Of a stretch of 40,018 bases of DNA, positions 1 to 40,018 are shown piece after piece. This stretch comes from Methanomassiliicoccaceae archaeon (GTDB taxonomy: Archaea; Thermoplasmatota; Thermoplasmata; Methanomassiliicoccales; Methanomethylophilaceae). Within the stretch, counting starts at the first letter, position 1, and each line of letters opens with the position of its first letter. The notes under the pieces are model-generated. The model had not been told where the DNA came from, made no database searches, and worked only from the letters and a program-made list of their open reading frames with translations. The DNA lies in contig WRKC01000102.1 in the NCBI GenBank assembly GCA_009778275.1, positions 1 through 40,018 of the forward strand. Reading direction: 5' to 3'. Made by a program: the position numbers and the translations under genes.

Positions 1-717
1 CTGGTCTTCCCGCATCATGAGAATGAGATAATACAAACGGAAGCCGTCACTCACGATATCCTTGCCAACTATTGGATGCACAACGGAATGCTTCAGGTAA
101 AGGACGAGAAGATGTCCAAATCGCTGAAGAATTTCTTCAGGGTGCGTGATGTCATGGAGAAGTTCGACGGCAGCACCGTACGGTTCTATTTCCTTAACAC
201 CCACTACAGTTCCCCTCTCGCTTACGGGGAGGACATGCTCATCGAGGCGCGTGCCGCTTTGAAAAGGCTCAGGAACAATTACGCCGAACTTTCGGACTAT
301 TCCAAGAACGGCCCCGAGGGGGATGACGACTGCTGCGATATACTTGACAGTACGAGATCCAGATTCTTCGCGGCGATGGATGATGACCTCAACACGAGCG
401 CCGCGATAGAGGAGCTGTTCCATCTGGCACATTCCACGAACAGATCGATGTCCGACCGTTCGCTGTCAAAGGGGGCGGCGGGAAAGATACTTAAACTTAT
501 GGACGAGTTCAATACGATACTCGGAATACTTCCGGGAGAGGATGACATGAAGGACGACGGAACTACGGAAGCCGTGATGGAAGTTCTTATCGAACTCCGC
601 AAAGAGCTCAGAGCAAGGAAGCAGTACGATCTCGCCGACATGATAAGGAACAGGTTGACGGAAGCGGGGATCACCTTGGAGGACTCTGCGGACGGTATGA
701 AATGGAAGAAGATCTGA
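1..717 (+). CDS. cysS: Cysteine--tRNA ligase, C-terminal part (5' truncated by window edge)
   Basis: Frame open from base 1: LVFPHHENE, YWMHNGML, KMSKS class-I motif, AMDDDLNT and C-terminal ADMIRNRL...LED anticodon-binding region. Confidence 0.97.
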   Translation: MVFPHHENEIIQTEAVTHDILANYWMHNGMLQVKDEKMSKSLKNFFRVRDVMEKFDGSTVRFYFLNTHYSSPLAYGEDMLIEARAALKRLRNNYAELSDYSKNGPEGDDDCCDILDSTRSRFFAAMDDDLNTSAAIEELFHLAHSTNRSMSDRSLSKGAAGKILKLMDEFNTILGILPGEDDMKDDGTTEAVMEVLIELRKELRARKQYDLADMIRNRLTEAGITLEDSADGMKWKKI

Positions 718-1733
718 ACGTAAGAAAGAAGGCGGAACTCATTTTGGGGGGAGGCGTCAGGCTTCCGAAGGATTTTGTCTTCCCGCACAGGGTCTCAACG
801 TCGACCGCCGGGCCGGGCGCCGGTTCCGCGTCCGCCGTCTTCTCTTTCGGTGGGCACAGAGTGAAGAAGGGCATCTCCTATGGATCCGGAGAGTTCGAGC
901 TTGCGGAGAACGGCGGCTTGCTGTCCATGAGAAGGAATGGAGAACCTTTCCTTGAAGATGTAAGGATAGAGCCGGTTGTGTTCCATTGCCCCGAGCAGGC
1001 ATTCTTCAATCTTGATAAGAAGTGTATCTATAACTGCGCATTCTGCGTCTCTCCCATGCTGAGCGGGGACCTTGACAAAGGTCTCTCCGATGAGGACATA
1101 GTAAGAATGACCAAAGATGCGGTGAATGGTCAGAAAGTTGTGTCGGTCTCCCTCACCAGCGGTGTCTTCGGCAGCGTTGATGAGACCGTCGAGAGGTTCG
1201 TATCGTGCGTCTCAAAGCTCAGAAAGGAGTTTCCCGCGCTTCCGATAGGCGTTGAACCGTATGTCTCGAAGAGAGAACACGTGAATGCGCTGAAAGATGC
1301 CGGCGCAACGGAGATCAAACTCAACATCCAGTCGCCCAGCGAAACTATTTTCAAAAATGTCTGTCCGGAACTCGACCGCGATAATATCATCGATATGCTG
1401 CAGTACTCCATCGGCGTGTTCGGCAGAGGGAAAGTGACATCCAATGTGATCTTCGGCATGGGGGAGACCGACGAGGAGATCAAAAAGATGACGGAATTCC
1501 TTTGCTCGAAGGGCATAATACCGACATTCAGGGCATTGCACAGGAATCCGATGAACTCCGGCCCCCTGATGACGGCGATCGGCAGACAGCCGCCCGCGGA
1601 TGCGGACAGAGTGATCAAGCTTGCCTATATGCAGAAAGAGAAACTTTCTGCATACGGCCTCGATACGAGAAGCTGCCGCACCATGTGCCTGGAATGCGCC
1701 TGCTGCGACCTTGTGCCGTTCAGAGACCTTTGA
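702..1733 (+). CDS. Radical SAM protein (biotin-synthase-related, MSMEG_0568-like) with Cys-rich C-terminus
   Basis: CIYNCAFC = CxxxCxxC motif; GMGET motif; N-terminal STAGPG; C-terminal CRTMCLECACC. Overlaps the cysS 3' end. Confidence 0.85.
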   Translation: MEEDLNVRKKAELILGGGVRLPKDFVFPHRVSTSTAGPGAGSASAVFSFGGHRVKKGISYGSGEFELAENGGLLSMRRNGEPFLEDVRIEPVVFHCPEQAFFNLDKKCIYNCAFCVSPMLSGDLDKGLSDEDIVRMTKDAVNGQKVVSVSLTSGVFGSVDETVERFVSCVSKLRKEFPALPIGVEPYVSKREHVNALKDAGATEIKLNIQSPSETIFKNVCPELDRDNIIDMLQYSIGVFGRGKVTSNVIFGMGETDEEIKKMTEFLCSKGIIPTFRALHRNPMNSGPLMTAIGRQPPADADRVIKLAYMQKEKLSAYGLDTRSCRTMCLECACCDLVPFRDL

Positions 1734-1753
1734 TCGATAATATGGCGACCGCT

Positions 1754-2674
1754 TTATCCGCGTTCCATCCTTTTCTCAAGGACCGATCTCAGTTCGCAGG
1801 CCTTGCACCTGTCCCCCAGGGTCGGTTCGCCGCAGGAACACGCGTGCATACCGGCGGGCGGGATATGTTCCGCAAGCATGGGCTTCAGCGCATCGTATGA
1901 CGCCAGGATGCTGAACTTCGAACCCGGCGACCTGTCCTCCAGCCGGTCCACCAGATCCCTGTACTGGTTCCTCAGCGCTTCGGCGTAATAGGGGCATTCC
2001 CCGTCCCAGAAAGGTATCCCGGAGACCATCGCGTAGAGGAGCGATTCCTTTTCGGGTATCTGTCTCAGCGGATGGAATCTGGGTATGAGGCCGGGCTGTA
2101 CCTTTGTGTGGGGGCCGAGCCTTGCCAGCCTCTCGACGTCGCCCCTTACGAAATTCATCATTATCGACTGCGCCATATCATCCAGGTTATGGCCGGTGGC
2201 AAGGTATCTTGCCCCCAGGGCGCGGGCTTGGTCGTTCATCAGTTTTCTTCTGAATACGCCGCAATAGGTGCAGGGGCTGTTCTCTTCCGAGAAAGAAGCT
2301 GCCTTGTCCATCTCCATCCCCATCTCGGAGAAAGACCTCACATAAGACGGGATGCCGCGCTCCCTGCAGAACTCCCTCACGATATCCAGACTCGGGGGCC
2401 TGTATCCTTCGATCCCTTCGTCAATCGATATCGCGCAGAGAGAAACGTCTTTCCTCTCACCGAACACCGTATCGAGGATATGAAGCGTTACCATGCTGTC
2501 CTTCCCTCCCGACACCGCCACGGCGATCGTATCTCCGGAACGGACGTCGATCTGTTTGCGTATCTCCCTCTTCACCCTTTTCTCCACATATGAGATGAAA
2601 TGTTCGCCGCAAAGATGCGCTCCGTTGTATCTTATCAAAGTGACGGCCTCGCTGGAACAGTGATCGCATCTCAT
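1754..2674 (-). CDS. ttuA: tRNA 2-thiolation protein, TtuA/Ncs6 (TIGR00269-type) PP-loop ATPase
   Basis: SGGKDS PP-loop, CTYCGVFRR, TGHNLDD, CPY, N- and C-terminal zinc-finger CxxC pairs. Confidence 0.9.
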   Translation of the reverse strand: MRCDHCSSEAVTLIRYNGAHLCGEHFISYVEKRVKREIRKQIDVRSGDTIAVAVSGGKDSMVTLHILDTVFGERKDVSLCAISIDEGIEGYRPPSLDIVREFCRERGIPSYVRSFSEMGMEMDKAASFSEENSPCTYCGVFRRKLMNDQARALGARYLATGHNLDDMAQSIMMNFVRGDVERLARLGPHTKVQPGLIPRFHPLRQIPEKESLLYAMVSGIPFWDGECPYYAEALRNQYRDLVDRLEDRSPGSKFSILASYDALKPMLAEHIPPAGMHACSCGEPTLGDRCKACELRSVLEKRMERG

Positions 2675-2678
2675 GATA

Positions 2679-3866
2679 TCAGAACTCGAATTCGTTATTG
2701 GATGTCGGAGAATCCAGCATATACTCCAATTTCTTGGCCAGCTCTTTCGGGGGGATGTCCGGTATCGAGATGTATGTCACCCTGCCCCCTTCGGTCTCGT
2801 TCCTGACGACCGTGTCCAAAAGATTCATCTTTTCCATGTCCTGAACATACGTCCAGAACTGAGTGTGCTTCCTTGCCGGCTGTCCGTACTCTTCGCATAC
2901 CACTTCATACGTCTTCTCGGCGCGCGTGATGCTTACGTACGGCTCGCCCTTAATGGCGCGGGCTATGGCCAGCAGCGCGAGTTTCCTCTTCGGGTCAAGG
3001 CTTAAGAGTTTGTTCTCCGAAACGTTACTGTAGATCATCGCGTTCGCCGACCTCACATCGTCGGCCCTCAGCCTGCCTTCGGCCCTTTCCTCGGCGATGG
3101 ATGCCGCCTTTTCGAGCATCTCGATCACCAGGCGAGCGTCTCCATATCCTTTTCCTATGTCGGCGAGAAGTTCTGCGACGTCGCCGTCCATTACACCCGG
3201 CACGAGGGCCTCTTCCGCCCTCGCTTTTACAATGTCCTCCAGCTCGTCCTTTGAGTATTTATCGAACCTTATGGTATTGGCCCTTTTGAAACTCGACATC
3301 GATGCTTTGTCGAGCATCTCCGATACTTGATGCTGCGATATCATTATCACGGAAACTGAAGAGTTCCCGCGCATATCTCCGGTGAAACGTGATATTTGAT
3401 AGATGAGGTCCATATTGCTGCTCTTCAGCAGCATGTCCACCTCGTCCAAGACTATGACGAACGGCCTGGACCCCGTCTCGATGTGCTTTTTCAGGGCCCT
3501 CATCATCTCGTCGGCGGAGAACCCCCTGTCCGGGAACCCTTGATCGAAATATCTCAGCAGATTGATGATCACTCCGTGCTCTGTGTTCCTCATCCTGCAG
3601 TTGATGAACACATAGCTCATCTGCTTGCCGTTGGCCCCGCAATACTTCAGCATGTCTTCGCAGAACCTTTTCGCGGTTGCCGTTTTGCCTGTTCCCACAC
3701 TTCCCGTCAGGAAGGCCGAGCATGGAAGACCGTCGGCGACCATCGGTCTGAACAGCGTTTCCAGAAGGCGCATCTGCTCCTCTCTGTGGACCAATTTTTC
3801 GGGTACGTACTCAAAGGACAGCTTCTTCCCGTCCCTGATTATCGTGGAGGACCTTTCGAACATCAT
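2679..3866 (-). CDS. cdc6: Cdc6/Orc1 replication initiator AAA+ ATPase
   Basis: YVPEKLVHREEQ, Walker A GSVGTGKT, Walker B VLDEVD, GDAR sensor, C-terminal winged helix ending GGRVTYI. Start moved to ATG 3866, which overlaps the upstream TGA. Confidence 0.95.
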   Translation of the reverse strand: MMFERSSTIIRDGKKLSFEYVPEKLVHREEQMRLLETLFRPMVADGLPCSAFLTGSVGTGKTATAKRFCEDMLKYCGANGKQMSYVFINCRMRNTEHGVIINLLRYFDQGFPDRGFSADEMMRALKKHIETGSRPFVIVLDEVDMLLKSSNMDLIYQISRFTGDMRGNSSVSVIMISQHQVSEMLDKASMSSFKRANTIRFDKYSKDELEDIVKARAEEALVPGVMDGDVAELLADIGKGYGDARLVIEMLEKAASIAEERAEGRLRADDVRSANAMIYSNVSENKLLSLDPKRKLALLAIARAIKGEPYVSITRAEKTYEVVCEEYGQPARKHTQFWTYVQDMEKMNLLDTVVRNETEGGRVTYISIPDIPPKELAKKLEYMLDSPTSNNEFEF

Positions 3867-4828
3867 CAATTCCTGCTGAATCTCATGAACCCGGAGCAGC
3901 CGAACACATCGATGCCTGCCTTTTCCCACACATCGCATATCCTGTTGATGCCTAGGGAGTCAGACGCCATGTGGCCGGAGATGATCATGTTGATGTTATG
4001 TCTCTTCGCTTCTTCCAGGTGACTTTCCGGGAAGTGCATTCCGACCACCGTCCCCACTCCGGCATCCGCAAGTTTCTCGTATATCTCTTTGGGGCCGGAT
4101 GTCCCGCCGGTCATCTTCGCGATTATCTTCCCGCAGCGGTTCTTCCTGCCTCCGGCCATTATCTTGGGAGGATCGTTGTACTTGGACGCCTGTTTGAACT
4201 CGGGCTCTTTCATCAATATATCGATTATATCCTCCAGATACTTCGGCCCGCTGTCCTCGATCAGCTTCTCCAGGTAAAGCTGCACCATGTTGTCAGCCGG
4301 AGAGTGTATGTTGAACATCAGCATCCCCATCAGCCTCGCTGCGTCCACGGGCTGGTTGTAATTCGAGCCCATGACGTTCCTTGACACCTCGTCCATCCTT
4401 GTTCTCATGAGCCCCTCGGTGATATTGATCGGTATCCCCACATCGTGGAACATATCGGTCTGCATCCACATCACCTCTGGGAAGGGCGTCTTCGACACTC
4501 CGACCGGATGATGTGCGACCACGGCCGAGACCTTCTGTCCCTTTTCCTTAAGGCGGTCCGCCAGCATGATCTCTCCCGTGCCGATGTCGATCCCCCACAT
4601 GAATCTCTCCGCCTCAGTCTCTTTGGCAAGGTCCTCTCCCCATGAGAACCTTGAGTCCGCATACGGGTTCCACAGCTTTTCCTTATCGAAATATTCCTTC
4701 TTCTCATCGGAAAGCATATCGTACTCTTCCTTGGCGTTTTTGAGAACGAGATCGACCTCCTCTCTCGGTCTGGGGTCGTTTTTGATGCCTGTCTCTATCG
4801 CAAGTCTGTAGGCGTCGTATATCTTCAT
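3866..4828 (-). CDS. NIF3 (NGG1p-interacting factor 3)-like metal-binding protein
   Basis: NPYADSR, GIDI, AHHP, HSPADN, GMH and GHMASDSLG metal-ligand motifs. Start placed at MKIYDAY. Confidence 0.8.
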   Translation of the reverse strand: MKIYDAYRLAIETGIKNDPRPREEVDLVLKNAKEEYDMLSDEKKEYFDKEKLWNPYADSRFSWGEDLAKETEAERFMWGIDIGTGEIMLADRLKEKGQKVSAVVAHHPVGVSKTPFPEVMWMQTDMFHDVGIPINITEGLMRTRMDEVSRNVMGSNYNQPVDAARLMGMLMFNIHSPADNMVQLYLEKLIEDSGPKYLEDIIDILMKEPEFKQASKYNDPPKIMAGGRKNRCGKIIAKMTGGTSGPKEIYEKLADAGVGTVVGMHFPESHLEEAKRHNINMIISGHMASDSLGINRICDVWEKAGIDVFGCSGFMRFSRN

Positions 4829-5062
4829 ATGTTTCTCAGGTAGGGCGTGGGTTATAATTAATGTTGTCAAGAAGAGATCGAATTGTTTTGACGTTAGATC
4901 TCGTATGCGCCGCTTATGATATTGCAAGAGGAACATTATTAGGAAAGGTCTGCTGGGGCCAAAGGCTTTCGACCCCTCCCCCTCGTTCTCTAATATTGCT
5001 ACATTTACTGCATATTTATTGTGAAATAATATGCAATAAAATGAATTTAGAGGGTCGAAGGG

Positions 5063-6298
5063 TCAGTGCCTGTTATCGAAGATGCGGTTGGTCTTCTTCT
5101 CGCTTCTCGGAAGGTCCCCCACATTGACCGCTTTGGGAACGGTCGTGATGCCGATCGCTTCCTTAAGCCGCTTCAATACTTCTTTCTCAAGTGCGGGCCT
5201 TCTGTCATCCTGAAGCTTTGTCTCGAAGAACACGGTCACCATGTCCTTCCCTTCCGAATGGTCGATCATGACCTGGTACTCGCTTTCCACGCCTTCCGTT
5301 GCGCTCAGGGTGCTGTCGAACTGCGCGGGAAAGATGATCGTTCCCTTTACTTTGACCATATCGTCCGTCCTTCCCGTTATTATGCCTATCCTGGGGTAAC
5401 ATGACCCGCAGGGGCAGTCGCCGGGTATTATCCTTGTAAGGTCGCGGGTCCTGTATCTTATGAGCGGCGCACCCTCCTTCTGGAGCGTGGTTATCACCAG
5501 CTCCCCCACCTGGCCGTCCGGGAGCACTTTCCCCGTCTTCGGGTCTATCACTTCGAAGTAGAGATAATCATCCCACATGTGTATCCCGTTCTCGTAGCTG
5601 CAGCTTATGCCGATGCCGGGCCCGTAGATCTCCGTCAGTCCGTATATGTCGTACAGCTCGACACCAAGGTCGTTCGCTATCCTCTCCCTCATCCTGTCTC
5701 CCCACCGCTCGGAACCGATTATCCCCTTCCTCAGGCTTATCTTGCTGCCGATACCGCGCTTCTTGATCTCTTCGGATAACAGAAGAGCGTATGAGGATGT
5801 GGCGCACAGGACGGTGCTGTGGAGGTCCGTCATCATCTTGATCTGTTTCTCCGTGTTCCCGGGCCCCATGGGTATCACCATCGCGCCGAGCTTCTCCGCG
5901 CCGTACTGGAACCCGATGCCCGCCGTCCACAACCCGTATCCAGGGGTCACATGCACAACATCCTCCGCGGTCAGACCGGCCATCCTGTAGCAGCGCTCGA
6001 ACATTGTTCCCCAGTCCTCGACATCCTTTTTCGTATACGGTATTATGACCGGGACGCCTGTTGTTCCGGACGATGAGTGTATCCTCACTATGTCCTTTTC
6101 CGGGACCGCTTTGATGCCGAGCGGATATGCGTCGCGGAGGTCTTCCTTCTCCGTGAACGGGAGCTTTTCAAAGTCCTCCTGCGTCCTTATTTTTGAAGTG
6201 TCCACATCCTTGAATATCCTCTCGTAAAGCGGACTCTTCTCTTTTATTGTGGAAAGGGTCCCGATTATCCTCTCCTTCTGATAATCGTTCATTTTCAT
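5063..6298 (-). CDS. paaK: Phenylacetate--CoA ligase family adenylate-forming enzyme
   Basis: HSSSGTTG, YGLTEIYGPG, LIRYRTRD, GRTDDMVKVKG and LPRSEKK motifs. Confidence 0.92.
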   Translation of the reverse strand: MKMNDYQKERIIGTLSTIKEKSPLYERIFKDVDTSKIRTQEDFEKLPFTEKEDLRDAYPLGIKAVPEKDIVRIHSSSGTTGVPVIIPYTKKDVEDWGTMFERCYRMAGLTAEDVVHVTPGYGLWTAGIGFQYGAEKLGAMVIPMGPGNTEKQIKMMTDLHSTVLCATSSYALLLSEEIKKRGIGSKISLRKGIIGSERWGDRMRERIANDLGVELYDIYGLTEIYGPGIGISCSYENGIHMWDDYLYFEVIDPKTGKVLPDGQVGELVITTLQKEGAPLIRYRTRDLTRIIPGDCPCGSCYPRIGIITGRTDDMVKVKGTIIFPAQFDSTLSATEGVESEYQVMIDHSEGKDMVTVFFETKLQDDRRPALEKEVLKRLKEAIGITTVPKAVNVGDLPRSEKKTNRIFDNRH

Positions 6299-7509
6299 TG
6301 CGGCACCTCCTTTTGTGTCTTCACTTCAGAGTATCTTCTCAGCAACAATATGCATATCAGCGATGCTACGCAGGTGACCGCGCATATCGTGAAGATCGCC
6401 GTTAGGGATATCCTTGTCGACAATAACGGGAATATCAGCGCCGACGCACCGAACCCCAGCATCACCAGGCCGTAGTTGCTTCCCATGTTCTTCGTACCGA
6501 AATGGTCGGACGTGACCGTGGCGTATATCCCGGCGGCGCCCCCGAAAGCGAAAGCGATCAGTGCCAGACACACTATGTACAGAAGATCCTCGGCGAATAT
6601 CACAAGCACGACGCCGATCAGGGTGAGCCCTATTATCAGCAACAGCGCCGACATCCTTCCGATGTTGTCGGACATCCAGGTGATCAGTATCCTCCCGCAT
6701 GCGCTGCATACGCCCGTGATCATCACGGCCATTACCGCCATTTCGTTCGATAGCCCCCTTTCCATCCCGAGGCTCTTGAACTGAGGGTTGAGAACAAAAT
6801 ATGCAGACAGGATGAAGAACAAGGAGAAAGTGATCAGATAGAACGACCTGGTCCTCAGCATCTCCCTCGGCGAGAACTGTTTCTGGTCTGAGGCGGGGGA
6901 TGCCTTTGGTATCACATAACCGTCCGGCGGGTTGCCTATGAGGATCGAGGCCGAAACACAGATGATGAGGAACGCAACGCCGAACACCACGAATGTTGAG
7001 GGTACGCCTATATTCGAAAGGAGGAACTCCGCGAGCGGCGCGAACAGCACTAGTGAGAGGCCGAACGCCCCCACCATCAGGCCTGTTGCGAACCCTTTCC
7101 TGTCAAAGAACCATTTCTGTATCGGGGATACGGTGCATGTGTAAACGACACCGACACCGAACCCTCCGACTATTCCGTATGTAAGATAGATCAGGTACGG
7201 GCTGCCCGACGTCACTATCGATGACGCAAGGATACCCAGCGACATTATCAGGCTTCCGGCGAGACACACCTTTCTCGGTCCTACCCTATCCATCAGGCGT
7301 CCGCCGACGAATATCCCCGCCACGAACGCTGCCAACATGAACGATGATGTCAATCCGGCCGATCCGGTGTCCCACTCGAGATACTCCGCGACCGGACCTT
7401 TGTACACGCTCCACATGTAGATCGTTCCGGCGCAGAACTGTATCACTATACCGGCGATCAACACAACATATCTTTTTCTATCGATTCTTGTTTGGCAACT
7501 GCTGTCCAT
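6295..7509 (-). CDS. MFS transporter, oxalate/formate antiporter (OFA) family
   Basis: About 12 hydrophobic segments; GTIYMWSVY, GRLMDRVGPR, KWFFDRKGFATG, FGTKNMGSNYG. ATGA overlap with paaK. Confidence 0.9.
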   Translation of the reverse strand: MDSSCQTRIDRKRYVVLIAGIVIQFCAGTIYMWSVYKGPVAEYLEWDTGSAGLTSSFMLAAFVAGIFVGGRLMDRVGPRKVCLAGSLIMSLGILASSIVTSGSPYLIYLTYGIVGGFGVGVVYTCTVSPIQKWFFDRKGFATGLMVGAFGLSLVLFAPLAEFLLSNIGVPSTFVVFGVAFLIICVSASILIGNPPDGYVIPKASPASDQKQFSPREMLRTRSFYLITFSLFFILSAYFVLNPQFKSLGMERGLSNEMAVMAVMITGVCSACGRILITWMSDNIGRMSALLLIIGLTLIGVVLVIFAEDLLYIVCLALIAFAFGGAAGIYATVTSDHFGTKNMGSNYGLVMLGFGASALIFPLLSTRISLTAIFTICAVTCVASLICILLLRRYSEVKTQKEVPQ

Positions 7510-7551
7510 ATGATTTCCAAACACATGCATGAAGAAATGATATATTAATTT

Positions 7552-7579
7552 ATGTACAATGATGTATTGTATTGTACAT
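7552..7579. promoter_or_regulatory. Inverted repeat ATGTACAAT-N10-ATTGTACAT, candidate operator
   Basis: Perfect 9-bp arms in the AT-rich region just upstream of the MFS-paaK operon. Confidence 0.45.
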
Positions 7580-7785
7580 TAATGTAGAGAAAGGATTATA
7601 AAAAGGCGCTCCGGCATCCGAAAACGCCTTTTCAGTGAAGAATGGGATGAATCTTTTCAAGGAGAACAGTCTCGCAAAGGAACTGAGTATCGGCATTCTT
7701 AACGGCAAAAAATTGTTTTGAAAAAGGTTCCTCCGGAAACGGATATATAGGATCGGCGCATCGAAAAAGCAGCGGAGAGAACAAA

Positions 7786-8259
7786 ATGAGATACTTTGGC
7801 ACAATGATAGCGGTTAACGATATTGCGACATCGAGAAAGTTCTACGAGGACCTTTTCGGATTGGAGGTCTTTCAGGATTACGGCATTAACGTCTCCTTCA
7901 GCTGCGGGGTGTCCATCCAGCAGGATTATGATCGTATCGCCAACTTCCCGAAAGAAAAGATACTAAAAGAACCGAACAACATGGAGCTCTATTTCGAAGA
8001 GATCGATTTCGACGGTTTTCTGAGAACACTCAAAGAACGCTCCGACATAAGATACCTGCATGATGTGCTTGAGCAGGGCTGGGGACAGCGCACTGTACGT
8101 TTTTACGATCCTGACGGGCACATCATCGAGGTCGGCGAAGATATTAAGGCCGTGATAAGAAGGTTCCTGGACTCGGGAATGTCGAAGGAAGAGACATCAA
8201 AGAGGATGGGAATGTCCGTGAACGACCTGGAGATGCTTCTGGCGGCCGGGTCCCCCTAA
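7786..8259 (+). CDS. VOC/glyoxalase family protein with short C-terminal HTH-like tail
   Basis: IAVNDIATSRKFYEDLFG, ELYFE, WGQRTVRFYDPDGHIIEVGE; GGAG upstream. Confidence 0.88.
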   Translation: MRYFGTMIAVNDIATSRKFYEDLFGLEVFQDYGINVSFSCGVSIQQDYDRIANFPKEKILKEPNNMELYFEEIDFDGFLRTLKERSDIRYLHDVLEQGWGQRTVRFYDPDGHIIEVGEDIKAVIRRFLDSGMSKEETSKRMGMSVNDLEMLLAAGSP

Positions 8260-8340
8260 AAATGAAAGACCGTAATAAGAAACGGGTTTGATAACAGAAA
8301 ATGTTTATCTGTTACATATGCCATAGAGAAACGTTTCCCC

Positions 8341-9300
8341 ATGAATGAGATTTGGACCGAGAAGTACAGGCCTAAAGATCTTGACGACGTAATAGGCCAA
8401 AAGCACATCACCGAAAGGATGAAAGCGTATGTCTCCTCCGGCAACATGCCGCACCTTCTGCTTGCCGGTCCCGCCGGCACCGGCAAGACCACATGCGCCC
8501 TTGCTCTGGCCAGGGGTCTTTTCGGCAGCGAATGGACCGGGAATTTTGTCGAGCTGAACGCATCCGACGAAAGAGGGATAGATGTTGTCAGGGGGAAGAT
8601 CAAAGATTTCGCAAGGACCTCCCCCCTCGGAAATGCCGAGTTCAAGATAATATTCATGGATGAGGCGGACGCCCTTACATCGGACGCGCAGGCCGCCCTG
8701 AGACGGACTATGGAGAGATACTCGAAGGTCTGCCGCTTCATACTGTCATGCAACTACTCATCTAAGATCATCGACCCCATACAGTCGAGATGCGCCGTGT
8801 TCAGATTCAGCCCTCTCCCTAAGGAGGATGTGGAGAACTACCTCAGGATGATAATAGCGAAAGAAGGGGTGAAGATGGACGATGATGCCGTCGAGGGCCT
8901 CATCCACGTTGCCAGGGGCGATATGAGGCGCGCCGTGAACTCACTGCAGGTCGCCGCCTCCCTCGGGAAGCACATAACTCTGGACGTGATCTATCAGACC
9001 ACCGGCCTGGCAAGGCCCGAAGAGGTGAAGAAGATGCTGGAGGCCGCACTAGGGGGGAATTTCCTGGGTGCGAGGGAAATGCTCGACAACATCATGGTGA
9101 CGTACGGTCTCTCGGGGCAGGACGTGATAAAACAGATACATTCCTCCTTTTTCGACCTGAGCATAACGGATTCGGAAAAGGTCAGGCTTATGGATAAGAC
9201 CGGAGAAGTGGAATTCAGGATCGTTGAGGGAAGCAACGAGAGGATACAGCTCGAGGCGTTGCTAGCATACCTCGTTATGATCGGCGGAAGCAAAAGATGA
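8341..9300 (+). CDS. rfcS: Replication factor C small subunit (no intein)
   Basis: WTEKYRP, GPAGTGKT, ELNASDERG, DEAD, SRC motif; 319 aa. Confidence 0.97.
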   Translation: MNEIWTEKYRPKDLDDVIGQKHITERMKAYVSSGNMPHLLLAGPAGTGKTTCALALARGLFGSEWTGNFVELNASDERGIDVVRGKIKDFARTSPLGNAEFKIIFMDEADALTSDAQAALRRTMERYSKVCRFILSCNYSSKIIDPIQSRCAVFRFSPLPKEDVENYLRMIIAKEGVKMDDDAVEGLIHVARGDMRRAVNSLQVAASLGKHITLDVIYQTTGLARPEEVKKMLEAALGGNFLGAREMLDNIMVTYGLSGQDVIKQIHSSFFDLSITDSEKVRLMDKTGEVEFRIVEGSNERIQLEALLAYLVMIGGSKR

Positions 9301-9310
9301 GGTGCCGTAC

Positions 9311-10030
9311 ATGGAAAAAAAGGATCTTTACAATGCGATATGGAAGAGAAAGTCGGTAAGAAAGTATCTCGACAAACACGTAGAGAAAAGCAAGCTTGAC
9401 CAGCTCAGAAGGTCCATTTCCTCTCTCAACGAAGAGTCCGGGCTGACGATGGAACTCATCGAGGACAGCGACGCCTTCAATTCCATTAAGACATTTATGT
9501 TCAAGAACGTCCGTTCGGTGATAGCTGTCAAAGGGAGAACGGATGATCCCGACCTGCAGGAGAAGTGCGGATATTACGGCGAAGAGATCGTGCTGGAGGC
9601 CACCGCCTTGGGACTGGGCACCTGCTGGGTGGCCGCCTGGTCATTCAACTACAAGAGCGCTTCGCTTAACGTAAAGGATGATGAGACCATCATCTGCGGG
9701 ATACCTTTCGGTTACGGTACGGAGGGGATGAGCGAATCGACCACGGTGCCGATGAACCCCCACCGCAAAACAAAAAGCGTATCGGACTTCCTTGGCGGCA
9801 ACGCCAATGTCCCGGAATGGGTCACCTCTGCCATGAAATCAGTGCAGTTCGCGCCCACCTCATGGAACAGTCAGAAGACAAGATTCAGTTATGCGGATGA
9901 CAAACTCTCAGCGGAGATCCCCGAAGGCAGATTCACCATGATCGACTTCGGCATAACGAAGTACCACTTCGAGATCGCCGCTGAAGGAAAGTTCCCCCTG
10001 GGATCGCCGAGTGTGTTCGAAAAGCATTGA
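9311..10030 (+). CDS. Nitroreductase family protein
   Basis: RKSVRKY, GYYGEEIVLEATALGLGTCW, APTSWNSQ, IDFGITKYHFE; GAGGTG RBS before ATG 9311. Confidence 0.88.
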   Translation: MEKKDLYNAIWKRKSVRKYLDKHVEKSKLDQLRRSISSLNEESGLTMELIEDSDAFNSIKTFMFKNVRSVIAVKGRTDDPDLQEKCGYYGEEIVLEATALGLGTCWVAAWSFNYKSASLNVKDDETIICGIPFGYGTEGMSESTTVPMNPHRKTKSVSDFLGGNANVPEWVTSAMKSVQFAPTSWNSQKTRFSYADDKLSAEIPEGRFTMIDFGITKYHFEIAAEGKFPLGSPSVFEKH

Positions 10031-10208
10031 ATACCGTTCGCAGATCATACATCGATCGTCCGAATTCGGCCTAATTGTACGCTTAGGGGGCAACGCTCAG
10101 GTAGCCCGAAAAGTTCATTGATGCCATGGCCTTGTTCAACCGCATACGTGAGATTTTTGAGCGTACCCATGCGATGCGTCTGCGCTTGAACTTGCATCAG
10201 GTGAAAGG

Positions 10209-10258
10209 TTTGAAACTAAATTGTTTCAAAAATATTTATTGAAACAAAATTGTTTCAA
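10209..10258. repeat. Two tandem palindromes TTGAAAC-N6-GTTTCAA, 29-bp period
   Basis: TTTGAAACTAAATTGTTTCAAA (10209-10230) and TTGAAACAAAATTGTTTCAA (10239-10258). Confidence 0.75.
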
Positions 10259-10320
10259 AATATTGCCAGATGGTATTGTTCAACGAGTATCTCTGAGAGT
10301 CCGGTTGTGGCCTTCACTTA

Positions 10321-11103
10321 TCACTGCCGTTTTGTCATCATTTTTGCTGTTGAACGGTCGACCATCGTTGATGGCATTATTTTCGATGAAAAGACCAAGA
10401 TCTTGTTGTAAATCCCTGGAATATGCCTTACTTTGCCTTTCATCATGCTCCTGTATCCGGCATCCGCCACCTTTTCAGGTTCCATAACAAATCTGTTGCT
10501 GAAAATGGGTGCTCCGACAAGGTCCGCTTTTTCGGCGAATTTCGTTCTTGTTGCACCCGGACAGATCGTCGTCGCAGTCACACCGGTCCCTTTCAGTTCC
10601 TCTCTGACGGCTCTGGAAAAAAACAAAATGTAAGATTTTGTCGCTGAATAAACAGCGCTCATTGGGCAAGGCACGCATGAGGCCGTTGATCCTATGAAAA
10701 GTATCTTTCCGCTCTTCCTTGACACCATACCTGGCAATATCATCTTGGTCAGTTCGGTAACGAACACCGTATGCAGTTGTATCATGCCTTTTTCTTTTTC
10801 AATATCAATATCAACAAATTTTCCCGCCGCATCGAATCCGGCGTTGTGGACAAGATAATCGATATCTATCTCCAGCCTGCGCAGGTTCTCATATATCTTC
10901 GAAGCTGCATCGGGCGACTCAAGGTCCTGTGCGATCGCCCAGGTCTTCACCCCGTATTCCTCCTGTAGGCATTCTTGCTGCTTTTGAAGATTCTCGTGAT
11001 TGCGGGAAACAAGGATTAAGTCTATCTTTTCCTGCGCAAACTTTTCGCACAGCGCATATCCGATGCCACTTGTGGTCCCGGTGATGAGTGCTGTTTTATT
11101 CAT
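10321..11103 (-). CDS. Short-chain dehydrogenase/reductase (SDR)
   Basis: TGTTSGIG Rossmann motif, HNAG, catalytic YSATK, CPGATRT. Start at MNKTAL. Confidence 0.93.
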   Translation of the reverse strand: MNKTALITGTTSGIGYALCEKFAQEKIDLILVSRNHENLQKQQECLQEEYGVKTWAIAQDLESPDAASKIYENLRRLEIDIDYLVHNAGFDAAGKFVDIDIEKEKGMIQLHTVFVTELTKMILPGMVSRKSGKILFIGSTASCVPCPMSAVYSATKSYILFFSRAVREELKGTGVTATTICPGATRTKFAEKADLVGAPIFSNRFVMEPEKVADAGYRSMMKGKVRHIPGIYNKILVFSSKIMPSTMVDRSTAKMMTKRQ

Positions 11104-11542
11104 TCGGAGCACCCCCGAGGATCGACATGAACTCCTCCCAAACGGCATCCCAATTGCAATTGGGTTCGGCCTCAGTTATGCCTGCCCTTATATCTGCATC
11201 GTACAGTTCCAGCTTTTTGTCGATAAGCCTTTGAACGACCAATAATCTCTTCAGTTTTTCATCGACCTCATCTTTAAAGACACCGACCGTCCGACGTCTA
11301 TCTTCCTATGTGCTATGCGGGTCTTTTACCAGATCGATGTAGGCGCGGATGTTCTGGACCGGCATATCTACATTGCGCATACAACAGACCAGATATAGCC
11401 ATGATATGTCCGAATCCTTATACAGACGGTTCCCGACCTCATCGCGTGTTATCTCCGGCATGAGGCCTATTTTCTCATAATAACGCAAAGTGTGTTTTGA
11501 TAGCCCTAATCTGTTTCCCGCTTCCACTGTCGAATAGACCAT
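11096..11542 (-). CDS. MerR-family (AdhR/NmlR-like) regulator, 148 codons, with in-frame TAG at codon 79 (pyrrolysine readthrough or nonsense allele)
   Basis: HTH GLSKHTLRYYEKIGL...GNRLY. After TAG (11306-11308) the frame continues EDRRRTVGVFKDEVDEKLKRLLVVQRLIDKKLELYD... to a TAA overlapping the SDR start. Confidence 0.85.
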
Positions 11543-11579
11543 ATTCTCAAATGATAGACAATAGAAATATACTTTTGGA

Positions 11580-11595
11580 ATAGAGCGCACTCTAT
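11580..11595. promoter_or_regulatory. Palindrome ATAGAG-CGCA-CTCTAT, candidate MerR operator
   Basis: Dyad about 40 bp upstream of the merR start; resembles TAGAG-N4-CTCTA-type dyads of AdhR/NmlR regulators. Confidence 0.6.
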
Positions 11596-11711
11596 ACCCA
11601 GGTATGTGAAGAAAGCCGCTATTTCTGTTCCGTACGCACTTCTTAGACAAGAAGGATGAGGGATCCCCTGAAGATCCATCCTCGATAAATTATCGACAAG
11701 CACCCGACGAT

Positions 11712-12452
11712 TCATCCCTGCGAGCTATCCTGCAACCCTTTCAAAATACCGGATGCTTCCTCACTGCCTCTGGCCGCCGCTTTTCTGAACCACTTCTCGG
11801 CGTTGCTCCGGCTTTTTACCATGCCCTCTCCGCTCAGGGACATCTTCCCAAGCTGCAGCATGGCATCGGGGCTTCCTTCCTCCGCCGCCTTTGCCAGGAT
11901 CTTTGCGGCCTTGTCCGGGTCCTTCCGCATCCCTCTTCCCTCAAAGGTCATCATCCCCAGCCTGAACCTTGCCTTCGGATGTCCGATCTCTGCGCACTCG
12001 CCGTATATCTTCGCCGCTTCCCCCTCATCCTGAGGTATCCCGCGGCCCTCTTCTTTCATCACGCCTATCCTGTAATGGGCGGCGAGGTTGCCGTTCTCCG
12101 CTGCCTTGGTGTACCATCTCAGCGCCTCCTCCCAGTCCTGTTCGGTCCCCATGCCCTCGGAGAACATGTGCGCAAGGTTGAATTGAGCCCTCACATACCC
12201 CTGTTCCGCGGAGCACTTGTACAGTTTGAACGCTTTCTCCGCATCCTGGTACGCGCCGTATCCGTGCGTGAGCATGTACCCCATGTTGCATTGCCCCTCG
12301 GCATCTCCCTGCCTCGCGGAGAGCCTGAACCACATGAACGCCTTTTCCAGGTCCTTCTGCACTCCGTTGCCCTCGAAATACATGTATCCCATCGCGTTCT
12401 GCGCATGAGGGTCTCCCCCCGACGCGGCATCCAATACCTCTTTGAATCCCAA
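11712..12452 (-). CDS. Sel1-like repeat (SLR) protein, about 6 repeats
   Basis: 36-aa repeats such as AQFNLAHMFSEGMGTEQDWEEALRWYTKAAENG; TTG start preceded by GAGGTG. Confidence 0.92.
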   Translation of the reverse strand: MGFKEVLDAASGGDPHAQNAMGYMYFEGNGVQKDLEKAFMWFRLSARQGDAEGQCNMGYMLTHGYGAYQDAEKAFKLYKCSAEQGYVRAQFNLAHMFSEGMGTEQDWEEALRWYTKAAENGNLAAHYRIGVMKEEGRGIPQDEGEAAKIYGECAEIGHPKARFRLGMMTFEGRGMRKDPDKAAKILAKAAEEGSPDAMLQLGKMSLSGEGMVKSRSNAEKWFRKAAARGSEEASGILKGLQDSSQG

Positions 12453-12456
12453 ACTT

Positions 12457-13554
12457 TCACCTCACGATCACGGCGGAGTTCCTGACATGTATCTCCGGGT
12501 GTTCTATGTGCAGACTGAGCCTGTAGTAAGCTGTCAGATAGCCGTTCGCAGCTGCCATGGTGTAATATTTCAGGGCCTCGTCCAATTTCTTCTTCAGGCC
12601 TCTTCCTTCTTCATACAGAGTGCCGAGGGTGTACTGGGCATCCTCGGACCCGGCGACGGATGCCTTCGTCATCAGTTCGATCGCGATCTTATCGCTTCTC
12701 TTTACGAACACCCCCGCGTGATACATCATCGCCAAGGCGAACATCGCGTCAGGATTGCCCAGCTCCGCGGCCAAGATGTAATAGTCGAACGCTTTCTCTT
12801 CGTCCTCTTCTTCAAAGAACCTGTCTGCGGCTATCAGCGCCTGTTCCCTCACGATCTTCTCTTTCTCGACGCCGGTGTTCATGAGCTTTGTCTCTCTTTC
12901 CTCAAGAGAATCGTGTTTTCCCTTGTCGAGGGCGGAAAGCACCTCATGCCAGCATATGTTACACTTCTCGTGCCCCATATCCGCTCCCATCTTGTACCAC
13001 CTTCCGGCCTCAAAAAGGTCCGTTTCAACATCGAACAGACCGTATTCAAAGTTCCTGCCTATCCAATAGAACAGCTCCCCGTCTCCTTTGAGGCCCGTCT
13101 TTATGTACCATTGCTCCCGCTCGGATATGTCCGGGAGAACGCCGATGCCTCTTCCGTACATGTATCCGGTCATGAACATCGCCATCGTGTTCCCTTGGAC
13201 CGCTGCGGAGTACATACGTCTGAAGGCAGACCCTTCGTTCCTTTCCAGATATGTTCCGGTAAGATAGACGAACCCCATCTCGACCTTTGCCTCCGGAACC
13301 CCGGAATCCGCCGCGGCCCTTAGATAAAGAAGGAACATCTCTTCGTTTTTCTTGACGATCGTCCCGTCCCTGAATATCTTTGCCAATTCCCACTTCGCCC
13401 TTGAACATCCCACTTCCGACGATTTGACGTACCACTTCATAGCGAGCTCCGGATCCGGATCTATCTCTTTCCCATGATGGTACATGTAGGCGAGACCGAG
13501 TCTTGCATACGGGTTCCCGGCTTCCGCATCCTGGAATATCGTCCTCCCCGCCAT
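12457..13554 (-). CDS. Sel1-like repeat protein
   Basis: SLR repeats such as AQYTLGTLYEEGRGLKKKLDEALKYYTMAAANG. True start MAGRT at 13554 after GGAGGAGG; the longer ORF call overlaps the upstream gene. Confidence 0.9.
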   Translation of the reverse strand: MAGRTIFQDAEAGNPYARLGLAYMYHHGKEIDPDPELAMKWYVKSSEVGCSRAKWELAKIFRDGTIVKKNEEMFLLYLRAAADSGVPEAKVEMGFVYLTGTYLERNEGSAFRRMYSAAVQGNTMAMFMTGYMYGRGIGVLPDISEREQWYIKTGLKGDGELFYWIGRNFEYGLFDVETDLFEAGRWYKMGADMGHEKCNICWHEVLSALDKGKHDSLEERETKLMNTGVEKEKIVREQALIAADRFFEEEDEEKAFDYYILAAELGNPDAMFALAMMYHAGVFVKRSDKIAIELMTKASVAGSEDAQYTLGTLYEEGRGLKKKLDEALKYYTMAAANGYLTAYYRLSLHIEHPEIHVRNSAVIVR

Positions 13555-13565
13555 GTACCTCCTCC

Positions 13566-15032
13566 TTACCTCATCCTCTCGGCCTTGATCCTTTCCAATA
13601 GTACCTTGGCATCCGGGTCCCCCTGCTTCGCTGCCAAGGAAAGATATCTTTTCGCACGGGGTATGTTCCTTCCCACATATTTGCCGTCCATGTACAGTTT
13701 TCCGAGATAATACTGTCCCTCGAAGTACCCCGAATCGGCCGATGCGTTGAGAAGCCTCAGACCTTCTTCGATATCCTGTTCCACTCCCGACCCCGTAACG
13801 TAAAGCATGCCGAGGAACGCTCCCGCGCCGGGGTGTCCCTGCTCGGCCGCCTGTCCGAACCACATCGCCGCATCCTTCTCGCTCTTCTCCACCCCGCGCC
13901 CATCGTAGAAGAGGCATCCCAGACAGTACTGCGAGTTGACCTCTCCCATCTCCGCAGCCTCCGTGAAATATTTTGCGGCCGTCCCATCGTTCTTTTCGTA
14001 ATGGCTGCCGTTCCCGTACATGCAGGCCAAAGCGTACTGCGCATATCCGTTGCCGTTCGCAGCCGCCTTCTCGAACCATTTCGCGGCGATCGCCGCATTC
14101 TCTTCGAGCACCTCTCCCTCGTACCTCATGTTAGCATAATCCACCATCGCCTGCTGGAATCCGGACTCGCAGGAGGATTCCAGAAGGCGGATGGCCTTGG
14201 CTTCGTCCCTTCTGACGCCTTTGCCGTAAGCGTACATCATCCCCAATTGATACTGTGCCTCGCCGTGCCCTCCCGCCGCGGCCTTCTCCAGATATGCATG
14301 GGACCTCCCGGGGTCGTAACTCTTGGTCTTCGGCACCGAATAGTGCGCCGCCAGAGAATATTGGGCTTCCGTGCTGCCGGCGTCCGCTGCCAGCTTGTAC
14401 CACTTCTCCGCCTGTTTCGCATCGCTTTCCGTGTAGCAGAGCCCGGCCTCATACATTTCCCCAATGTGGCACATCGCATCCGCACTGCCGTTCTCGGATG
14501 CTTTCATCAACCAATAGAGCGCTTTGTCCTTGTCCTTGCCGACTCCCTTCCCCATCAGGTACATGAAGCCTATGGTGCACTGAGCGTGGACATCGTCCTC
14601 CTCGGCGCATACGGTGTACCATCTTACGGCGGTCCTGTGATCCTTTTTAACGGGCGGCCTCCCTTCCGTATAGAGAGCGAACAGTTCCCTGCATGCGTCG
14701 GTGTTCCTCTGTTCGCCTTTGAATTTAAGGGATATCAATTCTCCGATCTCATCTGCGCCGCCGTTCCTCTCCATCTCGTCCTGAAGCAGAGCGGCGTCCT
14801 CGCAGCCGGAGGCGGCCGATCTCGTTAAGAGTTCCTTTGCCGTCACCTCGTCCTTTGCGGACGACGTCCCGGTCAGGAGGAAGAGGGAATACAGATACTG
14901 AGCCTCGCTGCCGCCTTCCGAGGATGACCTTTCCAGCATCTCCGCCGCTTTGGCGAGATCGTATCCCTGCGAAGCGCAGTCCATGCGGGATCGTGCTTCA
15001 TAACAGGTGCTGTCGTTCCTCTCAGATGGCAT
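13566..15032 (-). CDS. Sel1-like repeat protein, about 11 repeats
   Basis: Tandem SLRs such as AQYQLGMMYAYGKGVRRDEAKAIRLLESSCESG. Confidence 0.92.
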   Translation of the reverse strand: MPSERNDSTCYEARSRMDCASQGYDLAKAAEMLERSSSEGGSEAQYLYSLFLLTGTSSAKDEVTAKELLTRSAASGCEDAALLQDEMERNGGADEIGELISLKFKGEQRNTDACRELFALYTEGRPPVKKDHRTAVRWYTVCAEEDDVHAQCTIGFMYLMGKGVGKDKDKALYWLMKASENGSADAMCHIGEMYEAGLCYTESDAKQAEKWYKLAADAGSTEAQYSLAAHYSVPKTKSYDPGRSHAYLEKAAAGGHGEAQYQLGMMYAYGKGVRRDEAKAIRLLESSCESGFQQAMVDYANMRYEGEVLEENAAIAAKWFEKAAANGNGYAQYALACMYGNGSHYEKNDGTAAKYFTEAAEMGEVNSQYCLGCLFYDGRGVEKSEKDAAMWFGQAAEQGHPGAGAFLGMLYVTGSGVEQDIEEGLRLLNASADSGYFEGQYYLGKLYMDGKYVGRNIPRAKRYLSLAAKQGDPDAKVLLERIKAERMR

Positions 15033-15262
15033 GTACTTACCATATGTGCACTGTATTTATCATTTTAGCTGATAAATAAATGTAAGTTCACCTGACCTCG
15101 ATCCGAAACAACGTGGCAGAATGCGATATACGCCCCGGCGGCGTGCCTGCCGGTCGGTGCGTGAGATGTCTTCACTGAAAGCGCACCGCACCCGTTCCCG
15201 CACGAATCGGGACAAGAACAGCTTGTCATAAAGAATATAACCATCGATAAATATCTGCATTC

Positions 15263-15952
15263 ATGCGCGAGGACTCAGGCATCCCGTTCGAAAGCCGGAT
15301 GGAGCCTTTGGAGTGGGCAAAGTTCATAATAAGAACCAAGTCCGAGAAGAATTACAATTCCGCCTTCTCGATACTTTCAGCTTCCGCCAACAAAGGGTCC
15401 TCGGATGCGGAGTTCTATCTCGGCCTCCTGTACTCCAGGGGGCAAGGCGTACGGAAGGACCTCGATGCAGCAAGGCACTGGTTCGAGCGCGCTTCCGAAG
15501 GGGGGAACCTGGGTGCGATGTACTTCATGGGTAAGATGTACAGCAAAGGCTACGGAGCGGAGAAGAACGCCAAGAAGGCCATCTCATTCCTCGGCACGCC
15601 CGCGCTTATGGGCGACCCGAGGGCCCAATATGAATTGGGATTGATCTATTTCGACGGCGACAGTGCGGAAAAGGACATCTCCACCGCGGTCAAGTGGTTC
15701 ACGATGTCCGCCGAGTCCGGCCATTCCGAGGCCCAGTTCGTGCTCGGGCAGTTGTACAAGACCGGATACGGCGTCGAAAAGAGCACGGAGAAGGCTCTGG
15801 ATTGGCTTACGTCGGCCGCCATGAACAAGCACAGGGGCGCCCAGATACTTCTCGGCAATATGTACGACACCGGGGACGGCGTTCCCGTGGATAAGGAAGA
15901 GGCCGACCGGTGGTACAGCATGAGGAACGATGCGGTTATTTCAGCCCTCTGA
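15263..15952 (+). CDS. Sel1-like repeat protein, about 5 repeats
   Basis: AEFYLGLLYSRGQGVRKDLDAARHWFERASEGG and similar repeats; divergent from the other three SLR genes. Confidence 0.92.
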   Translation: MREDSGIPFESRMEPLEWAKFIIRTKSEKNYNSAFSILSASANKGSSDAEFYLGLLYSRGQGVRKDLDAARHWFERASEGGNLGAMYFMGKMYSKGYGAEKNAKKAISFLGTPALMGDPRAQYELGLIYFDGDSAEKDISTAVKWFTMSAESGHSEAQFVLGQLYKTGYGVEKSTEKALDWLTSAAMNKHRGAQILLGNMYDTGDGVPVDKEEADRWYSMRNDAVISAL

Positions 15953-17612
15953 CCTTACCGTCGTCCGTCAGGTCCATTTTCATCGCCGCCGGCACCTTTG
16001 AGAGCCCGGGCATGAGCATCATCGTGCCGCATATAGGCACCACGAATCCCGCTCCCGCGGATAGCGCGACCTCCCTCACGCTGAGCTTCCACCCTTTGGG
16101 CGCCCCCTTAAGCTCGGCCACATCCGAGAGCGAATACTGCGTCTTCGCGACGCATATCGGGAGTTTTCCGAATCCTTTCTCCTCAAGGTCCTTCAGCGTC
16201 TTGTTCGCCTGAGCGGAATAGGTCACGCCGTCAGCGCCGTATATCCTGGTGGCTATCGTCTCGATCTTCTTCTTGAGGGGAGCTTCATCCTCGTACAGGA
16301 ACTTGAAGTCCTTCTTACCTTTCTCAAGAACCTCCACTACCTTTCTGGCAAGCTCCTCGGCTCCCTTCCCGCCTTCCATGAACGCATCGGATTGGACGCA
16401 ATCTGCTCCCAATTCCTTACAGTGGTCGCGCAGCATCTGCATGTGCTCCGGATCGTCGAACGAGAAGTGGTTTATCGAGACCACCACTGGTACGCCGTAT
16501 CCTTTCAGGTTCTCGATGTGCTTGTCGAGGTTGGACAGACCCTTTGTCAGGGCCTCTCTCGTCAGCGTTTCCGGCTCTTCGAGCTTGGCGCCGCCGTGCG
16601 TCATGAGCGCCCTGACCGATGCGACGATGACTATGCAGTCCGGAGATATCCCGGCCTGTCTGCAGACGATGTCCAAGAACTTCTCTCCTCCGAGGTCTGC
16701 GGCGAACCCGGCCTCCGTCACGGCGTAATCACCGAGTTTCATGGCGTATCTCGTCGCAATGACGCTGTTGTTCCCGTGCGCTATGTTCGCGAAGGGGAAC
16801 CCGTGCACGAACACCGGCTGGCCTTCGAGGGTTTGAACGAGATTCGGTTTCAGGGCGTCCTTGAGCAGTATCATCATGGCCCCGGCGCATCCGAGGTCCT
16901 TCACCGTTACCATTTCTCCGGTGTAGGTATAGGCGACGACCATCCTGTCGATCCTTTCCCTGAGGTCCTTGTAGCTGGTGGCAAGGGCGAGTATCGCCGA
17001 GATCTCCGATGCAGAGGTGATGAGGAATCCGCTTTCGTGCGTCACGCCGCCGGACAGCCTTCCGCCTCCGAGACCGACGATGATGTCCCTGAGTTCGCGG
17101 CAGTTCATGTCCATAGCTTTCTTCAGGACTATCCTTGACGGGTCTATCTTTAGGGGGTTGTCCCTTACGAGGTTGTTCTCCAGAATGGCCGACAACAGGT
17201 TATGCGCGGTGGATACCGCATGAATGTCCCCCGTGAAATGAAGGTCGATGTCCCACATGGGGTAGACCTGCGAGTATCCGCCGCCGGTGGCCCCCCCTTT
17301 CACGCCGAACGTCGGGCCTACGGAGGGCTCCCTGAGTGCGCCCACCACTTTCTTGCCTATGTGACTGAGGCCCTGGATGAGGCCGATGGTGGTCACCGTC
17401 TTTCCCTCTCCCGCAGGAGTGGGGGTCACGGCCGTGACCATTATCAGTTTCCCGTTCTTGTTGGCGTCGAACCTCGAAAGAACATCGAGGGGGATCTTTG
17501 CGATGTATTTCCCGTACTGGTCAATGTCCTCGGGCCTCAGACCTACGGTCGCGGCGATGTCGACTATGTTCCTGACGTTGGCTTCTTCTTCTATCTGAAT
17601 ATCGTCCTTCAT
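15936..17612 (-). CDS. fhs: Formate--tetrahydrofolate ligase
   Basis: TPTPAGEGKT, LREPSVGP, KGGATGGG, LHFTGD, PFANIAHG, TEAGF, AKTQYS, MPGL. Confidence 0.97.
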   Translation of the reverse strand: MKDDIQIEEEANVRNIVDIAATVGLRPEDIDQYGKYIAKIPLDVLSRFDANKNGKLIMVTAVTPTPAGEGKTVTTIGLIQGLSHIGKKVVGALREPSVGPTFGVKGGATGGGYSQVYPMWDIDLHFTGDIHAVSTAHNLLSAILENNLVRDNPLKIDPSRIVLKKAMDMNCRELRDIIVGLGGGRLSGGVTHESGFLITSASEISAILALATSYKDLRERIDRMVVAYTYTGEMVTVKDLGCAGAMMILLKDALKPNLVQTLEGQPVFVHGFPFANIAHGNNSVIATRYAMKLGDYAVTEAGFAADLGGEKFLDIVCRQAGISPDCIVIVASVRALMTHGGAKLEEPETLTREALTKGLSNLDKHIENLKGYGVPVVVSINHFSFDDPEHMQMLRDHCKELGADCVQSDAFMEGGKGAEELARKVVEVLEKGKKDFKFLYEDEAPLKKKIETIATRIYGADGVTYSAQANKTLKDLEEKGFGKLPICVAKTQYSLSDVAELKGAPKGWKLSVREVALSAGAGFVVPICGTMMLMPGLSKVPAAMKMDLTDDGKVRGLK

Positions 17613-17853
17613 TGGTTCACTGTTCAGGGAGAATGTTTTTCATCCATAAAAAGAGTAATAACGAATGACCCGCCGCCGGAGGCGGCTGTTCTTCGAAAAT
17701 AACAGACCCCGTACGGAACATATGCGGTCAGCCCCATCGATCATTCCTGTCTGCAAATGTCATATCGCAACACGCACGGGCCCCTGTCGGAACCTCTACG
17801 ATTATCGTATTCGCGGAATTGCTGTTTAAAAAATTAATCCTCTTGCTTAACTT

Positions 17854-17894
17854 GAATTTCGAAATTCGTAGGGCTTATCAAATCTATTTTATAT
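17854..17894 (+). promoter_or_regulatory. Perfect palindrome GAATTTCGAAATTC followed by TATA-like TTTTATAT upstream of the Hsp70-GTPase operon
   Basis: Palindrome at 17854-17867; TTTTATAT at 17887-17894, about 30 bp before ATG 17925. Confidence 0.5.
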
Positions 17895-17924
17895 CGCGTA
17901 GTATATATCTTCAAGCGATGGGAT

Positions 17925-20003
17925 ATGAAGGTAGGTATAGACCTTGGGACAACGTACTCTACAGTTGCTAGATATGATAAACAAACATCCAGGCCAGAAA
18001 TAATCAATAACAAGTTCGAAAAGGAGCTGACCCCCTCAGTCATATGCTTTTTGGACAACGGGGATGTATTGATCGGCGAGGACGCTAAGGACATGCAGGC
18101 CGGCGGTGCAGGCACGATCGCGGCGTCGTTCAAAAGAGGCATGGGCGACAATAGTTTTACAGTCGAGGCCAACGGCAGGGTGTACACGGCGGAAGACCTT
18201 TCCGCGATGCTTTTGAAAAAATTGATATCCGACGCTGAAGAGAAGTCCGGAGAGAAGATAGATTCGGTGGTGATCACCGTTCCGGCGTACTTCAACGACT
18301 TCCAGAGGACCGCCACGATCCGCGCGGGGGAGGCCTGCGGCGTGAAGGTCATGAAGATCATCAACGAGCCCACTGCGGCCGCGATATCATACGGATACAA
18401 CAGAGAATCCAACAAGACCGTCATGGTCTACGACCTCGGCGGAGGGACGTTCGACGTCACGCTGGTAAAGGTCAACAAAGGGAACATACAGGTCCTGGGA
18501 ACGGACGGCAACCACATACTAGGCGGAAAGGATTGGGACGCGGCCATTGTTAAATTTGTTTGCGAACAATTCGTAGAAGAATACGGTGTGGACCCCAGAG
18601 ATGACGAGCCTACCAAGAACGAGCTGATCGTCGCTTCGGAGAATTACAAGAAGATCCTCACCAGGACGGACAGCGTCACGATACAGATCAAATACGAAGG
18701 ATATTCGAGCAAGTACACACTGACGAGGGAGCAGTTCGACCTGAGGACGCATTTCCTCCTCAATGCAACAAAGGACGTTTGCATGAAACTGTTCGGCGAC
18801 CTCGGGCTGAGCTGGGCGGATGTGGATGAGATACTCCTCGTAGGAGGGTCCACAAGAATGCCGCAGGTGACCAATTTCCTTCAGAACATTTCGGGTAAGC
18901 CCGTGATAGACCACGCGGACACCGATCTGGCGGTCGCAAAAGGGGCGGCCATAACATCAGAATTCTACTGCAGCTCCAGCACAGGGGTCAGAGAGGTGCA
19001 GATATCAGACGTCACCGCGCACAGCCTCGGCGTACTGGCCGAAAGCCCCGGCGGGGACAGGTACATCAACGAGATAATGATCAAAAGGAACTCCAAGATC
19101 CCCTCATCGGTGAGGAAACCTTTCAAGATCAACCCCGGCAACATGACCAACATCATCGAGGTCTATACCCTGCAGGGCGAGAGCAAAGTGCCTCTTGACT
19201 GCTATGTTCTGGCCAAGGTCGTGATATCAGGATTCTACAATTCCGGCGACGGTTCGATAATCGACGTGGAATACAACTATGACGAGAACGGAGTGGTCCG
19301 TGTGTCCGCCTTCCAAGAGGGAGAGCCTCTGCAGGTCGATGCCGAACCCGTCCCGGCCGACATCTCCTGGATGGGCGACAGGCCGGAGAACCGTTCCTCG
19401 GGGGCGCCGATCTCAAAGAACGTCGTCCTCTGCATTGACCTGTCAAGAAGCATGAGGAACTCCCTCGAAGAGGTCAGGAAGGTCATCAACGATTTCGTTA
19501 TGAGCGTGGGGGATGAGTACACTAAGTTCGGGCTGATAGGCTTCGGCGACAAGGTGGGGATAATGCGGGACATGACCAACGACCCCAACATGATAGTCAC
19601 CGCGCTTGACGGCCTGAAGGTCAACGCTTACGGCAGAGGGACCGACGGCAGCCCCTTCGGCACGGCGGCGATGATGCTGTCGAACCGGCCGGGAGGGAAG
19701 ATGATCGTCGTCCTTACCGACGGGATATGGGGAAAAAGGGACTTCGCGGTCGGAGAGGCGCTCAATTGCAAGAACTCGAAGATCGCCATCGTCGGAGTGG
19801 GGATCGGCGAGGCCGACCTTGGTTTCCTTAAACAGATATCCACTGTGCAGGAAGGCGCTATGTACACCACGCTCGACAAACTCGGAGAGACATTCAGCAC
19901 GATCGCCTCCGCTCTAGGCTCCGGTTCGATGGGGCTGCGTGAGAGCGCCGGCGGGGACGGCGGAAGGTTGAAAAGCGCAGAAGTCAGAGGAAGGCTCCGC
20001 TGA
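17925..20003 (+). CDS. Non-canonical Hsp70 fused to a C-terminal vWA domain
   Basis: GIDLGTTYS, TVPAYF, NEPTAAA, DLGGGTFD, VGGSTRMP, AVAKGAA, SBD-beta; then vWA with MIDAS DLSRS...GTD...LTDG in place of the helical lid. Confidence 0.93.
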   Translation: MKVGIDLGTTYSTVARYDKQTSRPEIINNKFEKELTPSVICFLDNGDVLIGEDAKDMQAGGAGTIAASFKRGMGDNSFTVEANGRVYTAEDLSAMLLKKLISDAEEKSGEKIDSVVITVPAYFNDFQRTATIRAGEACGVKVMKIINEPTAAAISYGYNRESNKTVMVYDLGGGTFDVTLVKVNKGNIQVLGTDGNHILGGKDWDAAIVKFVCEQFVEEYGVDPRDDEPTKNELIVASENYKKILTRTDSVTIQIKYEGYSSKYTLTREQFDLRTHFLLNATKDVCMKLFGDLGLSWADVDEILLVGGSTRMPQVTNFLQNISGKPVIDHADTDLAVAKGAAITSEFYCSSSTGVREVQISDVTAHSLGVLAESPGGDRYINEIMIKRNSKIPSSVRKPFKINPGNMTNIIEVYTLQGESKVPLDCYVLAKVVISGFYNSGDGSIIDVEYNYDENGVVRVSAFQEGEPLQVDAEPVPADISWMGDRPENRSSGAPISKNVVLCIDLSRSMRNSLEEVRKVINDFVMSVGDEYTKFGLIGFGDKVGIMRDMTNDPNMIVTALDGLKVNAYGRGTDGSPFGTAAMMLSNRPGGKMIVVLTDGIWGKRDFAVGEALNCKNSKIAIVGVGIGEADLGFLKQISTVQEGAMYTTLDKLGETFSTIASALGSGSMGLRESAGGDGGRLKSAEVRGRLR

Positions 20004-20019
20004 TCGAGGGAAATGACCG

Positions 20020-23000
20020 ATGACAAGTGACAGAGAGAACTACTGTCGCCTCATAGGGCTTAATCCTTTGAAGGAGAGTTCGTACACATACGACGCGATC
20101 GAGAAGAAGATCGCTGCCAAAGAGAGCAAGTGGACCAAAGAGAGCAAAGATAAACAGAACGATCTCGACCGCAGGTTCCAGATAGGCAAATGGCTCGACA
20201 TGGTGCCTGAGATGCGCCGTGTCATGAAGGATCCGGCCCTGAGGTCCAGAGAGTTCGAGGACGGCAAGAAGATACTTAAGTCGAAAGCCTCCAGGCTCAA
20301 CAGGGATTCCATCATACTTCATGACGGCAGCCGCGTTCTGTTGCCCGGTACTGCGGAGAACCTTGTGAAAAAGCTGCAGTGGGACGGCATAAGCAAGGAC
20401 GACCTCATCAATCTGGCAGGGATAAAGAAGACATCCGTCCCGCCGGTCGTGAGCGAGAAGGTCATATCGGCATTCAAAGGGCTGCAGGAAGTGCACGCCT
20501 TCACTCCGATGGACGTTCTGAACGACCTGATCAAAAATCCGGACCTTGAGATCAACATAAATCCGCTTGACGAAGGGAGCACCCTTACGCAGATAAGGAG
20601 CGCATTCGACTCCTGCGAGAAAAGAGTGAACAGCGTAAGGCAGGAGATACTCCCCAACCAGGATTCGTACATCCAGACGCTGAGGTCTCTGAAACTCCTT
20701 CTGAGTTCCGATCAGGACCTCTCGAACCTTGTGAAATACGGCAAATGCATGAGGATCCTCGGTCCCGCGAAACTTATGATGGACGAGGACTACGGGCAGC
20801 CGTTCACCAGGGAATACATTGACGAGATCATCAACAAATACATCCGCCACACGAATGCCGATTCATCGATGGCGATCTCGATACTCGAAGAGTACTGCGT
20901 GAAAAAGAAATACCTCTCGAATTTCTCATCAAAAGAAAGCAAGCTTACAACATGCTCCCACTGCGGTGCGCTCGTCGAGTCCGGGGACAACATAATGTAC
21001 TGCTCCGTCTGCGGAGGCGGCATAAGGACCAAATGCCCGCAGTGCGGGACCGGCCAGGCCTCCGGCAACCGGGCCTGCATGAAATGCGGGTTCGATTTCC
21101 AGGACGGTCTGAATAAAGCAAAGGAACTTGAAAAGAAGTTCCGCATTGCCCTTTCGTACGGCATGATAGACGAGGCCGCGAACTGCATCACGAAGATCGA
21201 GCGCACGTATTCGACGTATCCTTCGCTGCAGGAGATGAAGAACGAGCTTAAACCGCTCTCCTCAAAATATAACGAACTGATCAATTCCATTGACCTCTTT
21301 TACAAGCAGAGGAAATACTATGCGCTGAGAAGCGCCGTCGATGATGCGAAGCTCGATTTCACAAAGATACTCAACAACCCGGAGATCGAGCGGAAATACG
21401 AGGAGGCGTCGCAGAAGATCATTGAGGCGGACAATACATGCGACCGCGCCGCATCCTCTAAGGACCAAAGCAACGCGATGATGATGTACGTCACGGCGAT
21501 AGAGATGTGTCCGGACCATCCCATTGCCAAAGCGAAGATGAAGGAACATCCCCCGGAGTCCCCCGCCGATGCGGTGGCTCAGGTAAGGGAGGGAAAGGTT
21601 CTGCTGAAGTTCGCCGTTCCCGAAGATAGGGCCGGCATGACCTTCTGCATTTTCAGGGGAAAGGACTCCCTTCCGGTGGTTACGGATGATTCCACACCCC
21701 TGGCGGAGATACCGGGAAGCGTTTACTTAGATAAGACCACGGAACCCGGCATCGATACTTATTATGCGGTATATTCAAAAAGATGGGGGATCCTTTCCAG
21801 AGAGGCCGCCTCGTGCGGCCCGGTCATGGTCTTCAAGGAAGTGGAGGTCGTGAGCATCGAGCCCATTGAGGGCGGGCTGAGGATCATCTACGAAAAGCCA
21901 AAGGGTGCCTCCAAGGTGCGTATCTGGAGGAAAGAAGGGACATCCGCCGCCGGTGTCGGAGAAGAAGTGGAGATAATGCACGGCGGAGAGACTGTCATAG
22001 ACGATTACGGCCTGAAAGGCGGAGTGAAATATTATTATCTTCTAGTCGCCGAATACAAGAATAAAGGACGCACGGAAAGGTCGATGGGAAACGTCGTATC
22101 ATTCACGACCACAAAGTTCCCGGAGCCGATAAGGGATATGGAAATAAGATGGAACAAGGCCGACGGTTCTTTCACGGCAAAGTGGAAGAGCAAGGAGCGC
22201 GTCTCCCTTTATTCATCCCCCAACAAAGTGAACCTGTTCGGAAGGATGGTCAAACTGGACGATCTGAACGCATGGATGAAGGAGATACAGCCTTTGGAGG
22301 CGTACGAGAACGGAATGAGGTTCCTCCTCCCGGACGGCGCCGTACAGTACATCTATCCTATGATCCCCGCCGGGAAGGTGGCGGTCAGAGGCAAGGAGAT
22401 CCTGGTCGCCAACCTGAAACCCTTCAGGGATGTTGAGAAAAGGATGAGCGGCAACGACTGTGACGTGACGATGACGTGGCCCATGGGCGCTGACTCGGCG
22501 ATCCTGGCGATCAAAGAATCCGCGGCGGCATCGGGGCCGGACGACCTCGATGCCGAGCGCATAACGATCACCAGGGATGCCTATAACAAAGACAAGATGG
22601 TAAGGATACCCATGGGCAACTCGAAAAAGAGGACCGTGACGCTGTATGCTGTGTACGACGTGTCGGGAGAGAGGATGACATCGAGAGGGATGAGCATCGA
22701 CATCTATTCCGGAGCTAGCAGCAAGGTCAGGTATTCCATGACCCTTGAGGGGTCCTCCAAAGCGGAATCGAAAGTGATATTGAGCATCGACACCGACAGC
22801 GGGACCCGAGAGCTCCCGCCGATGACAGCGATAGCCGTTCAGGATGGGATACCGCTCAAGATATGGGACGGGGAATCGATATGGTCCTCGAACAGGCCCG
22901 TGGCCCTCAATTCCGGAAGGGCGACCATCATGTTCACCGTGAAGACCAAAGTGGACATCAGCAAAGTAAGGTTGTTCTTCGTTAACGAGGAGGACTACAA

Positions 23001-23040
23001 CCTGTTCAAGTTCATACACCCGCTGTACAAGGAGAAGTGA
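20020..23040 (+). CDS. Multidomain protein: degenerate J-like N-terminus, double zinc ribbon, helical/TPR-like segment, FnIII-like beta-sandwich repeats
   Basis: NYCRLIGL...VMKDPALRSREFE; CSHC/CSVC/CPQC/CMKC; FnIII-like strands YLDKTTEPGIDTYYAVY and IDDYGLKGGVKYYYLLV. Confidence 0.7.
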   Translation: MTSDRENYCRLIGLNPLKESSYTYDAIEKKIAAKESKWTKESKDKQNDLDRRFQIGKWLDMVPEMRRVMKDPALRSREFEDGKKILKSKASRLNRDSIILHDGSRVLLPGTAENLVKKLQWDGISKDDLINLAGIKKTSVPPVVSEKVISAFKGLQEVHAFTPMDVLNDLIKNPDLEININPLDEGSTLTQIRSAFDSCEKRVNSVRQEILPNQDSYIQTLRSLKLLLSSDQDLSNLVKYGKCMRILGPAKLMMDEDYGQPFTREYIDEIINKYIRHTNADSSMAISILEEYCVKKKYLSNFSSKESKLTTCSHCGALVESGDNIMYCSVCGGGIRTKCPQCGTGQASGNRACMKCGFDFQDGLNKAKELEKKFRIALSYGMIDEAANCITKIERTYSTYPSLQEMKNELKPLSSKYNELINSIDLFYKQRKYYALRSAVDDAKLDFTKILNNPEIERKYEEASQKIIEADNTCDRAASSKDQSNAMMMYVTAIEMCPDHPIAKAKMKEHPPESPADAVAQVREGKVLLKFAVPEDRAGMTFCIFRGKDSLPVVTDDSTPLAEIPGSVYLDKTTEPGIDTYYAVYSKRWGILSREAASCGPVMVFKEVEVVSIEPIEGGLRIIYEKPKGASKVRIWRKEGTSAAGVGEEVEIMHGGETVIDDYGLKGGVKYYYLLVAEYKNKGRTERSMGNVVSFTTTKFPEPIRDMEIRWNKADGSFTAKWKSKERVSLYSSPNKVNLFGRMVKLDDLNAWMKEIQPLEAYENGMRFLLPDGAVQYIYPMIPAGKVAVRGKEILVANLKPFRDVEKRMSGNDCDVTMTWPMGADSAILAIKESAAASGPDDLDAERITITRDAYNKDKMVRIPMGNSKKRTVTLYAVYDVSGERMTSRGMSIDIYSGASSKVRYSMTLEGSSKAESKVILSIDTDSGTRELPPMTAIAVQDGIPLKIWDGESIWSSNRPVALNSGRATIMFTVKTKVDISKVRLFFVNEEDYNLFKFIHPLYKEK

Positions 23041-23044
23041 AAAA

Positions 23045-24307
23045 GTGGCAAAGAACCCCGAACCCCAGCCATCCGCCTTGACGTACATCTGCCCCTTCTG
23101 CTTCAGTTCCGTCGACCTGAAGGATATCCACTACCAGTGCACCAACCCCGCATGCACGAAGATATTCCTCAGGGAGCTCGACGAGAAGAACGCCCGCAAA
23201 TACAGATCGAAGAACATAGAGGAGGAGATCGACGTAGAGAACTCCATCTTCTTGGGGAAGGACCCCGCCGGGCCTTCGCCGGCCACGACAAAGTATCATA
23301 TCATAAGGAACTCCAAAGGAGCATGCGACATTTGCAAGAAGCCGGTCTACAAGAGGCTCTGCCCCAGCTGCCACAACCCGATCCCCCAAGGGGCGGAAGA
23401 GGAGGGCAGCAGCGTATTCGTCGTGCTCGGACCGAAAGGAGTGGGTAAAAGTCACTACATAGCGGTCCTCATAAACCAGCTCAGGAACTCCTTCTCCCCC
23501 GAGTTCGGGGCCACGATGAGCCCCGCTACGGACCGCACCACCCTGAAATACAGGGAAATGTACTATAAGAGACTGTATGAGGAGGGGAGGAAGCTCTCCC
23601 CCACGCTCTCCTTCGAAGAAAGCAGAGATTCCAGGGAACCCATGATCTACTATCTCAGGTTCCTCGAGGGAGATTCGCCCCGCGTCTACACCCTGGCCTT
23701 TTTCGATACTGCGGGAGAGGACCTCGATTCCACGGGAAAGATGATGGGGCTGAACCTCAACTCGTTCATCTCCAGGGCATCAGGCATCGTGTTCCTGGTG
23801 GACCCGCTTCAGATACCTTACATCAACACCAGGATACGCATGGACAACAAGCCCCCCACCGGGGGCAACGTGGCCAACATGCTCTCGGATATCTCGAACA
23901 TCATAAGGACGAACAATTCGCTCAAGATAAAGGATCAGATATCCATCCCGCTGGCGGTCGTTCTCACAAAAGCGGATGTGCTCATGAAGGCTCCGGAGAA
24001 CGATGAGGAGAGCAGCATACTGTTCGGCATGAACTCCTCCCTCTACGTCGAAAGAGAGAGGGGAAGATATGATAGGAGCAATTTCGAACAGATAAGTGCG
24101 GAGATCGAAGAATATATGCGCAGGGCGGTATCAAAGGGCTTTGTACAGACCGTCAAGGAATTCAAAGAGCATTCTTACTTTGCAGTGTCCTCGCTGGGAA
24201 GCAATCCCACCGGGAACATGCTCACAAGAGGGATATCACCGATGCGCGTGGAAGACCCGTTCATATGGCTTCTCAACTGCGAGAGCCTAAAGGAGAGAAA
24301 GAAATGA
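23045..24307 (+). CDS. Zinc-ribbon + TRAFAC-class GTPase (double-GTPase-system type)
   Basis: N-terminal CPFC, CTNPAC, CDIC, CPSC; G1 GPKGVGKS, G3 DTAG, LVDP, G4 TKAD, G5 VSSLG; GTG start. Confidence 0.85.
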   Translation: MAKNPEPQPSALTYICPFCFSSVDLKDIHYQCTNPACTKIFLRELDEKNARKYRSKNIEEEIDVENSIFLGKDPAGPSPATTKYHIIRNSKGACDICKKPVYKRLCPSCHNPIPQGAEEEGSSVFVVLGPKGVGKSHYIAVLINQLRNSFSPEFGATMSPATDRTTLKYREMYYKRLYEEGRKLSPTLSFEESRDSREPMIYYLRFLEGDSPRVYTLAFFDTAGEDLDSTGKMMGLNLNSFISRASGIVFLVDPLQIPYINTRIRMDNKPPTGGNVANMLSDISNIIRTNNSLKIKDQISIPLAVVLTKADVLMKAPENDEESSILFGMNSSLYVERERGRYDRSNFEQISAEIEEYMRRAVSKGFVQTVKEFKEHSYFAVSSLGSNPTGNMLTRGISPMRVEDPFIWLLNCESLKERKK

Positions 24308-25080
24308 CCGACAAAAAAAGATCCAGCAAGGCCAGCAAGCTCAAGAATTTCTTGGTGACGGGGTCCATCGAGGATGAGGAGGGGTACAACAAAATGAATG
24401 AAGAAGAAATGCCTGCAAAGGACCTCGCCGATACGGAGGGGGCTCCGGCGTATGACCCGCCGGAGGAGGAGATGGTCATTGAAGATATCATAGATGGAGA
24501 GATAGAGATCGAGACCGTGCGTGGAGACAACATTCCCCCGTGGCCCGACGGCGGCGATATCGATTCCCTTGAAAGGGAGATCGCCGAACTGAAAGGGATG
24601 GTCGCCTGCCTCGCATCCGATCTGGAAAGATACACCACCTCAAAAGAGCAGCTGAAAGAATATTCAACGGTCATAAACAAAAGGGATTCGGAGTTAGCCA
24701 ACAGGAAGTTCATTGGGATGCTGGAACAGCTGTCCGCAATGAGAGAGGACTTCTTCAAACTCTGCAAGGGAATGAACGCTAAATTGGACAGTTTCTCGCC
24801 GAAGGACATCCTGAGCTCGTTCGAAGCGTACGGGGTCGACATGGAGAATATCCTGGTCGACTGCGGCGTGCAGATCGGTCGGAGCAAGTACGAGAGACTG
24901 AACACAATACACCAAAGAATCGTCGATGTCATACCCACCGACGATGAATCAATGAACGGTATGATAGCGGAGAGGGTGTCTGACGGGTACGTGTACCAGG
25001 GGCGCGTTCTTCAAAAGGAAAAGGTGAAAATCTATAAGTATTCTGAGAACGGAAAAACAGAAGGAGATGAAGAAAAATGA
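24304..25080 (+). CDS. grpE: GrpE-like nucleotide exchange factor with acidic N-terminal extension
   Basis: Coiled coil followed by HQRIVDV...IAERVSDGYVYQGRVLQKEKVKIY, matching the GrpE beta-domain pattern; ATGA overlaps at both ends. Confidence 0.75.
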   Translation: MTDKKRSSKASKLKNFLVTGSIEDEEGYNKMNEEEMPAKDLADTEGAPAYDPPEEEMVIEDIIDGEIEIETVRGDNIPPWPDGGDIDSLEREIAELKGMVACLASDLERYTTSKEQLKEYSTVINKRDSELANRKFIGMLEQLSAMREDFFKLCKGMNAKLDSFSPKDILSSFEAYGVDMENILVDCGVQIGRSKYERLNTIHQRIVDVIPTDDESMNGMIAERVSDGYVYQGRVLQKEKVKIYKYSENGKTEGDEEK

Positions 25081-26669
25081 GCAATGAATATATGATCGGA
25101 ATTGACCTCGGTACGACATACTCGTGCCTGGCATTCATAGATGAAGAGGGTGACCCCATCGTCGAGAAGAACTTCGAGCAGGAGGACACGACGCCGTCAG
25201 TCATACTTTTCAACGAGAACGGAGAGATAATAGTCGGATCGCCCGCAAAGGACATGGCGATAATGTACCCTCTGGAAAGGGTCGTTACGGCCATCAAAAG
25301 ACAGATCGGCACCGATTATGAAGTGGACATCGACGGGGACAAATACACCCCCGTGACCCTGTCCGCAGCCATCCTGAGGAAGATGATCAACGACTTCAAT
25401 GACAACCACGGCGTGGATGTGAAAAAGGCAGTGATCACCTGCCCGGCGTACTTCGGGCAGAACGAAAGGGATGCCACCAAGACCGCAGGGAAGGTCGCCG
25501 GCCTTACGGACGTGACGATCATCAACGAGCCCACCGCGGCGGCGATATCCTTCGGATTCGGCGCGGGAGCGGGGGAGAAGAAGAGAGTGATGGTCTACGA
25601 CCTCGGCGGAGGAACGTTCGACGTTACCATTCTGGAGATAGAGGGAAGCGCGTTCACCGCTGTCGCGACAGACGGGGAGAGGCTCCTCGGAGGCAAGGAT
25701 TGGGATCAGGCCCTGATCAAGATCATAAAACAGAAGGTGTGCGAGGAGAACGACATCGAAGAGACCGAGCTTGACGATGACGATGATGTTAAACAATCAC
25801 TCATCCTCGACTCCGAGACGATCAAAAAGAGGCTTTCGACCGCGGAATCCACCAAAGGAACGCTTACGGTCGGAGGAAAGAAGGCCGTTTACACCATAAC
25901 AAGATCTGAGTTCGAGGCCGCCACCGCGCCGCTGATGCAGACCACAATCGACATCATCGACAGAGCGCTTGCATCGAAAAGCTTCTCCATATCCGACATC
26001 GACGACGTCATCCTGGTCGGAGGTTCCTCCAGGATGCCTCAGGTCAAGAACGGGATATGCCAGAAATACCCGGACGCCAGCGTTAAAGTGTTCGATCCGG
26101 ACCAGTCCATCGCGAAGGGTGCGGCAATATTCGCAAGCGCCCACAACTGGGCCAGCGCAGAGGACTCCGCTGCGGCGGTCGCGGCAGGCGAGACCTATGT
26201 CCCCAAGGAAGGAGAGATCACAGTCCACAACGTACTGAGCAAATCCTTCGGGATCAAGGCCGTGTACGACGACGGAAGGGAGAGGGAGATGATCTCGAAC
26301 ATCATCTTCAGGAACGAGGTGCTCCCAATAGTCGCCACCAAGACCTATTATCCGGTGGACGACGGCCAGACCTCCATCAAAGTGGAGATCTTCGAGAACT
26401 CCGCCTCCAACAACGACCAGGGGAAGAGGATCGAGCTGATCGACGGATACAGCGTCGGAGATTTCGAGATGGACCTGCCGGAAGGAGTGACCAGGAGCAC
26501 CCCCATCACCGTCAAGTTCATCGCGACGGACGAGGGCATACTGGTCTCGCATGTGGACTGCTTGTCTCTGCACACCGAATACCAGCTGCAGAACAAACTC
26601 CAGATGTCTGATTCCGAGATCAAGGATTCCCAGGGACTCATGGAAAAGGTCGCTAAACCGAACGAATAA
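25077..26669 (+). CDS. Second non-canonical Hsp70 (NBD + SBD-beta, lid truncated)
   Basis: GIDLGTTYS, TPSV, TCPAYF, NEPTAAA, DLGGGTFD, VGGSSRMP, IAKGAA; only 530 aa. Confidence 0.93.
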   Translation: MSNEYMIGIDLGTTYSCLAFIDEEGDPIVEKNFEQEDTTPSVILFNENGEIIVGSPAKDMAIMYPLERVVTAIKRQIGTDYEVDIDGDKYTPVTLSAAILRKMINDFNDNHGVDVKKAVITCPAYFGQNERDATKTAGKVAGLTDVTIINEPTAAAISFGFGAGAGEKKRVMVYDLGGGTFDVTILEIEGSAFTAVATDGERLLGGKDWDQALIKIIKQKVCEENDIEETELDDDDDVKQSLILDSETIKKRLSTAESTKGTLTVGGKKAVYTITRSEFEAATAPLMQTTIDIIDRALASKSFSISDIDDVILVGGSSRMPQVKNGICQKYPDASVKVFDPDQSIAKGAAIFASAHNWASAEDSAAAVAAGETYVPKEGEITVHNVLSKSFGIKAVYDDGREREMISNIIFRNEVLPIVATKTYYPVDDGQTSIKVEIFENSASNNDQGKRIELIDGYSVGDFEMDLPEGVTRSTPITVKFIATDEGILVSHVDCLSLHTEYQLQNKLQMSDSEIKDSQGLMEKVAKPNE

Positions 26670-26671
26670 AC

Positions 26672-26698
26672 GGGGGCACTGCCCCCTATTTTCATTTT
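26672..26698 (+). terminator. GC hairpin plus T-rich tract ending the Hsp70-GTPase operon
   Basis: GGGGGC-ACT-GCCCCC followed by TATTTTCATTTT. Confidence 0.6.
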
Positions 26699-26754
26699 AT
26701 ATATCTATATATTTATAGCAACAGAATCATTACAAAGGTCGGAGACCAAAGAAC

Positions 26755-27165
26755 TTGTATTGTCATAACTGCGGGAACGCGATAGACGACGATGCCAACC
26801 ACTGCAAACACTGCGGGCAGCCCGTGAAGAACTACGGCCGATACGCTACGTTTACGAATCTTCGCGAAAAGGAAGTGGGGGTCGGCCTTATCATCGCCCT
26901 GCTGGTCATAGGCGGGGGCCAGATGTATGCGGGGAAGATAGCAAGAGGGTTCATCATATTATTGGCATGGGTGTTTTTATTCATACCCGTGTTGGCACTA
27001 ATCATCATAAGCGATGTTGTGGCCGGGCCCTACGGAGGGGCATTCGCTGTCATAGCGGCCTTCGTCATCTACATCGGATATTGGGTCTGGTCGATCTATG
27101 ACGCGAAGATCACGATAGAAAGATACAACGAGGCTCTCAGAAATACGGGCCGGCCGCCGTGGTAA
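26755..27165 (+). CDS. Zinc-ribbon + TM2-like membrane protein
   Basis: CHNCG...CKHCG ribbon; GGGQMYAGKIARG followed by hydrophobic helices and WSIYDA; TTG start after GGAG. Confidence 0.75.
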   Translation: MYCHNCGNAIDDDANHCKHCGQPVKNYGRYATFTNLREKEVGVGLIIALLVIGGGQMYAGKIARGFIILLAWVFLFIPVLALIIISDVVAGPYGGAFAVIAAFVIYIGYWVWSIYDAKITIERYNEALRNTGRPPW

Positions 27166-27168
27166 AGA

Positions 27169-27897
27169 TCATTTCAAGCCGAGCTGTTCGTACAGTTCAT
27201 CTCTTTCCCTTTTCGAAATATCCCTGTAACGGCCTTCCTTGAGGTCCCCAAGAGTGATGTTGACCACCCTTATGCGTTTCAGATTCCTTACTTCATAACC
27301 CAGCTGGCCGCACATCCTCCTTATCTGCCTGTTGAGCCCCTGTCTCAGGACGATCCTGAATTCCCTCGGACCCACCGCTTCGGCAAAGCACTTCTTGGTC
27401 ACCCTGCCGTCGTCCAGAAGCACTCCGCCGGACATCTTTTCGATGAACTCTCTTGTAATGTCCTTGTCCACCCTCACCATGTACTCTTTTTCATGTTCGT
27501 TCTTAGAGCGCATTATTCTGTCGGCCAGATCGCCGTTGTTCGTCATCAGGAGAAGGCCTTCGGAATCCTTGTCGAGTCTTCCAATGGAGAATATCCTTCT
27601 CGGATACCCTATGAAGTCTATCACGTTATCCTCATCACCGGGGTCAGATGTCGAGGTTATCCCGGCGGGTTTGTAGAATGCAAGGATTATGTCCTCGCTC
27701 ACTCTTTTTATTTCTTTGCCGTCGACGCATACCTTGTCCTCCGGAAAGACCTTGTCGCCGAGGACCCCGGTCCTTCCGTTTATGGTCACCCTCCCCTCTT
27801 CGATGACCCGGTCGGACCCCCTTCTCGATGCGGTCCCCGCTTCGCTCAGGAACTTGTTGAGCCGCACTCCTTCCCGCTCTTCCTTGTCTCCGGCCAT
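27169..27897 (-). CDS. rluF: S4-domain RsuA-family pseudouridine synthase (RluF-like)
   Basis: RLNKFLSEAG..SRR S4 motif, catalytic GRLDKDSEGLL, HEKEY, GLNRQIRRM. Confidence 0.82.
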   Translation of the reverse strand: MAGDKEEREGVRLNKFLSEAGTASRRGSDRVIEEGRVTINGRTGVLGDKVFPEDKVCVDGKEIKRVSEDIILAFYKPAGITSTSDPGDEDNVIDFIGYPRRIFSIGRLDKDSEGLLLMTNNGDLADRIMRSKNEHEKEYMVRVDKDITREFIEKMSGGVLLDDGRVTKKCFAEAVGPREFRIVLRQGLNRQIRRMCGQLGYEVRNLKRIRVVNITLGDLKEGRYRDISKRERDELYEQLGLK

Positions 27898-27959
27898 GTT
27901 CAACCATAGCAGGGCCGATGTTTTTAACCTATTGTCTGCTTAACGTAACTGTGATCGGG

Positions 27960-28997
27960 ATGTTCGGAAAGAAAATATCTGGACCTGTCATTAAGACGCA
28001 ATATTTGAAGATCCATTGGGATACTGAGGATCCGTTCGTATTCGCTTCCCACCACGCCGACGATTATCCGGAAGGCAACGCCCAGCAGGCTCCGCCAATA
28101 CAGAAGATAAGCGGAAGGAACCTTGGAAGGGATTACAAAAAGATATTCGGTTTCCGGATGTATCACGGCAAGGTCGTTCCGGGCTTTCCCATGCATGCGC
28201 ACTGGGGCTACGAGACCGTCACTGTGCCGGAGGTCGGCTTCATAGATCATTTCGATTCGCTCGGCAATCAGGGAAGGTTCGGTTTCGGCGATGTGCAATG
28301 GGTATCGGCGGGGAGTATGTATCTGCATGACGAGATGTATCCTCTCGCATACGATGACCACCCTAACCCGAACGACATAACCCAGATCATGATCAATCTG
28401 CCGCTGAAGGACAAAGGGTCCGCCCCGGAGGTCAGAACCATATGGTCCGAAAGGATCCCTATAATAACAGGAAGCGACGAGAACGGCGGGAGTTACACTG
28501 TGAAAATAATAGCCGGAAGTTTCGGCGGTGCGGATGCGCTGCCTCCGAACACCGTTTCCTGGGCCTCCGATAAGGAGCACCGCGTCAGAATACTGCTGAT
28601 AAAAATGTCTCCGGGGTCGAAGATCACATTGCCGAAGGTTTCCCGCACTATCAACAGGAACCTCTATTTCGTCGAAGGAAGCACCGTAAGTTTCGGAGAC
28701 GAAGAGTACGAGGTGATGACAAGATTCAAGCTCAAAGGGGATGAGGACGTTACTTTCACCAACGGAGATTCCGAGGGCGCTTACTGGCTGCTTGAGGGCG
28801 AACCCATAGGGGAGAGGATGTCCTCCTTCGGGCCCGTCATACTGGGTTCGGACAAGGACGTCAGAGAAGCGATGAACTTCATCAGGAAAGAAGAGTTCAA
28901 CAACTGGCCGTGGGACCTTGTCGATAAGTTCCATCCTAAAGGTACGGAAAGATTCATCGGGTTTTCCGACGGCAGGGAGGAAAGGCCCCCCGTTTGA
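27960..28997 (+). CDS. Pirin family (bicupin) protein
   Basis: GFPMHAHWGYETVT, DHFDSLG, VQWVSAGS..HDEM, GEPIGE...GPVI. Confidence 0.88.
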   Translation: MFGKKISGPVIKTQYLKIHWDTEDPFVFASHHADDYPEGNAQQAPPIQKISGRNLGRDYKKIFGFRMYHGKVVPGFPMHAHWGYETVTVPEVGFIDHFDSLGNQGRFGFGDVQWVSAGSMYLHDEMYPLAYDDHPNPNDITQIMINLPLKDKGSAPEVRTIWSERIPIITGSDENGGSYTVKIIAGSFGGADALPPNTVSWASDKEHRVRILLIKMSPGSKITLPKVSRTINRNLYFVEGSTVSFGDEEYEVMTRFKLKGDEDVTFTNGDSEGAYWLLEGEPIGERMSSFGPVILGSDKDVREAMNFIRKEEFNNWPWDLVDKFHPKGTERFIGFSDGREERPPV

Positions 28998-29000
28998 CCG

Positions 29001-30527
29001 TCAGAACATCTTGGCCTTAAGGTCCTTATCGTTCTCCGCCAATATCCATATGAAGGGGTCCACGGCGTTGTTGTTCTCTCCCAGAGATGCCACCTTGAAG
29101 AATCTGACGTTCTTGAAAGCCGACTGAGCTATGTCCACTACCATCTTGTGGCCGTACTTGTTGAGGAATTCGACAGGCGAATCCTCCGCATTGATAGCCG
29201 ACCTTACCTTCGGGTCGTCCATCTTCGTCAGAACGACCGCGAACGGGACCGTTGATTTCACCGCCGGTCCGTACCCGTTGATCTCAGTGTACATATGGTA
29301 GAACGACTCCAGCGTCGCGACGGGAGTGTTCTTCGAACCCTTTGTCGGAGACTGGGAGTGATACAGCGCCATTACCTCGAGCGGGTCTATGGCCAGGATT
29401 ATGCCGTCGTTGTATCTGTAATATTCTTCGAAGAGTATCTTATCCTTGTCCGGCTGGAATTCCACCCCGGATATGTCGTTGATGATTATCTGTTTCTCCG
29501 GCAGGTCCCTCGACCTGAGGAAAAAGTATTCCGAATCGAGTTCCCCGGCGTGAGTGGGGGGGATGTTGGCCTTCCCGCGCTGGGCGTTGAAAGATATCCC
29601 GTTTGTTATTATCTCGGAAACAATGCCCTTCTCTTTCGCCATGACGGCCATCGTCTCTACTGCGGATATCATCATGGTGGTCTTTCCGGAACCGACCGAT
29701 CCGACCATGGATATCGCGACGGGCTTCGCTTCATGAGTGAGCATATCTCCTTTGCAGAATGGGCATGATGCCTGCATCTTGGCCCTTGACCCGTTGGCGT
29801 TGGTGCTTGGGATCTTATGCCCTCTGTTGCAGGTGTGGTACTTCACCCCGTACTTGTTGGGGACGGGATACGACAGGACAAGGCCGCATATGCACCTGAT
29901 GTCTGGCTGAAAGAAATTCCTCTTGCATCTGGGGCAGACCGCATATTGAGTGTCTTTTTCATAAGCATCAAGATCCTTTGATGCGGCCAGCTTTATCCTG
30001 ACCGCCATGAATGCCCAACCGATAACAAAAAGCACCGCCAGGAAGACATCCATAATCAGCGCGAACGGCAGCATGAAGGGAATGAATATTATCGGAAGTA
30101 TGACGGGCACCTTCTTCAGCCTCCAGGCGACCGTGAGAATGTTCCACGGGATCATCAGGCACCACAGGAATCCTTTCGGTTTGTGCGTGAATATATACTC
30201 CTGCGGATCGTCATCGCCTCCCTTCATGTCAAAGGTGGGTCTGGATGCGCACCCGGCGGCCACCAGCGCAAACCCTATTGCGAATAGGCCGATCGAGAGA
30301 TACGTAGTGTCCTCTCCTCCGAGGTCGGTATAAAGTTCGGTAAGGCTCCAGTACGCATCGCGAACGGATTCCGGTATTATCATTACTATCCAATCGTAGA
30401 ATTGGTTGAGCTCGAACTCGAATGTCACGCCGTAAATGTCCATTACCAAAAGTGCGAACGAATATGCGGCGAAAACAAAGGCAACCCCGATAATGGTTCC
30501 CATCAGTGCCTGGTTTGTCCTGTTCAT
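29001..30527 (-). CDS. Membrane-anchored zinc-ribbon + TRAFAC-class GTPase (second GTPase of the double-GTPase type)
   Basis: N-terminal TM helices; CPRC, CIC, CNRGH, CPFC; G1 GSVGSGKT, G3 DISG, AIDP, G4 TKMD, G5 VASLG; C-terminal DPFIWIL as in the 23045 gene (DPFIWLL). Confidence 0.85.
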   Translation of the reverse strand: MNRTNQALMGTIIGVAFVFAAYSFALLVMDIYGVTFEFELNQFYDWIVMIIPESVRDAYWSLTELYTDLGGEDTTYLSIGLFAIGFALVAAGCASRPTFDMKGGDDDPQEYIFTHKPKGFLWCLMIPWNILTVAWRLKKVPVILPIIFIPFMLPFALIMDVFLAVLFVIGWAFMAVRIKLAASKDLDAYEKDTQYAVCPRCKRNFFQPDIRCICGLVLSYPVPNKYGVKYHTCNRGHKIPSTNANGSRAKMQASCPFCKGDMLTHEAKPVAISMVGSVGSGKTTMMISAVETMAVMAKEKGIVSEIITNGISFNAQRGKANIPPTHAGELDSEYFFLRSRDLPEKQIIINDISGVEFQPDKDKILFEEYYRYNDGIILAIDPLEVMALYHSQSPTKGSKNTPVATLESFYHMYTEINGYGPAVKSTVPFAVVLTKMDDPKVRSAINAEDSPVEFLNKYGHKMVVDIAQSAFKNVRFFKVASLGENNNAVDPFIWILAENDKDLKAKMF

Positions 30528-30614
30528 CTTTCGTTGTATGGGAATAGAGAAATATAATTATTTTTGAACACTTTAAGCAAATAACATATAAACTACGGAT
30601 ACGCTACATTGTTC

Positions 30615-30896
30615 ATGGTAAAACAGGTAAACGCTGCGCATATCCTTGTTAAAACTGAGAAAGAGGCCAAAGACCTCAAAGAAGAGATCCTGAAGGGAAA
30701 GAACTTCGCGGATGTCGCTAAGAAACACTCCAGCTGTCCTTCCGGAAAGAAGGGCGGAGACCTTGGGTGGTTCCAGAAGGGGCAGATGGTCGCTCCCTTT
30801 GAGAACGCCGCCTTTAACGCAAAGAAGGGCGATCTCGTGGGGCCGGTAAAAACGGATTTCGGATGGCACCTGATACTTGTTAAAGACCAGAAATGA
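30615..30896 (+). CDS. ppiC: Parvulin-type peptidyl-prolyl cis-trans isomerase
   Basis: AAHILVK, SSCPSGKKGGDLGWF, QMVAPFE, KTDFGWHLI; 93 aa. Confidence 0.95.
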   Translation: MVKQVNAAHILVKTEKEAKDLKEEILKGKNFADVAKKHSSCPSGKKGGDLGWFQKGQMVAPFENAAFNAKKGDLVGPVKTDFGWHLILVKDQK

Positions 30897-30912
30897 ACAA
30901 AGGGGGACGGGT

Positions 30913-31314
30913 ATGAGTTTTTTTGATAAATTTAAGAAAAAGGAAGAATCCCCGAAAAAAGAGAAAGGACCAGAGAAAGACGGGGGGGCCGAAAAGAAGA
31001 AAGATGCTGCGTGGGCAACATCCAGGGATAAACCTGAAGAAGAAAAAGAGATCAAAGAGGAACCGGAAATGGCGGAAGTAAAGAAAAAAACGGAAAAACC
31101 CGTTGCTGCGAAGAAAACAGACAACAAAGTTTGGCACATAACAAAGAGGGATGAGGACGGCATGTGGCAGGTCAAGGCGGAAGGCGCCGCAAGGGCCACG
31201 AAGCTGTTCAGGACAAAGGCAGAGGCGGAAGATTATGTGAAGACGCTTGTCTCCAACAATGAGGGGTCAAGGGTTGTTAAACATAAGAAGACCGGCGAAT
31301 TCCAGAAAAAATAA
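30913..31314 (+). CDS. DUF2188-like protein with K/E-rich N-terminus
   Basis: C-terminal WHIT...WQVKAEGAARATKLFRTKAEA...HKKTGEFQ pattern. Confidence 0.75.
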   Translation: MSFFDKFKKKEESPKKEKGPEKDGGAEKKKDAAWATSRDKPEEEKEIKEEPEMAEVKKKTEKPVAAKKTDNKVWHITKRDEDGMWQVKAEGAARATKLFRTKAEAEDYVKTLVSNNEGSRVVKHKKTGEFQKK

Positions 31315-31316
31315 AC

Positions 31317-31394
31317 ATGGGGTTCCCCATACATTATTTTTTTAATAATTACAAAAAGGTGCTGTCTCCGTCTGCGGTAACAGCCACCTTTTTG
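31317..31394. terminator. Two hairpins between convergent genes
   Basis: ATGGG-GTTC-CCCAT followed by a T-run; CAAAAAGGTG...CACCTTTTTG (31352-31394). Confidence 0.55.
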
Positions 31395-31421
31395 CTTTGG
31401 CCGTAAGTTGAAAGGCTGCCT

Positions 31422-31853
31422 TTACCCTACTTTATCGATCCGCTCGAAAGTGATCTCCAATGCCTCAATGGCGATCTCGTTGGCCATAGCATCAAAGGCC
31501 GGCGCGATATACTTCGAAGGCCATGCTCCCATGATGTTCCAACGCGCCTCGTCATCGCCGTTCTCATTGACAGCGATGATGGAGATGTTCTTCCTCTCTG
31601 CCGCACCGTCAATACCGGCTTTGAACCAGTTGTAGATATCCAGAGATGATGTTGCTCCCCATTTCAGCAACAGTGGGCCGAATGTGGCCAAACCACTCAA
31701 CTTGCGAACATATTTGGGATCGGTACCCTCCCGATAATAGACCACGCCGATGTTCGCGTCAAACCCGGTCACATCGCGGAACCCCGCCTGCTGAATCCCA
31801 TCTATCTCTATACGGAAACGAAAATTCAAAAAAGGATCGTATCTGCCAGTCAT
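31422..31853 (-). CDS. T4 gp19-like contractile tail-tube protein (eCIS Afp1/Afp5 type)
   Basis: FRFRIEIDG..AGF..VTG, YREG, RKLSG, LKWG, ERKNISI, WNIMGAWPSKY, IAIEALEI. Confidence 0.9.
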   Translation of the reverse strand: MTGRYDPFLNFRFRIEIDGIQQAGFRDVTGFDANIGVVYYREGTDPKYVRKLSGLATFGPLLLKWGATSSLDIYNWFKAGIDGAAERKNISIIAVNENGDDEARWNIMGAWPSKYIAPAFDAMANEIAIEALEITFERIDKVG

Positions 31854-31925
31854 TTAAACCGTTTCTTGTATGGGTTATTTATATTTCAGAGTACCGCCGT
31901 CTGAATGTCGGTTTCCTAACTTTGC

Positions 31926-32528
31926 TTATGAGATCCCATCGTAAACCAGTGTTATTGATTCAACAGCCACATCTGTGCCCAAGGCGGTAAAATTCGGTCC
32001 TTCCCACGCACACGGCCATGCATTGGTGAGATGCCAGCTTACCAGATCTTTACCTGTCTCATCGATCAGTGTGATCTTCACGTTTTTGCGAATAATGTTG
32101 CCGTTGATGGCATTTTTATGCCAGTCATACAGTTCGCGAGAAGCAGTGACTCCCCACGTGAGCTTTACGTTGGAATAACTCACTCTGCTTGTGAGTCTTT
32201 GTGCTTTTTGAGATACACCATCATCGTATGGAATGACCTCAATGCTCGTTCCAAGCCCCGTGCATTTGAAAAATCCGGCCTGCTGGATCCCGTCGATCTC
32301 GACACGGAACCTGTTATTACTGCATGGGCTCATCCCGTCGCCCTTCAACAGATCCTTTAACGCGAGCTCATATCTGCCGGACAGTTTATCTAATTCTATT
32401 TCGGACATTTGGATCAATTCTTTTACAGACTCTGTGCTTAATTCTGAATCAGACATTTGGATCAATTCTTTGACAGAATATTTGCCCAGCTTTATATCGG
32501 GCAGTCCATTTGATGTGTTGTCGGCCAT
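31926..32528 (-). CDS. T4 gp19-like tail-tube protein with N-terminal repeat extension
   Basis: FRVEIDGIQQAGF, LTWG, RKNVKI, WHLTNAWPCAWEGP, VAVESITL; GAGGAG RBS. Confidence 0.88.
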   Translation of the reverse strand: MADNTSNGLPDIKLGKYSVKELIQMSDSELSTESVKELIQMSEIELDKLSGRYELALKDLLKGDGMSPCSNNRFRVEIDGIQQAGFFKCTGLGTSIEVIPYDDGVSQKAQRLTSRVSYSNVKLTWGVTASRELYDWHKNAINGNIIRKNVKITLIDETGKDLVSWHLTNAWPCAWEGPNFTALGTDVAVESITLVYDGIS

Positions 32529-32891
32529 AGTATTTTCTCCTCAGTGACTTTTCGTTTGATGGTTTTTTCCTGCTTCCCCGCCGTGTTCGTCTTATTGTCG
32601 GCGTTCTCTTTTGCGCTTGCGAATTGCACAAAGAGTATACTGCACTGCATTTAAGATGGTATTGTCATCCGATCGGGCGGATATTTTCTCTATAAAAAAT
32701 TGTATGGGGCCGATACATTTCCTCGTAGAGAAGATACCGGCCGGATCAGAGAATATTACCATTACGAAACATATTCAGAGAAACATTTTCATTATCTATT
32801 TTCTAAAAAGATGACCTTTTTTAAAGGCCGCGGATCCGTCTTAACCCGTCTATATCAAAACTTTATTATTTAGTGACATTATATATAATAT

Positions 32892-32933
32892 TGATATGAG
32901 CCGTCGTGACCCCTGATATAGCCGTCGTGACCC
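32892..32933 (+). repeat. Tandem direct repeat TGATAT(G)AGCCGTCGTGACCC x2
   Basis: 14-bp core AGCCGTCGTGACCC at 32899 and 32920, just downstream of TTATATATAA. Confidence 0.75.
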
Positions 32934-32957
32934 TTTGTTCAAACGGACTGAAAGAAA

Positions 32958-34487
32958 GTGACGCCCATGAAAATCAGAAAAAATATGTTCCTCCTATTGG
33001 CTTTGGCGGCGATATTGGTCCTTATTATGCCGGTCACAGTTGTTTCTGCGGCAGACAAGAGCGATCTCTTCAAAGAAAATAACTTCGGCGGGGCCAGCGA
33101 CGATACGTTCCGTTCCGTGGTAGCGGTGCCGGACGGCTTCGTCGCCGTAGGATATTCGGCGGGGGATTCCTTCGGCACAGGCGACTGGGAAGATATCATC
33201 GGAGTAAGCTATATCCATGCGACCATCGTGAAATACGACAGGAGTGGTCATGTGGTCTGGATGAGGGAATTCGGCGGGAATGGCACCGATCAGTTCCGTT
33301 CCGTGATAGCTGTGCAGGATGGGGTCATTGCAGTAGGATATTCGTTTCAAGAGTCCTTCGAGAGCGGCGACTTTATAGGCATCACAGGAAAAGGCGGCGT
33401 CGATGCGATCATTGTGAAATTCGACAACAACGGCGACGTGGTCTGGAAAAAGAACTTCGGCGGCAAAGGCGACGACTATTTCCTATCTGCGGTGGCGACA
33501 CCGGATGGATTCGTCGTTTCGGGACTCGCTACCTCGCCCTCCTTCGACAACGGCGACTGGAAAGGCGTCACCAAAAAAGGCTATATCGATGCGATCACCG
33601 TGAAATTCGACAACAACGGCGACGTGGTCTGGAAGAAGAACTTCGGCGGGTCTGTATACGATTATTTCACCGGTGTGACAGCCGTATCGGACGGCTATGT
33701 CGCAGTTGGGTACTCTTCAGGCGCTTACGGTAACTTTGACTGGGATGGTTACGTGGAAAAGGGCAGCGTTGATGCGATAATCGTGAAATACGACAACAAC
33801 GGCAACGTGGTCTGGAAGAAGAACTTCGGCGGAGGCTATAGCGATTATTTCTATTCGGTAACATCGGTGCCGGACGGGGTCGTTGCCGTAGGGTATTCGG
33901 TGGCGGAGTCCTTCGGCAGCGGCGACTGGGAAGGATTCACCGTAAAGGGCACAATGGGCGGGACCATCGTGAAATTCGACAACAGCGGCAACGTGGTCTG
34001 GAAGAAATGCTTCTGCGGGGCAGGCGCCGATCAATTCCGCTACGTGGTGACGGTATCTGATGGGGTCGTTGCGGTTGGCAGTTCGAGTGCATCGAGCTTC
34101 GGCACCGGCGATTGGACAGGCATCGAGGGAAAGGGGTACGATGATGCCACCGCCGTTAGGTACGACAGTGACGGAGAGGCCGTATGGATAAGGAATTACG
34201 GTGGCGCGGGCGGAGATTGCTTCTATTCAGCAACAACGACATTGGACCATATCGTTGCCGTAGGGTATTCGGACGCGACCTCTTTCGGTAACGGCGATTG
34301 GAAAGGCTTCTATACCAAAGGAGCGCGGGATGCCATCATTGTGAACATATCCACGGGTACGGGGTACATCGGCGACGATGATGACAACAACGGCAACGTC
34401 GACACAATGTTCCTGATATGCATAGCATTGATCGCAGTGATCGGCATCGGCGTGACTGTCGCTCTGCTTAGGAGAAAAGGCGCATAA
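32958..34487 (+). CDS. Secreted, C-terminally anchored repeat protein (probable 7-bladed beta-propeller, adhesin-like)
   Basis: Signal peptide KIRKNMFLLLALAAILV...VSA; seven ~62-aa repeats NFGG...DG.VAVGYS...GDW.G...KG..DA.IVKFD..G.VVW; C-terminal TM + RRK. Start may be ATG 32967. Confidence 0.8.
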   Translation: MTPMKIRKNMFLLLALAAILVLIMPVTVVSAADKSDLFKENNFGGASDDTFRSVVAVPDGFVAVGYSAGDSFGTGDWEDIIGVSYIHATIVKYDRSGHVVWMREFGGNGTDQFRSVIAVQDGVIAVGYSFQESFESGDFIGITGKGGVDAIIVKFDNNGDVVWKKNFGGKGDDYFLSAVATPDGFVVSGLATSPSFDNGDWKGVTKKGYIDAITVKFDNNGDVVWKKNFGGSVYDYFTGVTAVSDGYVAVGYSSGAYGNFDWDGYVEKGSVDAIIVKYDNNGNVVWKKNFGGGYSDYFYSVTSVPDGVVAVGYSVAESFGSGDWEGFTVKGTMGGTIVKFDNSGNVVWKKCFCGAGADQFRYVVTVSDGVVAVGSSSASSFGTGDWTGIEGKGYDDATAVRYDSDGEAVWIRNYGGAGGDCFYSATTTLDHIVAVGYSDATSFGNGDWKGFYTKGARDAIIVNISTGTGYIGDDDDNNGNVDTMFLICIALIAVIGIGVTVALLRRKGA

Positions 34488-34588
34488 GACAACTGTCAGA
34501 CAGCCGCTGCAAACCGAATGAGAATACGGCGAACGATACAGAGGCATTTCAATAAACCGATATTTTCAGCTTGGCCGGCCGGCGATAG

Positions 34589-34663
34589 TGGGCCCAAAGA
34601 GATTTGAACTCTCGACCTTCCGGTTATCAGCCGGACGCTCCAGCCAGTCTAAGCTATGGGCCC
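34589..34663 (-). tRNA. tRNA-Ile(GAT), intronless, CCA not encoded
   Basis: GGGCCCA acceptor stem, anticodon arm TCCGG-CTGATAA-CCGGA, T-arm GAGAG-TTCAAAT-CTCT; TTTATA box about 27 bp upstream (34690-34695). Confidence 0.96.
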
Positions 34664-34800
34664 GTACTCACTCGAATAAGGACTTACAATATAAATCTTG
34701 CCAATATCCGCGTTTATCTGGATTTGCCTCGGCCCGCATCGCATTCATTTTAAGATGAATTAAACGATACTTTTCTAATAACAAAGGAACATATACATCT

Positions 34801-35277
34801 GTGAATGAGACGGCAAAGACATTCGAAGAGGTGCAGGACATCCTGCCGAAGAACACATTCTTCATCATGGCCGCCGTGCTGATAGCGACCGACGCCTTCA
34901 TACTGATATGCTCTTTCATTGATGCCGTTGACACACCCGTGTGGATGTTTGCCGCCACATCGGCCATATTTGCCGCGATGATCATCTTTTGCTGGGCTGT
35001 CAAACTCAGGGTCTCCATTGAAGATAACGTGATAAGGATCAGATCCCTCAAACGGTATGCGATACCTTTCGAAGATGTCATCGACCATAAGATAGACGAG
35101 ATCACCGTGATCCGCAACTACAGCGGGTGGGGCATGAAGAAAGTGATCTTCAAGAACCTCATCAGCATAGGATACGACCGCGGCATCTCTCTGAAGCTGA
35201 CGGGAAGAAGAGTGTTCACGATCTCCCTGTCGGACCCTGAAGGATTCGCCTCGTTCCTTCCGTCTCCGTTACGCTGA
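34801..35277 (+). CDS. Hypothetical membrane protein (2 TM + soluble beta domain)
   Basis: Two hydrophobic helices then YSGWG...FTISLSDPEGF; GTG start. Confidence 0.7.
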   Translation: MNETAKTFEEVQDILPKNTFFIMAAVLIATDAFILICSFIDAVDTPVWMFAATSAIFAAMIIFCWAVKLRVSIEDNVIRIRSLKRYAIPFEDVIDHKIDEITVIRNYSGWGMKKVIFKNLISIGYDRGISLKLTGRRVFTISLSDPEGFASFLPSPLR

Positions 35278-35314
35278 TTGTAAGTATTATTAATCGGGAT
35301 ATCATCGTCAGAGC

Positions 35315-35755
35315 ATGCAGGGTACATTCCATTGGCTCAGGGTCAACGTTTTCTGCTACGCCACCGAGAACGAGGAGGTCATCCATGATGCGATGGCGGA
35401 ATTGCTCGGGACCGATGAGTTCGAGTTGGACATAGCGGATAGTGAGCATGGGAACCGCATATTGATCTTCAGCGCGGAACTGTCCAAACAGAAGGATACG
35501 ACCTCGGTTTTCCTTAAGCTCGGACAGGAGATGATAGGGCAACTCAAAGAGAATCTGGATGACCGGATCGATGATGATTGCGTCTTCTTCCTCAGGCTTG
35601 ACAAACAAGAACTTGTACAGGGAAGATACAGAATAGCGCATCACGGGGACGTTCTGTCCCTGACAGGCAAGATAGCTTCCCATCCGGCCAAGAAAAAGAT
35701 CGCTGTGGGGAAAATGACCGAATTCCTCAGTTCTCTTGATCGTCCGGACATTTGA
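35315..35755 (+). CDS. Archaeal UPF0201/DUF54-type RNA-binding protein
   Basis: YATENEE, HGNRI, FFLRLDKQ motifs. Confidence 0.82.
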   Translation: MQGTFHWLRVNVFCYATENEEVIHDAMAELLGTDEFELDIADSEHGNRILIFSAELSKQKDTTSVFLKLGQEMIGQLKENLDDRIDDDCVFFLRLDKQELVQGRYRIAHHGDVLSLTGKIASHPAKKKIAVGKMTEFLSSLDRPDI

Positions 35756-37013
35756 CGTTCTTTGAGGTACAAATCCTGGCTTCTTTCACACGGCGGCTTT
35801 TCATTGATTTTACTGTTATCCTTGAGCCGCCAAGATCTACTATGTCGCCTCTTTTCGGGATGCCTTCGATCCTCTGCGACATGAATTCGCTTACGGAATG
35901 ACCGTGAAAATCGCCGGCGTCGAATTCCACCCCTATCCTTTTCATCATGTCGGCCATCCCCGCCTCGCCCGGGACAACGAAACTTCCGTCCTTGTCCTCA
36001 TGGATGGGGTATATGGCCTCGTCGCTCTCGTCCCAAATGTCCCCGACGAGCTCTTCAAGGATGTCCTCCATCGTCACGATGCCGAGTGTCTTTCCGAAAT
36101 TGTCCAACACCACCGCCAGATGGATGTGCATCTTCTGGAGGTCGCTGAGGAGGACCGCAATGCTCGTGTTCTCGGGAACGAACTTCACTGGCATTATGAT
36201 GTCCTCTGCGGTGAACTGCTCACCGATTACATATCTTGAAAAGAAATCCTTCATATGGACGGCGCCGATGATACGGTCAACGGACCCTTCAAACACCGGT
36301 ATCCTGGAGTATTCCGACTCCAGAAACAGTTCTTTAAGTTCTTCCGAGCCTGTCTTCACATCGACGACGGTTATGTTAGATCTCGGCGTATACATCTCGG
36401 ATACCTTGATGTCGTCGAACTGCATGGCGGATTTGATCAGTTCTCCCTCGCTCTTTTCGAGTGCGCCCTCCTCCGTTACCTCGTCGATCATCACATGAAG
36501 TTCGTCCTCTGTGAACGACGGGGTCTCGGCGGAATCGTTCTTCGCATTCCTTGCCAGAAAGTTCGCTAGCTTGATGAACGCCCATGTTATCGGTGTAAGG
36601 ATCACCATGACGATGTGCATGGAACCGGCAAGCCACAGGGCATAGCGCTCGGCATTCCTTTTGGCCATGGTCTTGGGGGTAACCTCTGCGAACACCAATA
36701 TCACGGTCGCCGTGAACAGCGTAGCTGTGCCGACGCCCCATGCTACGCCCATCAGATCAGAGAAGAGCATCGTCGCCAATGCGGCGATGGTTATGTTCAC
36801 CACGCTGTTGCCGATGAGAGTGGTTGTCAGAAGTTTGTCGTAGTCCTCGTAGATCCTGACAGCCTTCTCCGCTTTCTTATTGCCTTCATATGCAAGGTTC
36901 TTGACCCTTATCAGGTTCATGCCCGTATAGGCCGTCTCGGAACATGCGAAGTATGCCGAAAGCAGGACGAGAACGACCATCAGCAAGATTATCAGTATCA
37001 GGAACAGATCCAT
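35727..37013 (-). CDS. HlyC/CorC (CNNM) family transporter: DUF21 + CBS pair + CorC domain
   Basis: SAYFACSETA, LIGNSVVN, AEVTPKT, YSRIPVF, GIVTMEDILEELVGDIWDE. Confidence 0.93.
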   Translation of the reverse strand: MDLFLILIILLMVVLVLLSAYFACSETAYTGMNLIRVKNLAYEGNKKAEKAVRIYEDYDKLLTTTLIGNSVVNITIAALATMLFSDLMGVAWGVGTATLFTATVILVFAEVTPKTMAKRNAERYALWLAGSMHIVMVILTPITWAFIKLANFLARNAKNDSAETPSFTEDELHVMIDEVTEEGALEKSEGELIKSAMQFDDIKVSEMYTPRSNITVVDVKTGSEELKELFLESEYSRIPVFEGSVDRIIGAVHMKDFFSRYVIGEQFTAEDIIMPVKFVPENTSIAVLLSDLQKMHIHLAVVLDNFGKTLGIVTMEDILEELVGDIWDESDEAIYPIHEDKDGSFVVPGEAGMADMMKRIGVEFDAGDFHGHSVSEFMSQRIEGIPKRGDIVDLGGSRITVKSMKSRRVKEARICTSKNVKCPDDQEN

Positions 37014-37144
37014 CGGTTACACCGTTCGGGCGAGCCAGATATCACATTCGGCTTCGCCTACGTAGAGTTCTATTCGGAACAAGAATATAAACCTTTATGA
37101 AAGAAATGAAATTGTTTTTAAAGGGTTTGACCGCATCGGTTCGT

Positions 37145-37747
37145 TCAGACGCCCATCGAGCTCTTGACTTCCGGTGAGAGAAGCGCGATGAAGGCGTAGA
37201 CGTACACGAAGAACGAACAGAGGCTGCTGATACCCGCCAGAATAAGCCACAGGTCCCCGGAGAATACCACAAAGAACGCTATGAGCGCCAGGATGGCCAA
37301 TATCAGGGTGAACACGAGCAGTATGACCCAAAGGATCTTGCTGATGACGTTCTTGTTTCCGCCGGCGATCTTGAAGGATACCCACAGGTAAATCAGACCG
37401 ATGATTATCTCAATGATGGCTGAGACTATCCCCGCGCCGATATCGCCGATCATGGCTACAGATATTGCAGTGAATATCGCTCCGAGTATTGTCGCGATAC
37501 CGAGGACCCTAAAGAGTCCGGATAAGATCCCGACCTTGTCGTTGGAGCCTTTGCGCACGTTAAATCCGAAGAACATGATAAGCAGACCGAATATCACGCT
37601 ACCGATCGCACTTACAGCAAAAGCCGCTTTGTCCGCGATACTATCCGAATACGCCACCGCGATTGAAGCGACAGCAACAATTATGCTGATGAGACCCACG
37701 ATGATGAGCGCAAGTCCTACTTTTTTATTGTCGTCAAAGAATGACAT
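37145..37747 (-). CDS. Hypothetical integral membrane protein (~6 TM)
   Basis: Six hydrophobic segments; own AT-rich upstream region. Confidence 0.75.
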   Translation of the reverse strand: MSFFDDNKKVGLALIIVGLISIIVAVASIAVAYSDSIADKAAFAVSAIGSVIFGLLIMFFGFNVRKGSNDKVGILSGLFRVLGIATILGAIFTAISVAMIGDIGAGIVSAIIEIIIGLIYLWVSFKIAGGNKNVISKILWVILLVFTLILAILALIAFFVVFSGDLWLILAGISSLCSFFVYVYAFIALLSPEVKSSMGV

Positions 37748-37983
37748 GGAAAAAGTACCGAATTTATTATATTTAAGTATTTCTTAAAAAATAGAGTGTT
37801 TATTATCTTCTGGGTCTTTTGAAAAGGATTTTTATTGCCTGTTCCGTCGCCGCACGCTCTGCATTAACGGCGTCCGTCCTTTTGTCTTTGAGACCCTCTA
37901 TTAGTTCCTTTATTGTTTTCTTATTTGTATCCTATTTTATTATATATCTGGAAAGCGTAATGCGGGGAAGAGAGTGAAAACCG

Positions 37984-38208
37984 ATGCCGGTTGAGTTCAA
38001 ATACGAAATTGTCGAGAAGATCGCAGTTCTCTCGGAATCATCAAAGGGCTGGACGAAAGAGCTGAACCTGATCAGCTGGAATGACAGGGACCCGAAATAC
38101 GATATCAGAGAATGGTCTCCCGATGGGGAGAAGATGGGAAAGGGCATAACGCTGTCCGACGAAGAGATGGAGATATTGAAAAAAGCTCTTGAGGGCCGAG
38201 ATATCTGA
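37984..38208 (+). CDS. YdbC-family PC4-like ssDNA-binding protein
   Basis: GWTKELNLISWN, KYDIREWSPD, KMGKGITL. Confidence 0.9.
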   Translation: MPVEFKYEIVEKIAVLSESSKGWTKELNLISWNDRDPKYDIREWSPDGEKMGKGITLSDEEMEILKKALEGRDI

Positions 38209-38381
38209 GAACCCCATCCAAACCATTTTAAAATATCACCTTTTGCGGCCGGGTTCAACAGTAACGTTTTTAAACTGAATGATATGTGTAGATACAGGCA
38301 TTCAAATATTGCTCCTAGTCCATCGTTGAAGAGGCAAAGGTAGAGTATTGGGAATACCCAAAGAAAACAGAGGAATAAAAA

Positions 38382-38582
38382 ATGGCCTACGGAAGCGGAG
38401 GATTTAGGGGAGACCGCAGGGATCAACCCAAGGAATATTTTAAGACAAAATGCTCGGACTGCGGTAACGAGTGCGAGGTGCCGTTCAAGCCTACACAGGG
38501 AAGGCCTGTGTACTGCAGGGACTGCTTCAAGAAACACCAGCCCGAGGGAAGGAGCGGCGGCGGGGACAGAAGGAGATTCTGA
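38382..38582 (+). CDS. CxxC-x17-CxxC zinc-ribbon protein
   Basis: CSDCGNECEVPFKPTQGRPVYCRDC with RG-rich ends; GAGG RBS. Confidence 0.9.
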   Translation: MAYGSGGFRGDRRDQPKEYFKTKCSDCGNECEVPFKPTQGRPVYCRDCFKKHQPEGRSGGGDRRRF

Positions 38583-38610
38583 TCTTCCTTCAAACGATTT
38601 ACCCTTTCTT

Positions 38611-38631
38611 AAAGCGCGGTATCCGCGCTTT
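38611..38631. terminator. Perfect hairpin between convergent genes
   Basis: AAAGCGCGG-TAT-CCGCGCTTT. Confidence 0.55.
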
Positions 38632-38643
38632 CAGATCACACCA

Positions 38644-38829
38644 TCATCTCATCTTTTTACGGTTTTCCATCGTTTCGATCATGTTTATTTTGAAGAATAC
38701 GTTTGAGATCGAAAATGTGATGACGAACAGCGAAACGCCTATGATAAGGAGCAGGACCCCCGCCGTCTTGTTGGAAGTGAAATAGATCATCGATCCGGCC
38801 GCGACCGACAACACGCCGACGGCCATCAC
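38644..38829 (-). CDS. Small 2-TM membrane protein (start uncertain)
   Basis: Two hydrophobic helices and a basic tail; the frame extends upstream (EKERRINYIV) without an ATG. Confidence 0.55.
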   Translation of the reverse strand: MMAVGVLSVAAGSMIYFTSNKTAGVLLLIIGVSLFVITFSISNVFFKINMIETMENRKKMR

Positions 38830-39001
38830 GATGTAATTGATCCTTCTCTCTTTTTCATAGACCAGCCAATCACCCGCTGTCTCATCATCATTCCGTCCGG
38901 TGCCTGCAGCCGCCCCCCGGATCTTTCCGCATATCCTGTGTCCACTGCATCATGAACCGCCGCATGCGTACATATGCCCCAGGGGGTGCGTGACCGAGTT
39001 C

Positions 39002-39400
39002 TCAGGCCAGTTTTGTCCCTGCTGCAGGAGATGCGCCCTGCTCGAAGACCGCATCGACCCTGAACACCCAAACGGCCGCCGCCTTGAGTCCGATCGCCGC
39101 AAGCTCTTTGTTCATGGCCTCGTACTCCGGGCCGCTCTCAAGGCGCGCCCTTGCGGTGCAATCGATCTCAAAAGCATCTTTCCCCGCGTTGATCAGGAAT
39201 GCCGCCTTTGAATTCTCCAGAAGGTTCTTTGCCGACACTTTCATCAGCACCTCTCCGACCACCATCGTGTCTGCCGTCGGCGCTGCGATGCTGCCGGCGA
39301 CTATCGCGTGAGGCTTCGCGTCTTTCGATGCCGTCACGAGTATCTTGGTCGTCGTTCGGGCCCTGATCAGCTCCAGTACATTATTGGGAATGTTTGCCAT
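39002..39400 (-). CDS. Pyridoxamine 5'-phosphate oxidase-like FMN-binding protein
   Basis: LVTASKDAKPH, KNLLENSKA, VDAVFEQ..SPAAGTKL split-barrel pattern; GGTGA RBS. Confidence 0.8.
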   Translation of the reverse strand: MANIPNNVLELIRARTTTKILVTASKDAKPHAIVAGSIAAPTADTMVVGEVLMKVSAKNLLENSKAAFLINAGKDAFEIDCTARARLESGPEYEAMNKELAAIGLKAAAVWVFRVDAVFEQGASPAAGTKLA

Positions 39401-39472
39401 TTGCTCACCTGTGTAGAAATCGAACTACGAGTATATTTTAGGAACGGTCCCCCGAACAAAAACCGACGGGCC

Positions 39473-39577
39473 TCACGCTTCTTTGGGTCTTCTGACCCAA
39501 TTGAGTATCGCCATGAACGCTGCGTAACAGGTCACGACCGCGATGGGGAGGAAGAATTCAGATATCTCTGTGGTCAC
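39473..39577 (-). CDS. Putative 34-aa single-TM microprotein (below ORF-track cutoff)
   Basis: GTG-TTEISEFFLPIAVVTCYAAFMAILNWVRRPKEA-TGA, codirectional between the PAS and FMN-binding genes. Confidence 0.45.
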   Translation of the reverse strand: MTTEISEFFLPIAVVTCYAAFMAILNWVRRPKEA

Positions 39578-39601
39578 GAACCCATTATCGCATATCGCTA
39601 T

Positions 39602-39964
39602 TTATTCATTTTTGTCCAGCGAACGTATGCGCTGTATGACTATCTTCAGCTTTCCCTCCTTATAGTAGGGGGCGGGCCTGCATTCGTATCCTTTGTCGAT
39701 ATTCGTGCACTTGAATTTGCGCCCGCGGTGATGAGGACCGCCGAGCGTATGATTCGCGACGCAGCTGTCGCAGCAACATGTGGCCCCGAACAGCTCGTAG
39801 CATTTCGACCCGACGGCATCCTCAAGGGAAATGCCTAGGTTGCGCTGTGCGGCACGGTTCATCCATATCACATTCCTGTCGGAATCGTTGATGATGAGCA
39901 TTTCGTCTACCTCGTCCATTATTATGTTGAGAAGATTCTCCGCCGAAACGCCGTCGATGCCCAT
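39602..39964 (-). CDS. Stand-alone PAS-domain protein, Cys-rich
   Basis: IIMDEVDEMLIINDSDRNVIWMNRAA...GSKCYELFG...CCDSC...VIQRIR. Confidence 0.8.
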   Translation of the reverse strand: MGIDGVSAENLLNIIMDEVDEMLIINDSDRNVIWMNRAAQRNLGISLEDAVGSKCYELFGATCCCDSCVANHTLGGPHHRGRKFKCTNIDKGYECRPAPYYKEGKLKIVIQRIRSLDKNE

Positions 39965-40018
39965 GATGAAAATATATCATTCCATGCATTAATAACATTA
40001 ATGTCCGTCAAACACCTC

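What the first reader, a model, noticed from the sequence alone, without database searches (positions are those of the whole stretch)
17925..26669. Dedicated dual-Hsp70 / GrpE / J-like / vWA / TRAFAC-GTPase operon: candidate archaeal conflict or surveillance system
Seen: five codirectional genes with gaps of 16 and 4 nt and two ATGA overlaps, closed by a hairpin. They encode Hsp70-vWA, a J-like/Zn-ribbon/FnIII-like 1006-aa protein, a Zn-ribbon GTPase, a GrpE-like factor and a lidless Hsp70. This is not the housekeeping grpE-dnaK-dnaJ locus. Known: TRAFAC 'double-GTPase' (DO-GTPase/GAP1-associated) loci have been computationally proposed as NTP-regulated conflict systems, mainly in bacteria, and vWA domains act as substrate adaptors for chaperone ATPases. 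Inference: a private chaperone cycle wired to a GTPase switch that senses, remodels or assembles a target such as viral proteins. I know of no experimental characterisation in archaea.
Basis: partly seen in the sequence, partly recalled or inferred. Interest (0 to 1): 0.88.

Follow-up and report, generated by a model that had tools for sequence, protein, structure and literature searches.

The report
Domesticated Hsp70–GTPase machine of gut methanogens
This is a real five-gene operon of a methanogen: two lid-less Hsp70 chaperones, a GrpE, a GTPase and a large scaffold predicted to bind the GTPase; it is a stripped-down, stably inherited relative of a computer-predicted bacterial 'conflict' system, and a promoter motif shared with carbon-metabolism genes suggests it has likely been put to everyday use.

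Summary
Observation confirmed. The operon is a GAP1-less variant of the GAP1-N2 double-GTPase systems, HSP70/GrpE theme (Kaur 2020; predicted, and I found no test). The scan noted it before in four other genomes. Housekeeping grpE-dnaK lies elsewhere.

Added here:
2. A sister system with all the parts plus GAP1 exists in the same family, so GAP1 was likely lost.
3. The scaffold's C-terminal domains are predicted to bind the GTPase: score 0.76, best control 0.00 (mark reached by 116/157 solved, 2/215 mismatched pairs). Two natural scaffold-GTPase fusions exist.
4. The J-like domain lacks HPD, and both Hsp70s lack its partner residues R167/Q378.
5. A twin 13-bp palindrome upstream of the TATA box occurs in 44/49 relatives. 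It also precedes malic enzyme, acetate-CoA ligase and porC/ppsA, and is found in genomes without the operon.

The operon is near-core in seven genera (67/73 genomes), vertically inherited, under purifying selection, with no variable effector. Best reading (0.5): a GTPase-gated, dedicated chaperone for host clients, tied to metabolic state. Antiviral surveillance: 0.25.

The parts
17797..17809 (.). Distal copy of a 13-bp palindromic operator (consensus TACGAAWTTCGTA), 128 nt before the first ATG; likely a transcription-factor site
   Evidence: two copies in 34 of 49 distinct upstream regions
17858..17870 (.). Proximal operator copy, 16 nt upstream of the TATA-like box and 67 nt before the ATG
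   Evidence: 28 of 81 sites lie at 67-68 nt although the upstream neighbour gene varies
17887..17893 (+). TATA-like box (TTTTATA), conserved in most relatives
17925..20003 (+). Hsp70-vWA: ATPase domain, beta peptide-binding sandwich, lid replaced by a vWA domain with an intact MIDAS site (D505, S507, S509, T573, D599)
   Evidence: D505/S507/S509/D599 in 26/26, T573 in 25/26
20020..23040 (+). Scaffold: HPD-less J-like domain (1-95), helical domain, double Zn ribbon (about 310-357), TPR-like helices (360-507), four FnIII-like sandwiches (about 510-899), C-terminal beta domain ending in a conserved FF..HP motif; C-terminal part predicted to bind the GTPase
23045..24307 (+). Zinc-ribbon DO-GTPase2 (TRAFAC): G1 GPKGVGKS 129, G3 DTAGE 221 with the family's Walker B glutamate, G4 TKAD 308, G5 SSLG 382
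24304..25080 (+). GrpE-like nucleotide exchange factor with a variable acidic N-terminus; not found in 3 of 19 type-A loci (genus g6)
25077..26669 (+). Second Hsp70: intact ATPase motifs, beta sandwich and first lid helix kept, lid bundle missing, linker D393 replaced by N in 20/20
26672..26686 (+). GC hairpin plus T-rich tail, terminator-like
29001..30527 (-). Second DO-GTPase with four predicted N-terminal membrane helices and Zn ribbons; detached from the operon by rluF-like and pirin genes; likely a remnant member of the same system

Best explanation
The operon likely encodes a domesticated, GTPase-gated chaperone machine: a scaffold predicted to bind the GTPase at its C-terminal end would hold the two lid-less Hsp70s on specific host client proteins and remodel or assemble them when the cell's carbon/energy state calls for it. 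Shown: gene content, intact ATP, GTP and MIDAS motifs, loss of the lid, HPD and its partner residues, GAP1 not found, vertical inheritance, purifying selection, and a shared operator. Predicted: scaffold residues 943-948, 986-1002 and the FnIII 3/4 hinge dock on GTPase residues about 315-359. Inferred: the J-like/TPR half recruits the Hsp70s, and the vWA MIDAS site picks an acidic client, as vWA does for MoxR ATPases. Also inferred: GTP state replaces the HPD trigger as timer, GrpE resets one Hsp70, and lid loss gives fast bind-release rather than general refolding. The operator would be read by a host metabolic regulator. Descent from a GAP1-containing system, with loss of the GAP1/effector arm, is likely.
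For: Distribution: a full-length scaffold is in 67 of 73 genomes of seven genera and in none of the 47 genomes of 12 other genera, where 8 weak hits are Zn-ribbon only. The GTPase is in 47/63 family genomes and 0/87 genomes of other families of the order. Inheritance: across 18 genomes, operon gene trees recover 7-10 of 10 well-supported housekeeping-DnaK splits, and distances co-vary among operon genes (rho 0.82-0.91) more than with DnaK (0.48-0.61). Selection: dN/dS is 0.05-0.19 in every domain measurable, window against 6-10 congeners. Neighbours: housekeeping genes such as fhs, rluF-like, pirin, P-type ATPase and a cfb-like cluster. Binding: score 0.76 against best control 0.00; the mark was reached by 116/157 solved and 2/215 mismatched pairs; runs agree in at least 94% of contacts, partner pLDDT at least 80. 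The scaffold-side interface is more conserved than the rest (0.75 vs 0.63, p=0.0014). Scaffold-GTPase fusions P0330 and P0339 occur among 26 long homologues examined. Operator: in 44/49 upstream regions against 0.5% of shuffles; 36 sites against 6 for the reversed pattern in five genomes with the operon; 16 against 0 in three family genomes without it. It recurs before malic enzyme, acetate-CoA ligase, porC/ppsA, nadX and trxR. Sites were seen in 0/45 housekeeping dnaK loci.
Against: No client is identified and no experiment exists. The operon is dispensable: no full-length scaffold was found in 12 genera of the family, and grpE and the TM-GTPase are patchy. It evolves 2.8-4.8 times faster than DnaK, with long branches in genus g2 and G142, where the operator and the Walker B glutamate decay. 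The GTPase side of the predicted interface is not more conserved than the rest (0.67 vs 0.71, p=0.84). The motif was derived from these same upstream regions, so the 44/49 count is partly circular. Eight of the 28 non-operon sites lie inside long ORFs, and the regulator is unknown. Rate covariation can also come from linkage. Hsp70-scaffold binding was not tested. Some immune systems are also stably inherited.
Confidence: 0.5

Rival explanations
1. It is still an anti-virus or anti-element surveillance system, as Kaur 2020 predicts for the family: the FnIII/vWA/Hsp70 parts bind invader proteins and the GTPase thresholds a containment or dormancy response.
For: Direct kinship with GAP1-N2 systems, including a GAP1-bearing sister system in the same family. 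Kaur 2020 (sections 27 and 29 read) predicts conflict roles. Evolution is faster than DnaK. Metabolic control could gate a dormancy response.
Against: No GAP1 and no effector in the type-A loci among 113 loci examined. The FnIII repeats are as conserved as the rest (51-56% mean identity, dN/dS 0.06-0.08). Only one PADLOC hit, at E 0.046. No relative was found in viral contigs. The position is fixed among housekeeping genes, and the operator is shared with metabolic genes.
Confidence: 0.25
2. It is a membrane/envelope stress or morphogenesis machine: the TM-GTPase anchors the complex at the membrane of these cells and the Hsp70s service membrane proteins, like HscC with DjlB/C.
For: Four-TM DO-GTPase nearby. 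Kaur 2020 notes membrane proximity for GAP1-N2 systems. Mayer 2021 (passages) describes HscC acting at the membrane. Some distant GTPase homologues are fused to SH3 or SLT domains.
Against: The TM-GTPase was found in only 28/63 family genomes against 47/63 for the soluble GTPase. It is unlinked in genus g7, and only 1/20 of its upstream regions has a (poor) operator. No other operon protein has a membrane helix.
Confidence: 0.15
3. It is a general back-up heat-shock chaperone set, or a decaying relic of a transferred bacterial system.
For: Hsp70/GrpE content; loss of parts in some lineages; long branches in g2.
Against: Lid, HPD, R167/Q378 and the VLLLD linker are lost or altered. The operator is not shared with dnaK loci. 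There is strong purifying selection and invariant catalytic residues.
Confidence: 0.1

Closest known systems
GAP1-N2-type GTPase-centric (DO-GTPase) systems, HSP70/GrpE theme (Kaur, Burroughs, Iyer, Aravind, eLife 2020, PMC7159879; sections 27-29 read, computational only)
   Same: Zn-ribbon DO-GTPase with Walker B glutamate; second DO-GTPase with four N-terminal TM helices; FNIII-repeat protein with a DnaJ-like or TPR N-terminal part; HSP70, GrpE and a second HSP70.
   Different: No GAP1 found; no variable effector; not mobile; archaeal, unicellular host clade. The second Hsp70 keeps its beta peptide-binding domain. The Hsp70-vWA fusion is not named in the text read. The J domain lacks HPD. 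The TM-GTPase is detached and has no C-terminal TM. The operon carries a host metabolic operator.
Type-B paralogue in the same family (G142:C54 = L033; also L117, L126, L138)
   Same: TM-GTPase, Hsp70, GTPase, Hsp70-vWA, scaffold and GrpE homologues (25-43% identity).
   Different: Has GAP1 (N2 + M domains); Hsp70 and grpE are inverted; rare (1 of 121 family genomes); no operator before it; forms a separate branch of the GTPase tree.
Canonical DnaK-DnaJ-GrpE
   Same: All ATP-binding and catalytic residues checked are invariant in both Hsp70s; the beta sandwich is kept; GrpE is present.
   Different: Scores are 338 and 306 bits against a cut-off of 822; no lid; linker and J-contact residues altered; the canonical locus is elsewhere.
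MoxR-vWA chaperone pairs, and specialised Hsp70s HscA/HscC (Kaur 2020 passages; Mayer 2021, PMC8215388, passages)
   Same: A vWA MIDAS adaptor coupled to an ATPase remodeller; a dedicated Hsp70 with its own co-chaperones and few clients.
   Different: The ATPase is an Hsp70 fused to the vWA, there are two Hsp70s, and a GTPase is attached through a scaffold. This is a functional analogy only.

Membership tests
GAP1-N2 DO-GTPase system, HSP70/GrpE theme | DO-GTPase with Walker B glutamate and N-terminal Zn ribbons | tested here: met
   PF19993 39.8 bits, cut-off 27; DTAGE in 21/26 homologues
GAP1-N2 DO-GTPase system, HSP70/GrpE theme | GAP1 gene (GAP1-N2, M, C), the second conserved core component | tested here: not met
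   Not in the operon. PF20013 is over cut-off in 1/151 order genomes and PF20014 in 1/121 family genomes, both G142's separate type-B system. A type-B GAP1-N2 query finds only itself among 121 genomes, plus one weak hit. GAP1 hits occur in 4/113 loci, all type B. Own genome is 66% complete, but single-contig relatives such as G034 also lack a hit. GAP1-C was not searched as a family.
GAP1-N2 DO-GTPase system, HSP70/GrpE theme | FNIII-repeat protein | tested here: met
   Model pLDDT 86.7; Foldseek E 2.5e-10 to fibronectin; VIA Z 14.5, rmsd 3.8, 168 aligned to tenascin FnIII. The repeats are not rapidly evolving.
GAP1-N2 DO-GTPase system, HSP70/GrpE theme | FNIII protein fused to DnaJ domain or TPR | tested here: inconclusive
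   Four-helix J-like layout; profile match to host DnaJ E=0.006 over 61 columns against 0.063 or worse in 20 shuffles, but probability only 6%; no HPD in the J-like region of 26/26. TPR-like helices are seen by model, with weak Pfam hits in single members.
GAP1-N2 DO-GTPase system, HSP70/GrpE theme | HSP70 and GrpE genes | tested here: met
GAP1-N2 DO-GTPase system, HSP70/GrpE theme | Second HSP70 without peptide-binding domain (subset feature) | tested here: not met
   Both Hsp70s keep the beta sandwich; only the lid is lost or replaced
GAP1-N2 DO-GTPase system, HSP70/GrpE theme | [quoted passage not shown] | tested here: met
   29001-30527: PF19993 22.7 bits (below cut-off here; orthologues 31.8 and 33.6, over it); four N-terminal TM segments by hydropathy, no C-terminal one; outside the operon
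GAP1-N2 DO-GTPase system, HSP70/GrpE theme | Mobile neighbourhood with variable effectors | tested here: not met
   Fixed order, vertical trees, no extra genes, purifying selection
GAP1-N2 DO-GTPase system, HSP70/GrpE theme | Action against invading elements (predicted) | not testable with these tools
   Needs infection experiments
Housekeeping DnaK | TIGR02350/NF001413 cut-off, lid, VLLLD linker, R167 | tested here: not met
   canonical dnaK is over cut-off elsewhere in 103/121 family genomes
HscA / HscC | HscA model cut-off; HscC signature | tested here: inconclusive
   HscA not met (328 and 285 bits against 708); no HscC-specific test was run
TrmB-family metabolic regulon (for the operator) | Known TrmB motifs and a bound TrmB protein | tested here: inconclusive
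   The motif TACG-N5-CGTA resembles but differs from TACT-N3-AGTA, TACT-N7-8-GAGTA and TATCAC-N5-GTGATA (PMC4158304 passages); the regulator was not identified

The most novel reading that the evidence does not exclude
A bacterial-type immune scaffold was captured by the ancestor of a gut-methanogen clade, shed its GAP1/effector arm, was wired into the host's pyruvate/acetyl-CoA regulon, and became a new kind of Hsp70 machine. In it a GTPase on an FnIII scaffold, not a J-domain HPD, times two lid-less Hsp70s, one of which selects clients with a vWA domain in place of its lid.
Probability: 0.3. Interest if true: 0.8.

Novelty: new variant of a known kind. Interest (0 to 1): 0.55.

Why it matters
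I found no experimental test of any DO-GTPase system in 7 literature searches, two of them aimed at this family. This minimal four-to-five-gene, largely soluble version has close relatives in Candidatus Methanoplasma, including M. termitum (88% GTPase identity). It now comes with a predicted interface, mutable catalytic residues and a regulatory motif, which makes the family's mechanism directly testable. It also bears on the open question of what lid-less, J-independent DnaK derivatives do (Goloubinoff 2026, PMC13580251, section 6 read). If the metabolic link holds, it is a case of an immune-type module turned housekeeping. The operator also points to a carbon-metabolism regulon of Methanomassiliicoccales that I did not find described.

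Tried and rejected
Searches that found nothing useful:
- PADLOC: one hit at E 0.046 only. NCBIfam: nothing for the scaffold or GTPase.
- Viral contigs: no relative with the single query or the alignment.
- Plasmids: only two Rhodococcus hits at 29% identity; the one I read has GAP1 but no Pfam Hsp70 hit in the 11 ORFs scanned.
- PDB by sequence with the scaffold profile: best E 0.02. I did not search the PDB with the GTPase, so a like solved complex is not excluded.
- RNA runs: no RNA holder was listed; this is no evidence either way.
- The protein atlas gave no answer, so the J-like region was not tested that way or folded alone.

Questions left open:
- The donor was not identified. The sister GTPase lineages (P0132-P0134, P0199-P0202) carry no organism names, and the 80 metagenome loci kept of 313 were all type A or type B, so bacterial gene contexts rest on Kaur 2020 and one plasmid.
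- DO-GTPases in other genomes of the class or phylum (G376, G353, G216) sit in different contexts without Hsp70 hits in the ORFs scanned.

Readings rejected:
- The idea that the GrpE-like or scaffold gene hides GAP1 found no support.
- A heat-shock regulon for the operator was rejected (0/45 dnaK loci).
- P0006 (26755-27165) was rejected as a member: a homologue was seen in 1 of 13 loci.

Literature:
- Seven searches found no paper on this archaeal operon or the motif.
- Kaur's Figure 1 source data PDF could not be read and may list these loci. The readable supplement only lists M. termitum and M. alvus as non-multicellular species.
- The 2026 ParA preprint and Rebeaud 2026 (PMC12874294) were seen as passages and do not describe it in those.

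Full report
Observation. The five ORFs, gaps (16 and 4 nt), two ATGA overlaps and the hairpin are as described. Pfam gives HSP70 + VWA, Zn ribbons, DO-GTPase2, GrpE and HSP70. Neither Hsp70 reaches the DnaK cut-off. The genome (66% complete) has a separate thermosome-grpE-dnaK locus on C89, and 103 of 121 family genomes have a canonical dnaK over cut-off. The closest named relatives are Candidatus Methanoplasma and other Methanomassiliicoccales, at 59-90% GTPase identity in 13 loci.

Known family. Kaur et al. 2020 (PMC7159879; sections 27, 28 and 29 read, other passages seen) define GTPase-centric systems by a DO-GTPase plus GAP1. About 14% of GAP1-N2 neighbourhoods carry HSP70, GrpE, sometimes a second HSP70, and an FNIII protein fused to DnaJ or TPR. 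They are mostly in actinobacteria and firmicutes, and are predicted, not tested. The window matches this theme except for GAP1.

GAP1. GAP1-N2 is over cut-off in 1 of 151 order genomes and GAP1-M in 1 of 121 family genomes. A closer GAP1 query adds nothing. That one genome, G142, has the ordinary operon and also a second 'type-B' system with TM-GTPase, Hsp70, GTPase, GAP1, Hsp70-vWA, scaffold and GrpE. Three metagenome loci show the same. GAP1 hits occur in 4 of 113 loci, all type B. In a tree of 96 GTPases, type A is one clade (support 1.0). Types A and B plus unnamed lineages group at 0.99 apart from most other representatives, and B is not nested in A. Loss of GAP1 in type A is the simplest reading. 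No rooted test of order or donor was run.

Missed gene. ORF 29001-30527 (-) is a second DO-GTPase with four hydrophobic N-terminal segments. It was found in 28 of 63 family genomes, all among those listed with the soluble GTPase. It lies beyond rluF-like and pirin genes in g1, g4, g9 and G022. In the three g7 type-A genomes read it lies elsewhere, next to pirin in two of them.

Distribution and evolution. The GTPase is in 47/63 family genomes and 0/87 genomes of other families. A full-length scaffold is in 67/73 genomes of seven genera; I set aside 8 Zn-ribbon-only hits in other genera. Order is unchanged in 19/19 type-A loci, with grpE not found in three g6 loci. For 18 genomes, operon trees recover 7-10 of 10 strong DnaK splits, run 2.8-4.8 times longer, and co-vary with each other (rho 0.82-0.91). 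dN/dS is 0.05-0.19 in all domains; the GrpE N-terminus is saturated and variable. There is no hypervariable part.

Anatomy. The Hsp70-vWA model (pLDDT 84.7) shows ATPase domain, beta sandwich and a vWA in place of the lid. Its best fold matches are lid-truncated or ATP-state Hsp70s. The MIDAS residues are nearly invariant. In an alignment of 18 housekeeping, 20 vWA-type and 20 second-type Hsp70s, the catalytic positions are invariant. R167 becomes K (20/20) or mostly T (18/20), Q378 is lost in all, and the VLLLD linker is altered. E. coli numbering was assigned by motif from recall. Mayer 2021 (passages) names R167 and Q378 as partners of the HPD aspartate. The scaffold model (pLDDT 86.7, pTM 0.42) has a four-helix N-terminus, Zn ribbons, TPR-like helices and FnIII sandwiches. 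The N-terminus matches host DnaJ weakly (E 0.006, probability 6%, better than 20 shuffles) and has no HPD. Both sides of the canonical J contact are therefore lost.

GTPase-scaffold link. Among 26 long homologues, P0330 and P0339 fuse scaffold domains to the GTPase, and P0281 fuses a GTPase to an Hsp70-type beta sandwich. Each is a single unnamed sequence. Scaffold 505-1006 with GTPase 10-416 scored 0.76, best control 0.00. That mark was reached by 116 of 157 solved and 2 of 215 mismatched pairs, and holds only roughly here because my own alignments were used. Runs agree in at least 94% of contacts and partner pLDDT is at least 80. This supports binding and does not show it. Interface conservation is enriched on the scaffold side (p=0.0014) but not on the GTPase side (p=0.84), though S331, E353, E356 and Y357 are at least 96% conserved.

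Operator. Upstream regions show a palindrome, TACGAAWTTCGTA, about 16 nt before the TATA box, usually with a second copy about 60 nt further up. It is present in 44 of 49 distinct regions, twice in 34, against 0.5% of shuffles. The motif came from these same regions, so this count is partly circular. Four of the five regions without it are long-branch copies. Independent support: 36 sites against 6 for the reversed pattern in five genomes with the operon, and 16 against 0 in three family genomes lacking it. There is no excess in two genomes of other families (5 against 8), though one of them has a site at the malic enzyme gene. Of the 28 non-operon sites in the first five genomes, 8 lie inside long ORFs. 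Recurrent targets are malic enzyme (3 genomes, plus 2 without the operon), porC or porC/ppsA (3), nadX/archease (3), acetate-CoA ligase (2, plus the own genome by N-terminal likeness) and trxR (2); single cases are glcD/adk, mtaC and agcS. It was absent from 45 housekeeping dnaK loci and from the type-B operon start. A site upstream of the TATA box fits an activator, and a TrmB-like regulator is a lead only.

Mechanism. Best reading (0.5): a scaffold-held GTPase gates two lid-less Hsp70s that remodel or assemble specific host clients chosen by the vWA and the beta sandwiches, expressed with the pyruvate/acetyl-CoA genes. The client, the Hsp70-scaffold contact and the gating are inferred. Rivals: antiviral surveillance 0.25, membrane machine 0.15, back-up chaperone or relic 0.1. 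It works like the Kaur HSP70 theme in parts list but fails membership on GAP1 and on mobility/effectors, so it is filed as a new variant.

Earlier scan notes. Four notes report the same GAP1-less operon in other genomes. I had reached that reading before opening them and tested it here. None was found for the operator.

Noticed in passing
L033:11630-14011, L126, L117 (type-B GAP1); L034:5991-5993; L008:9688-9690: In-frame TAG at the same codon (139) between GAP1-N2 and GAP1-M in three loci, with leucine there in L138; single in-frame TAGs also occur in one scaffold and one Hsp70. These genes otherwise end in TGA or TAA, so pyrrolysine read-through is likely (pyrrolysine use by this order is recalled, not tested).
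   Followed up: partly
G142:C54 (L033, L163): Complete GAP1-bearing sister system about 10 kb from housekeeping dnaK-dnaJ. The type-A copy in the same genome is long-branched and has lost the operator.
   Followed up: partly
L209-L259: The palindrome marks a candidate carbon/redox regulon of the family (malic enzyme, acetate-CoA ligase, por, ppsA, nadX, trxR, glcD); in operon-less genomes sites also precede genes that look like cysteine desulfurase by their N-termini. Regulator unknown.
   Followed up: partly
window 31422-31853 and 31926-32528 (-): Two adjacent T4 gp19-like tail-tube genes (PF06841) with no other phage or injection-system gene hit among the window ORFs scanned.
   Followed up: no
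window 11712-15952: Cluster of Sel1-repeat ORFs; two overlap in different frames (12457-14079 and 13566-15032), which may be a frameshift. Sel1 genes also precede the operon in genus g7.
   Followed up: no
window 26755-27165 (+): Small Zn-ribbon plus three-TM protein right after the hairpin; homologue seen in 1 of 13 related loci.
   Followed up: partly
L203-L206 (G376, G353, G216): Other DO-GTPase loci in the same class or phylum: a two-GTPase cluster without Hsp70 hits, and a GASH/GAAD-phosphoesterase (GAP1-N1-type) locus.
   Followed up: partly
L027, L028, L029 (genus g2): Fast-evolving copies with the Walker B glutamate replaced and no operator, possibly relaxing or changing function.
   Followed up: no
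genera g3 and g5: Many genomes without this operon still show 2-3 Hsp70 matches; the extra copies were not examined.
   Followed up: no
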